Virus record (IMG/VR): IMGVR_UViG_3300021082_000058
Location: 1 to 43,614 of that record
DNA from: a virus
Lineage: Duplodnaviria > Caudoviricetes
Length of the DNA: 43,614 nucleotides
Reading direction: 5' to 3' (one strand)
The notes beneath the pieces were generated by a model, which was given only the letters and a program-made list of their open reading frames with translations, had not been told where the DNA came from and did not search any database. How positions within the stretch are numbered: position 1 is the first letter of the stretch; each line of letters starts with the position of its first letter. This document shows, one piece after another, positions 1 to 43,614 of the stretch. The position numbers and the translations under genes are program-made.

Positions 1-2
1 CG

Positions 3-284
3 ACTGCGGGGGCGACGGCACTAGCACAAGCACTTGATCCACTTCAGAAAGCCATCGACGATCTACGTAGAGCTCAGTACGAAGCACAAGGACAAAAGAC
101 CCAAGTCATCGAGACAAGAGCTGACACGACTGATCAGAGGTCTGGAACCAGCACGACTACTGCTGTTGTAGGTGCTGTCATTGCAGCAATTGTTTTGTTG
201 CTAAGTGCTTATTCAGCATTCAGATCAACTGCAACACCAGATCCTGTGATCGTTCAGGTACCGACGACACAAACTACTCCATAG
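3..284 (+). CDS. partial (5'-truncated) coiled-coil plus C-terminal transmembrane protein, lysis-module associated
   Basis: Manually translated open frame TAGATALAQALDPLQKAIDDLRRAQYEAQ...AVVGAVIAAIVLLLSAYSAF...TTP, stop TAG at 282-284; not in ORF track because the start lies outside the window. Confidence 0.65.
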   Translation, partial: TAGATALAQALDPLQKAIDDLRRAQYEAQGQKTQVIETRADTTDQRSGTSTTTAVVGAVIAAIVLLLSAYSAFRSTATPDPVIVQVPTTQTTP

Positions 285-291
285 GAGAGAT

Positions 292-363
292 ATGCTCTGG
301 ACAATCCTTATCATTGTACTCATCGCTATAGGCGTTGTGTACGTTGTCAATCATCTACGGTAG
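292..363 (+). CDS. 23-aa single-pass membrane peptide
   Basis: GGAGAG RBS, ATG at 292, MLWTILIIVLIAIGVVYVVNHLR*; fills the gap between two genes exactly. Confidence 0.6.
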   Translation: MLWTILIIVLIAIGVVYVVNHLR

Positions 364-376
364 AGAGGAGGTGTAT

Positions 377-730
377 ATGTACCCCAAAGCCATCCTTGCT
401 ATTGTCGTGTCAGCTGCTGGCGCCCTTGCTGTGGCACTCGGTGCCGGTGCAACTGACTTCGGTGATATTGATAACAAGACCTGGTTGATCGCAGCGATTG
501 CTGTACTGGGTTCTGGTGGATTCGTGTGGCTCACTGAAAATGGGCCAGCAGCACCTGCGATCAAAGCAGTTCTTGCTTTCTTGACTGCTGGGATCGGTTC
601 AGCTGTCGTTGCTCTGGACGATGATGTATTCACGCGAGCAGAGCAGTTGACGGCGTTTGTAGCTGCAGTTGCTGCAACTGGATTGGTCTTCCAGTTCTCA
701 GGTCCAAAGGATACACCACCAGCACCATAG
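377..730 (+). CDS. holin-like multi-pass membrane protein
   Basis: GAGGAGG RBS before ATG 377; about 4 hydrophobic segments (two related halves); last gene before convergent terminator. Confidence 0.6.
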   Translation: MYPKAILAIVVSAAGALAVALGAGATDFGDIDNKTWLIAAIAVLGSGGFVWLTENGPAAPAIKAVLAFLTAGIGSAVVALDDDVFTRAEQLTAFVAAVAATGLVFQFSGPKDTPPAP

Positions 731-733
731 AGT

Positions 734-808
734 TCACGCGTCGGCCATACGCGTGACCACGCAGGATCCCGGGTTTCAGCTCTCCTTTACCGGGATCCTG
801 CGTTCTTT
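734..808. terminator. two hairpins between convergent arms, probable bidirectional terminator
   Basis: TCACGCGT/ACGCGTGA (734-756) and 14-bp stem ACGCAGGATCCCGG/CCGGGATCCTGCGT (759-803) followed by TCTTT. Confidence 0.7.
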
Positions 809-846
809 AGTTATATTTGCCTTCACAGACGCGAGCGTCTGACACG

Positions 847-866
847 AAGCACGGTAGGCCCATGCT
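847..866. repeat. 20-bp dispersed repeat, copy 1 (AAGCACGGTAGGCCCATGCT)
   Basis: Identical sequence at 15463-15482; both copies intergenic. Confidence 0.85.
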
Positions 867-931
867 AGTTCCTGGGATCGTACGTCCTTTGACAGACGAT
901 TTGATCTGACCCGCAAGACGTCGATTTCACG

Positions 932-3604
932 TTATTCCGCCCGCACGTCGATCTCGTGCTTGCATTCTCCCCAGGAACGCCCGTACACAACGTCAGCGAC
1001 AAAGGGGATGTTGTAGGTGAGTGGGTCGCCCAGCGAGAAAGGCGCATGATCGAGCGTCGGGAACGGACACCGAGCCCACTCTGGCAGTCGCTGCTCCATT
1101 ATGTTGCGCACGAGGTCACCTGTCTGTTGAATAACGCTGTCCTTGTTCTTACACTCCATTACGATCGAGTCGTGTACCGTGAAGAGGATGCGCTGTTTCT
1201 TCGGATCGAACTCTGCGTCCATGTGGATGAGCGCATTGAGTGTGAGTTGCGCTGCAAATCCCTGGATCGGTGAGTTAACGATCTGACGCTTGATTCCCGC
1301 TGAGTCATGCTTGAACGCGAGAGGCCACCTGCGACGATTGCCGAGAGGTCCTTCGACGTACTTGAGCTTGAAGCAGTACTCTTTGAGGACTTCCATCCAG
1401 GCGAACAGATCGACATAGCCTTCCTGGAACTTAGCGAAGTATGCTGCAATCTCATTCTCGCCCCACGACTTGCCGTACTGTTCAACCAGGTTGTCCATCT
1501 CAGGACCAGTCGCGATTGATTTCCACCCGCGTCCGTAGACGACTCCGAAGTTCATGCATTTGGCGAGGTATCGTTCGTACTTGGTGATATCCTTCTTAGG
1601 TTTTCCGAAGAGAAGTTCTGCCACTTCTTGATGAATGTCTGCTCCATTTCGATAGGCGTCGATGAGAACTTCGTCTTGCGAAAACAGACCAGCCACTCGA
1701 AGCTCCAGTTGAGAATAATCAGCTTCCAGTATGACCCAACCCTTGGTTGGTATGTAGGCTTTCCGAATATCGTATCCAACGTGTGAAACGTCCGGGATGT
1801 TTTGGAGATTCGGATTGGAAGAAGACAGACGGCCTGTCGCAGTACCGTGGAGATTGAAGTCACTTCGCACTCTCCCGTCTGAGTCAACTCGGTCGAGGAT
1901 CCCCTGAATGTACGTGCCGATGATCTTAGATTTAACACGGTAGGAGAGGATAAGGTTGATCAATTTCGCTGCTGATGGCATATCCTTACTGCACTGTCTG
2001 GCAAGCACCTTGAGCGTATCCGCGTTCGTCGTGACTTCTCCCTCTTCCCTCTTGTACGCATAGCGACCTACATCCTTCGGCATTGCGAGACCTAGGCCAC
2101 CCTCGTCAGTAGCGTTGTAGAGAAGCACCTCGACCTGTGCTGGTGAACCTGGATTGAATCCTTCTTCAGCCTTGTTAGGATTCATCTCAACCCAGTTGGT
2201 GTACTGCTTGACGAGTTTCCGGATCTGCTTCATCTCTGCATCCACTGTCTTTTCGAGCGTTACTTTCATCTCGTTCAGGTACTTCAAGTCGACAGGTGCA
2301 CCAGTCATCTCCATGTTAGCGAGAGCGAGAGATGCAGGTACAAGATATTTCTCATGGTGCGTGAGCAAGCGGAATGATTCGTCGTCTGCCTCTTTCTGCA
2401 GGATTGGATACAGACGCGCTGTCGAGTGGCAATCCTCACCCATGTAGCGCATCATTGCTTCCCACATGACCTCTTTTCTATCCGGGTCAGGAGCAGGTTG
2501 CATGTCCGCAGGTAGAGGTATGTAAGGCGCAACCACTGATACGTCAATGTCCCTTCCGACTTTCCTCCCACGCCAAAGTTCATCTGGTGGATTGACAGCC
2601 TGCCTCCAACAACTTCTTGCCTTCTCTGGATGTGCTTCGCAAAACTCTGCAATGTACGCTGTGCGTGCTGCATCGCCAACATCCTTCCGATAGTACTCCT
2701 CAAGCCAATCTTTCATCTTGACTGACTTCTGAGGCGCGTCAAAGTAGAGACGCTGCATGAGGTCAAGGCTTAGGTGTCGATAGCGATTGAACGGACGCTC
2801 ATCGAGTGCCCAGCCAATGAGCATGGTATCTGCCAGGGTCGTGAAGTTAAATCGTCCGAACTTTTTCCAGAGGTGCTGAACGTCGAATTTTAGATTATGG
2901 AAGACGAACGTGCCCTTGTACTTCTGGAGAAATGTATGTACTTCATGCCGGATAAGTTCTTGAGGTACGACGACTGCGTATCCTTGATCACCATCTGTGA
3001 GTGCACAGAATCCTATACCGAGGATGTCGGGCTCAACACCTGGCAGCCATGCCTTGTATGGAGACAAGCCTGTTGTCTCAATATCAGTGCCAAGGAAAGA
3101 CGCACCATGCAGGTCGCGCAAGAGGGAGAGATCTTTGACACGTTCTACCAGATGAATCTCGCAAGCAGGTTGTACCAGAGGTTTCTTATTCTCGATGAGT
3201 TTGCAGATGTCGAAGCAGATGTCTCTATAGAACTCAGGATCTTTGACCATTGTGGTGGTTGGGAACGTGACAATAGAGAAAATGCTTTTTCTACTTCCTT
3301 GAAGTTTATGGAGGTAGCCTCTACCACGGACCTTGCTGACAGTGATGCCTTTTTCCAATCCGAAGAAACATGCTGCAGCGACTGAACCAGAGCAGAGTAC
3401 TTTGTCGAAGGATCTTGCTGCATGATGCACCTTCTCTGTTTGTGCAAGCCACTGCTCAGGCTTGATCTTCTTCACATCTGCTTCTGACATGGTAGGAAAG
3501 ATAGAGACACTCGTCCACTCAACTCCGTACGCCTGGAAGATAGCGTCGAGTGTGTAACCTGCTACTGGGGTAAGAGGTCTATCTGTCAGGACAAGGATCT
3601 TCAT
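932..3604 (-). CDS. polA: family A DNA polymerase with 3'-5' exonuclease and N-terminal UDG-like domain
   Basis: ExoI DIETTG, ExoII HNLKFD, ExoIII YMGED; TATGRLSSSNPNLQNIP; motif A ADYSQLELR, motif B RYLAKCMNFGVVYG, motif C TVHDSI. Confidence 0.97.
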   Translation of the reverse strand: MKILVLTDRPLTPVAGYTLDAIFQAYGVEWTSVSIFPTMSEADVKKIKPEQWLAQTEKVHHAARSFDKVLCSGSVAAACFFGLEKGITVSKVRGRGYLHKLQGSRKSIFSIVTFPTTTMVKDPEFYRDICFDICKLIENKKPLVQPACEIHLVERVKDLSLLRDLHGASFLGTDIETTGLSPYKAWLPGVEPDILGIGFCALTDGDQGYAVVVPQELIRHEVHTFLQKYKGTFVFHNLKFDVQHLWKKFGRFNFTTLADTMLIGWALDERPFNRYRHLSLDLMQRLYFDAPQKSVKMKDWLEEYYRKDVGDAARTAYIAEFCEAHPEKARSCWRQAVNPPDELWRGRKVGRDIDVSVVAPYIPLPADMQPAPDPDRKEVMWEAMMRYMGEDCHSTARLYPILQKEADDESFRLLTHHEKYLVPASLALANMEMTGAPVDLKYLNEMKVTLEKTVDAEMKQIRKLVKQYTNWVEMNPNKAEEGFNPGSPAQVEVLLYNATDEGGLGLAMPKDVGRYAYKREEGEVTTNADTLKVLARQCSKDMPSAAKLINLILSYRVKSKIIGTYIQGILDRVDSDGRVRSDFNLHGTATGRLSSSNPNLQNIPDVSHVGYDIRKAYIPTKGWVILEADYSQLELRVAGLFSQDEVLIDAYRNGADIHQEVAELLFGKPKKDITKYERYLAKCMNFGVVYGRGWKSIATGPEMDNLVEQYGKSWGENEIAAYFAKFQEGYVDLFAWMEVLKEYCFKLKYVEGPLGNRRRWPLAFKHDSAGIKRQIVNSPIQGFAAQLTLNALIHMDAEFDPKKQRILFTVHDSIVMECKNKDSVIQQTGDLVRNIMEQRLPEWARCPFPTLDHAPFSLGDPLTYNIPFVADVVYGRSWGECKHEIDVRAE

Positions 3605-3831
3605 AGCGCCTCATCGAGAGTAGCGAGAGCGGTGAAGCCATTGAAGCCGGGATCATCTCCTGCGTGAGACTCAGGCATCGAGCATCCACAGTAGTGGTCG
3701 TGAAGTTCGGCCAGTCCGTCCACCACAGCCACGATCTGCGGCCAGCGTGGATCGTCAGCCAGATGTCCAACTGGACCATCTTCTACCCAAACCTTCGCTG
3801 GGTTCGCTTTCAATTTTTCTGATGCGCTCAT
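3601..3831 (-). CDS. hypothetical protein with HDHYCGC..H possible metal-binding motif
   Basis: ATGA overlaps at both ends (coupled to DpdA-like gene and polA). Confidence 0.7.
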   Translation of the reverse strand: MSASEKLKANPAKVWVEDGPVGHLADDPRWPQIVAVVDGLAELHDHYCGCSMPESHAGDDPGFNGFTALATLDEAL

Positions 3832-4670
3832 CTTGCCAGTGTCCTCATGTCAGTACCCTCTGCTGCTTCTTGAAAGAGCCAAGAATTGTTACGAGCGTAT
3901 TTCTTTTGGCGTGGTGTGAACGTCGAAGAGAAGTAGTAATGAGGCCTAGTGGGGTACTCGGTGTCTAGTGACTCGAGAAGATCCACACCTGCGAGTGCAT
4001 ATACGAATGGCTTTGCTGAATCAGTTGAACGTATCCACTTGTGCTTTGCAGCGATGACTTGCAAGTTGCGTAGGTTACGCATCCATCCGAGCATGTGCAC
4101 TGACATCTTAATTCCACTCTGTGCCAATGTCTCACGGATAGGAACAACATGTTCTTCTAGCAGTTTCAAGACACCTCCGTCCCATGCATCGTAGTCCTTC
4201 GACACGCCAATGACGAAGTCACGACGAAGAGAATATTTGCGAGCGCAGTATTGGTGTATCTGCACAAGGCAGTTAAGGCAGATCAACCAGTCAGATTCAT
4301 CTTTACCTTGAGGCACGTACATGAACGCAGGAGAGTAGGCATCCAAGATTTCGCGTGACCCTCCTTCGAACCACTCCTCGTGCGCAGCGAGACACGCTTC
4401 GATTGTTTTCTCTGCGTTGTCGAGTACATCTGGCACAACGATCTCTTGAGCGTCGAGTTCGAACCCAGCCTTGAGCAGTGATACTGGATCTTGCCCTGCA
4501 CCATGCTCATGTGCTGAATTGTCGAGGACGAGATACGCGCCTGACTTTCTCTGTGCTTTGTAGTGCCTCTTGTATGTTGGCTTGTCGAGGAGATGAGTCA
4601 ACAACAGATGGAATGGACCTGACCCGAATTCGTCAAGATGCTTGATCGGAGGAATAAGCGCTGCCTTCAC
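3828..4670 (-). CDS. dpdA: DpdA-like 7-deazaguanine DNA transglycosylase (TGT-like TIM barrel)
   Basis: TGT-like motifs LDNSAHE, PDVL, VPQG, IG, HMLG, RSTDSA; lies in que cluster; GTG 4670 overlaps upstream TGA (GTGA). Confidence 0.8.
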   Translation of the reverse strand: MKAALIPPIKHLDEFGSGPFHLLLTHLLDKPTYKRHYKAQRKSGAYLVLDNSAHEHGAGQDPVSLLKAGFELDAQEIVVPDVLDNAEKTIEACLAAHEEWFEGGSREILDAYSPAFMYVPQGKDESDWLICLNCLVQIHQYCARKYSLRRDFVIGVSKDYDAWDGGVLKLLEEHVVPIRETLAQSGIKMSVHMLGWMRNLRNLQVIAAKHKWIRSTDSAKPFVYALAGVDLLESLDTEYPTRPHYYFSSTFTPRQKKYARNNSWLFQEAAEGTDMRTLAR

Positions 4671-5440
4671 GACTCGCTCCATACTGAGTACGCAGTTGTT
4701 GGCATGAGGCCATCGTTGTAGAGATGCTTGATCTCCCTCTTCACGCTGGCGATGCATGTCTTGATTCCGAAGTAGCGTGCCCACTCAGCAAACCTGTCGA
4801 GGATCGAGATCATCATCCGTACTTCAGGTCCCAACTTGGACATGTCTGTCTCTACGAACTGACACTGTGGTGTCGGTGTCATTGCCCATGCGCGTCCGAA
4901 GGGCTTCTTGAGAACGTATGTCCGTTCAGGTCGCATCTGTATGAACTGTAGTTGGGGTGCTGAGATGCAAGATAGAGGAGCATTTCGATAGTTTGCGCAA
5001 CCGAGGCCCTCGACACCGACTCCGCGTCTAAAGGAAGTGAGAAAGTCACAGATAGGGTTAGCGTTTTGGTCGTTGGTATAGATGAGCTTTCTCTTTCCAT
5101 TAACGATCACAGTCCTCTCTTCGAACCCCTTTTGGTGCTCGACGTTGAGGAACTCTGATGGTGTGTAGTCGAGTGTGAACTTCTGGCAACATGCTGTGCA
5201 TCCAACAGTGCAGATAAACGTGCGGAAGAGAGATGGCGTTATAAGAACTTCACGTACGGGGGTGTCGTATGTGCGAACCCCCAGGAGACGCCCCGAGGTC
5301 AATCCCCGGGCCTGATAGGTGACCGTATGCGGGCTTAACAGCGCTATCTGTCCCAGAATCTTCTCCACTGAGTCTGCGTGCCCCACTGAGTTCTTCCTTG
5401 ATACCTCCAGGCGCCGTAGATCCTGGACCTTCTTGCTCAT
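4667..5440 (-). CDS. CxxxCxxCC cysteine-cluster metalloprotein (YkgJ/DUF3109-like); candidate preQ1-modifying enzyme
   Basis: CTVGCTACC, then CDFL, CANYRNAPLSC and CQF; coupled to DpdA-like gene; start 5440 has GAGG RBS but is uncertain. Confidence 0.7.
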   Translation of the reverse strand: MSKKVQDLRRLEVSRKNSVGHADSVEKILGQIALLSPHTVTYQARGLTSGRLLGVRTYDTPVREVLITPSLFRTFICTVGCTACCQKFTLDYTPSEFLNVEHQKGFEERTVIVNGKRKLIYTNDQNANPICDFLTSFRRGVGVEGLGCANYRNAPLSCISAPQLQFIQMRPERTYVLKKPFGRAWAMTPTPQCQFVETDMSKLGPEVRMMISILDRFAEWARYFGIKTCIASVKREIKHLYNDGLMPTTAYSVWSES

Positions 5441-5873
5441 GTGCGATGATCCTCTTAATGTACCAGATTGCTTTTTCAAGACTCTCCGTCCCTCCTTTGT
5501 GTCGCCAACGTAGAAGGTATTTCAGTGCGTTGCCTTCTCTGTAATCCAGATTGAACATCTCGATAAGGTCGATGACCTCGATAGGTCCATGAGTGTAGTG
5601 AGGTGGCGAATTAACGAGATCTATTGCCTCTTTGAAAGAGGAAGTGTCACCAGCAATCTCTGCTGTTGCAGTACCAGACACTACAGCTACTGGATGTGTT
5701 TTTGCTACAGTCGTTCCCACAACTCTGTAACCACGACGTTCGAGTTCTCTCTTTGCTTTGGTGTAGAGTTGTGTACGTTGTGGATTATCAGCAAGTTTGA
5801 GAAGAACTTTAATCTGTGTGTCATTCCACTTCTCCAGCATCTCTTGACTCGTTGCTATTTTTCCCATCACCAT
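5250..5873 (-). CDS. DUF3310 (SaV-like / T7 gp1.7-like nucleotide kinase) domain protein
   Basis: DLVNSPPHYT..IEVID..GNALKYLLR..KGG.ESLEKAIWY signature. Confidence 0.85.
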   Translation of the reverse strand: MVMGKIATSQEMLEKWNDTQIKVLLKLADNPQRTQLYTKAKRELERRGYRVVGTTVAKTHPVAVVSGTATAEIAGDTSSFKEAIDLVNSPPHYTHGPIEVIDLIEMFNLDYREGNALKYLLRWRHKGGTESLEKAIWYIKRIIAHEQEGPGSTAPGGIKEELSGARRLSGEDSGTDSAVKPAYGHLSGPGIDLGASPGGSHIRHPRT

Positions 5874-6159
5874 CCTGTATCACCTCCTCCATCACTGGTG
5901 GCACTGTTCCTACGTCTGGAAACTGACCAAGATCTTTGTGGAACGTGTCTCTCAATTCTTGATCGAAGCCCAACTCATACGTATGAGCCTCACGAGGGTC
6001 GATGATGACTAGCTTGTACTCAATGCAGACGTTCTCTTCATTGAGAACAGCGTAGAAGCCTACCTCACATCCATGGAACGTCGTCTTGTGAATTGTCGGA
6101 GGAACAGGACGAGGTTGTCCGAGAAGAGGAACTTCCATGTGACTTGGAGGAACACTCAT
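5821..6159 (-). CDS. hypothetical protein
   Basis: ATGA overlap with queC stop; 112 aa. Confidence 0.65.
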   Translation of the reverse strand: MSVPPSHMEVPLLGQPRPVPPTIHKTTFHGCEVGFYAVLNEENVCIEYKLVIIDPREAHTYELGFDQELRDTFHKDLGQFPDVGTVPPVMEEVIQDGDGKNSNESRDAGEVE

Positions 6160-6911
6160 GTTCTTTCCGATCTAGAGATGTTATGAACAACCACATTTCT
6201 CTCTGCTGTGTTTCCCTGACCAACATCTCTGTACTTATCGAACTCGTATTCAATTGGATCTTTGAGCCCGTTCTCTTTGAATGCCTCGAGGCGAGCAATA
6301 CACGTAGGACACTGTCCACATGCAGGGTCGCGGCCTTCATAGCACGACCTCGTAAGGTAGAGAGGAGCACCAAGTGTTGTACCAAGGTGAATGATCTCTG
6401 CTTTTGTCTTGTACGTGAACGGACACACTAGACGTACCTTGTGGTAGGTGCCAATGTAGATAGCGTTCTGCATCGCACCAATGAACTCTGGAGTGCAATC
6501 AGGGTACGCCCAGTTATGAGCATCTTCTCCATGCATACCTGCATAGATAAGATCTGCGTTCATGTCAAGTGCACCTGATGCTGCAATCGAGAGGAATGTG
6601 CCATTACGGTAAGGCACATAGGTAGGAGAAGGTCCTTCTGATGCTTGCAGTTCTTCATATGTGAGGTGTGGCATCTCAGCGTTTGGATTCATCAACACAG
6701 ATGAGCCTGCACCAAGAGAAATTGGTACCACATGGTGATCCAACCCATACTGAGATGAAATCAAACCTGCAGCATCCAACTCCATCTTTGAATGTCTTTG
6801 TCCGTAGTTAAAAGAGATTGCAGCAACAACCTCATCACACTGTGTCTTAGCGAGTGCGAGTGCAACACATGAATCAAGTCCCCCAGAGAGGACAACAACA
6901 GCCTTACTCAT
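6156..6911 (-). CDS. queC: 7-cyano-7-deazaguanine synthase
   Basis: VVLSGGLDS, FNYGQRH, TYVPYRN, YPDC, SCY..CGQCPTC; GGGGAG RBS before ATG 6911. Confidence 0.97.
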   Translation of the reverse strand: MSKAVVVLSGGLDSCVALALAKTQCDEVVAAISFNYGQRHSKMELDAAGLISSQYGLDHHVVPISLGAGSSVLMNPNAEMPHLTYEELQASEGPSPTYVPYRNGTFLSIAASGALDMNADLIYAGMHGEDAHNWAYPDCTPEFIGAMQNAIYIGTYHKVRLVCPFTYKTKAEIIHLGTTLGAPLYLTRSCYEGRDPACGQCPTCIARLEAFKENGLKDPIEYEFDKYRDVGQGNTAERNVVVHNISRSERT

Positions 6912-6997
6912 TTGCTCCCCTTCCATACTGCAACTGCATAGTAAGCTAGCGTCCACGCTTCAGTGCCGAGAACGAGTGCTACCCACTGCCAAGTCAT
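6908..6997 (-). CDS. 29-aa hydrophobic peptide
   Basis: MTWQWVALVLGTEAWTLAYYAVAVWKGSK*; ATGA overlaps at both ends. Confidence 0.6.
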   Translation of the reverse strand: MTWQWVALVLGTEAWTLAYYAVAVWKGSK

Positions 6998-7209
6998 TCA
7001 ACGGCCTTTGAATGATCCTTGGGACCACCTGAATACTGATCGAGCGCCTCTCCAAAGATCTCAGCAAGATCCTTGAGCCTTACAACTGCCTGACTACCTT
7101 CGATCTCTTCACTGGCCTTTTCCTGCACGCGGTTGAGAACCAAACCACAGAACGATGCAACTGCCTCTGATCCCTTGGGCAACTTGTTCACTTTCTTTTC
7201 CTTGGCCAT
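6994..7209 (-). CDS. hypothetical protein
   Basis: GAGAGGA RBS, TAATG overlap with folE. Confidence 0.7.
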   Translation of the reverse strand: MAKEKKVNKLPKGSEAVASFCGLVLNRVQEKASEEIEGSQAVVRLKDLAEIFGEALDQYSGGPKDHSKAVE

Positions 7210-7793
7210 TATCTTCCTCTCCTTGTGTGGCCGAGCAGGGTCAAGAATTCTTCGCGTGACCCTTCGGCAGGATCTTGAAAGTCACCTGTTACAGCAGACG
7301 TCGTCGTCAGCGTCCCAGGTGCTTGAACGCCGCGCATGGTCATGCAGAAATGCTCTGCTTCTACGACAACTATAACTCCTCTCGGCTCTAGTCCTTCAGT
7401 TAATGCATCACAGATCTGTCTTGTGAGACGCTCTTGAATCTGCAATCTGCGTGCAAAGACATCTACTACTCTCTTCAACTTGGACAACCCAACGACACTG
7501 TCTCTTGGAATGTATCCGATGTGTGCGTATCCTGCAAACGGCAGAAGATGATGTTCGCAAAGAGAGTAGAGAGGTATGTTCCACTGGCAGACCATTTGAT
7601 CAGCACCCTCTGCTGGGAATATTGTCCAAGGTAGTGGTTCACGATATCCACGTGTTAGTTCTTCGTACGCGCGTGCGACACGTGCGGGCGTCTCACGCAG
7701 TCCTTCGCGGGATGCATCCTCGCCTATAGCATCGAGGATCGTTGTCACAGCATCGCGCACAATGCGTTCTTTATAACTGGGATTAACGGCCAC
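7209..7793 (-). CDS. folE: GTP cyclohydrolase I
   Basis: [41 protein letters not shown]. Confidence 0.97.
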
Positions 7794-8232
7794 GTTTATT
7801 CAACTCTCTGAGACGTGTCACAATCTCAGCTCTCCTTTGGTTAACTTCATCAGGTAGTCCTTTGTGCCCTGTTGCTTGTGTCATTGGATTGATCTTTGAT
7901 TCTTGCATTTCGATAAGAAGTTCAGCTTGTTTTCTTTTGCAGATAAGATGTGGTAGAACTTGCTTAAGAACAACAAGAGAACTTCTGTCAGATATAATCC
8001 ACCTAAACTGCTCTTTCCACTTGGGATGGTCTTTATACTGCCCGCCACTTGCACCTGGGTGAAATCTATGAAGTGCTTGAATAGTCTCTAGACAAGTCAT
8101 CGTGACAAAAACAGATACTTGGTAAGAAGGACTCTTCCAGGAACGAGCTTTATTCATTCCGATTGTCAAAGAACCCTCACCATCAATGATTCCAGCGACA
8201 TACGCAACATGGGGTTTATCTTCCTCTCGCAT
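7783..8232 (-). mobile_element. free-standing single-motif LAGLIDADG homing endonuclease gene
   Basis: YVAGIIDGEGS motif, W/K..KQA tail typical of the family; overlaps queE end and folE start; flanked by ATAAAC direct repeat. Confidence 0.88.
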
Positions 8233-8983
8233 TGCCCCATGATAACACATGCATCTGTGGAAGGACACGAACACGTCTCATGCTCTGATCGTTGGCGAGT
8301 TTCTCCATGAGCCATACCATCTTGTCGAGAACCTCACTCCGAGTTTTTGAGAGAGGAAATGGATTGATTCTGTTTTCAACTTTTCCTTCTGGATTGCTAA
8401 CTGTGGGAAGGAAAGGATCTTCATTTCCAACTGACAAGAACAACTCGAACTGAGGGAACGTCTTGTGTACCCATTGCGCGTAGTAGTAATCTTCGTCGTC
8501 AAAGACAACCACCTTCAGGTACACAGCGTTGTCATGTCGACTGGAGAAGTGAGCGAGAAAGTCTTTCAGCACATCATGCCTTGTTGGATTTTGTGACGAT
8601 GGGGGTTTCGGTGATACACAAACCTCATCGACATACCCAAGCCAATCTCTCCACACTGTACCTTGTGTCTCAACCATCACTGAGTATCCGTCACCGATGA
8701 GGTACGCGGTCAAGAGGGAGAGATCAAGGAGTGCAGGATTGCCACCTGAATAGACAACCCATAACGCCTTGGAAGACAGTTGACGTACTTCCCTCCAAAT
8801 GTCTTTCTCTGTCTTCTGTGGCAACTGTGCAACGAGCTCAGGAAGAACTGCGTGAGGCGAGTCACACCAAACGCATCTGTAGTCACATCCACCAAAGCGG
8901 ATGAAGTGGCAGGGAGTGCCAATGCGGCGACCTTCCCCTTGAATTGTAGGTCCGAAGATCTCTGCAACACGAAAGCTCTTCAC
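8216..8983 (-). CDS. queE: 7-carboxy-7-deazaguanine synthase (radical SAM)
   Basis: EIFGPTIQGEG, CDYRCVWCD, SGGNP, VETQG, VSPKP, LPQMH; GTGA overlap with queD. Confidence 0.96.
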   Translation of the reverse strand: MKSFRVAEIFGPTIQGEGRRIGTPCHFIRFGGCDYRCVWCDSPHAVLPELVAQLPQKTEKDIWREVRQLSSKALWVVYSGGNPALLDLSLLTAYLIGDGYSVMVETQGTVWRDWLGYVDEVCVSPKPPSSQNPTRHDVLKDFLAHFSSRHDNAVYLKVVVFDDEDYYYAQWVHKTFPQFELFLSVGNEDPFLPTVSNPEGKVENRINPFPLSKTRSEVLDKMVWLMEKLANDQSMRRVRVLPQMHVLSWGNARGR

Positions 8984-9414
8984 GAGATCACGTACCGCGC
9001 CATGCACTTCGGTGTCTCCCACAGTTCAACCATTACAGAGTGTAGTTCAAACATCTCCATACATGTGTACGCGAGATACCTTGCCATGTTCTCTGCTGTT
9101 GGATTAAACGGAAGGATAACTACTCCTTCGTCAACCCAGAACTCTTTCGTGTTTGGAACTACGAGTGGATCAGCATTCCAGATGAGCATCCGGTGGTCCC
9201 ACTCGTTGACAAGTTCCTTCAGGTCACCGAAGTCAACAACGAATCCTGGAGGTTTAACGACGCCTGCAGCCATGATGTGCACTCTGTACGTGTGTCCATG
9301 CAAACGTGCGCACTTGCCCTTGTGTCCAACAATGCGGTGCCCTGCGTCGAATGTCATCTCATACGAGATCTCAGAATGATCTGGTAGCATGTCGAATGCC
9401 TCTCTAACGCTCAT
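8980..9414 (-). CDS. queD: 6-carboxytetrahydropterin synthase
   Basis: FDAGHR, C.RLHGHTY, VDFGDLK, DH, NPTAEN, LWET. Confidence 0.96.
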   Translation of the reverse strand: MSVREAFDMLPDHSEISYEMTFDAGHRIVGHKGKCARLHGHTYRVHIMAAGVVKPPGFVVDFGDLKELVNEWDHRMLIWNADPLVVPNTKEFWVDEGVVILPFNPTAENMARYLAYTCMEMFELHSVMVELWETPKCMARYVIS

Positions 9415-9848
9415 GCCACTGCCTCGATTGAAATTCCACCACGAGACTTCTGCGTGAGCACCACACGGGTATTCTCTTCTTCGCTACCTGTCACTTCGAT
9501 TACCTGGTCACGAATGAACACAGCGAGTGTCTCACAGAACAGACCTGGTGCGTTTCCACTCATCGTGTTCTCATGGAGATTGTTGAACCAGATCTTGAGA
9601 CTTTTCGACTCGATGAGTTTTGGAGAATCCTTCAGAGTGATCTTGCATGTGTAGTAATCAGGCTGACCGGTGACCGGACACTTGGCTACTACTTCGTCTG
9701 ATGTGTAGTGGACAAGAGTGCATCCAGGATTGTCGAATGTCTCTAGTCCAGTGTATGCACCCGAACCTTGAGATGAAAGCGCCGCAAATGTTGGCGGCGC
9801 CTCCACCCCAGATCCGAGGAACCGGTGTTCTTGTTCCCCGGAAATCAT
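9411..9848 (-). CDS. queF: preQ0 reductase, QueF (unimodular T-fold)
   Basis: CPVTGQPD catalytic motif, QueF motif ESKSLKIW, C-terminal RGGI. Confidence 0.88.
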   Translation of the reverse strand: MISGEQEHRFLGSGVEAPPTFAALSSQGSGAYTGLETFDNPGCTLVHYTSDEVVAKCPVTGQPDYYTCKITLKDSPKLIESKSLKIWFNNLHENTMSGNAPGLFCETLAVFIRDQVIEVTGSEEENTRVVLTQKSRGGISIEAVA

Positions 9849-10340
9849 CTACTTGAACTTCCTGGTCGAGCCTGTCTTCTTTGCTGTGGTCGCTGTCTTG
9901 CGCGTTGCTGTCTTCTTCGTACCCCCTTTGGTCGTGCCGTTCTCAGAAGCGAGCACTGCGACAGGATTCGACTGCAGACGTCCCTCGTATGTCCGAGGCT
10001 TGTCACAGACAACGATGCATGGCATGCCAGCAAGCTCAGGCTCAGTAACAAGCATCGTGTCTTCGTCGTAGTCGATCTCGATCTCATCTGCAGGAAGACC
10101 CAAGTTCTCGAAATCCTGCTTCATCCGAAACAGAGCACGGGGGCTCAACGACCAGATGATCCATGCCTTGTTGGATGCGCCTGGTGCATCTGTGAGCGTG
10201 AACTCTGCGTTCAGATAGTCGTACTTGTCGTCCTGAACAGCTTCTACGTACGTGACCTTCTCGATGATGGCAGGGTATTCACCCTTCTCCAACGGTTCGA
10301 TCTCCTGAACCTCTGAGAAGTCCACTGTGACTTTCGGCAT
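9849..10340 (-). CDS. single-stranded DNA-binding protein (DUF669-like) with basic tail
   Basis: VDFSEV..PLEKGEY.AII pattern; downstream of Sak4-like ATPase; GAGGAG RBS before ATG 10340. Confidence 0.7.
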   Translation of the reverse strand: MPKVTVDFSEVQEIEPLEKGEYPAIIEKVTYVEAVQDDKYDYLNAEFTLTDAPGASNKAWIIWSLSPRALFRMKQDFENLGLPADEIEIDYDEDTMLVTEPELAGMPCIVVCDKPRTYEGRLQSNPVAVLASENGTTKGGTKKTATRKTATTAKKTGSTRKFK

Positions 10341-10351
10341 ATCAATTCTCC

Positions 10352-11104
10352 TCAACTGTTGTATTGCAGAGCGTCGAGCAACTTGGTCATGGTTGGATCT
10401 TCGATTTCATCTGGTGCCTCAATACCCCAACCCGTTCTGACACCGATGCGGATCTTTGGGTAGTTCTGTAGGAGGAGCAACCTCTGCATGTTGCCATCAT
10501 CGTCCTCAGATAGTGCCAAGTACGACACCACAGACATCAACCCTGGGATCTCGATTGCTGCACGACCAGCAAGGTTGACTGTAGTGATCAAGCCCTCCTT
10601 TCTGTCTACGTCTTCCTTGTGGTGAGCTGTGTAGAACATGTGGAGTGGCAGGTCGCGGAAGTAGCGAACGAATCTACGCATTTTCACGAGACCTTCTCCG
10701 TAGTCGCCTTGTTCGATGATGTCTGGATTGACACCTTTGCCCTCACGCCTCTCCCTGTGCTTCTCAAGGATGTCTAGAAGCATGAAGATATGTGTCTCAG
10801 ACAATGAGTCGATGGAACCTGACTTGAAGCCCTCGTCGTTGCTAGAGATTCGCTCGAAGCCTTCATTCAGCGATTCCCAATCCTTGACCTCATGCCTCAC
10901 GAAATCCGTCCCGTAACCAGGCATCGTCTCCAAGACATCTTCAACTCCGCCCTCAAGGTCGAGACACAACATCGGTGCTGTTCGCTCATCTTGTGCTGCT
11001 GTACCCAAGAAGCGTGTCTTGCCATGCTTCGGAGGTCCGTAGATGAGCCCTTTGCACCTGCGGTTGCTTGAGGCTGCTGCTGGCTTACGACGAGGTCGTG
11101 CCAT
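10352..11104 (-). CDS. AAA_24 / Sak4-like ATPase (ssDNA annealing)
   Basis: Walker A YGPPKHGKT, LDLEGG, IDSLS, AH motif; SSB neighbour. Confidence 0.85.
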   Translation of the reverse strand: MARPRRKPAAASSNRRCKGLIYGPPKHGKTRFLGTAAQDERTAPMLCLDLEGGVEDVLETMPGYGTDFVRHEVKDWESLNEGFERISSNDEGFKSGSIDSLSETHIFMLLDILEKHRERREGKGVNPDIIEQGDYGEGLVKMRRFVRYFRDLPLHMFYTAHHKEDVDRKEGLITTVNLAGRAAIEIPGLMSVVSYLALSEDDDGNMQRLLLLQNYPKIRIGVRTGWGIEAPDEIEDPTMTKLLDALQYNS

Positions 11105-11454
11105 CAGTCCTTCTTCACAACCGGTTCGACTGACTGTTCGAAGTTGAGTTCGTGGGCATCAGCGAACACGAGACACCCTTTCAACTCGTTACCGCGAATA
11201 CGTGCCCATTGAAATGCACGCACGAATCCATCTTGCTCGAACCGATGAGCCCAGACATCAACGAAGTAGGTACCTTCGCCTTCCACCTCAGGCTCGCCAT
11301 CCATGTCTTTGAGTTCTTGGAGGAACTTCTCTTTGTCGTCGGACACGTCAGGCAGATCACCAACAGCGACGACTGGACTTCCTTCTCCCTCCAACTCAGC
11401 GACCCTCGCCAATGCTTCAGCGAGTTCAGCTTCCAACTCTGGTTTAGTTGGCAC
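11104..11454 (-). CDS. hypothetical acidic protein
   Basis: GGAG RBS, TGATG overlap with next gene. Confidence 0.7.
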   Translation of the reverse strand: MPTKPELEAELAEALARVAELEGEGSPVVAVGDLPDVSDDKEKFLQELKDMDGEPEVEGEGTYFVDVWAHRFEQDGFVRAFQWARIRGNELKGCLVFADAHELNFEQSVEPVVKKD

Positions 11455-11733
11455 TTACACTCCTTCCACTAGGTCGTATGTGTAGAGGATGTTGTCTCGG
11501 TTCACTGTGTCACGTGACACAGAAGTCTCTTTAAGTGTCCAAGCATTTGGATCTTGGTTGATTTCAGGTTGCACGCCGAGAGCATTAAACTCCGTGATGA
11601 AATTCTGCACTACTGAAACCAAGAATGCAGTATCTTCAAGCATGCCTCTCCAGAATCCAGGTGTAGCCAATTGTACGTATGGTGTGCCTAATGGACCTGA
11701 ACGGCTCGGAAGGTATGCAACTATGATCTCCAC
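11455..11733 (-). CDS. hypothetical protein
   Basis: GGAGGGAG RBS, TAGTG overlap with nuclease stop. Confidence 0.65.
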   Translation of the reverse strand: MEIIVAYLPSRSGPLGTPYVQLATPGFWRGMLEDTAFLVSVVQNFITEFNALGVQPEINQDPNAWTLKETSVSRDTVNRDNILYTYDLVEGV

Positions 11734-12824
11734 TACACTCCCTCCCACTTCTCTGATAGAACTTTCTTCGGAATCTCTGTACGCGGCTCAACAATGTCGA
11801 ACATTGTCTCCTTCAGGTAGTCAGGCTCGCCACCTTCTTCCATCGTCTGACAGATAGGAAGCACTGCACACATGGGACACAGACGCTGCGACGGATTCGG
11901 GTATGCACGCTCTGGCATGTTGATTGCCTTCTGCATATCCAGATACTCGTAGAACAATCTCTGCTCAAAGGACCACAACTGCTCTTCATTGAACACAACA
12001 GCATCACGTACGAAAAACTGAGACCATCCCTTGTCTTTAAGATATGCAAGGATGTCTTCGTACTCTGATGCATCGAGTCCATGTTCCTTGATTGCATCCA
12101 CATAGAGATCGTACGTTGTTCTCTGTGCCTTGTCCTGTGACAACGCCCCTGACTTGAGGAGTCGTGGTGGGACAGGTGGTTCCTTGATCAATCCATTGTG
12201 GACGAATCCGTACGGGATTTCACCTGTAAGACGCCAGTAGATGTAACAGTACCCAGTGCCCTGATCGTCAATGTCGAGTGCGCGTGCATCATACGCTGAC
12301 ACTGTCGTCTTGTGATCCCAAATCCAGATACGCTTCTTCTTGTCTCTTACGACAAGGTCGATAGCGCCAGACAAGAGAGGGAGACCTTCAACACGATCTT
12401 CACTCTGAGGATCAAGGATGTCTACCCAAGCACGTTCCTCGATGTTGACAGCAATAACCTCTTCAAAGTCGAACTCAGCGCCGTCATCGAATTGCTTGTA
12501 ATAGGTGAGGATACGCAACCCTTTGTCTCGCCAATCCCACCACTCATCACCGATACCTTGATCGTACAACGTGCCGTAGATTTCCTTGAGGGTATCGTTC
12601 TCCTCAGTCCAAGCTTTGTTAAACGCACGTTTAGCAGCTGCAAGGCTACGTTTGTTACCTCTGTAGTACGCCTCTAGCGCTTTATGAATACATGTGCCGA
12701 AGATCAGAGCCCATGCGACACGGTTCTTATGCGCGAGGCGTTCTATTGTCTCCAAGTACCAACGACGGCGGCAGTCACGGAAGGAACTGCGCTCTGTCAC
12801 TGTTGTATGGAAGCGTGCCATCAC
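11733..12824 (-). CDS. PD-(D/E)xK Cas4/RecB-like exonuclease
   Basis: FRDCRRRW, GTCIHKALE, GAIDLVV, IWDHKT, C-terminal CPMC..C. Confidence 0.9.
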   Translation of the reverse strand: MMARFHTTVTERSSFRDCRRRWYLETIERLAHKNRVAWALIFGTCIHKALEAYYRGNKRSLAAAKRAFNKAWTEENDTLKEIYGTLYDQGIGDEWWDWRDKGLRILTYYKQFDDGAEFDFEEVIAVNIEERAWVDILDPQSEDRVEGLPLLSGAIDLVVRDKKKRIWIWDHKTTVSAYDARALDIDDQGTGYCYIYWRLTGEIPYGFVHNGLIKEPPVPPRLLKSGALSQDKAQRTTYDLYVDAIKEHGLDASEYEDILAYLKDKGWSQFFVRDAVVFNEEQLWSFEQRLFYEYLDMQKAINMPERAYPNPSQRLCPMCAVLPICQTMEEGGEPDYLKETMFDIVEPRTEIPKKVLSEKWEGV

Positions 12825-12839
12825 GACTATGTTAGTACC

Positions 12840-13235
12840 TCACGCGCTGCTCTGCAAGCGCACATTCATGTACCAACAGCCTATGCAGATAGCATCAAGC
12901 TCATGCTTACTGAGATTTTTCATCCCCATCCTTTTCAACTCAACCTTCAAGTCGCTTGTAATCGGGTGGGGCTTCCAATCTGCTGCTGTGACATAGACAA
13001 TGATCTCTCCGTACTCAGATTCTGTACGTGCGATGAGTGCTGCCATCTCATCACCAAGAGGTCCACGAATCACAACTGGCTTCTCAACTACAACGTGCAT
13101 AGGGACACCTATGTTGCGGATGTAAAGAAACAGTTCGTTGAGGTCAGTTGCATTGCCATACTTATGCACGCGATCAGGGTCGTACCACGAAGCCCAACCT
13201 GTTGTGCGTCCAAGATCAAGAGTAAGGAGATACAT
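12840..13235 (-). CDS. RuvC-like (RNase H fold) resolvase
   Basis: LTLDLGRTTGWA, VVVEKP, HELDAICIG. Confidence 0.75.
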   Translation of the reverse strand: MYLLTLDLGRTTGWASWYDPDRVHKYGNATDLNELFLYIRNIGVPMHVVVEKPVVIRGPLGDEMAALIARTESEYGEIIVYVTAADWKPHPITSDLKVELKRMGMKNLSKHELDAICIGCWYMNVRLQSSA

Positions 13236-13552
13236 CAGAAGCGTCTAAACGCTACGATGTCTGTCCAGTGAACGAACAACGATCCATCCACCTCTGTAAC
13301 ACCAGAGAAGTAGATGAGATCTCCTCTCTGCCACTCCCACGATTCAATAGGTATGTCTTCCTCGTGAGTATGATCACCAGACATCTCTACGATTACACCA
13401 GATCTGAATTCCTGAGTGGTAGGGTCGCGTACGACAATCAGACCTGACTCATGGTCATCTTGTGCTTCGATCAGAAAATAACCATTGCAGGGATGTATGT
13501 TACCATCCCTTTCGATTTCTTCTAGCTGTGCCATCCAGCCTCCTTTATGCAT
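13235..13552 (-). CDS. GroES-like co-chaperonin
   Basis: IHPCNGYFLIE..ESGLIV..SGVIVEMS..GDLIYF..DIVA matches the Cpn10 pattern; start could be 13534. Confidence 0.65.
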   Translation of the reverse strand: MHKGGWMAQLEEIERDGNIHPCNGYFLIEAQDDHESGLIVVRDPTTQEFRSGVIVEMSGDHTHEEDIPIESWEWQRGDLIYFSGVTEVDGSLFVHWTDIVAFRRF

Positions 13553-13562
13553 GAGTAATCAC

Positions 13563-13660
13563 TGCGGAAGGGTGATCGCTGGCGACGAATCCAGAACGCC
13601 TACAGGGGCGCGAACCTGTTGGGCACGCAAGTACAACAGATTCCTTCCCACCCTTCCGCA
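13563..13660 (-). ncRNA. putative structured intergenic RNA (multibranch, 12-bp closing stem)
   Basis: TGCGGAAGGGTG/CACCCTTCCGCA outer stem with internal CGCC/GGCG and CTGTTG/CAACAG hairpins. Confidence 0.45.
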
Positions 13661-13668
13661 CTAACTAC

Positions 13669-13875
13669 TTATGGCCGTGATCCGATATCGTAACCGAAAG
13701 GCTCTTCCTCTATGTGCTGTTCTTCCCTGATACGCACAATCTCTTTCTCGATCTTGAGCCATTCCTTCGCCCAGTACTCTTCTTCGCACTCAGAGCAAGG
13801 AATCATTTCTGACTCGTAGTAAGGCCAATGACCTTTAACTACTAGATGAAACAGACTCTGTAGAAACCGTACCAT
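13669..13875 (-). CDS. hypothetical protein (CxxC)
   Basis: GGGAG RBS; 68 aa. Confidence 0.55.
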   Translation of the reverse strand: MVRFLQSLFHLVVKGHWPYYESEMIPCSECEEEYWAKEWLKIEKEIVRIREEQHIEEEPFGYDIGSRP

Positions 13876-14251
13876 GTTGCTCTCCCTTCACTCGTACGAC
13901 TACGTCAGTGACAACTGTTGCGGTCACCCACGCGCCGTCTTTGTGGGTCGTTACTTTCAGACCCATTTGATGTGCCACCCGTCGGAGTTTTTCTCTTGAG
14001 TAGTTACCAAGCCAGACATGTGTTGCTTTGCCCATCGTGTGGAACTGCAACGTGATAGAATCTCTAGAGGGTGAGAGCCGCTCCATAAAAGCCTGATTAA
14101 GCTGACTCTCGATGAACCGATCACCGAACTCTGACACTGACTTGCGCCAAGCATAGTACGCATGCTGGAACGGCATGTCAGAGGGGGAGATCAACTCACC
14201 TTCTGACTCTGAGAAATACAGATCCTGAGCGAGATACTCTTCGTCAGTCAT
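13835..14251 (-). CDS. hypothetical protein
   Basis: 138 aa, overlaps neighbours in operon. Confidence 0.7.
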   Translation of the reverse strand: MTDEEYLAQDLYFSESEGELISPSDMPFQHAYYAWRKSVSEFGDRFIESQLNQAFMERLSPSRDSITLQFHTMGKATHVWLGNYSREKLRRVAHQMGLKVTTHKDGAWVTATVVTDVVVRVKGEQHGTVSTESVSSSS

Positions 14252-14609
14252 CTGGAGTCAACACCGCTGTGATACTGACACGTTCGCCAGACACGACCTG
14301 GAGAACTTCATGATTTGTCTTTGCGAGCGCGACCAGAAAGACACCTTCGTTTGGCGCAATGCGCAAGACAATTTCTCCACCCTCTTCAGGTCCTTCAACG
14401 ACAGTGATGACCAAGAAATCTTCATCTGTCAACCTGCCATCGCTATGAGGCCTGATTGAGGCTCCAGGGGACAGCAAGTTCCGTCGCAGGTTACCCATGT
14501 GCTTCATTGGGCGTCCTGCTACAGCACTAACTGCTTCCTGCAGCCTGTCTGTATACGCAGCGAGAGTAGGATCATCAAGTTCCCACTCAACTCTGAAAAG
14601 GCCATACAT
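14244..14609 (-). CDS. 2OG-Fe(II) oxygenase (prolyl-hydroxylase-like)
   Basis: PHSDG (HxD), EGGE, HEV, GERVSI (RxS). Confidence 0.8.
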   Translation of the reverse strand: MYGLFRVEWELDDPTLAAYTDRLQEAVSAVAGRPMKHMGNLRRNLLSPGASIRPHSDGRLTDEDFLVITVVEGPEEGGEIVLRIAPNEGVFLVALAKTNHEVLQVVSGERVSITAVLTPDD

Positions 14610-14633
14610 TGCGTGTCCCTTCGTCGTATTAGC

Positions 14634-14738
14634 CAGTGTGGGTGAGGTAGGCTAGCGTCTGTACTCTGACCTGGACATCTCACCCACACTGTCTGCCGTC
14701 AACCACCTCACGTCATATGGATCTCACAACACATGACG
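14634..14738 (-). promoter_or_regulatory. structured 5' leader of oxygenase operon
   Basis: 13-bp stem CAGTGTGGGTGAG/CTCACCCACACTG (14634-14691) and CGTCAT/ATGACG hairpin (14711-14738), downstream of a promoter. Confidence 0.5.
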
Positions 14739-14746
14739 CAATGTGC

Positions 14747-14776
14747 ATCATAGAACATCTCCGTCTCACTCTGCAA
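14747..14776 (-). promoter_or_regulatory. sigma70-type promoter
   Basis: TTGCAG-N18-TATGAT, intergenic. Confidence 0.55.
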
Positions 14777-14791
14777 GCACAATCGTGGGGT

Positions 14792-15358
14792 TTACGTTGG
14801 CTGACATGACCACGGGCTCCAGTCACGTCCAGAGGAAACAAAGTAGTGATACGCTGCGACTGCTTGCTCTAATGCCGTGTACCCATGACCGTAGAGCGCT
14901 CGTTCAGAGGAACCCATTTGGAACAGACCGAGGTACTGTCCATTATGAGCTGTTATATGGTAGCGTGACTCACACCAAGAGACAGAGAGTGCCTCACTAC
15001 AGTACACACCGAACACGTGACAGATTGCCTCTTCAGGGTCGCGTAGATCAACCCATGTCTGGAACGCTGATTGTGCGCGACCCTGCCACAAATTTGAGAT
15101 CCAGTGGAGGTATGCACAACCGCGTGACCGTTTGTCTTGGTATGAGCTTCTGGTCCTCGGAACTAATATCTTGTCTTGCCACCTCCACGTCGCTTTTCTC
15201 TTAACTTCGATGTACGTCTTGATGGCGTGTTGGTTGCACTTGAAGGTAGTTGCCCCTGTGGGCTTAGCCGTCGCTTCTGGAGCGCGAGGACTAGACACAG
15301 CGGCGAAGAGAAGTACTGATGCCACTGCGACCACCAGTGCCGTTGCTCGTGTTGCCAC
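14792..15358 (-). CDS. secreted lytic transglycosylase / lysozyme-like protein
   Basis: Signal peptide; catalytic CES, GLFQM, DWSPWSC; GGAGG RBS before GTG 15358. Confidence 0.8.
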   Translation of the reverse strand: MATRATALVVAVASVLLFAAVSSPRAPEATAKPTGATTFKCNQHAIKTYIEVKRKATWRWQDKILVPRTRSSYQDKRSRGCAYLHWISNLWQGRAQSAFQTWVDLRDPEEAICHVFGVYCSEALSVSWCESRYHITAHNGQYLGLFQMGSSERALYGHGYTALEQAVAAYHYFVSSGRDWSPWSCQPT

Positions 15359-15462
15359 GATACGCACCTCCTGGTATGGTTATCGCTGTGATTATGCGCA
15401 CAATCGCGCGTAGCATGCAAATGCAGCGTATTTTAACCGCACAGAACGCACGCTCACGGGCA

Positions 15463-15482
15463 AAGCACGGTAGGCCCATGCT
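15463..15482. repeat. 20-bp dispersed repeat, copy 2
   Basis: Identical to 847-866. Confidence 0.85.
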
Positions 15483-15521
15483 TTCCATTGGGCGATATAC
15501 GCACGTGACAGACGCTCATGC

Positions 15522-15773
15522 TCATGCACGCGCTGGGACGATTTTGTAAGACGGGTCATATGTCGCAATGGTCTCCTCAAGAGAGCTCCGTGCGTAATGT
15601 CTGTCAGTCCCTACACCCATGACACGTCGAGGGATCACATCATCATTTCCGCCGCCTGTTCTTTCTGCTGCAATGCAGTGCCAACGTGAAGGATACAGCT
15701 TCCCCATGTTGATTGCAAACTCTCTCGGGAAGCCTTGCGACGTTACTGTCTGACTGAGAATCTTCCAGGTCAC
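15522..15773 (-). CDS. hypothetical protein
   Basis: GTGA overlap with helicase stop. Confidence 0.6.
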   Translation of the reverse strand: MTWKILSQTVTSQGFPREFAINMGKLYPSRWHCIAAERTGGGNDDVIPRRVMGVGTDRHYARSSLEETIATYDPSYKIVPARA

Positions 15774-17632
15774 GGGACATGCTCCTCTCCGAGTGATCGT
15801 AGAATCTTTGCCAGATCAGAGCCTGTCATCTTGGCCATGTCTGGCAACTTCCCTGCTAGGTTAAGTTCTACGTAGTCGTCCACTGTGCCATGACAACGTG
15901 GATTGATGAGCAAAGGGCGGTGGTTGTAACCTGCGAGTTTCGCCCTTGCTCCTGCCGCACGATGGAACATCTGGAACCATGCATCTGAGTCCCATGTCTT
16001 GTCGTAGGTGATGATTGTGTGAGCGTTGGCGAGTGTGTGACCATACTTGCCAACGGTGATACCAAGCAAGAGAACATCAACGTCACCTGCCTTGAACTCC
16101 TCGATGATCTTGTCCGAGTCCTTCGTGCCTCCCAGGACCATCTCTATTCTGCGTCCCTTGAGCGCGGAGTTGTTGCCTCGTGTCTTCTTGGCCTTCTTCA
16201 GCAACCTGTCACGCAGCGCGTGAGCGCCTGGACGATGATGCACCCACACGAGAACCGGCCACTCGACCTCGGCATCTCCGAGATCCAAGAGCTGCTCTAC
16301 AAAGTCCGCCTTAGCTGAATAGTCAGGCCACTCTGTACCCGTTGTCTCAAGGTTGTAGAGATTTGATGTGATCTGCTGGAGTCGTGTGAGCATCGCTATG
16401 ACCACAGTGACCTGCACTCGCTTCTCCGGATTCTCTTCCAATTCGTGAAGCCAGGTGTCGAGTACATCTGCATGTGCCTTCGCTTGCTTCGGATGCAGTT
16501 CAAGCTTGACATCTTTGTATCTATATGTCGGAAGATCTTCGAATACCTCTTCTTGGTTGCGCACGAACATGAGATCTGGGAACTCTTCACGCAGCGAGAT
16601 GCTCTTGCGAGATCCGAGAATCTCACCCATCGACCATTGGGTCTTTACGACGACGCAGAATTCCTCTGCCGTTCGCCAGAACGACGTAAAGTAGTCAGGT
16701 TCGATGATTGCCAACTGCTCATGTATGTCTGAGTTATCCCTTTTGACAGGTGCTCCAGATAGTTCCCAAGTGCGTGACGATGACCGAGATAGAGTTCGTG
16801 CAACTGATGTGCGCTTTGCCTTCCGATTTGAGAGAAGAACCGACTCATCGAAGATAACCAAGTCCCAATCAAGATCCCACTCCTCTTTCAGGTGTCCTGT
16901 GACAATCCAGTTGCCTGTGTGCTCATCTTGCTCACGTTCTAGCACTGTGTCGTAGTTAGTTACTGTCCACCGTAGTGAACGATCAGGAGTTGGCTCATCT
17001 TGATGGACGACCTCGACGGAAGGCTCAGATGACCACAGGCGCACTTCCCGTGCCCACTGTTCGACCAGTGGCAGTACAGTTACGACGCACGCGCGTAGTG
17101 AGCCTTTGCCGTCCATCTTCTTCTCTATGTACTCGTCACCTGCAACAATCGAGATTGGTGTCTTACCGAGGCCCGGCGACAAGACAAGCATTGCACCGTG
17201 GAAGGGTCGCGTAGCGAGTGCGTGCATCGCCTCATGCTGAAAAGGTGCATCCCAGTATCTCTTTTTGAGGATTCTCTTCGCTCTACGTACACCAGCGTGT
17301 TCGTCCCAGGAGATACCGAGTGCGGAAGCAACCTCTGTGTCTGTCGTCTCCCAAGGCTGATTCAGAAGACGCTTCACATCAGTTGTAAGAGATGCATCCT
17401 CATCGAGGTTGACGATCTTCCGCACCATCCGAGTGAGGCGGGGAAGTCTGAAAGCCTGGTTCTTTTTCTCCCACCGGCCACCCCACTCTTTCACCTCATG
17501 TGCCACAGTACCAACATCCGAAGAGGGGGAGTAAAGAAGCCATCGTCCCTCAACCCAGACGTTATGCTTGTGGGTGATTTGCTTGTTACTGCCCTTGAGC
17601 GTCTTCTGGATGATATTCTCTTTAGGACTCAT
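15770..17632 (-). CDS. SNF2-like SF2 helicase with divergent motifs
   Basis: PGLGKT, TNYD, VIFDES, LSGAP, LTRLQQI, G.TL..A, QMFHR. Confidence 0.88.
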   Translation of the reverse strand: MSPKENIIQKTLKGSNKQITHKHNVWVEGRWLLYSPSSDVGTVAHEVKEWGGRWEKKNQAFRLPRLTRMVRKIVNLDEDASLTTDVKRLLNQPWETTDTEVASALGISWDEHAGVRRAKRILKKRYWDAPFQHEAMHALATRPFHGAMLVLSPGLGKTPISIVAGDEYIEKKMDGKGSLRACVVTVLPLVEQWAREVRLWSSEPSVEVVHQDEPTPDRSLRWTVTNYDTVLEREQDEHTGNWIVTGHLKEEWDLDWDLVIFDESVLLSNRKAKRTSVARTLSRSSSRTWELSGAPVKRDNSDIHEQLAIIEPDYFTSFWRTAEEFCVVVKTQWSMGEILGSRKSISLREEFPDLMFVRNQEEVFEDLPTYRYKDVKLELHPKQAKAHADVLDTWLHELEENPEKRVQVTVVIAMLTRLQQITSNLYNLETTGTEWPDYSAKADFVEQLLDLGDAEVEWPVLVWVHHRPGAHALRDRLLKKAKKTRGNNSALKGRRIEMVLGGTKDSDKIIEEFKAGDVDVLLLGITVGKYGHTLANAHTIITYDKTWDSDAWFQMFHRAAGARAKLAGYNHRPLLINPRCHGTVDDYVELNLAGKLPDMAKMTGSDLAKILRSLGEEHVP

Positions 17633-17739
17633 ACCAACCCCAGGATTATCCAGATAACTCCAACGATGAGAGTAACCATGACAATACCTGAAGCAATTAT
17701 GACCAAGAGCCCAATCAGTTTGTACTGTGCGTCTGTCAT
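17629..17739 (-). CDS. 36-aa membrane peptide
   Basis: MTDAQYKLIGLLVIIASGIVMVTLIVGVIWIILGLV; ATGA overlaps at both ends. Confidence 0.6.
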   Translation of the reverse strand: MTDAQYKLIGLLVIIASGIVMVTLIVGVIWIILGLV

Positions 17740-17876
17740 GTCAGCGAGTAGATAAGCGCTGCGATTCCAAGAACTCCGAGGATTGCCAAGAGGAATGTGA
17801 AGCACCCTATGATAGGTCCTCCGATCCATCTTGAGATCCAAACATTCCCTGATGTAGATATTCCTATGCGTGGCAT
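17736..17876 (-). CDS. 46-aa membrane peptide
   Basis: AAGGAGG RBS; MPRIGISTSGNVWISRWIGGPIIGCFTFLLAILGVLGIAALIYSLT*; not in ORF track. Confidence 0.65.
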   Translation of the reverse strand: MPRIGISTSGNVWISRWIGGPIIGCFTFLLAILGVLGIAALIYSLT

Positions 17877-17886
17877 GCGTGCCTCC

Positions 17887-18021
17887 TTAGATAGAGTGCT
17901 GGGAGACCCTCGCCCGGCAGGCGGTAAGGCTTAGATCTCCCAGCTCTGCTGAGAGACCTGTACCGCCCTGACGCGTACTCGGTGGGACAAGCGGCCCTGG
18001 GTCTCTCAACCTTGTGATCAT
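17887..18021 (-). CDS. 44-aa hypothetical protein
   Basis: ATGA overlap with DUF932 stop; fills gap. Confidence 0.4.
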   Translation of the reverse strand: MITRLRDPGPLVPPSTRQGGTGLSAELGDLSLTACRARVSQHSI

Positions 18022-19022
18022 TTCTGAACGAGGTCCATAGCGTACTCGAAAGCACGCTTCTTCGTCGCAGCCCTCTCTGGGAGTGTTCCCCAACCCATTG
18101 AAGATGCAGCGATTTGATCGTCGTTACGACCTCGCCTGTAGTCCTCTGTCTCTACGACAGCGTTGTAGGCACCCCACAGCGTGCCTTTCGCAGCCTTCGT
18201 GTCCATGCCAGTACCCATGCCCTCGAACAGCATCTTTGCACCGTCACGGCGGCGATCCGCAAGGCCGACACCTTCCTCCCACCACTTAATCCTCTGATCC
18301 ATGACTGCTTTCGTTGCGTCATAGCGAGGCTTGGTTGGATGAGGGTAAGACGCTTCGAACAGCTTGCGCGCCTCGGCATCCTTCATGCGGACTTTTGTCA
18401 TCTCCTCGAAAAGATCTCTGAGGATGAGTGACGTTGACTCTGCGAACTGGTATGTCTCACGCAACCACTCAGCGAGACGTTGCTTTGCCTCTTTGTTGTG
18501 AGTGATGCGGAGTTTCTGCGTTGCCATGTGCTCTGAAGCGATCAGTGTATTCTGGCACACGACACGAACAGGTGTAACACGAATCTCTGCTGACATGAGT
18601 CCAGTCATCGGATTGCTCATCAGCAGATAATTCTCTACTTCGTCACCGCGAACGTCGAGAGTGGGTAGGCCGGTGGACAAGAAGAAAGTCTCACCGTTTC
18701 CAAGTGCCCCAATCGTCTCGACAGGCTTGGCAACGTGCTCGTCGTAGATTGAACAGACGTCTTGCGGAGTGATCAGAACGTAATCATTGCCGACTACTCC
18801 GAAGACACGCACTTCCGGATCATCCGTAGTAGGGTCGCGCAGGATTGCCATCCGGTTCAACGCGACTCCTCCAGCAAACGCAGGCTCTAGGCGCACGTTG
18901 TAATCGCCAATCTTCTTGAGAGCCTTTGTCGCTGTAACTGCCTTCTCGAAGACTTGTCCGAGGTGATGCCACGCTGGTTTGCGAGCGTCACCAAATCTGT
19001 CTCCGAACAGGTTGTGCGACAT
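18018..19022 (-). CDS. DUF932 / TIGR03299-like protein
   Basis: PAWHHLG, GVVG..Y, ET.G.L..G, TPVRVVCQNT, GTLWGAYNAVVE; AAGGAGG RBS. Confidence 0.9.
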   Translation of the reverse strand: MSHNLFGDRFGDARKPAWHHLGQVFEKAVTATKALKKIGDYNVRLEPAFAGGVALNRMAILRDPTTDDPEVRVFGVVGNDYVLITPQDVCSIYDEHVAKPVETIGALGNGETFFLSTGLPTLDVRGDEVENYLLMSNPMTGLMSAEIRVTPVRVVCQNTLIASEHMATQKLRITHNKEAKQRLAEWLRETYQFAESTSLILRDLFEEMTKVRMKDAEARKLFEASYPHPTKPRYDATKAVMDQRIKWWEEGVGLADRRRDGAKMLFEGMGTGMDTKAAKGTLWGAYNAVVETEDYRRGRNDDQIAASSMGWGTLPERAATKKRAFEYAMDLVQK

Positions 19023-19064
19023 GTGATACACCTCCTTGGTGGTTGATTAGTAGGCGTACCACGC

Positions 19065-19093
19065 ATCATAGTACCTGACACCAGGGTTGTCAA
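19065..19093 (-). promoter_or_regulatory. strong sigma70-type promoter
   Basis: TTGACA-N17-TATGAT upstream of DUF932. Confidence 0.8.
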
Positions 19094-19101
19094 GGCAGTG
19101 T

Positions 19102-19290
19102 CTAGCATCCGTCCTGCCCGGTTCCGGGGATGCCTTTGTCAGTTGCAGGTTCCTCACATACGCACATCCCTTCACACTCACAAGGATGTGCCTCTGACCA
19201 TTCATGCGCATCCGCTCTGACCAACTCAAGATCAGGATCATCAGAGAGTAGTGCTTCAAGAGGTACCTCTGACTGTTCTCCGTGAGTCAT
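19102..19290 (-). CDS. small CxC..CxC protein
   Basis: ATGA overlap; HPCECEGMCVCE. Confidence 0.6.
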   Translation of the reverse strand: MTHGEQSEVPLEALLSDDPDLELVRADAHEWSEAHPCECEGMCVCEEPATDKGIPGTGQDGC

Positions 19291-19490
19291 GACTCATCCT
19301 TGGCAGTGGTAAGATTGTTGCGGATGATTTTCAGAGCATCTTCTCCTGGAGGCAGTCTTTTGAGAGCCTCATTCTCTTGCTCTAACTCTGCGATGCGCGC
19401 TTCCAATCGAAGTATCTCATTTGACAGAGCAGTGTTTTGTCTTGCAGCTACAAGAAGATCCCACTCGCTCACGGATACCACTTCCCCCAT
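19287..19490 (-). CDS. small coiled-coil protein
   Basis: Heptad LEARIAELEQENEAL. Confidence 0.6.
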   Translation of the reverse strand: MGEVVSVSEWDLLVAARQNTALSNEILRLEARIAELEQENEALKRLPPGEDALKIIRNNLTTAKDES

Positions 19491-20065
19491 TCACCTTCCA
19501 AGATAGTGTTGCCTGTGAACGTGGAGTGGCAGAACGCACCACAGTCGAACCATTCCGGAGACGTTCTGTACGACTGATAGGTAACTCCGACGTAGGTAAA
19601 TCCCTTCTCGCGTGCATGTGCTACACAGTCGCCAAGTTTCTCAGGAATATCCGCTGGGTCCCACCTAAGGTCTTCAGGAAAAATCTGCAACAGCACAGAG
19701 TCACCATGCTCACAGAACAGTCTGTAGTTGGTATCGTTCGGCAACCACGCTTGCGTTGACCAACCTGTGAAGCCCTGCCACCCGAGAAAGTCGTACAACC
19801 AAGCATGCAGAAGGTGGGGTTGATACATGTCAGATTCATTCTCATAGTTCGGCAGGATCGTGTCTGAGCCCCACAGGAGTGCTACGTCCCTCAAGAGGGA
19901 GAGACGATCCTTGATCGTTGCCCAGTTGTCCCCTGCGTTTATGTTACACAGACGGATCCAAGGGATGATCTTGATGTTGTGTGCAGCTGCTCTTTCACGC
20001 ACAACTGACCACTTTGACTGGTCGTACTCAAGGTTGCACGCTATCCAATCAACCTTGTGGAACAT
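19469..20065 (-). CDS. hypothetical protein, possibly glycoside-hydrolase-like barrel
   Basis: Alternating beta/alpha pattern, Trp-rich, NYENE acidic motif; fold assignment weak. Confidence 0.55.
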   Translation of the reverse strand: MFHKVDWIACNLEYDQSKWSVVRERAAAHNIKIIPWIRLCNINAGDNWATIKDRLSLLRDVALLWGSDTILPNYENESDMYQPHLLHAWLYDFLGWQGFTGWSTQAWLPNDTNYRLFCEHGDSVLLQIFPEDLRWDPADIPEKLGDCVAHAREKGFTYVGVTYQSYRTSPEWFDCGAFCHSTFTGNTILEGEWGKWYP

Positions 20066-20121
20066 CTCCTCTACTTCTGCAGAACCATCAGGAACGGTGA
20101 GGAGCGTGCCCCTATGCGAAG

Positions 20122-20349
20122 TTAGAAAGGGCGGCGGTTCAACACCGCCTTAATCGCGCTAACTTCGTCACCAAGACCACCAGCGCGATGTACTTCGTTG
20201 TGTCCCTTGATCAATGTCTGTGCTGTGCCCTCATTGTCTGGTGTAGGTAGTCCGAAGAATCTGTTGTAAGCGAACCTGTGAGGGTCGATAGCGTTAAGAC
20301 GTTCTTTGACTGCCTCTGCTCCGTTGTTGAGTCCGATCGTTCTAGCCAC
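20122..20349 (-). CDS. hypothetical protein
   Basis: 75 aa, overlaps upstream stop. Confidence 0.6.
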   Translation of the reverse strand: MARTIGLNNGAEAVKERLNAIDPHRFAYNRFFGLPTPDNEGTAQTLIKGHNEVHRAGGLGDEVSAIKAVLNRRPF

Positions 20350-20674
20350 TCGAAAGCACCACCTTTACGACTCCGTCGGTGAACTTCACGTCAGAAATGT
20401 AGATCCTCTTCTCGTTGCCGTTTGTATCCTCGACAAAGAACTCCACAGTAGGATGTTCTTCCAACTGTGCAGCGAGTTCGAGAAGGAGTTCTTGCTCGTT
20501 CATTCTATACCTCCCCATCTGCTTTGAACAGGACTTCTCTCCGTAGAGCGATGAGTGCTCACGTAGAGAAATTACTTCTCTAGCAAGTGCTACGATTCCT
20601 TGACGAGGGTCAAGTGTACCATCTTTGTATTTCTGGATAACAGTTTCAGGGGTTATGAATGTTGGCCCCTGCAT
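20342..20674 (-). CDS. hypothetical protein (possible internal start at 20503)
   Basis: ATG just after upstream stop; internal GGAGG-ATG. Confidence 0.55.
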   Translation of the reverse strand: MQGPTFITPETVIQKYKDGTLDPRQGIVALAREVISLREHSSLYGEKSCSKQMGRYRMNEQELLLELAAQLEEHPTVEFFVEDTNGNEKRIYISDVKFTDGVVKVVLSSG

Positions 20675-20675
20675 G

Positions 20676-20942
20676 TCAGCGAAGGTCCGTGCATCGCACT
20701 GACTTGTACTTGCGCGGACATTGATACACAGGCTTCTTGCCCTCGTACAGCGTGACCCAACCAGGGGAGAGCAAAAAATTGTAACCTGACTTCCACACAT
20801 CGTCTGTGCACTTAGCGATGAGTGCTGTTCCCTCACACGAGTATGTCTTGCCGAACTCTTCCCAGTAACTCATTGTGGCTGCAAAAGCAGATCCACCTCC
20901 GAGAACGAGTCCAATCAAGATCCCTACAACCAAGCGTTTCAT
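20676..20942 (-). CDS. small secreted Cys-containing protein
   Basis: AGGAGG RBS; signal peptide MKRLVVGILIGLVLGGGSAFA; 4 Cys. Confidence 0.7.
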   Translation of the reverse strand: MKRLVVGILIGLVLGGGSAFAATMSYWEEFGKTYSCEGTALIAKCTDDVWKSGYNFLLSPGWVTLYEGKKPVYQCPRKYKSVRCTDLR

Positions 20943-20981
20943 GCGCACCTCCTAACATAGTCGACAACCAAACCACAATGA

Positions 20982-21003
20982 AGGGGCCACCGCAGCGACC
21001 CCT
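20982..21003 (-). terminator. hairpin after histone-like gene
   Basis: AGGGGTCGC-TGCG-GTGGCCCCT on the minus strand, with G-U pairs. Confidence 0.55.
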
Positions 21004-21018
21004 CCACTGTGCTCTCCT

Positions 21019-21525
21019 TCACTCCGCCGAGTCCTCCCCTGCCTCCTCTGCGGGAGCTTCCTTCTCTTCCTTCGGAGCCGCCTTCTTGCCACGACGTCCG
21101 AACGAAGGTGCGAGCTTGAGACGCCGCAGAAACGGACGAACCTCCGCTGCGTACGCCTTCGTCAGAGGCCTCCCCGTTGTCGATCCATCCTTGGATAGAG
21201 ACATGATCAGGTCGAGACCTTCCGTGCCCTTGATCATGTTGCCACCGACGAGTTCGAGCCCCGCCTTGTTCAGCACGGAGTTCGAAACCGAGTTGACGTC
21301 TGCGCCCTTGGGCACTGCCGTCTTCGAGTTCTTGCCCTTGGCGAAGTTGAACACGATGAGGCGAGCGTACTGTGCCCTCTTGTCGTCCGTCTCGAACGAC
21401 GCAGCCTTCGGCGTCTCGATGGGCTCCCGCGGACCTCTCGGTGCGCCCTTCTTGTTCGCCGATGCCTTCGTGGTCGTCTTCTTCGTGCCGGTCGTGCGCT
21501 TTCGCGTTGCTGCCTTCGCTGCCAT
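21019..21525 (-). CDS. basic histone-like / nucleoid protein
   Basis: K/T/A-rich N-terminus, acidic C-terminus; GGAGG RBS; own promoter; strongly GC3-biased codons. Confidence 0.75.
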   Translation of the reverse strand: MAAKAATRKRTTGTKKTTTKASANKKGAPRGPREPIETPKAASFETDDKRAQYARLIVFNFAKGKNSKTAVPKGADVNSVSNSVLNKAGLELVGGNMIKGTEGLDLIMSLSKDGSTTGRPLTKAYAAEVRPFLRRLKLAPSFGRRGKKAAPKEEKEAPAEEAGEDSAE

Positions 21526-21568
21526 TTTGTAACCTCCTCTCCTTTTGGTCAAGCGATGTGCAATGCAC

Positions 21569-21597
21569 ACAATAGACAGACCCCATCCAGAATGCAA
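21569..21597 (-). promoter_or_regulatory. leftward sigma70-type promoter
   Basis: TTGCAT-N17-TATTGT. Confidence 0.6.
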
Positions 21598-21645
21598 CCA
21601 ACATATTGGGACTACTCACCGATTACCAGACAACGCAGTAAACGC

Positions 21646-21674
21646 TTGGCATTTTCAGGCATACGTACTACAAT
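21646..21674 (+). promoter_or_regulatory. rightward sigma70-type promoter
   Basis: TTGGCA-N17-TACAAT, divergent from previous. Confidence 0.65.
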
Positions 21675-21681
21675 CGACAGG

Positions 21682-21770
21682 CGGTAGGTGTTGGGAGGCA
21701 TGCCCAGATCCTGCCGGTGCGATTTCCGGAAATCTCGCACTCCGTCTCATGGCGATGGGACACCTACCGC
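21682..21770 (+). ncRNA. structured leader or sRNA upstream of primase
   Basis: GCGGTAGGTGT/ACACCTACCGC 11-bp stem enclosing TGGG/CCCA and GTGCGA..TCGCAC hairpins; begins at the predicted TSS. Confidence 0.55.
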
Positions 21771-21796
21771 GCCCTCTATTCGTGAGGAGAAGCTTT

Positions 21797-23653
21797 GTGC
21801 GAGCAAGCGAAGTAACCCTAGAATGGTTGCAAGAGCACGTTGAAGGCTGGGAAAGCGCAGGTGAAGGACAATACTATTGCTGGTGCCCTGTTCACGACGA
21901 TGTAGGTACACCTGTTAAGGGCGGATCTATCACAGTGAAGCCCAACGGCAAGATTCTCTATAAGTGTCACAGCGAGCACTGTGGTGCAACACTTACAGAT
22001 GTAATCAAAGCGATAGAAGGCGGTTACGACGCGTCAGAGGACGAGGATGTACCTCGGATTAAAGTACGCAAAAACGCCTCAGCAAAGGGAAAAACAGGCC
22101 TCGCTGCGTGGGAGAACTATACACAGGTAGATGCCCACATCTGGGAAATGCTAGGGTGTTTCGATCACGGAGGCACGGGTGTCAAGTTCGTCTTCGATGA
22201 GTCGGATGTTATCAAGGTGCGCAAGTTTCCGAAAGAGATTCATTTCGAACCGAAAGGTGCTGTCCTCAGCCCATTTTGGCCTATCCCACACGACGAATTG
22301 CCAGAACACATCAGCATCACGGAGGGAGAGTCAGATTGTGGAACAACTTACGCTGCCGGGTTGCCAGCAGGTTTTTCCGTTACCAAAGGTTCGGACACGC
22401 CTCTGTCCGTTGAGGCCTTTCAAGCACTCGCATCAAGAGGAGTGCGTCAGATTACTATCTATTCAGACACAGACGCATCCGGTATTGGTCTTAGGGAGAA
22501 GATTACATCCCTCGCAATTGACGCTGGTATAGCAGTAAACATCTGTGACCTCAATCGTGTGGTAGACCCCTTCTACCCACACAAGGATCTGAATTCACTG
22601 TGGAAAGCGATTGACGATGTAGAGATGTTCAAGGATCTCATTGCTCGGGCTACGTATGCAGTAGCGAGAGGGAGAGAATTCCTGACGTACGACGAAGTAC
22701 TCGTAGAGGCGAGGAAAGAGATGGATTGGCTCATTGATCATCTCCTAGCACCACAAGACAAGGTACTGTTGTGGGGACCTCCGAAAGCGTACAAGACCTG
22801 GATCGTGCTCGACTTCATCCGCTCTGTGACGATGTGCAAGCCATTCCTCATGCGTGACGAATGGACACCAAAGCATCCATTGCGTGTCTGGTTAATCGAG
22901 GAAGAAGGCAACATTACTCTGTTCACACGACGTTTGGAGCGATTGCAACTCGAGACAGACATGTTCATGCTCACGCACAGAAAGGGCATCAAGTTCACAG
23001 ATCCCGAGTCGATGGCCTATGTTATCTCTGTATGCCGTGAGTACGAGGTAGATATCGTTATCTTCGATCCCCTGCAGCGCATGATTCCCGGCGTCAATGA
23101 GAACGATGCAGCAGAGACAGGGATCGTGTGGGATGAGATAGCGCGACTGCAGGAGGCATGTCCCCAATTGTCTGTGATGGTGGTACATCATGGTAATAAA
23201 GGTGAGACAGGTGGTTGGGGATCTTCGCGTGGTTCCTCACGCCACGGAGGTGAAGTAGACCTTGGCATCGCTGTGCAGAAGCATCAGGTAGAGGATAATG
23301 TAGTGAGCATTTGGATGGACGGACGAGAGACGCACGCAAACCTCGAACCAGATGCATCGTTCAAAGGGAAGATCTCGATTACAGAGGATAAGTTTGAGAT
23401 TGATGCACGCGACGTTGAGTTGAAGGTGAGAAAGACAAAGCGCGACCAAGAGGCAGATCAGAATATCCATGATGTGTTCATGGCAATCAAGGGAGGATGT
23501 GAGACGCGCACGCAGATTAAAAAGCAGGTCAACCTGTCAGATAACACAGTGATCAAGCACCTTGCGAAACTTGTGGAGGATGGAATGATCACAGAAGTAG
23601 ACAATGGTAAGGGCGTCCCGAAGACATACAAGGAGGTGGAAAGTGGACTCTGA
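21797..23653 (+). CDS. primase-helicase (Zn finger, TOPRIM, RepA/AAA_25 helicase, C-terminal wHTH)
   Basis: CPVHDD..CHSEHC, ITEGESD, DTD, GPPKAYKT, IFDPL, VVHH; GAGGAG RBS before GTG 21797. Confidence 0.9.
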   Translation: MRASEVTLEWLQEHVEGWESAGEGQYYCWCPVHDDVGTPVKGGSITVKPNGKILYKCHSEHCGATLTDVIKAIEGGYDASEDEDVPRIKVRKNASAKGKTGLAAWENYTQVDAHIWEMLGCFDHGGTGVKFVFDESDVIKVRKFPKEIHFEPKGAVLSPFWPIPHDELPEHISITEGESDCGTTYAAGLPAGFSVTKGSDTPLSVEAFQALASRGVRQITIYSDTDASGIGLREKITSLAIDAGIAVNICDLNRVVDPFYPHKDLNSLWKAIDDVEMFKDLIARATYAVARGREFLTYDEVLVEARKEMDWLIDHLLAPQDKVLLWGPPKAYKTWIVLDFIRSVTMCKPFLMRDEWTPKHPLRVWLIEEEGNITLFTRRLERLQLETDMFMLTHRKGIKFTDPESMAYVISVCREYEVDIVIFDPLQRMIPGVNENDAAETGIVWDEIARLQEACPQLSVMVVHHGNKGETGGWGSSRGSSRHGGEVDLGIAVQKHQVEDNVVSIWMDGRETHANLEPDASFKGKISITEDKFEIDARDVELKVRKTKRDQEADQNIHDVFMAIKGGCETRTQIKKQVNLSDNTVIKHLAKLVEDGMITEVDNGKGVPKTYKEVESGL

Positions 23654-23972
23654 TTCTGCATACAGACCTAACATCTGGGACAAAGAAAAGAACTATCGAG
23701 AGTTCGAAAGTATCCACGGGTTTGATATCAGGACACATCAATCAGCACAAGAAGTGGACAAGCATCTGACAGCACTGATGCCTGGCGGAAAACTCGTACC
23801 TCTTACTATCCAGGCGGTATCCACAAAGCACCAACCTGTTGACTTTACTCGGACCAGGGTACGAGACACCCGCGATGCACGTGACCCTCAAGGGATAGGA
23901 GATGCTCTCTTCTCTCGTCCTGCAGATACAACAATCACAGAATGGGCTGACGCTCTAGAAAAGGAGAAGTAG
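23643..23972 (+). CDS. hypothetical protein
   Basis: AAGGAGG RBS, GTG overlaps primase end. Confidence 0.6.
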   Translation: MDSDSAYRPNIWDKEKNYREFESIHGFDIRTHQSAQEVDKHLTALMPGGKLVPLTIQAVSTKHQPVDFTRTRVRDTRDARDPQGIGDALFSRPADTTITEWADALEKEK

Positions 23973-24206
23973 ATGGAAGATCAAGAAGTGATGGCTTATG
24001 CAGGAAACAAGACAAGTGTGTACGTTGTGTTACGAATATCTACAAACAGAACTTCACCTGTAGCAATAACTGTTGGCATATCAGATCAGGCAACAGATGA
24101 GGACATACGTAAAGTTGTTGAACAATGCAAGAGAACAATGGAAGAACTGTGTGAAGAGTATAACCGTCTTGACACGCTTGTTCCGCCTACTAAGGGAAAT
24201 GAGTGA
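23973..24206 (+). CDS. hypothetical protein
   Basis: AAGGAG RBS; abuts upstream stop. Confidence 0.65.
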   Translation: MEDQEVMAYAGNKTSVYVVLRISTNRTSPVAITVGISDQATDEDIRKVVEQCKRTMEELCEEYNRLDTLVPPTKGNE

Positions 24207-24254
24207 CCTTAGTAGTATGACCTTGGTACCATACCCTACCAGTCAGGACACATG

Positions 24255-24335
24255 ACTACCATGGTAGTGAACGGAGTGGGCTACTACGTAGCCCCTCTCT
24301 CTCGTTCGTTGGGACTCTACTCGTCACTACCATGG
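24255..24335. repeat. palindrome cluster
   Basis: Perfect ACTACCATGGTAGT (24255-24268), GGGCTAC/GTAGCCC hairpin (24278-24294), second ACTACCATGG (24326-24335). Confidence 0.7.
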
Positions 24336-24386
24336 GATAGTCAAACGGGTCCTCGAGTTGTCGGATAAAAGGGGGAGGGAGAGACA

Positions 24387-24653
24387 ATGGCAAGACGGAC
24401 AGCACGACAGATCAGAATTGATGCAATGGAGGAGGAAAGGATCAAATCAAGTTCAACAATAAGGGAGATTAACAGACGAACGTATGAGAGAAATCAACGG
24501 ACGCGGGGTCCAAAACTCGCTAAGGTTGATCTCAAAAGACAGACAACGTGTTGTTTAGATAAAGAGCGTGAACTACCCAAGGCGTTCAGGCAGTGTGTTG
24601 ACTGTCCAAAACTGACCGAGGTGGGGTCTGAAACTAACGGGGGTGGGGTTTAA
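24387..24653 (+). CDS. basic hypothetical protein with CC..CxxC
   Basis: GGAGG RBS; 88 aa. Confidence 0.65.
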   Translation: MARRTARQIRIDAMEEERIKSSSTIREINRRTYERNQRTRGPKLAKVDLKRQTTCCLDKERELPKAFRQCVDCPKLTEVGSETNGGGV

Positions 24654-24724
24654 CCGAGGTGGGGGTTATAACCGAGGCGGGGTTCATCTACACAGGGGTG
24701 GGGTCTACTGAGGAGTAGGGTCTG
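24615..24724 (+). repeat. G-rich degenerate tandem array (consensus ~ACCGAGGTGGGGT), 5-6 copies
   Basis: Copies at about 24615, 24637, 24653, 24671, 24692. Confidence 0.8.
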
Positions 24725-24737
24725 TTGATCTCGACGT

Positions 24738-24767
24738 TTGACAGATATGGAGGGTACCTACTACCTT
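24738..24767 (+). promoter_or_regulatory. sigma70-type promoter for a probable leaderless mRNA
   Basis: TTGACA-N18-TACCTT, 8 nt before ATG 24776; no RBS. Confidence 0.5.
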
Positions 24768-24775
24768 ATGGTCAC

Positions 24776-25096
24776 ATGGGAACGGTCACCACTATCAGAG
24801 GCAAGACAGAGCAGCGCGTCGGACAGGTCATCTCAATCCTGAAGGATGCAAAGGCTCCTCTGTCATACGAAGACATCCGTCTTGCGTCTGGTGCACGGTC
24901 GCGCGGCAAGAAGGGTGTCCTGTATGGTGGTGTGGCGTATGATCAGCTCCTCTACATCCTGTCTACGCTTATTGAGGTAGGACTCGTTGAGCGTTCAGAA
25001 GACAGTGAGCGTGGGCCTGGTCGTCCCAGAGTTTTCTTTCATTGGAGGAATAACGCCAAAGCAGCACGTGCGATGGGAGCACGGTTGAGCGCATAG
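24776..25096 (+). CDS. winged helix-turn-helix DNA-binding protein
   Basis: LSYEDIR..LSTLIEVGLVER..GPGRPRVFF wing motif. Confidence 0.8.
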   Translation: MGTVTTIRGKTEQRVGQVISILKDAKAPLSYEDIRLASGARSRGKKGVLYGGVAYDQLLYILSTLIEVGLVERSEDSERGPGRPRVFFHWRNNAKAARAMGARLSA

Positions 25097-25159
25097 GCGT
25101 AAGCCGCCGAGCGAAAGGTCAGGCGCAAGTCAACCCCAACTCCCCCGCTTGCGCCGAAC

Positions 25160-25198
25160 GAGGAGGTCTGTTACTCGATGCAGGCCTCCTCTTTTTTC
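25160..25198 (+). terminator. intrinsic terminator
   Basis: GAGGAGGTCTG/CAGGCCTCCTC stem followed by T7. Confidence 0.85.
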
Positions 25199-25220
25199 GT
25201 GCTGAAAACTTTTTTCCTCT

Positions 25221-25424
25221 AGAAGCTCAGAGCAAGACTTGGCTCATAACCCCCGGAAAAAATTCTGGGTCCCCAGAAGCTCAGAGCGCCAACCGGCTCA
25301 TAACCCCCAGACCTAGAGAACTGTAGGGCTGGCTTTACAAGGGGCATAAGGCTAAGGCTGATTCCTCTGTAAGGCTGAGGCTGGGGTGCGTGTAAGGCTG
25401 ACGTCAGGGTAGGTGTAAGGCTGA
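25221..25424 (+). repeat. iteron-like arrays
   Basis: AGAAGCTCAGAGC-N7-GGCTCATAACCCCC twice (25221, 25275); TGTAAGGCTGA three times at exact 23-bp period (25368, 25391, 25414). Confidence 0.85.
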
Positions 25425-25712
25425 GCCTTGCAAAACCCGTAACTCGGTCTGCAATGAACGGGTGGGTAATTGCGTTCGCCATTTCACAACGCATTACAGC
25501 GAAAACCTCGCAAACCCGCAACTAAAATCGTGGGTTGGAATTTCGATCGAATTAACTGGGGGCAAAACATATCTGGGGCGATAAGCTATTCTAATTGATA
25601 ATCCGCCGGGGTTGTGCGATAATGAAATGTTCCATCCGATCCTTGAAAACTGAACGTGTGAATCGCCGTTTGTAATTCACTCTGCAATTACGACGACGAA
25701 AGGGCACCTCAA

Positions 25713-26024
25713 ATGGGGTACGAATACACCGTCCACAAATATCGTGATCTCTCACGATGGGAATTTCGGTTTTGGGATGACAACGATGGCGATATTGATT
25801 TGCGCCACATTGTTGTCTGGGATACAACCTATGGCAAAAGTTTTTGCGTCATATCGTTCACTGAACTGGACAACGAAATGGGTGCAATAACTCGCGTCAG
25901 GGAATACGCTGAGATTGACGCAGACGCAAACCTGTCTGATGTTGAACTCAAGCGCATTTGGATCGACGCTATTACAAATGGCATTACGTGTGGGTTACGA
26001 CGAACCCGACGACATTACGCGTAA
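25713..26024 (+). CDS. hypothetical protein (early island)
   Basis: AAGGG RBS; 103 aa. Confidence 0.65.
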   Translation: MGYEYTVHKYRDLSRWEFRFWDDNDGDIDLRHIVVWDTTYGKSFCVISFTELDNEMGAITRVREYAEIDADANLSDVELKRIWIDAITNGITCGLRRTRRHYA

Positions 26025-26089
26025 ATAGGTTTTTGTAACGGCGATCACACGTTCGGTTTTATGCTTACAAATAATTAATCCAAATTTGG

Positions 26090-26119
26090 TTGACCTTCAT
26101 CGGCAATCGGATGTAATGT
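26090..26119 (+). promoter_or_regulatory. sigma70-type promoter with AT-rich upstream tract
   Basis: TTGACC-N18-TAATGT preceded by AAATAATTAAT. Confidence 0.5.
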
Positions 26120-26164
26120 ACGACATGTCATCAACAATGGTGACGACGACGAAAGGGGAACACA

Positions 26165-26494
26165 ATGGCACGCACGACACCCACGAAGGTTTGCACCTTC
26201 ACCGGGAACGTCCTACCCGCGACACGCGAAAACTTCTACGCGGACAAGTCGCAGAAGGACGGCCTCTCACCTTGGTCGAAGCAGGGCGAGGCGTCGTACA
26301 ACAAGGCTTACCACGCCGCGTTGAAGCGCCTCGGCGTGACTCGGGCACGCGACCTCGATGATGCAGGGCGCGTGAAGTTCAACAAGGCGATGGTCGCCGC
26401 CAAGGTGAGGATCGCACGCAAGAGCAAGGCATCGACGCCGACGACGCCCAAGGCGCGCACCTCGCGCAAGCGCATGACGAAGGCCTCGGCGTAA
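26165..26494 (+). CDS. basic DNA-binding-like protein with degenerate Zn-finger-like motif
   Basis: KVC..FYADKSQKDGLS pattern lacking most Cys; K/R/T/A tail; GGGGA RBS; GC3-rich codons. Confidence 0.75.
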   Translation: MARTTPTKVCTFTGNVLPATRENFYADKSQKDGLSPWSKQGEASYNKAYHAALKRLGVTRARDLDDAGRVKFNKAMVAAKVRIARKSKASTPTTPKARTSRKRMTKASA

Positions 26495-26508
26495 CACATC
26501 GACAAAAC

Positions 26509-26532
26509 GGGGGCGGTCAATACGACGCCCCC
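26509..26532 (+). terminator. hairpin after basic protein gene
   Basis: GGGGGCG..CGCCCCC stem. Confidence 0.45.
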
Positions 26533-26552
26533 AAACGATTTTGGAGGCACAA

Positions 26553-26798
26553 ATGGACACGAAAACACCCCTCGCTGATATCGACAACGACGATCTGATT
26601 TATGTTGAATTCGCTCGATACACGGAGCAGGAATACCTTGACGAATTGGCGCGTGTGTTGCGTATTCAGGGCGCGAATGTGACGACGGGATTGGATCTCA
26701 CGTATTGGTACGACAGAGAAAACCACATTAGGGAAATGCGACGACTTCAGGAGGTGTCGGCGGACACGCAAATCATCGACGTTTCGGAGGTGCAATGA
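26553..26798 (+). CDS. hypothetical protein (early island)
   Basis: GGAGG RBS. Confidence 0.7.
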   Translation: MDTKTPLADIDNDDLIYVEFARYTEQEYLDELARVLRIQGANVTTGLDLTYWYDRENHIREMRRLQEVSADTQIIDVSEVQ

Positions 26799-27064
26799 TG
26801 TCTGAATTGGAGTTGCAAAGGGTTGCGCAATCAGGGGCATATGCGCGTGCCGAAAGGTCATCGGATTATCCCTTGCGCCGTTACACGGCGTTTATTCGGT
26901 ACAATTGGGGCGATGGCGACGACAATTCGAGCATAGAGGAAATTGACATTGACGCACGCGACGACACCGACGCACGCGTAATTGCATCGGCGGCATTGGC
27001 ACAGGATTACGAACCTGGAGGGCGAATCATTCGCGTTGACGAAAGGATAGGGTGGTACCTATGA
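26795..27064 (+). CDS. hypothetical protein (early island)
   Basis: GGAGG RBS, ATGA overlap. Confidence 0.7.
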   Translation: MMSELELQRVAQSGAYARAERSSDYPLRRYTAFIRYNWGDGDDNSSIEEIDIDARDDTDARVIASAALAQDYEPGGRIIRVDERIGWYL

Positions 27065-27417
27065 AGTACGGTATTGGATCGCTAATTGGGGCGATGATGG
27101 TCGGCATGATTATCGGCGTTTTGATCATTGGGGCAATCATCGTCGATGTGCAAGGTGCAAATCGGCGCGACGATGCTGAGGGGATTGCGCAATGCATTTC
27201 GGAGTACGAATACACCCATCCCAGGGCAAATCGGTTCAATAACCTGGTGAGGGCAATTCGGTGGTGTAACGTGATTGACAGGGCGGTCGCGCATGAGTGC
27301 ATTACGCCATGCACGGTGATATTGCCGAAGGATACCCTTGAGGATGAATTCGGCATTGATTACGGGTGGCGCAACCGTCACACTTCAACTGTCGATGTGT
27401 ACGTGAGGAGGCCGTAA
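27061..27417 (+). CDS. membrane-anchored hypothetical protein
   Basis: N-terminal TM helix; ATGA overlap. Confidence 0.7.
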   Translation: MKYGIGSLIGAMMVGMIIGVLIIGAIIVDVQGANRRDDAEGIAQCISEYEYTHPRANRFNNLVRAIRWCNVIDRAVAHECITPCTVILPKDTLEDEFGIDYGWRNRHTSTVDVYVRRP

Positions 27418-27851
27418 TGGCACGCATACTTGTGAACATTGGCGACGAACTTTTTGTCAGGGGTAAATTGTACGAGGTGATGGGTGATGGCGGCGATGAC
27501 CTCGTGCTTAGTCGGGTGGGATTGTGTGAGGCATGTCACTTGAATACGGGGGATGATTTTACTACCCCATATGGCAATTTGTGCGCACCATGTATTGAGC
27601 GTGCAATGGAGGGTTATGTGTTGCAACGGGCAATGCAACATGTGATGTCCAATGATCCCCGTGTAATAGAGGTTATGCACATCATGGAGCGTGTTGACGG
27701 TGAGGCACGTAAAAGCAATCAACCTTTTGTTGATTTTCATTCATCCTCCATTGACACAGCGTACGCGTGGCGAGCCGATGAATGGACGCAAATTACACGC
27801 AAGTGGATTGGGGCAATCAAGGATGTATTGGATGCGCGCGAAACGCTGTAG
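27417..27851 (+). CDS. hypothetical protein with CxxC..CxxC zinc finger
   Basis: GAGGAGG RBS, TAATG overlap; CEAC and CAPC. Confidence 0.7.
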   Translation: MARILVNIGDELFVRGKLYEVMGDGGDDLVLSRVGLCEACHLNTGDDFTTPYGNLCAPCIERAMEGYVLQRAMQHVMSNDPRVIEVMHIMERVDGEARKSNQPFVDFHSSSIDTAYAWRADEWTQITRKWIGAIKDVLDARETL

Positions 27852-28289
27852 CACATACACGTAGGCGTGTGATAAGGGCGTGCTTAAAAACCACGCCTTT
27901 ATCATGGCCTATTGTTGTCAGATATGCACACATGAATTGTAACAGCGCTTCCCCGCCCTCTACCTGTCCCTCTCTCCAAAAGCGAGAAGCGTGTATCCCC
28001 ATGTATATGTGCTGTGTAATTCAACCTTGTCCATTGTCGCCCCCATATCCCCCACACCTATGTATATCTATCCCTTAATGTGCAGCAAATTTAATTTCAA
28101 CTTTTCGAAGGCAATTAAGGGCAGGGGGCCATCCGGCCTGTCTCTCCGAGGCAGAGGGGGGGAAGCGCTTGGCAGCGGAGATCTTCTATAGGAGGTTCTA
28201 GTATCTTAGTATCCAGTAAACGGTACACAGGTGTAAGAGAGGTGTTACGATCCCGTGCGTACAGTTCAACCCGAAGAGGGGGTGAGAGA

Positions 28290-28532
28290 ATGGGTGGAAT
28301 CTACAAGGAGCGGAAGGCAATTGTAGTCGGATGGGATGTGGGTGACTACGAAGGACCCGTTTCCATCAAGACATCGAATCCGGGCGATCTGGAAGACGTG
28401 TCTGGAACTGAGCTCGTCGGCAATCCGGGATACGCTGCTCTGACGTACCCGCTTGACTTTGTCGGAGAGAGCCATGTCCAGGTGTTTGGAGGAGATGAGC
28501 TCCTCGATGAGTTCGACATTCAGGTAGACTGA
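28290..28532 (+). CDS. hypothetical acidic protein
   Basis: GGGGGTG RBS, ATG 28290. Confidence 0.65.
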   Translation: MGGIYKERKAIVVGWDVGDYEGPVSIKTSNPGDLEDVSGTELVGNPGYAALTYPLDFVGESHVQVFGGDELLDEFDIQVD

Positions 28533-28537
28533 ATCGC

Positions 28538-28583
28538 AGAGACAGGGTAGGCGTCATCTAAGGTGGCGCTTACCCTAGTCTCT
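28538..28583 (+). terminator. long hairpin upstream of terminase
   Basis: AGAGAC-AGGGTAGGCGTCATC/GGTGGCGCTTACCCT-A-GTCTCT with G-U pairs. Confidence 0.55.
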
Positions 28584-28593
28584 CCTCTCCCTC

Positions 28594-28622
28594 TTGGATT
28601 ACCACACCCACGTATGTATCAT
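28594..28622 (+). promoter_or_regulatory. putative promoter of packaging operon (leaderless)
   Basis: TTGGAT-N17-TATCAT, 8 nt before ATG 28631. Confidence 0.4.
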
Positions 28623-28630
28623 GGGTGACC

Positions 28631-29221
28631 ATGGGATTGAGAAAAGCAAGAGTGAGAAAGACAGTGAAGGCTGCGCCTACGCGTGAGGTCGAACGCAGGA
28701 CCAAATCTGGTGCGTTGCAGGTGATCAAGACGAAGTACTCGAAAGCTGTGCACAAGAAGGTTTGCCAAGAGATTGCGAAGGGTGTGTCTATTACAGATGC
28801 AGGCTTGATCGCAGGTCTTGGCAAGGACACGATTCACGACTGGTTGTCTAAAGGTAGGCATGCTCCAGGTCAGCATCCAGAACTTGCACTTCTTGCACAG
28901 GATGTTGAGGTGGCACAGGCTATCCGTCGAGGACGTGCAGTAGAGAACATCATCACGGTGGGCGACTCGCAGGCTCCTGGGTCTTGGCAGGCGAACGCGT
29001 GGTTCTTGGAGCGCACAGATCCTGAAAACTGGGGCAGAAAAGACAGAGTTGAAGTGCAGGGTGGGGATAAACCGCAAACGCAGATCAACACGGTGGTGCT
29101 GATTGATGGTGATGCAAGAGAAGCAGCAAGAGATGTCCTCCAGCGAATTGCAGCACCTTCTGGCGAACACCTCGCCATCGGGTCTGGCAGCGGCGTGCAA
29201 CTGGAAGCAGGGGACAGTTAG
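28631..29221 (+). CDS. terS: terminase small subunit
   Basis: N-terminal HTH (GVSITDAG..TIHDWL), WQANAWFLER..PENWG motif; precedes TerL. Confidence 0.8.
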   Translation: MGLRKARVRKTVKAAPTREVERRTKSGALQVIKTKYSKAVHKKVCQEIAKGVSITDAGLIAGLGKDTIHDWLSKGRHAPGQHPELALLAQDVEVAQAIRRGRAVENIITVGDSQAPGSWQANAWFLERTDPENWGRKDRVEVQGGDKPQTQINTVVLIDGDAREAARDVLQRIAAPSGEHLAIGSGSGVQLEAGDS

Positions 29222-30584
29222 AGAGGGAGAGAGTCCCACAAGGTGGATTCACGCGAAACATGTGGACTATCTTGACCGGTTGCTGATGGAGCTGTTCGCT
29301 GGGGAGCTGCTCCGCGAGGGATATATTGGTTTGGTCATCGAGGAACCACCTCGCCACGGGAAATCTGAGTTGTGTTCACACTACGCTCCTGCGTGGTATC
29401 TCGGTGCTTTCCCAGATAATCGGGTAATGCTCGCGTCTTACGAGGCGGATTTTGCAGCGTCTTGGGGTAGAAAGACAAGGGATACAACAGAGCAGTACGG
29501 AAAACGGTTTTTCGGGATCGAGGTGTCGAAGAAGACGTCGGCTGCTGACAACTGGAACCTTCAAGGGCGTAAAGGCGGGATGTTCACGGCCGGAGTTGGG
29601 GGTGCGTTGACAGGTAAGGGTGCAAATCTCTTGATTGTGGACGATCCGGTGAAGAATATGAAGGATGCCCAATCAGAGACGATGAGGAAAAACCAGTGGG
29701 AGTGGTATAAATCCACATTTCGCACCAGGCTTGAACCAGATGGTGTGATTTTGCTGATTGGAACGCGGTGGCATGAAGATGACCTGATCGGTCGCGTGCT
29801 TGCAGAGGCGGAACTTGGGGAAGATCTAGAGGACAAGTTCATGCGGGTCAGATTGCCTGCGGTAGCAGAAGAGCCTGATGAGGAATACCCAGAGCCTGAT
29901 CCTCTTGGGAGGACGGTCGGGCAAGTTCTGTTTCCGGAGCGGTTTCCGTACGAGAAGCTTGTTCCACACATGCAGAATGGCAATGTATGGTCAGCGCTGT
30001 ATCAGCAGAGGCCAGCGCCTTCTGAGGGTGGAGTGTTCGAGAGAGAATGGTTTGAGCTTGTTGCAAGGCCAGGAAAGATCAAGAGGCTGTTTCGTCGTTG
30101 GGACATGGCTGCAACAGATCCCAAGGGTGCGGAGGATCCAGACTGGACTGTAGGGTTGTTGATGGGTCTTGGGGATGATGAGTATATCTACATTTTGGAT
30201 ATGGTCAGAGTCAGGCAGAACCCAGGGCCTCTGTTGAAGACAGTGCGTCGAACGGTTCAGGAAGATGGATACAAGGTCCGGAACAGGATGGAGCGCGAAC
30301 CAGGGTCAGCAGGCAAGATAGCTGTGTTCCAGCTTGCGCGTACTGTGTTCCGGGGGTACAATTTCCGGGCATTCCCGTCCACAGGGCCGAAGGAGTTGAG
30401 AATCGACACGGCTGCAGGAGCGGCGGAGAGAGGAGAATTTCGAGTTGTCAAAGGAAGATGGAATAGAGATTTCTTCTACGAGATCACTCACTACCCGTTC
30501 TGTGCGCATGACGATATCTGTGATGCCCTCGCGTGCGGGTACGAAGACATGACGAAGCGCAAGAATTCGATGGCTACAGCATGA
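29133..30584 (+). CDS. terL: terminase large subunit
   Basis: PPRHGKS, LIVDDP, TRWHEDDL, YQQRP, WDMA, HDDICDA; start uncertain (29103-29133). Confidence 0.95.
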   Translation: MSSSELQHLLANTSPSGLAAACNWKQGTVREGESPTRWIHAKHVDYLDRLLMELFAGELLREGYIGLVIEEPPRHGKSELCSHYAPAWYLGAFPDNRVMLASYEADFAASWGRKTRDTTEQYGKRFFGIEVSKKTSAADNWNLQGRKGGMFTAGVGGALTGKGANLLIVDDPVKNMKDAQSETMRKNQWEWYKSTFRTRLEPDGVILLIGTRWHEDDLIGRVLAEAELGEDLEDKFMRVRLPAVAEEPDEEYPEPDPLGRTVGQVLFPERFPYEKLVPHMQNGNVWSALYQQRPAPSEGGVFEREWFELVARPGKIKRLFRRWDMAATDPKGAEDPDWTVGLLMGLGDDEYIYILDMVRVRQNPGPLLKTVRRTVQEDGYKVRNRMEREPGSAGKIAVFQLARTVFRGYNFRAFPSTGPKELRIDTAAGAAERGEFRVVKGRWNRDFFYEITHYPFCAHDDICDALACGYEDMTKRKNSMATA

Positions 30585-30678
30585 GTCCTTGCCTGGGGTG
30601 GCCTAACACGGCGATCTTCTCGAACATGGTGTGGATTCCACTTGGGTACGGGTGTGGCTACTGGAAGTCGGTAGACTG

Positions 30679-32193
30679 ATGGCTACCGATCTTGAGTGGG
30701 CACTGCATTGTCTGACCTCAGCAGAGAGACAGAATAGGTATTCTCTGTTCTATAACTACTACATGGGGAACCATGCGCTGGCATTTGCGACAGAGAAGTT
30801 CCGTAATACCTTCGGACATGTGTTCAAGGAGTTCTCTGAGAACATGTGTGGTCCTGTGGTGGATTCTCTATCAGACAGGTTGGTTGTCACGGGGTTCAAG
30901 TCATCTGAAGCAGAGATGAAGATCGAGGACGTGAGTTCCAATGTCCCGACACCTCAACCAGCGAGGCCGGCAGAGCTTGGGCCGACGCCGCCTACTCCGA
31001 ACGCTCCTGGCCGTAAGAAGGTCACACAGGTAGACCCGCAAGGGGATGCTGCGTTTGAGATCTGGGGCCGCAACAACATGGACGAGAAAGCAAACGAGGT
31101 CCATACAGAGTCACTGATGATGGGTGATGGGTATGTGATTGTGTGGCCTAATGACGACATGGAGGCAGAAATCTGGCCTCAGTATGCGAACGAGTGCGCA
31201 GTGCAGTATGATCCGAACAACCAGAAGAAGATTCTCCGTGGTACCAAGGTGTGGTGGGATGATCTAGAGAAGCATTGGTACCTGAATGTTTATACGGAGA
31301 TGGCTATTCAAAAATATCTGCAAAAAGGTACATCTCGGACATTCAATGGGCGGATTGAGTCGTGGACACGCATTGACACGGTGGACAACCCGTATGACAG
31401 GGTTCCAGTGTTCCACTTCCCAAATAGGGGGAGAAAGAAGTATGGCGTGTCAGAGTTGAAGGATGTAGTGCCTCTGCAGAACGCACAAAACAAATCTGTT
31501 ATGGATATGATCATTGCCATGGAGTTCGCTTCGTTCAAGCAGAGGTATGTGATCGGTCTCGAGTTGGAGTATGATGAGGAGACAGGTGAACCAAAAGAAC
31601 AGACAGCAAGGAACTACGGAGTGGATCGTCTGCTGTCATTCTCTGATCCTGAGACGAAGGTCGGACAGTTCGATGCAACGGACCTGAACCAGTTCTTGAA
31701 GGTGCAAGATAAATTCTGGGCATCGGTCGCGCGAGTCAGTGGTACGCCGTTGCACTACTTCTTCATCACAGAGGGTGATTTCCCGTCTGGGGAAGCAATG
31801 AAGTCGGCGGAGGCACGCTTCGTCAAAAAGATCTCTGATCGTCAGAAGTCGTTTGGCAATGTGTGGCAGGATGTCTTGCTCTTTGCTATGGAGATAGACG
31901 GTCCACAGCCAGCACAGGATCTTAAACTGGAGACGTTGTGGAAGGATGCGTCACCACGGTCTGATTCTGAGATTGCAGATACGGCAGTCAAGAAGAAGGC
32001 GGTTGGAGTGTCCAGATCGCAGATCCTGAAAGAGCTGGGCTATGACGATGATACGATCATGCGTATGCTGGAAGAGTCGGATGCTGACTCGGAGAGACAA
32101 TCTCTGATGAAGCAAGATCAAACACCAAATGGTACAAACCCGAATGGGCAGCCTATCCCGCCAAAGGGTGGCACCCAAGGAGTGAGGAGGTAA
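30679..32193 (+). CDS. portal protein (SPP1 gp6-like)
   Basis: YYMG.H, N....VVD, GVSEL, SGEAMK patterns; position after TerL. Confidence 0.9.
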   Translation: MATDLEWALHCLTSAERQNRYSLFYNYYMGNHALAFATEKFRNTFGHVFKEFSENMCGPVVDSLSDRLVVTGFKSSEAEMKIEDVSSNVPTPQPARPAELGPTPPTPNAPGRKKVTQVDPQGDAAFEIWGRNNMDEKANEVHTESLMMGDGYVIVWPNDDMEAEIWPQYANECAVQYDPNNQKKILRGTKVWWDDLEKHWYLNVYTEMAIQKYLQKGTSRTFNGRIESWTRIDTVDNPYDRVPVFHFPNRGRKKYGVSELKDVVPLQNAQNKSVMDMIIAMEFASFKQRYVIGLELEYDEETGEPKEQTARNYGVDRLLSFSDPETKVGQFDATDLNQFLKVQDKFWASVARVSGTPLHYFFITEGDFPSGEAMKSAEARFVKKISDRQKSFGNVWQDVLLFAMEIDGPQPAQDLKLETLWKDASPRSDSEIADTAVKKKAVGVSRSQILKELGYDDDTIMRMLEESDADSERQSLMKQDQTPNGTNPNGQPIPPKGGTQGVRR

Positions 32194-32196
32194 GGG

Positions 32197-32904
32197 ATGG
32201 ACATCGCTCGTGGCGATGATGCTGCTTCTGTCGGAGTAGTTGCAGAGGCAACGGAATCAGGCAAGATGAACACACTGTGGGTGTGTGAGAAGTGGTCGGA
32301 GGACGCTGTGAACTTTGCTCGCAAGCGTCTCCGGCATCTCGGTAAGTCGCACGTGCAAGACGGCAACTACAAAGAGTTCACAGGTGAGATGACCTGGGAC
32401 AACAATCTGCAAGCGTATGTCCCTGCGTATCGTCTCATGCCGCGCATGATCGAGGTGGCAAGAGGTGTCACGTCTGACTGGCTTCGCCTGCTTGTCGGTG
32501 AGGCAGAGGAAGTGCAGGAGGTGTACGGCAATCTCTTGCTGAACGAAGGTATCCAGGAGATTTGGGACCTAACGATTGCCTTCGCAGGTACGACGGCGTA
32601 TAACAACGCGAACGCAGATATCGGAACTGGCGATTCTGCAACAGCGGCAGTTGCAACGCAGACGGACCTTCAGGCAGCTACCAATAAGCTCTTCAAGGGC
32701 ATGGTTGCAACATACCCGATCCGCACGAACCAGACAGTGGATTTCAGGTCTGATTTTACGACGGCGGAAGGGAACTACGCCTGGGAAGAGTGGAGTGTTC
32801 GTAACGGCGTTACTCGCAACAAGAACATGAACCGAAAGGTGCAGTCGCTCGGAACGAAGACAACTGGTACCTGGACGCTCACTGCTTCTCTGACGCTCTC
32901 GTAA
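32197..32904 (+). CDS. virion structural protein (collar/fibre-attachment-like C-terminal domain)
   Basis: NLLLNEG..IGTGDSATAA..QTDL..EGNYAWEEW..NRKV pattern seen in collar-fibre proteins. Confidence 0.6.
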   Translation: MDIARGDDAASVGVVAEATESGKMNTLWVCEKWSEDAVNFARKRLRHLGKSHVQDGNYKEFTGEMTWDNNLQAYVPAYRLMPRMIEVARGVTSDWLRLLVGEAEEVQEVYGNLLLNEGIQEIWDLTIAFAGTTAYNNANADIGTGDSATAAVATQTDLQAATNKLFKGMVATYPIRTNQTVDFRSDFTTAEGNYAWEEWSVRNGVTRNKNMNRKVQSLGTKTTGTWTLTASLTLS

Positions 32905-32913
32905 GGGGGACAG

Positions 32914-33462
32914 ATGGCCGACAATGTTGGCATCACCCCAGGTGCGGGTGTAACAATTGCCGCAGATGATGTAGGCGGCATCCTATACCAGGTAATGAAG
33001 CTCGCTATCGGCGGTGATGGTGTAGCGTCGTTTGTGTCCGCGGGCTCTCCGCTCCCTGTTTCAGCACCTGCATCACTACGTACAACGCATCACCTTGGTG
33101 CAGCCACAATGGTGGACGCTGTGATGACTGGGTATGTCGAGAGTACTCCGAAGTTCGCAAAGGCCAACATCGCAGCGTCACAGACGGATGCAAACATTGT
33201 CACAGCAGTTGGAGGGAAGTCAATCCTTGTGCTGCTGTTCCGTTTGCACGCTGGTGGTACTGCAACAACAGTTGTCTTCAACTCGAAGCCTGCAGGTGCA
33301 GGTACAGCGATCTCAGAAGTGTTTGCTATGCCTATCAATGGAAATCACTCACCTGGTTTCTCACCTGTTGGTCATTTCAAGACGACAAGTGGTGAAGGTC
33401 TCACTGTTACTACAGGTGCAGGCTCTACCACTGGAATCGGTGTTGTGTATGCCGAGGTATAA
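32914..33462 (+). CDS. virion structural protein (fibre-like)
   Basis: G/A/T/V-rich beta composition; GGGGGA RBS. Confidence 0.6.
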   Translation: MADNVGITPGAGVTIAADDVGGILYQVMKLAIGGDGVASFVSAGSPLPVSAPASLRTTHHLGAATMVDAVMTGYVESTPKFAKANIAASQTDANIVTAVGGKSILVLLFRLHAGGTATTVVFNSKPAGAGTAISEVFAMPINGNHSPGFSPVGHFKTTSGEGLTVTTGAGSTTGIGVVYAEV

Positions 33463-33471
33463 AGGAGAGAC

Positions 33472-34830
33472 ATGTCTACCCTTCCTCAAGATCTCTTCGA
33501 GGACGAGATCCTTGCGAACCTTCCAGGGGCATCTGCATACGACAAGTGGAAGGCTTCGAATTCAGGTCCGAATGGTGACTACACCAACTGGGCTAAGTAC
33601 AGAGACAAAGTTCTCGCGTACAAGAAAGGTGACCAGCGGCCAGCAGAACCTGCTATGGCGACGAAGAACGGAAAGATCCTCGTTGCCTCCGCGAAATTGC
33701 ACATGAGTGTTACAGACATCGGATCTGCCATTCCTCCGGTCCTACCGACGAACTACCCACCGTTCCGTGGACCTCAGGTTATTACTCAGGGGGGTACCTA
33801 CTTCGATTCGTGGGAGTCGAACAGCTCAACTCCGTGCATTTCAATTGCTACAACGCAGCCCGTGATTCTGAAAGGGAGAGTCAGGAATCTCTCAAGTGAT
33901 GGCTACATGATCGACGCTTATCACTTCACAGGTGCAGGTGTTGACGTAACAGTGGAAGATATGCAGGTGTTCGGTGGACCTACGTATCAGCAGTCATCTC
34001 GTTGGTTTGTAGCGAAGGACTGGGTCAAGGTTCTGATCCAGAGATGTACGATCGAGGGAACGCGAGGGATTGAGTTGTGGCCTAACTCACTCTTGAACTC
34101 TACCTGTAAGATCACGAAGTGTCGCCATCACAACATTCTCGGTGGTGCAACAGAGGCAGGTCTTTCGCATGTGGGTAACTTCGTGCAGTTCAGGGAGGTC
34201 TTGAATACAGCAATCGAGGTCTCTTGGTGTGAGATCGAGAACCAGTACAACCTGTCTGAGCCTGAAGATATCATCTCGATCTATCACACGAACAATGTCC
34301 ACATGTTCGACTGTATGCTCTGGCATCACTCTCAGCCTGGTAACGCTCAACCAGGATCTTTCGGTGGTATCTCGATTGATGGTTCAGACGCTGCTGCTGT
34401 CGGGTGTAGCAATAACATCATCGAGCGGAATCAGGTTGTAGATGGAATGGGTATTGTTGCTTTTGTCCAAAATGCAGGGAGCAACAATCAGCTCCTCAAC
34501 AATCGAGTCATTGCAGATCAGTTCATTCCAGGAGGTGCGCTGAAGCGTTCAGGTTTCTCAGGACTAGACATCACGCCAGGACCAGGGAGTGGTAACCATG
34601 CACATGGAAACGTCGTAGGGTACATGGGTGTGGACGCGAATAACTGGCCAGGTCCCGGTGGTTTCAGAAGTGATGGAAATCTAGTAGGTGCAGATGAAGG
34701 AGATGCTGCAGAGTGGGCGAACAATACGCATTACTCTGGAACAATCAACGCTGCTGCTGAGGCTGCTGAATGGGCCTCTTGGCTGCAGAAGAAAATCAAT
34801 AACGGCATCGTCGTTGGCGCACCTGCATAA
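33472..34830 (+). CDS. right-handed beta-helix (pectate-lyase-like) protein, candidate depolymerase/RBP
   Basis: Repeated N/I ladder motifs (NNIIERN, NNQLLNN, EDIISIY). Confidence 0.7.
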   Translation: MSTLPQDLFEDEILANLPGASAYDKWKASNSGPNGDYTNWAKYRDKVLAYKKGDQRPAEPAMATKNGKILVASAKLHMSVTDIGSAIPPVLPTNYPPFRGPQVITQGGTYFDSWESNSSTPCISIATTQPVILKGRVRNLSSDGYMIDAYHFTGAGVDVTVEDMQVFGGPTYQQSSRWFVAKDWVKVLIQRCTIEGTRGIELWPNSLLNSTCKITKCRHHNILGGATEAGLSHVGNFVQFREVLNTAIEVSWCEIENQYNLSEPEDIISIYHTNNVHMFDCMLWHHSQPGNAQPGSFGGISIDGSDAAAVGCSNNIIERNQVVDGMGIVAFVQNAGSNNQLLNNRVIADQFIPGGALKRSGFSGLDITPGPGSGNHAHGNVVGYMGVDANNWPGPGGFRSDGNLVGADEGDAAEWANNTHYSGTINAAAEAAEWASWLQKKINNGIVVGAPA

Positions 34831-36486
34831 GTGGCAGTCCCAGTTTTTGTCCAGGCGAGTGCCGGTACTGCAATCCTCACGGGTACTGGCACCGTCTCCC
34901 TTACTGGATGTGTGGCTGGGAATCTCCTTGTTGCAGCGATCTTTGAGAGAGGCCTGAATGGTGACTTCTCAGGTCCGTCCTCTGTAACGAACATCAACAA
35001 TCTCGCTGGTTCCTCTGGGATTGATGGTGTAGCATCGAACAGGGGTGTTGGCTCAGGAGCAGGTGTCTCTCAAGGATTCATATATGCCGGAAGGGTCGCG
35101 GCAAACGGTACCTGCAGTTTCCAGTTGACGGTAGGTGCATCTGGTAATGATCTGTTCATTGTTCTCTATGAGATTTCAGGTGTAGCAACAGGTACGACTG
35201 CAGCTTCTGTCTTTGAGAATGCTGGCGGACAGTTTTCAGGTGAGGCGAACACGAATACGACGGTGGTCGATTGTGCGGTTGTAACAAACGCTGCTGACCG
35301 CCTTGCTCTGAACTTTGTCTGGATTGTGTCGAACCAGGCTATTGCTGCGTTTACTGGACAGTCAGGTGGTACGTGGTCAGAGGCAGTTGCTGAGTTCACG
35401 TCAGCGTCTGGTGCTACTGCGACGATGCAGTTGCAGAAGGCTGCGATGGCATCAGCAGGTACGATTGACGGTGGTACTGCTACCATTACTTCCGCTGCAT
35501 GGGGTTGTGTCGGTACTGCAATTATTGGTGCAGCTGGTGGACCTACTTCTGTTAATGTCTCTGACACAGGTACAGGTTCAGATACAGCATCTCTTCCTGG
35601 CACGACTCCTCTGTTCGTGCAGGCGAGTGCAGGTACAGCTCTTCTCACAGGAACTACTACTGTCTCTCTAGCAGGTTGTGGTGCTGGCAATTTGATCATT
35701 GCAGCGATTGTAGAGAGGGGAGTAAGTGGAGATTTTGTAGGACCTGCAAATCCAGTTAACATCAACCGTCTTGATGGTGTCGCAGGTCTTACAGGTGCTG
35801 CATCGAACAGAGGCATTGGCACGAACTCGCAAGGATTCATCTATGCAGGCCGTGCTGCAGCAGGTGGCACTGTTTCATTCGATATCACTGTGGGTGCTTC
35901 AGGGAACGATCTGTTCATTGTTCTCTACGAGTTCTCAGGTGTCGTTGCTGGTGCAACAGTTAACGATGTCTTCGAGAATGGAGGCGTGCAGTTTGCAGGT
36001 GATGCAGCTACGAATACAACAGTGCTTGATAATGCAGTGATAACGAATGGTTCTAATCGTCTTGCTCTCCAGTTTGTCTGGTTGGTTAGCAATCAAGCTG
36101 TAGGTTCGTTTACTGGGGAGTCAGGAGGTGATTGGACAGAGGCAGTTGCAGAGTTTGCATCGTCATCTGGTGCTACGGTCACGATGCAGTTGCAGAAAGC
36201 GCCTATGGCTGCTGCAGGTACCATTGATGGAGGATCTCTTACTGTCTCTTCTGTTGGATGGGGCACGCTTGGTACAGCACTGATTCCGTTGGCAACAGGT
36301 GGTGGATCACTGTTTACAGTGTCAGACAGTGGTTCAGGTTCAGATAACGCGAGTGTGGCAGGATCAGCAACACAGATTATTCGTCCAGATCAAGACCTTG
36401 CTACGTCAGGATGGGTTACAGCGCCTCTCTTCTCTAAGGTGAACGATTCTCTCGACGCGACCACAATCACTGCGACAGCAAGTTGA
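34831..36486 (+). CDS. fibre/adhesin-like protein with two tandem ~230-aa domains
   Basis: PVFVQASAGTA..GNDLFIVLYE..TMQLQKA occurs twice; DTG linkers. Confidence 0.75.
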   Translation: MAVPVFVQASAGTAILTGTGTVSLTGCVAGNLLVAAIFERGLNGDFSGPSSVTNINNLAGSSGIDGVASNRGVGSGAGVSQGFIYAGRVAANGTCSFQLTVGASGNDLFIVLYEISGVATGTTAASVFENAGGQFSGEANTNTTVVDCAVVTNAADRLALNFVWIVSNQAIAAFTGQSGGTWSEAVAEFTSASGATATMQLQKAAMASAGTIDGGTATITSAAWGCVGTAIIGAAGGPTSVNVSDTGTGSDTASLPGTTPLFVQASAGTALLTGTTTVSLAGCGAGNLIIAAIVERGVSGDFVGPANPVNINRLDGVAGLTGAASNRGIGTNSQGFIYAGRAAAGGTVSFDITVGASGNDLFIVLYEFSGVVAGATVNDVFENGGVQFAGDAATNTTVLDNAVITNGSNRLALQFVWLVSNQAVGSFTGESGGDWTEAVAEFASSSGATVTMQLQKAPMAAAGTIDGGSLTVSSVGWGTLGTALIPLATGGGSLFTVSDSGSGSDNASVAGSATQIIRPDQDLATSGWVTAPLFSKVNDSLDATTITATAS

Positions 36487-36490
36487 CCTC

Positions 36491-36853
36491 ATGCTTGATA
36501 AGAGAAAGTTACGGCGAATCAACTTGATTAGGATGCTTGTTAGGGCAGGGTGGAGTCCTCCACGACCTGATGATAGGATCCTGGAGGAAATCACTGACGA
36601 CATAGAGCGTCTGACAAAGAGGAAACAAGATCCGAACACACGCGATACGACAGCGACGAATGAGTTGTCTGATTCTCTTATACGTTGTCTCCTTCTCATC
36701 GCTGAGGGATACACAGATGCAGAAGCGGCGAAACTTCTCGGTATCGGGATGGAGACAGTGCATAGTCAAGCGAAAGATGTATCAAGGAAGCTTGGTGCGA
36801 AGAATCGACCTCATGCAGTAGCAATCGCTTTTCGTAAGGGGATTATTAACTGA
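36491..36853 (+). CDS. LuxR-type HTH regulator
   Basis: LS..CLLLIAEGYTDAEAAKLLGIGMETVHSQ..KLGAKNRPHAVAIAFRKGII. Confidence 0.88.
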   Translation: MLDKRKLRRINLIRMLVRAGWSPPRPDDRILEEITDDIERLTKRKQDPNTRDTTATNELSDSLIRCLLLIAEGYTDAEAAKLLGIGMETVHSQAKDVSRKLGAKNRPHAVAIAFRKGIIN

Positions 36854-37482
36854 TGAGTTGGGTCACACAAGCAACAGACAACTTTAACCGTGCGAATGAG
36901 ACTCCGCTTGGTAACGGTGTGTGGACAGTGCTTCCTTTCACTACCAGCCTGAGTATCACTAGCAACGTTGTCGTTCCTTCCAATCCGATTTCAGATTGTG
37001 GTGCACGATATACAGGTCGTGCTTGGGCAGACGATCAATCTTCTTCAGCAATTCTTACTGCTACTGCTGGGGGAGTAGGAGAAGGACCAGGTCTTTGCGT
37101 ACGATGTGCAAGTGGTGCTTTAACTTACTACAGATTCGTTATTAATACATCTGTAGGCAGTGCAGAATTTCGGCGTTTTATTGCAGGTGTCAGTGCACAG
37201 TTGGACACCTTTGCTACTGTGCTTACTAACGGAGATCGCTGGACGTTTAGAGCAACTGGACCTGCGAGTGCTGTAACTCTTGAAGCACTACAGAATGGTG
37301 TTAGTAGGCGGACATTTGTAGACAACTCATCGTTGCAGTCAGGTTCACCTGGTCTTGCCTATTCATCCAATAATACAGGATCTATAATGGATGATTGGGA
37401 GGGCGGAGAATTTGTTGCTGACACTATATTGAAGGTTAACTATTCTAGATTTCCTAAGCCCAGGCTCGCATATGCCGGATGA
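36853..37482 (+). CDS. lectin/concanavalin-A-like beta-sandwich virion protein
   Basis: DNFNRAN..LG..W start and SG.PGL..DDWEGG end. Confidence 0.6.
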   Translation: MSWVTQATDNFNRANETPLGNGVWTVLPFTTSLSITSNVVVPSNPISDCGARYTGRAWADDQSSSAILTATAGGVGEGPGLCVRCASGALTYYRFVINTSVGSAEFRRFIAGVSAQLDTFATVLTNGDRWTFRATGPASAVTLEALQNGVSRRTFVDNSSLQSGSPGLAYSSNNTGSIMDDWEGGEFVADTILKVNYSRFPKPRLAYAG

Positions 37483-37494
37483 AGGGAGAGAAAA

Positions 37495-38367
37495 GTGCTA
37501 GTCCTTGTAACTACCACTGACACACTCAGACTTGTTACGAGTGCTGTCTGTGATGTAGATGTAGTTGCATCACACATGGACTGCTCACAGGCATCTCCGC
37601 CTGTGATGGATCAACCAGAGACAACGGTTACGAACATCACGACTGCAACCACGACGACGATTGTGGCTGCTCCTGGAGGTACAAAGCGCCGTAATGTCAA
37701 GAGCATTAACATCCGTAATTCACACGCAACAAGCCCTGTTGATGTAACAGTTGTGTTGGAGCGCAGTGCTACTGTGTACGAGATGCACAAGACGACGTTG
37801 CTGCCTAACGATACTCTGGAATTTGTTGAGGGTGTTGGCTTCTTTAAGCTTGCAGCGACAGTTAGCAACCCGGCAGTGTATAACACCAGTGTCGCTGCAC
37901 AAACTCCTGCTACAGCAGATACATATATTCTTGGATCCAACATGACAATTGGTGGGCGTCTTAAGATATCGTCCGTGATGAAGTGGAACATCTCTCTATC
38001 GAAGACAGGTGCAGGCACAGCTACTACTATCTTCACTGTGCGATTTGGCACTGCAGGAGCAATTGCTGATACTGCTCGTTGCACCTTGACTGGTCCCGCA
38101 CAGTCAGCTGCTGTAGATAACGCTGACATTGAAATCTATGCAGTTGTTTGGACAGCAGGAGCGTCAGGGATCGTGCGCGCACAGTCATCTATTGCTCATT
38201 CGGCAGCTGTTGCTGCTGGGTTTGGTGAATTCTTTGTCGGAGTCACATCTGCAGCGTTCGACTTGACAGTTAGTGGACTGCAGGTTGGCCTTTCGTGTAC
38301 TCCTGGTACCTCAGGTGCTTGGACAATCAATGCACTCAAAGCTGAAGCCTTCAACCTAGCTGCTTAG
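37495..38367 (+). CDS. virion structural protein (fibre-like)
   Basis: T/A/V-rich beta composition; GGGAG RBS. Confidence 0.6.
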   Translation: MLVLVTTTDTLRLVTSAVCDVDVVASHMDCSQASPPVMDQPETTVTNITTATTTTIVAAPGGTKRRNVKSINIRNSHATSPVDVTVVLERSATVYEMHKTTLLPNDTLEFVEGVGFFKLAATVSNPAVYNTSVAAQTPATADTYILGSNMTIGGRLKISSVMKWNISLSKTGAGTATTIFTVRFGTAGAIADTARCTLTGPAQSAAVDNADIEIYAVVWTAGASGIVRAQSSIAHSAAVAAGFGEFFVGVTSAAFDLTVSGLQVGLSCTPGTSGAWTINALKAEAFNLAA

Positions 38368-38370
38368 AGT

Positions 38371-39654
38371 ATGTTCGACTGGTCCTGGTTCGATCCTGAA
38401 GACCACATCGAGGGGTGGTTCGATGCTGACTTCGTGGATACTGGAGTTGCATCAACCCCAGTAGCAGATACTGACACGGGTGCGGGTACAGATGCGTCTG
38501 CTCTTACAGCAGCGATACCTGTTACAGATACTGGAGTAGGAACAGATGCAGGTGTACGCGTTGCAACATACGCAGGTACAGACACAGGTGTAGGCGCTGA
38601 TACAGCAACCTACACATACCCACAAGTACTCACTGATACAGGTGTAGGTGCAGAAGCACAAGTACTTGTAACAGCAATATCTGATACAGATGCAGGTGCT
38701 GAGACTGACACGAGTACCCTGGTAGCAGTTGTTCCTGCTACAGATGTAGGTGCAGGTGCAGATACAGCTACTTACACGTTCCCACAAGCTGTCACGGATA
38801 CAGGTACAGGTATAGAAGCACAAACTGTCACTGTACCAAAAACAGATACAGATACAGGTGCAGGTGCAGACGTTTCTGCGCTTACAGCAGCAATTCCTGT
38901 TACAGACACAGGTGCAGAAACAGACGCAGGTAGCAGGGTCGCGCTATATACAGCGACAGATACAGGTGTAGGAACTGATGCACAAGCACTGACTGCAGTA
39001 CTCAGTGTCAGTGATACAGGTACAGGTGCTGACATAGCTGCTGTTTCCTCACCTGTTGTAGCGTCTGACACAGGTGCGGGTGCTGACGTAGTAGCACTCA
39101 CGAGTGCGTACGCTCTTGTTGAGACAGGCGCTCTGACGACGGAAACAGGAGTCCTTGTTGCATCCTACACTACCGTCGACTCGTCGCAGAGCGGGTCAGA
39201 CGCGCAGGCACTTGTCGCTGCAATACCTCAGACTGACGTTGGTGCAGGAACAGATGCAAGTTCTGTCAATGCGACGACACAGATTAATGTATCAGACACA
39301 GGCTCAGTTGCAGACACAGCTACACGTTCTGCTTCTGTCTCTGCTACTGATGTTGGTGTCGGAGCAGATACAACTCTCACTCTTGTGTCCCTTGTTGTGG
39401 TTGATGTATTTGCAGGAATTGATACGCCAACGATTCTTGCAGTGCTTACATCACAAGACACAGGTACAGTGATTGAAGTGCAGAGTGTTTCACTTGGTAC
39501 CCCATGGACAAAGCCAACAGGTACAATTGTCAAGAAGGGATCTCCAAGTGTGATTGTTAAAGATGAGACGCATCTGCCCACGGTATCGAATACTGAAGTC
39601 TCTCCTGCTACGTTGGCAACAAAGCGAATCACCTCTACGATCAGAAAGGCGTAA
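38371..39654 (+). CDS. repetitive fibre-like protein with D-T/V-G-x-G-x-D/E repeats
   Basis: About 18 repeats of ~19 aa (e.g. DTGAGTDASALTAAIPVT). Confidence 0.75.
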   Translation: MFDWSWFDPEDHIEGWFDADFVDTGVASTPVADTDTGAGTDASALTAAIPVTDTGVGTDAGVRVATYAGTDTGVGADTATYTYPQVLTDTGVGAEAQVLVTAISDTDAGAETDTSTLVAVVPATDVGAGADTATYTFPQAVTDTGTGIEAQTVTVPKTDTDTGAGADVSALTAAIPVTDTGAETDAGSRVALYTATDTGVGTDAQALTAVLSVSDTGTGADIAAVSSPVVASDTGAGADVVALTSAYALVETGALTTETGVLVASYTTVDSSQSGSDAQALVAAIPQTDVGAGTDASSVNATTQINVSDTGSVADTATRSASVSATDVGVGADTTLTLVSLVVVDVFAGIDTPTILAVLTSQDTGTVIEVQSVSLGTPWTKPTGTIVKKGSPSVIVKDETHLPTVSNTEVSPATLATKRITSTIRKA

Positions 39655-40010
39655 TGGCACTCATCACTTCAGATCACGAGATCATCATTGGCGAGGACAA
39701 CCTTCTCGACGTTGATTTGTCTACGGACCTTGATCCGGGAGATGAGGTTTGGTATACAGCAAAGTACAGTCGCAGTGATACAGATGCTTCTGCAGCAATC
39801 AAGAAAAAGAGGTCTACTGCAGGTATCGTGGATGTAGATACTGCGACAGGAAAGTGTCAGGTGAAGATCCTGCGTGCTGACACCTTGGCACTGACAGGTC
39901 GAGCACTGTTGTACGACGTGAAGGTAAAGAAGCAAGATCAGAGCAACGTACAGACAGTGGGAACAGGAGTAGCGTTCCTTTTGAACTCAGTCAACAAGGA
40001 CGCTGCTTGA
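39654..40010 (+). CDS. BppU-N-like adaptor (Ig-like) structural protein
   Basis: ATGKCQVKILRADT.AL..LYDVKV..TV.TG pattern. Confidence 0.6.
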   Translation: MALITSDHEIIIGEDNLLDVDLSTDLDPGDEVWYTAKYSRSDTDASAAIKKKRSTAGIVDVDTATGKCQVKILRADTLALTGRALLYDVKVKKQDQSNVQTVGTGVAFLLNSVNKDAA

Positions 40011-40034
40011 CGCAGGGAAAGGAGAGTGTGTACG

Positions 40035-40625
40035 ATGTATCATCGCTTCCTCTTCGCACCAGATGACCCAGGTGGTCAAGGTGGAGGAGACAATCCAGAT
40101 GGTACCGACGATGAAGGTACCGGAGGATCGCCCCCGGAGGGCACCGAGTCAGGCTCAGGTAGCACTGACGACAAGGACCTCGTTTCCAGATCTGAACTCG
40201 CACGAGCGAATCGTGACGCTGCAAAGTATCGCGCTCAAGCTCGTGAGGCACAGGATGCTCTCAAAGCGAGAGAAGATCAGGACAAGTCGGATCTTGAGAA
40301 AGAACGAGATCGGGCAACCAAGGCGGAGGAGAAGTTGGTCAAGATTGAAAAGGATGCCAGAGAACTACGTGTTCAAGTTCTCGCTGGCAAGGTAGGCATT
40401 GCACGTGAGGCTCGCGGCGATGCTGCACGCCTTCTTGACTGGGACGACATCTCCGATCCTGACGATGAGCGTCAAGTGGAAGTTGCGCTGCGTGACCTCG
40501 TTAAGGACAAGCCATACCTCCTTGGAAATGTCCCTGGCGGTGCTGATGGTGGCGCTGGCGGATCACGGGATACTGGGTCTCAAGACATGAACTCCCTCTT
40601 GCGTCAAGCTGCAGGTAGGGATTAA
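40035..40625 (+). CDS. capsid scaffolding protein
   Basis: Acidic Gly-rich N-terminus, coiled coil (AAKYRAQ), KPYL, precedes MCP; start may be GTG 40026. Confidence 0.85.
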   Translation: MYHRFLFAPDDPGGQGGGDNPDGTDDEGTGGSPPEGTESGSGSTDDKDLVSRSELARANRDAAKYRAQAREAQDALKAREDQDKSDLEKERDRATKAEEKLVKIEKDARELRVQVLAGKVGIAREARGDAARLLDWDDISDPDDERQVEVALRDLVKDKPYLLGNVPGGADGGAGGSRDTGSQDMNSLLRQAAGRD

Positions 40626-40646
40626 CCCGGAACAGAGAGGCCGTAG

Positions 40647-41585
40647 ATGGCTTACAATAACCTCATTGCCCGGTCGAATGTCACTGCCCTCATTCCTGAG
40701 GATGTGTCCAATGAGATCGTGCAGAACGTAGCCACTCAGTCGGCCGCGCTTCAGCTGTTTCGCCATGTGACGATGTCCACGAACCAGCAGCGCATGCCAG
40801 TTCTTGCTGCTCTTCCTTCGGCGTTCTTCGTCAACGGTGATACAGGCTTCAAGCAGACGACTGAGGTGGCGTGGGCGAACAAGTTCCTGTTCGCAGAAGA
40901 GATCGCTGCAATCGTTCCGATTCCAGAAGCGGTGTTGGACGATTCAGGGTTCGATGTGTGGGGAGAAATTCGTCCCCGCCTCGAGGAGGCTATCGCGCGT
41001 GTGCTCGATGCCGCCATCTTCTTCGGCACGAACAAGCCTGCATCTTGGCCCACAGATGTAGCAACTGCAGCTATTGCTGCAGGCAATACGTTCAACCGTG
41101 GTACCTCCACCGCTGCACTTGGTGGAATCGCAGAGGACCTCAACCAGCTCATGGGTCTTCTGGAAGCGGATGGTTACGACCCCAACGGGTTCGTTACGCG
41201 CACGACCTACAAGGCGCGTCTCCGCTCTGCCCGTGACACGACTGGTCAGAAGCTCCTCGATGTGAATACTAGCTCGATCGAGGGTTCGCCTCTGGTCTAC
41301 GCCATGCCTGGGATGTGGCCTTCTGGTGCAGGTTCCGCTGAAATGTTCGCAGGGGACTTCACTCAGGGCATCATCGCAATCCGAAAAGACATCACGTACA
41401 AGATTCTGGATCAGGCTGTTATCCAGGATGGAGGTACTGGTGTCATCCAGTACAACCTCGCGCAGCAGGACATGATCGCTCTGCGTGTTGTTGCTAGGTA
41501 CGGCTGGCAGGTCCCGAACCCCATCAACTACGAGCAGACGACGGAGGCCAATAGGTATCCGTTCGCAGTGCTCAGAGCTCCGTAG
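40647..41585 (+). CDS. major capsid protein (HK97 fold)
   Basis: LIPEDVSNEI, IAAIVPI, LDAAIFFG, GDF, NLAQQDMIALRV; strong codon bias. Confidence 0.93.
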   Translation: MAYNNLIARSNVTALIPEDVSNEIVQNVATQSAALQLFRHVTMSTNQQRMPVLAALPSAFFVNGDTGFKQTTEVAWANKFLFAEEIAAIVPIPEAVLDDSGFDVWGEIRPRLEEAIARVLDAAIFFGTNKPASWPTDVATAAIAAGNTFNRGTSTAALGGIAEDLNQLMGLLEADGYDPNGFVTRTTYKARLRSARDTTGQKLLDVNTSSIEGSPLVYAMPGMWPSGAGSAEMFAGDFTQGIIAIRKDITYKILDQAVIQDGGTGVIQYNLAQQDMIALRVVARYGWQVPNPINYEQTTEANRYPFAVLRAP

Positions 41586-41604
41586 GAAGGGGAGTGATCC
41601 TGAC

Positions 41605-41835
41605 ATGGCTGTAGTTAACATCGCAGTTTCCAATCCAACAGCTGCAAACGTCACTGTCAACGCGAAGGTGGCTCTTGCTCGCAAGACGACAGTGCTTTCA
41701 CTGGACGATGCAACCACAGAAGCAGAGCAGTTCCTGGCTGCCAAGTGTGCGCTCGTGTCTGTGTCAGCACAGGCAGATCTCAGTGCTCGCACAGAGGCTG
41801 CTCGTCGTCTCTACATGCAACAGCACGCCGGGTAG
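41605..41835 (+). CDS. small virion-associated protein
   Basis: GGGAG RBS after MCP. Confidence 0.6.
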   Translation: MAVVNIAVSNPTAANVTVNAKVALARKTTVLSLDDATTEAEQFLAAKCALVSVSAQADLSARTEAARRLYMQQHAG

Positions 41836-41838
41836 GTA

Positions 41839-42021
41839 GTGGCGCTCACAGTTGAAGAGCAGAAGGCGCTGGATCACCTCGCAGCAGAAAGACGCCGTGA
41901 GGAGTTCCAGCGCCGGATGCAAGCACTCCTACGACCCTCTGATCCGTCGATTGCTGCTCAGACGAAGAAAAACTGGGCTCCGTTGACGAGTAGAGGCAAG
42001 ATCAAAGGTCAGGTGAACTGA
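41839..42021 (+). CDS. hypothetical protein
   Basis: TGATG overlap with next gene. Confidence 0.55.
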   Translation: MALTVEEQKALDHLAAERRREEFQRRMQALLRPSDPSIAAQTKKNWAPLTSRGKIKGQVN

Positions 42022-42428
42022 TGGGCAAGGATACAGACCCGCGCGTTGCACGAGCGGATGCCATCGGTTTGAATGCTGAGGGGATCGACACCCGCGAAGA
42101 ATTCGGTCAGACTCAGCTTCAGGCAACGGCAGACAAGATCGAGGAACTCGGATTCATTCCGAGTGACGGTCGTGATCTTGGTCTGTCGGATGAAGAGAAC
42201 CTCGCTCTTCTTGATGCGCATGTGGCTGCTCACGATGCATCTGTGGCAGAACACACAGCGCCTCAGCCAGAAGGTGAAGCAGGAGAGGAAGATGAAGGTC
42301 TTGCTCACTCTGCATCACGTGAAGAGTGGAATGCGTACGCCGATTCTCTCGGTCTCAACTCTTCTGAGTACTCCAACAAGGAGGACTTGATCGAAGCTGT
42401 CGAGGCTTATAAGGCTGCGCAGGCATGA
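42021..42428 (+). CDS. acidic protein with C-terminal HeH/Rho-N-like motif
   Basis: SREEWNAYADSLGL..NKEDLIEAV. Confidence 0.65.
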   Translation: MGKDTDPRVARADAIGLNAEGIDTREEFGQTQLQATADKIEELGFIPSDGRDLGLSDEENLALLDAHVAAHDASVAEHTAPQPEGEAGEEDEGLAHSASREEWNAYADSLGLNSSEYSNKEDLIEAVEAYKAAQA

Positions 42429-42829
42429 ATGAAGCTTCTACCCGGGCCAGGCTCAGCATCTTCGCAGATCTGAACGCTGAGCCTGTCCTGGGGGAGGCTG
42501 AACTCCAAGTTGTCCTCGACATGTCGAAGCGCTTGGACATCAATGGAGTCCGTCCAGATAACTCAGGCTGGGAAGAGACGTACGACTCCAACTACGCAAT
42601 TGCTCAGTGCTGGTTGATTAAAGCGACAAAGCTCGCTCCACGCTACCTGTTCATGTCTGGTGGCAAGATGTTCTCTCGCAATCAGTTCTACGAGCATTGT
42701 ATGCAGTTGCATAGGAAGTTCCTAGCTAGGGCTAACCTCGGGGCACTCAGGCTCGCGTCTGAGGCAGGTACCCGCCTTGAGGATGTTCCGAACAACTGGA
42801 ACTCTCCATATGTCACTAACAGATATTGA
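42425..42829 (+). CDS. head-tail connector (adaptor)-like protein
   Basis: YD..YAIAQCWLIKA..SRNQFYEH; position after capsid. Confidence 0.65.
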   Translation: MNEASTRARLSIFADLNAEPVLGEAELQVVLDMSKRLDINGVRPDNSGWEETYDSNYAIAQCWLIKATKLAPRYLFMSGGKMFSRNQFYEHCMQLHRKFLARANLGALRLASEAGTRLEDVPNNWNSPYVTNRY

Positions 42830-43199
42830 ACTTGGTCTCCTCCGTCAGGAGGCTGAAGTTTGGCAAAGTGACGTATGCGACATCTACAGGATGACTGTCA
42901 CTGAAGATAACTACGGCGGTCATGGTGAAAGTGCAGAGGTTGTGATTGCCTCTGGAGTGTCTTGCTCAGTTGACCCAGGTGCCGCACATGCTCAGACAAT
43001 CACGATGCTAGGTCTGCAGAGGCCAGATACCTTGTTCATCATCTATCTTCCTGCAGATCAAGATGTGAAAGTTGGAGATCACATCATCGTGACCAGCAAG
43101 TCAAACATGCATGTCCGGGTACAGGCTCTGATGGCACCACAGACAGATGAAGTAGAGAGAATGGTCATCACTAGCAACCTAGCGGAGCACAACCCATGA
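42810..43199 (+). CDS. head closure (stopper, SPP1 gp16-like) protein
   Basis: CDIYR..DNYGG..YLPADQDVKVGDHI pattern. Confidence 0.7.
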   Translation: MSLTDIELGLLRQEAEVWQSDVCDIYRMTVTEDNYGGHGESAEVVIASGVSCSVDPGAAHAQTITMLGLQRPDTLFIIYLPADQDVKVGDHIIVTSKSNMHVRVQALMAPQTDEVERMVITSNLAEHNP

Positions 43200-43614
43200 G
43201 CAACATGACACTGAAACGACCTCTTTACGGCCCAGAAGATCCTCGTGGACCTGACGTTGGTCTCGATGTCTGGGTTTTTCAGCGTGCAGCGAAGAAGGTT
43301 CCTGGGATCAAGTTCGATAGAAAGCCAACACGCATATTCGATAGCGTGTTCGAGAGCATCATCGTTCAGATCCAAAAGAACAATGGGATCCTTGCCTCTG
43401 GTGCGATAGGCCAGCGCACTGCTGACTTTCTGTGGCAGTACACTGATCCGTATGGCAAGCTTACCTACAGGAACTGGAATGCACCACCGCCCAAGCCAAA
43501 ACCACCGCCTGTGTTGGAATTAGTTGAGCCTTACCAAGGGTGGGATTCTCTACACAAGTCGCTGTATGACGAGTACTCGATGGCGATTCATGTTGGCCTG
43601 AAAGACGGTCCTGG
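43196..43614 (+). CDS. partial endolysin-like protein with N-terminal peptidoglycan-binding domain
   Basis: Manual translation MSNMTLKRPLYG..GLDVWVFQRA..IVQIQKNNGILASGAIGQRTADFLW, then Pro-rich linker; ATGA overlap; runs off the window. Confidence 0.65.
   Translation, partial: MSNMTLKRPLYGPEDPRGPDVGLDVWVFQRAAKKVPGIKFDRKPTRIFDSVFESIIVQIQKNNGILASGAIGQRTADFLWQYTDPYGKLTYRNWNAPPPKPKPPPVLELVEPYQGWDSLHKSLYDEYSMAIHVGLKDGP

Follow-up and report, generated by a model that had tools for sequence, protein, structure and literature searches.

Background

The base mdPreQ1 has been found in two kinds of phage systems, i.e. in Cellulophaga phage phiSM, which combines DpdA1 with DpdM, and in Vibrio phages VH7D, phi-Grn1 and phi-ST2, which combine DpdA2 with DpdM (PMC10516641). 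Phages of the phiSM and VH7D types modify about 1% of their G or less, and in the three DpdM phages that were quantified, mdPreQ1 makes up about 4-6% of the preQ1-type bases (212 versus 3790, 35 versus 816 and 44 versus 668); preQ1 N-methyltransferase activity has been shown only for the VH7D DpdM (PMC10516641). In the three DpdA3 phages measured, on the other hand, all guanine is replaced, and in the E. coli DNA assay, in which other DpdAs are active, DpdA3 showed no activity (PMC10516641). The only measured phage with both DpdA3 and QueF has the amine of the base capped by a formyl group. Cui 2023 listed DpdM only with the low-level enzymes DpdA1 and DpdA2, and no row of its Data S1 holds DpdA3 and DpdM together (PMC10516641).

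Results and discussion

A preQ1 operon upstream of polA

The window analysed here is the whole stretch of 43,614 nucleotides of the virus record IMGVR_UViG_3300021082_000058, a genome that is 83% complete. In it, queF, queD, queE, folE, queC, a Cys-cluster gene and a TGT-fold gene form a single operon 5' of polA, with ORFs of 71, 29 and 112 aa and a DUF3310 ORF interspersed among them, all on the minus strand:

9411..9848, minus: queF, unimodular preQ0 reductase, 145 aa (TIGR03139, E 3.2e-11, under the cut-off)
8980..9414, minus: queD, 144 aa (PF01242, E 5.5e-27; CARLHGH motif)
8216..8983, minus: queE, radical SAM CDG synthase (TIGR03365, E 1.2e-74, above the cut-off)
7783..8232, minus: free-standing LAGLIDADG-motif homing endonuclease-like ORF, 149 aa (phrog_5046, E 2.6e-21)
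7209..7793, minus: folE, GTP cyclohydrolase I (PF01227, E 3e-68; TIGR00063 above the cut-off)
6994..7209, minus: 71-aa ORF, no family (no Pfam or PHROG match; in 4/34 representatives)
6908..6997, minus: 29-aa hydrophobic ORF, no family (only in copies of the same genome, L009 and L067)
6156..6911, minus: queC, preQ0 synthase, 251 aa (PF06508, E 3.1e-56; TIGR00364 above the cut-off)
5821..6159, minus: 112-aa ORF, no family (no Pfam or PHROG match; in 6/34 representatives)
5250..5873, minus: DUF3310 protein of the T7 gp1.7 nucleotide kinase family (PF11753, E 5.6e-13)
4667..5440, minus: dpdM orthologue, predicted preQ1 N-methyltransferase, 257 aa, eight conserved Cys (tblastn, Cys alignment, fold)
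3828..4670, minus: dpdA3, predicted 7-deazaguanine transglycosylase, 280 aa (TGT fold, profiles, tree)
3601..3831, minus: 76-aa ORF, no family (among 57 representatives, only in the window's own copy)
932..3604, minus: polA, family A DNA polymerase, 890 aa (PF00476, E 4.7e-76)

Like the mdPreQ1 systems, the window has FolE, QueD, QueE, QueC, QueF and an eight-cysteine DpdM, and like phiSM it has dpdM directly 5' of dpdA and a unimodular QueF; unlike those systems, its transglycosylase is a DpdA3 rather than a DpdA1 or DpdA2. With the DpdA3 plus formyltransferase system it shares DpdA3 (25% identical), the full preQ1 pathway, an amine-tailoring enzyme and a nearby PolA, but its QueF is unimodular instead of bimodular, it has DUF3310 in place of a P-loop kinase and a PRA-PH/MazG-like hydrolase, and it has a methylase in place of the formyltransferase, so that the amine would stay charged.

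The 7-deazaguanine cluster of folE, queD, queE, queC, queF and a TGT-like gene recognized in an earlier note on this DNA is real. QueC, FolE and QueE exceed the NCBIfam cut-offs, while QueD and QueF match their own models below them (QueF with 43 bits, cut-off 86.9). QueF has the CPVTGQPD and ESKSLK motifs, which, together with the Glu and RGG, align with the QueF of phiSM, Knocker and Pan1, and it shows the features of the unimodular type (catalytic Cys/Asp, the E(S/L)K(S/A)hK(L/Y)(Y/F/W) motif, C-terminal Glu, RGG), with Ile at the Leu/Tyr position of the motif (ESKSLKIW). QueC has no glutamine amidotransferase fusion, and the start of queE was set at the GTG at 8983 from its GTGA overlap. 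Pfam and PHROG searches of the 22 proteins of the region found no formyltransferase (DpdN), ArcS or amidotransferase-fused QueC, and none of 57 representatives carries a DpdN label.

From an ssb-like gene to polA, 13 of the 14 gene junctions overlap, eight by 4-nt ATGA/GTGA overlaps. The GTGA overlap of the Cys-cluster and TGT genes, which had been read as a coupling of the two, does exist, but is therefore ordinary, and we rejected it as evidence of special coupling. Nor did the small ORFs hold up as candidate pathway members: those of 76 and 29 aa occur only in copies of this genome, those of 71 and 112 aa only in the few representatives listed above, and the 76-aa ORF falls outside the cluster range of 3828..9848 in which it had been placed. 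The 149-aa endonuclease ORF, the DpdA3 subfamily and the relation of DUF3310 to gp1.7 had all been missed. In relatives, polA lies downstream of dpdA3 in all 40 representatives whose sequence continues for 1.5 kb or more on that side, and directly so in 30.

The transglycosylase belongs to DpdA3

The TGT fold expected for 3828-4670 was found. With the structure model (pLDDT 96.9), 49 of 49 among the Foldseek matches listed from the PDB are TGT/DpdA proteins, and in the VIA search DpdA 7ui4 ranks first (Z 15.5, rmsd 3.7 over 233 residues), followed by archaeal TGT (Z 15.2), with the first unrelated barrel at Z 13.7. The TGT/DpdA motifs D-S/N-x, P-D, H-x-L-G and D-S are present, and D50, D81, H192, G195, D217 and S218, which by their TGT roles we take to be the catalytic and base-binding positions, are invariant in 113/113 sequences and align with DpdA1 and DpdA3 references.

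A profile of published DpdA3s matches the protein with E 3.9e-24, a DpdA1 profile with E 5.6. Conversely, the profile of the window family matches all five published DpdA3s (phiST, CP220, immuto, BSP7, Ahp1; E 4e-19 to 4e-7) and none of ten DpdA1/2/4-type references (best E 4.3), and in a quick tree the window clade is split from the DpdA1-type rows at SH-aLRT 99. By these sequence criteria the protein is a DpdA3. Bacillus BSP7/Weizmannia Youna2 are the nearest named group on the tree, with weak support (SH-aLRT 81); there too dpdA3 abuts polA, but the stretches examined have no QueF or DpdM, and a P-loop kinase-like gene precedes dpdA3. The measured DpdA3s share only about 25% identity with the window clade, so that full substitution is extrapolated from them.

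PDB sequence searches with the DpdA3 and DpdM alignments found nothing, and Pfam and NCBIfam recognise neither family, published members included. There was no longer fused DpdA3 among 8000 candidates of 500-2000 aa, a weak result since a DUF3310 fusion would be below 500 aa; no ORF in the collected loci joins a small helical domain with DpdA3 or DpdM, and modelling DpdA3 and DpdM as a complex gave no clear signal (score 0.01).

The Cys-cluster protein is a DpdM orthologue

The Cys-cluster protein (CTVGCTACC, 4667-5440) had been proposed to be a relative of DpdM, and cysteines, homology and fold agree on this. In tblastn it matches phiSM CEPG_00054 (E 4e-11), Knocker gp4 and the Vibrio VH7D/Grn1/ST2 proteins, with 24-30% identity to the characterised DpdMs. 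It carries the DpdM signature, in which CxxxCxxCC and four more cysteines form two metal sites: 8/8 (C77/81/84/85/131/148/158/193) align with phiSM C34/38/41/42/92/102/112/150 and with VH7D C45/49/52/53/120/129/146/222, and they are kept in 90-92 of 92 homologues. A BFVD fold search with the model gave three matches (E 2e-13 to 2e-11; lengths 214, 304 and 217), which, from their equal lengths, are presumably the DpdMs of Knocker, VH7D and phiSM; PDB fold searches gave no match (Foldseek best E 0.18, VIA best Z 3.9). By hmmscan, neither this protein nor the phiSM, VH7D and Knocker DpdMs match DUF3109 (PF11307), a relation that in Cui 2023 came from HHpred (PMC10516641), and a weak match to PF03692 (CxxCxxCC) is common to it and the phiSM and Knocker DpdMs. 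The protein is thus by homology a DpdM orthologue, with methylase activity predicted from the VH7D orthologue, and the expected product is the known methyl-preQ1 rather than a new base.

Each of these enzyme families had been described by 2023. DpdA3, QueF and DpdM together were not found in the literature searched, and the DpdA3 identity makes the DpdM pairing unusual. Among 33 representatives with 5.5 kb upstream, QueF occurs in 31 and DpdM in 17, all 17 with QueF; being missing from 16/33, DpdM is accessory.

DUF3310 and the neighbours of dpdA3

The DUF3310 domain lies at about 5454-5615, and a 55-aa tail overlaps dpdM, the ORF extending 191 nt into that gene; two further records of this sequence (L009, L010) show the identical overlap, which makes a sequencing error unlikely. 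T7 gp1.7 matches PF11753 (E 4.5e-23) and aligns with the window protein at 37% over 68 aa (E 9e-5). The latter belongs, by this similarity, to the T7 gp1.7 family, with putative kinase activity; gp1.7 phosphorylates dGMP and dTMP (PMC11897194). A database listing shows DUF3310 to be widespread in phages without such a cluster, so the domain alone is no proof of pathway membership.

In the window clade, one of four small helical nucleotide-associated domains (DUF3310, DUF6378, PF18909, Nmad1-like) lies near dpdA3 in 30/39 loci versus 1/60 DpdA1 loci, the HMMs having been built from the same loci as counted. A kinase-like gene lies within 2.5 kb in 19/22 published-type DpdA3 representatives versus 0/60 for DpdA1, though 12 of the 22 are one lineage, outside which the kinase is found in 7/10; MazG/PRA-PH/PF18909 occurs in 14/22 versus 1/60. 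The four domains are at best weakly homologous to one another (hhalign, probability up to 6%), and three complete relatives, G005, G006 and G009 (loci L033, L036, L052), belong to clusters that have none of them near dpdA3. Four complete or near-complete relatives, these three included, lack DUF3310, and neither they nor the window have an AAA_18 kinase or MazG. Polymerase adjacency was rejected as a discriminator of DpdA3 from DpdA1 (8/22 versus 31/60).

Proposed pathway and alternatives

The preQ1 gene set, DpdA3 and the DpdM relative together predict DNA heavily modified with preQ1 and methyl-preQ1. We tentatively prefer a reading in which the operon replaces much or all of the G with preQ1, partly as mdPreQ1, and the exchange likely takes place on free nucleotides before replication. 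GTP would be converted to preQ0 and then preQ1 by the established pathway, whose enzyme families are present in the window; DpdA3 would swap guanine for preQ1, the substrate suggested by QueF, and to judge by the gene neighbourhood dGMP or a nucleotide akin to it is the likeliest place of this exchange; phosphorylation of the product would fall to the DUF3310 protein, to host kinases or to both, and its incorporation to the neighbouring PolA. DpdM, whose orthology is shown and whose activity is taken from VH7D, would methylate the aminomethyl group, possibly as a minor reaction given the 4-6% in quantified phages. Such modification would serve to shield the DNA from restriction enzymes, a role established for bases of this kind (PMC10516641); counts of 6-mer palindromes (mean O/E 0.76) were uninformative. 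PreQ1 plus mdPreQ1 is the probable product by either route, while nucleotide and DNA exchange are nearly balanced.

The counts of 30/39 versus 1/60 hint at exchange on free nucleotides, as do the kinase-like and MazG/PRA-PH/PF18909 counts, the gp1.7 relation of DUF3310 and the failure of DpdA3 in the E. coli DNA assay, and free ADG nucleoside has been observed in CP220-infected cells; the three complete relatives without a small helical domain near dpdA3 speak against it. As an analogy, the pathway of Z genomes (2-aminoadenine) takes such a route (10.1101/2025.10.22.683976): the base is built on dGMP with the help of a dGTP/dATP diphosphohydrolase, the GMP kinase of the host and a PolA of the phage. 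A PF18909-type N-terminal domain as in the Z-genome system occupies the DUF3310 slot in 4/39 window relatives; base and enzyme (PurZ) differ, however, the nucleotide route is demonstrated there and only suggested here, and the window PolA scores far below the DpoZ cut-offs.

The published route, in which DpdA3 works behind the polymerase and swaps G for preQ1 in DNA already made, DpdM methylates on DNA and the small helical gene is a passenger of the replication region, is a serious possibility, though short of an even chance. Cui 2023 proposes that all such modifications are post-replicative, with DpdM acting on DNA (PMC10516641). Among solved structures the nearest in fold is DpdA 7ui4, which acts on DNA, the window DpdM is basic (+4.3 per 100 aa), DpdM-family domains are fused to DpdA4 (P0224, P0328) and DpdA1 (P0335), a DpdM 51% identical to the window's stands beside a DpdA1-type enzyme (L294), and MazG and the AAA_18 kinase are missing from the five genomes tested. 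However, this route leaves unexplained the kinase/dNTPase link of DpdA3, missing beside DpdA1; DpdA3s are also more acidic (medians -2.0 and -3.6 versus +0.35 per 100 aa in DpdA1), a weak point. Furthermore, with DpdM added, the total of preQ1-type bases in the DNA fell by a factor of about 25 to 300 with preQ0 insertion unchanged (Table 2, PMC10516641), which would fit DpdM consuming free preQ1 better than methylation of DNA.

The fullest form of the nucleotide route, with every G a charged preQ1 or methyl-preQ1, the base built before replication, DpdA3 acting on dGMP, DpdM methylating the base or nucleotide while still free, any one of the four small helical proteins, taken as interchangeable, serving as the kinase or as the partner that removes dGTP, and a PolA dedicated to copying the genome, is unlikely. 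Less likely still is plain dPreQ1 or low-level modification, with DpdM adding little or nothing or the clade not being full-replacement enzymes: DpdM is missing from almost half of the representatives and patchy on the tree, L037 keeps a 78-aa remnant, DUF3310 overlaps the dpdM start by 191 nt and methylation is low in known phages, yet the eight Cys and the whole frame are intact, most of the 92 homologues are 60-75% identical over 97-100% of their length, and dpdM is directly 5' of dpdA3 in 17/24. That DpdM attaches a group different from a single methyl (dimethyl or some other), so that the base would be an undescribed one, as the earlier note had suggested, is very improbable in spite of the low identity to characterised DpdMs, the fold without a solved structure and two tandem dpdM genes in L045, because the phiSM and VH7D DpdMs are only 25% identical to each other while both phage groups carry mdPreQ1 (PMC10516641), the cysteine set and fold are those of published DpdMs, from which no feature sets this protein apart, and no extra tailoring enzyme was found in the operon by Pfam and PHROG.

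Implications

The combination predicts high-level or complete replacement of G by a base whose amine stays free and charged. Its compact operon, with the pathway, DpdA3, DpdM, a gp1.7-like protein and PolA, suits a test of DNA versus nucleotide as substrate and offers a way to the methyl donor of DpdM, and a polymerase accepting aminomethyl-deaza-dGTP would be useful for functionalised DNA. The nucleotide route with full replacement, if true, would overturn the view that 7-deazaguanine marks are all post-replicative, would explain what several uncharacterised domains do and would apply to a large clade of uncultured phages.

An endonuclease ORF within the operon

No Rfam family was detected within 1-14000, and hence no group I intron around the endonuclease ORF, which is not a pathway gene. 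It sits between queE and folE, contains YVAGIIDGEGS and is present at that place in 1/34 representatives, the window's own copy.

The 7-deazaguanine cluster and its operon

The window, a virus record taken in full (43,614 bases, estimated completeness 83%), carries terminase, portal and capsid genes as well as a real 7-deazaguanine cluster, whose genes and motifs, as claimed in an earlier note, were borne out by family searches, alignment and the sequence. The cluster sits in a leftward replication operon in the order exonuclease, Sak4-like, ssb-like, queF, queD, queE, endonuclease, folE, two small ORFs, queC, 112-aa ORF, DUF3310, Cys-cluster (CxxxCxxCC) protein, TGT-like gene, 76-aa ORF and polA. 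The features discussed here are as follows:

3828-4670 (-), TGT-like gene
4667-5440 (-), Cys-cluster protein gene
5250-5440 (-), 191-nt overlap of the DUF3310 gene with the Cys-cluster protein gene, through a 55-aa tail
7783-8232 (-), free-standing 149-aa LAGLIDADG-motif ORF between queE and folE
14244-14609 (-), small 2OG-Fe(II) oxygenase-like ORF (PF13640, E 5e-5), upstream within the same leftward region

The GTGA overlap between the Cys-cluster and TGT-like genes had been taken as a special coupling, but it is uninformative in this respect, because 13 of the 14 operon junctions overlap. The LAGLIDADG-motif ORF, absent from the earlier note, is the only copy in the queE/folE slot among 34 representatives (related loci clustered at 90% DpdA3 identity). 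It ends in KRGR-stop, queE ends in ARGR-stop, and its 3' end overlaps the folE start; judging from the sequence, the insertion looks as if it had duplicated the 3' end of queE. As the DUF3310 tail is 55 aa in the window and 2-13 aa in relatives, the DUF3310 stop was probably lost in the window's lineage.

Identification of DpdA3 and DpdM

The TGT-like protein is DpdA3. A structure check upheld the TGT fold expected for it, the model (pLDDT 96.9) matching TGTs and DpdA 7ui4. With E-values computed at Z=1000, it scores E 3.9e-24 with a profile of five published DpdA3 proteins and E 5.6 with one of six DpdA1 proteins. Six records were matched by this protein, the only annotated one being immuto DpdA3 (E 3e-4); two unannotated proteins, those of Youna2 and MA9V-3, were also matched. 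A quick tree of 56 rows, with weak inner branches and adjoining long branches, nests it among DpdA3 and sets five DpdA1-type rows apart (SH-aLRT 99).

The Cys-cluster protein is DpdM. A tblastn search against 50,697 phage records returned 21 matches, i.e. phiSM and six other Cellulophaga records, twelve Vibrio records, Knocker and Pan1; the phiSM match is CEPG_00054, named DpdM by Cui et al. 2023 (PMC10516641). The identity to phiSM DpdM (28%) is similar to that between the phiSM and VH7D proteins (25%). The eight cysteines proposed to form two metal sites all have aligned counterparts in phiSM and VH7D DpdM, and they are retained in 90-92 of 92 homologues. The model (pLDDT 95.9) has three viral structure matches, which are probably Knocker, VH7D and phiSM DpdM, judging from their identical lengths. 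Search, cysteines and fold thus all agree with the mdPreQ1-type DpdM that had been guessed; the other product predicted in the earlier note, an undescribed new base, is quite improbable. With 450 clusters (50% identity) at E 0.001 or better, the family exceeds its published extent as far as sequence similarity indicates. A DpdM-family domain is fused to DpdA4 (DUF6610) in two homologues (P0224, where a ParB_N domain separates the two, and P0328) and to DpdA1 in a third (P0335, with DUF3102).

Pairing of DpdA3 with DpdM and the predicted base

Both unusual genes belong to families already described in 2023; what is new is their pairing and the predicted high-level preQ1/mdPreQ1 genome. Cui et al. 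2023 (PMC10516641, Data S1) list DpdM alongside DpdA1 in phiSM and Knocker or alongside DpdA2 in Vibrio phages, and in no case alongside DpdA3. A literature search on DpdM, DpdA3 and mdPreQ1, largely confined to open-access papers, yielded no other relevant paper. The 96 related loci formed 57 clusters at 90% DpdA3 identity, one being the window's own. Among the 33 representatives with 5.5 kb upstream, QueF was found in 31 and DpdM in 17 (one merely a 78-aa remnant), all 17 being accompanied by QueF. As DpdM is patchily distributed on the DpdA3 tree and dpdM lies directly upstream of dpdA3 in 17/24, DpdM is an accessory gene in this clade. At one further locus (L294), a DpdM 51% identical to the window's stands beside a DpdA1-type gene.

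The DpdA3 phages so far measured are fully substituted, and about 4-6% of preQ1 is methylated in DpdM phages (PMC10516641). We therefore predict heavy preQ1 substitution in the window phage, some share of it methylated. The main value of the finding is the testable question of DpdA3's substrate.

The substrate of DpdA3

Two routes are nearly equal in standing: exchange on dGMP or a related nucleotide before replication, and exchange in finished DNA. The published-type DpdA3 set (92 loci, 26 clusters, 22 with flank) was compared with a DpdA1 control (the best 80 of 269 loci plus phiSM and Knocker, 68 clusters, 60 with enough flank), and a Pfam scan covered the unlabelled neighbours of at least 75 aa (382, reduced to 225 by clustering). 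A kinase-like gene lies within 2.5 kb in 19/22 DpdA3 clusters (17 recognised by Pfam, 2 from a Walker A motif) and in 0/60 DpdA1 clusters from the best 80 of 269 loci; the figures for a pyrophosphohydrolase-type gene are 14/22 vs 1/60. Twelve of the 22 represent a single lineage, outside which a kinase-like gene is found in 7/10. By analogy, the DpdA3 neighbourhood has the layout of pathways building a base on dGMP, e.g. that of the Z genome (10.1101/2025.10.22.683976). Published data also fit the nucleotide route: DpdA3 was inactive in the E. coli DNA assay, CP220 infection showed free ADG nucleoside (PMC10516641), and when DpdM was co-expressed, total preQ1-type bases in DNA fell ~25- to 300-fold with no change in preQ0 insertion (Table 2, PMC10516641), from which we read that DpdM acts on free preQ1.

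T7 gp1.7, a dTMP/dGMP kinase (PMC11897194), is a DUF3310-domain protein. Using HMMs built from the same loci, one small helical domain was found within 2.5 kb of dpdA3 in 30 of 39 representatives with 2 kb upstream (DUF3310 9, DUF6378 8, Nmad1-like 8, a label based on two weak hits, PF18909 4, MazG 1), and never two together.

On the side of exchange in finished DNA, neither AAA_18 nor MazG is matched in the window or in four relatives that are complete or nearly so, and DUF3310 is absent from the four, one of which carries PF18909, the other three falling in clusters without a nearby small domain. Host kinases could supply the phosphorylation instead, in which case the gene neighbourhood proves nothing. 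Also against the nucleotide route, DUF3310 is common in other phages, profile comparison did not establish homology among the small domains, polymerase adjacency does not distinguish DpdA3 from DpdA1, and the fusions that join DpdM to DpdA1 or DpdA4 are consistent with activity on DNA.

Precursor supply and tailoring genes in relatives

A YhhQ/Vut_1 precursor transporter is encoded in six related clusters (L040, L045, L046, L048, L049 and L064), five of them lacking a neighbouring folE; in L048, QueF, DpdM and DpdA3 alone remain near the transporter, a gene content suggesting preQ0 salvage. The complete 52-kb record G009 (locus L052), with a cluster of QueF, QueC and DpdA3, has no FolE over the cut-off and would thus depend on host precursors.

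In L045 (7586-9011), dpdA3 is immediately preceded by a tandem pair of different full-length dpdM genes, candidates for dimethylation or a second product, and a GNAT acetyltransferase gene adjoins queF in two DpdA3+DpdM clusters (L046:3812-4471 and L048:5961-6740), a candidate for N-acetyl-preQ1 tailoring. DpdA3 and QueF without DpdM or DpdN nearby occur in 14/33 representatives (e.g. L020, L022, L027, L030, L032, L060, L065, L066 and L101), which predicts high-level uncapped dPreQ1 or an unrecognised tailoring gene. Three cultured phages not listed in Data S1 (PMC10516641) carry unannotated genes of these families and are available for nucleoside analysis: MA9V-3 (PV245944.1; DpdA3, a DpdL-like gene and a kinase), Youna2 (OM293949.1; DpdA3, with QueC) and Pan1 (ON968452.1; DpdM).

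What the first reader, a model, noticed from the sequence alone, without database searches (positions are those of the whole stretch)
25430..28130. A ~2.7-kb island that avoids AG[A/C/T]: possible deliberately under-modified first-expressed region
Seen by eye: the rest of the genome is conspicuously rich in AGA/TCT. Here AGA, AGT, AGC and their complements are scarce, while AGG/CCT persist (in 26521-27060 about 15 of about 21 AG dinucleotides are AGG) and AATT is common. The bias covers coding and non-coding DNA, starts just after the TGTAAGGCTGA array and ends shortly before the terminase operon. Inference: if DpdA targets G in an AGH context, the genome is enriched in sites for protection while this small-gene, host-takeover-like segment is kept unmodified. 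That could allow host RNA polymerase, initiator or terminase to read it. This would be sequence-encoded patterning of a base modification.
Basis: partly seen in the sequence, partly recalled or inferred. Interest (0 to 1): 0.8.

Follow-up and report, generated by a model that had tools for sequence, protein, structure and literature searches.

The report
Phage genes dodging own DNA mark
An uncultured phage with the genes for swapping guanine in its DNA for a modified base has a 2.7-kb cluster of small genes that is strongly depleted, on both strands, of AG followed by A, C or T, as are the matching regions of several relatives; this stretch likely stays largely free of the phage's own mark so that the host would read it first after infection.

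Summary
Observation confirmed. Window 25451-28140 holds 86 AG[ACT] sites against about 280 expected, while AGG is normal. The loss covers both strands, coding and non-coding DNA, and exceeds any synonymous recoding (60 vs 162±10). Synonymous divergence matches core genes, so it is not a recent import. The phage encodes FolE/QueD/QueE/QueC/QueF, a DpdM-like protein and a DpdA-fold enzyme closest to DpdA3. The island recurs beside terS in relatives G001, G006, G009 and L267. L141 and L271 carry a promoter-plus-gene unit almost free of AG and GG, encoding a protein with no Gly or Pro. In iggy, whose measured motif is GA, GA is the top depleted word. Twelve phages without dpdA/folE show no AG or GA island. 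Against: CAjan is weak, relative L263/L264 lacks the island, and DpdA3 enzymes are reported to replace all Gs, so AGH could be a second-step context. Best reading: a low-mark first-expressed region. The mark itself is unmeasured. This scan noted the same principle before for GA/TC on other genomes.

The parts
25451..28140 (.). AG[ACT]-depleted island
25160..25191 (+). terminator-like hairpin upstream of the island
   Evidence: consensus match only
25221..25311 (+). two 37-nt repeats, 54-nt spacing; outside the island, AGH-rich
   Evidence: similar in G001
25345..25428 (+). four TGTAAGGCT-type repeats at 23-nt spacing; left border; contain AGC on the minus strand
   Evidence: aligned in G001 and G006
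25595..25623 (+). sigma70-like promoter TTGATA-17-GATAAT with extended -10
   Evidence: G001 has a counterpart
25713..26024 (+). island ORF i1, 103 aa, no family
   Evidence: homolog in L260
26090..26119 (+). promoter-like TTGACC-18-TAATGT in front of i2; lies inside the longest AGH-free run (26064-26231)
   Evidence: read by eye; similar element before i2 in L267; run length
26165..26494 (+). island ORF i2, 109 aa: small module like the N-terminus of HNH/EndoVII proteins plus a basic tail; the most conserved island gene; predicted DNA-binding
   Evidence: (leads only, TM about 0.5)
26553..26798 (+). island ORF i3, 81 aa, no family
26798..27064 (+). island ORF i4, 88 aa; ortholog in G001
27061..27417 (+). 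island ORF i5, 118 aa, hydrophobic N-terminus; ortholog in G001
27417..27851 (+). island ORF i6, 144 aa, Cys motifs; ortholog in G001
28118..28139 (+). conserved right-border element (G-rich run then ATCCGGCCT-like); candidate packaging or end signal (inferred)
   Evidence: aligned in window, G001, G006, L267, L264
28625..29221 (+). terminase small subunit
3828..4682 (-). DpdA-type transglycosylase, DpdA3-related
4667..5479 (-). DpdM-like protein (CxxxCxxCC motif)
   Evidence: 29% tblastn hit next to dpdA in phiSM
6156..6956 (-). QueC
7209..7793 (-). FolE
8216..9022 (-). QueE
8980..9414 (-). QueD
9411..9848 (-). QueF (unimodular; below the curated cut-off, E 3e-11)

Best explanation
The phage encodes a preQ1 pathway and a DpdA-fold enzyme, which likely write a 7-deazaguanine mark mainly at G in AG[ACT]; the 2.7-kb cluster upstream of terS is depleted of these words on both strands, likely by selection, so that this part of the incoming genome would be nearly ordinary DNA that the host RNA polymerase can express first. 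Shown: the depletion, its borders, its age, its conservation and the pathway genes. Inferred: that the marked base is the G of AG (in L141 and L271 both AG and GG are lost, so the G:C pair is the shared element), that the marked base is preQ1 or methyl-preQ1, and that the island is the immediate-early unit. The most conserved island gene, i2, is the best candidate for a factor that must be made from unmarked DNA before the marked genome is read efficiently.
For: Depletion is far beyond controls and symmetric: 38/144 AG-strand and 48/138 CT-strand words, so the cause is at DNA level. Four-fold-site divergence from G001 is 41/73 = 0.56 in island genes vs 0.49-0.59 in six core genes. The island recurs next to terS in G001 (AGH LLR 86.5), G006 (100.6), G009 (67.0) and L267 (AGH 28 vs 194). 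L141 has AG 2/84 and GG 7/97; L271 has AG 1/80 and GG 6/98. Both units are a promoter plus an i2 paralog, and those proteins and all 7 homologs returned have no Gly and no Pro. In iggy 97% of GA sites are modified (PMC10484667 section 20), and GA ranks first of all 2- and 3-mers for local depletion, 22 vs 83. Among 12 phages with no folE or DpdA hit, the best AG, GA and AGH scores are 10.2, 10.1 and 7.3. The top fold hits are DpdA 7UI4 (Z 15.6, rmsd 3.9, 234 aligned) and two TGTs. Bulky 7-substituted deazaguanines almost abolish transcription by E. coli and B. subtilis RNAP in vitro (PMC4838386 passages). Salmonella DpdA modifies the G of CAGCTG, an AGC context (PMC10164549 passages).
Against: No modification was measured. 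The enzyme aligns full length to immuto DpdA3 (prob 98.5%), a subfamily reported to replace all Gs, and not to iggy DpdA (E 0.19), so iggy is an analogy across subfamilies. Only 1 of 2 phages with a measured motif is clear: CAjan gives LLR 15 over 350 bp, near its background. Dp-1, Rosebush, Youna2, PaMx25, phiSM and immuto show no comparable island. L263/L264 has the same layout and i2 but AG O/E about 1.0, with only a short GA/AG-poor patch; its dpdA status is unknown. dpdA status is also unknown for L141, L267, L271 and the other fragments. Good sigma70-like promoters lie outside the island and are not purged (e.g. 19093). PMC4838386 saw no elongation block, so promoter recognition alone does not explain the purge of gene bodies.
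Confidence: 0.5

Rival explanations
1. Two-tier marking: the DpdA3-like enzyme replaces most or all Gs with preQ1, and AG[ACT] is the context of a second step such as DpdM methylation. The island then avoids the second mark only.
For: Closest characterised enzyme is immuto DpdA3, with complete replacement. G001, G006 and G009 have dpdM and strong islands; G007 has no dpdM hit and only a weak, AGA-centred island.
Against: G010, G011 and G013 have dpdM but no AGH island. iggy shows motif avoidance with a single-step mark. mdPreQ1 is a minor species in phiSM (212 vs 3790 per million). n is small.
Confidence: 0.17
2. The island avoids the mark to escape modification-dependent (type IV) restriction long enough to make inhibitors, not to help RNA polymerase.
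For: GrwAB restricts deazaguanine phages and escapers mutate dpdA (PMC12137116 passages). This would explain purging of whole gene bodies on both strands and the Gly/Pro-free proteins.
Against: No island protein resembles a known inhibitor. About 30% of sites remain in the window, likely enough for such a nuclease. The rest of the genome would still be exposed.
Confidence: 0.15
3. The zone is kept mark-free for packaging, ejection or replication proteins acting at a genome end or origin.
For: It always lies beside terS. The right-border element is conserved. Assemblies L002, L003 and G001 start within about 150 bp downstream of it. L264 keeps only the non-coding patch there. iggy's zone is mostly non-coding.
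Against: Purging 2 kb of codons is not needed for a binding site. The iteron-like repeats themselves are AGH-rich and outside the island. No doubled depth across the island.
Confidence: 0.07
4. A host sequence-specific attack on AG/CT words, unrelated to the phage's own mark, acts on the first-entering DNA.
For: Symmetric DNA-level depletion; no direct measurement ties AGH to the phage enzymes.
Against: The avoided word differs between lineages (AGH, AG+GG, GA) and equals the measured own motif in iggy. It is absent from the 12 non-modifying controls.
Confidence: 0.06
5. The island is a recent import from an AG-poor donor.
For: Mild GA dips in G010, G011, G013 and G014 map onto one or a few genes and look like imports. 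Island gene content turns over between relatives.
Against: Divergence equals core genes. i2 is shared down to about 50% TerL identity. Non-orthologous island genes and spacers are all depleted. The borders are the same in relatives.
Confidence: 0.03

Closest known systems
Pseudomonas phage iggy, DpdA1-type dPreQ0 at GA (PMC10484667)
   Same: FolE/QueD/E/C plus DpdA. Its measured motif is locally depleted in one segment upstream of the small-gene and terminase arm.
   Different: Motif is GA. The zone is about 850 bp and mostly non-coding. Its DpdA is not detectably similar by profile. The passages and section I read do not mention the zone.
Escherichia phage CAjan, dPreQ0 at GA and GGC (PMC7544227)
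   Same: Motif-specific post-replicative G exchange; a short non-coding dip in GA and GGC (13 vs 44).
   Different: The dip is near background; there is no multi-gene island.
Flavobacterium phage immuto_2-6A, DpdA3 with complete fdPreQ1 replacement (PMC10516641)
   Same: Closest characterised transglycosylase (245 columns, E 3e-15); FolE to QueF present.
   Different: Only about 25% identity; it has DpdN where this phage has DpdM; no near-free island in the 160 kb scanned (best 133/221 GA).
Cellulophaga phage phiSM, dPreQ1/mdPreQ1 with DpdM (PMC10516641)
   Same: Same predicted product set (QueF plus a CxxxCxxCC protein beside dpdA).
   Different: DpdA1 type, low modification level, motif not given in the passages read; only a weak GA dip (LLR 10-13).
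Restriction-site avoidance in first-injected DNA of T5 and T7 (recalled, not tested here)
   Same: Regional, sequence-encoded avoidance in an early segment.
   Different: There the avoided words are host restriction targets; here the candidate is the phage's own mark.

Membership tests
DpdA (DNA-guanine transglycosylase) | TGT-type TIM-barrel fold | tested here: met
   Model pLDDT 94; top three of 48,161 chains are DpdA 7UI4 (Z 15.6), ArcTGT (15.6) and bacterial TGT (15.3); next unrelated barrel 13.9
DpdA (DNA-guanine transglycosylase) | Encoded with preQ0/preQ1 synthesis genes | tested here: met
   folE, queD, queE, queC, queF within 6 kb
DpdA (DNA-guanine transglycosylase) | Two catalytic aspartates (Asp95 and Asp256 in Salmonella DpdA) | tested here: inconclusive
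   Invariant D54 (LDNSAHE) and D221 (STDS) in 33 homologs; equivalence inferred from position, not from a residue-level superposition
DpdA (DNA-guanine transglycosylase) | Base exchange into DNA | not testable with these tools
   needs an assay
DpdA3 subfamily | Full-length similarity to DpdA3 over DpdA1 | tested here: met
   immuto E 3e-15; HMM bits 55.6 vs 3.0 or less for CAjan, iggy, Dp-1, phiSM. Only one DpdA3 was compared, at about 25% identity
DpdA3 subfamily | Complete replacement of G | not testable with these tools
   A context-specific island argues against it or for a second step
DpdM | CxxxCxxCC motif, next to dpdA in a queF-positive cluster | tested here: met
   PF03692 E 0.001, below cut-off; 29% to the phiSM neighbour of dpdA
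Motif-specific deazaguanine phages (iggy/CAjan type) | Measured sequence motif | not testable with these tools
   only assembled contigs, no raw signal
Long terminal repeat holding early genes (T5/SPO1 type, recalled) | Doubled depth across the early island | tested here: inconclusive
   No doubling in contig depths of 4 runs; contigs give one depth each
Recently transferred island | Absent from, or unusually similar in, relatives | tested here: not met
   Syntenic in relatives; four-fold divergence 0.56 vs 0.49-0.59

The most novel reading that the evidence does not exclude
Base-modifying phages pattern their own modification through sequence: they keep a mark-free boot sector beside the packaging genes, whose conserved small DNA-binding protein (i2 family) switches on reading of the marked genome. 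The pressure can strip every Gly and Pro from that protein. The avoided word then reports the enzyme's specificity from sequence alone, here AG[ACT], or AG plus GG in sister phages, for a DpdA3-related family thought to be non-specific.
Probability: 0.35. Interest if true: 0.88.

Novelty: new variant of a known kind. Interest (0 to 1): 0.72.

Why it matters
It would show that a protective base modification carries a cost that phages pay by redesigning one region, even at protein level. It offers a sequence-only way to predict modification motifs, with iggy as a testable case that has public nanopore data. It predicts new motifs (AG[ACT]; AG plus GG) for an uncharacterised DpdA3-related clade. 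It also points to a specific small protein family as a candidate answer to how heavily modified phage DNA is first transcribed.

Tried and rejected
GA 'islands' in G010, G011, G013, G016 and the AG dip in G014 (LLR 20-43) are not counted as support. In G010, G011, G013 and G014 they are mild (about 0.5-0.75 of genome density) and follow one or a few genes, such as a tail protein; G016 was not mapped because the script stopped. G008, G012, G015, G017 and G018 show nothing; G008 and G018 are fragments that probably lack the region. Nine further dpdA fragments (G019-G027) had no i2 or terminase hit and were uninformative. A DpdA tree was too weakly supported to map motifs. The idea that AATT excess is only a by-product of AG loss is partly supported: 6 words with two AGH neighbours rise log2 1.30, but words with one neighbour (0.34) rise no more than words with none (0.47). 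An RNA-level cause was rejected because both strands are depleted. No DNA methyltransferase family was found among 69 window ORFs or 36 G001 ORFs scanned; the window's 2OG-oxygenase-like ORF has no hit in relatives. Termini could not be fixed: one 183-bp contig at 27976-28158 has depth 16.7 vs about 5.5 in 1 of 4 runs but lies between two variant sites. No RNA holder was listed. No solved-structure hit by sequence. No fold model of i2 was obtained. No contig linking the AG+GG-free units to a dpdA gene was found.

Full report
OBSERVATION. Sliding counts show a sharp AG trough. A change-point fit gives 25451-28140. Observed vs expected counts on both strands are AGA 26/124, AGT 27/79, AGC 33/78 and AGG 85/96; GA falls only to 0.79. 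GC is unchanged. After correction for local composition the AGH score is LLR 82.7, against at most 4.8 in 40 block shuffles of the rest of the genome. The six island ORFs hold 60 AGH sites; 2000 recodings give 162±10 (minimum 132) with the genome's codon usage and 156 with uniform usage, while AGG is 63 vs 51. All 10 control small genes are near or above expectation. Non-coding island DNA has 33 AGH/kb vs 104. Both strands are affected (38/144 and 48/138). Outside the island only AGA is enriched (O/E 1.51).

CONTEXT. The window is a 43.6-kb phage contig: a leftward replication arm, primase, an HTH gene, repeats, the island, then terS, terL, portal and capsid. The arm carries folE, queD, queE, queC, queF, a CxxxCxxCC protein like DpdM and ORF 3828-4682. 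That ORF models at pLDDT 94. Its top fold matches are DpdA 7UI4 and two TGTs, and its profile aligns full length to DpdA3 of phage immuto but not to iggy DpdA. By the pathway rules in PMC10516641 (passages) the predicted base is dPreQ1 or mdPreQ1; this is inference. The island starts after four 23-nt-spaced repeats, holds promoter-like sites at 25595 and 26090, and ends at a conserved G-rich element.

RELATIVES. Of 14 IMG/VR genomes with this DpdA family, 3 have a strong AGH island (G001 86.5, G006 100.6, G009 67.0), each beside terS. G007 has a weak AGA-centred one at the same place. Five have mild dips that I do not count, and 5 have none, at least 2 of them probably lacking the region. Island and core genes have diverged equally from G001 at four-fold sites (0.56 vs 0.49-0.59). 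A metagenome scan with i2 gave 19 loci: 3 were the window, G001 and G006; 4 were distant low-GC hits without depletion; 12 loci make up 9 distinct phages. Around i2, 5 of these 9 are depleted (AG O/E 0.36-0.61), 2 are intermediate (0.74, 0.80) and 2 are not. One of the last two, L271, instead has a 650-bp unit directly before terS with AG 1/80 and GG 6/98. L141, found by TerL, has the same kind of unit: AG 2/84, GG 7/97, and a 649-bp AGH-free run. Each unit is a promoter plus an i2 paralog with no Gly or Pro, as in all 7 proteins. Losing AG and GG together points to the G:C pair as the target. The other exception, L263/L264, keeps the layout but not the island. None of these fragments reaches the dpdA region.

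CONTROLS. Positive: iggy modifies 97% of GA sites (PMC10484667, section 20 read), and GA ranks first of all 2- and 3-mers for local depletion, 22 vs 83 at 59901-124. CAjan (GA and GGC; PMC7544227 passages) gives only 13 vs 44 over 350 bp. Six other named deazaguanine phages show no comparable island; Youna2 and PaMx25 are included by gene content only. Negative: from 80 TerL loci I took 22 longer records, found no DpdA-profile hit in any and folE in 1, and scanned 13 in full. The 12 without folE reach at most LLR 10.2 (AG), 10.1 (GA) and 7.3 (AGH); one has a CGC dip of 30. These controls are distant and 7 of 12 are low-GC, so they are not sister phages.

MECHANISM. Most likely the phage marks G in AG[ACT] (19.5% of its Gs; iggy marks about 16%), and the early cluster is kept low in marks for first expression from incoming DNA. 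Bulky C7 groups on deazaguanine almost abolish bacterial transcription in vitro, though without a visible elongation block (PMC4838386 passages). The purge of gene bodies is therefore not fully explained, and escape from modification-dependent nucleases such as GrwAB (PMC12137116 passages) is a real rival. Because DpdA3 enzymes are reported to replace all Gs, the context may belong to DpdM; dpdM tracks island strength in the four closest genomes but not beyond. i2 resembles the small N-terminal module of HNH/EndoVII proteins plus a basic tail (leads only), so it is a candidate DNA-binding starter; its role is untested. Promoter-like sites outside the island are not purged, which fits later use but proves nothing.

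NOVELTY. Eight literature searches listed no paper on regional avoidance of a phage's own modification motif; the library lacks most subscription journals, I read passages and one section only, and I did not open supplements, where iggy or CAjan modification tracks could show such gaps. Known motifs seen in text are GA, GA/GGC and CxGCxG (PMC10164549 passages). This scan has three unchecked notes of GA/TC-free islands in other DpdA phages; they are leads, not support. New here are the AG-type words, the DpdA3-related enzyme, the age test, the controls and the Gly/Pro-free paralog. Verdict: real, conserved and selected; link to the own mark about 0.8 across the readings that share it; purpose less certain. 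Interest 0.72.

Noticed in passing
L141:4030-4650 and L271:6255-6905: Promoter-plus-gene units before terS almost free of AG and GG, encoding Gly/Pro-free i2 paralogs; the ordinary i2 copy in the same phages is not purged.
   Followed up: partly
iggy MN029011.1 59901-60628 and 1-124: GA-depleted, mostly non-coding zone; GA is the phage's measured modification motif.
   Followed up: partly
L264:1-2050: Same repeats, i2 and right-border element as the window but no AGH island; only a short GA/AG-poor patch at 1526-2050. A possible natural control.
   Followed up: partly
window 27976-28158: One short contig at three times flanking depth in run X3; several assemblies of relatives start just downstream. 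Possible short terminal repeat or pac site.
   Followed up: partly
window 19093 (minus strand): Strong sigma70-like promoter (TTGACA-17-TATGAT) conserved in G001, upstream of the DUF932 gene, not AGH-free.
   Followed up: no
window 24497-24707: G-rich repeats (ACCGAGGTGGGG type), also present in G001; function unknown.
   Followed up: no
L141:1500-3900: Several promoter-gene units separated by many CCCTAAGGGA-like repeats.
   Followed up: no
G010, G011, G013 whole genomes: Genome-wide GA excess (O/E 1.34-1.48) in the more distant DpdA-family phages, with single genes lacking it.
   Followed up: partly
window 14244-14609: 2OG-Fe(II) oxygenase-like ORF without a hit in relatives.
   Followed up: partly
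window 36491-36853: Sigma-factor-like HTH gene inserted in the structural region; no hit in G001.
   Followed up: no
G012 and G014: dpdA with queC and queF but no clear folE, queD or queE, suggesting use of host precursors.
   Followed up: no
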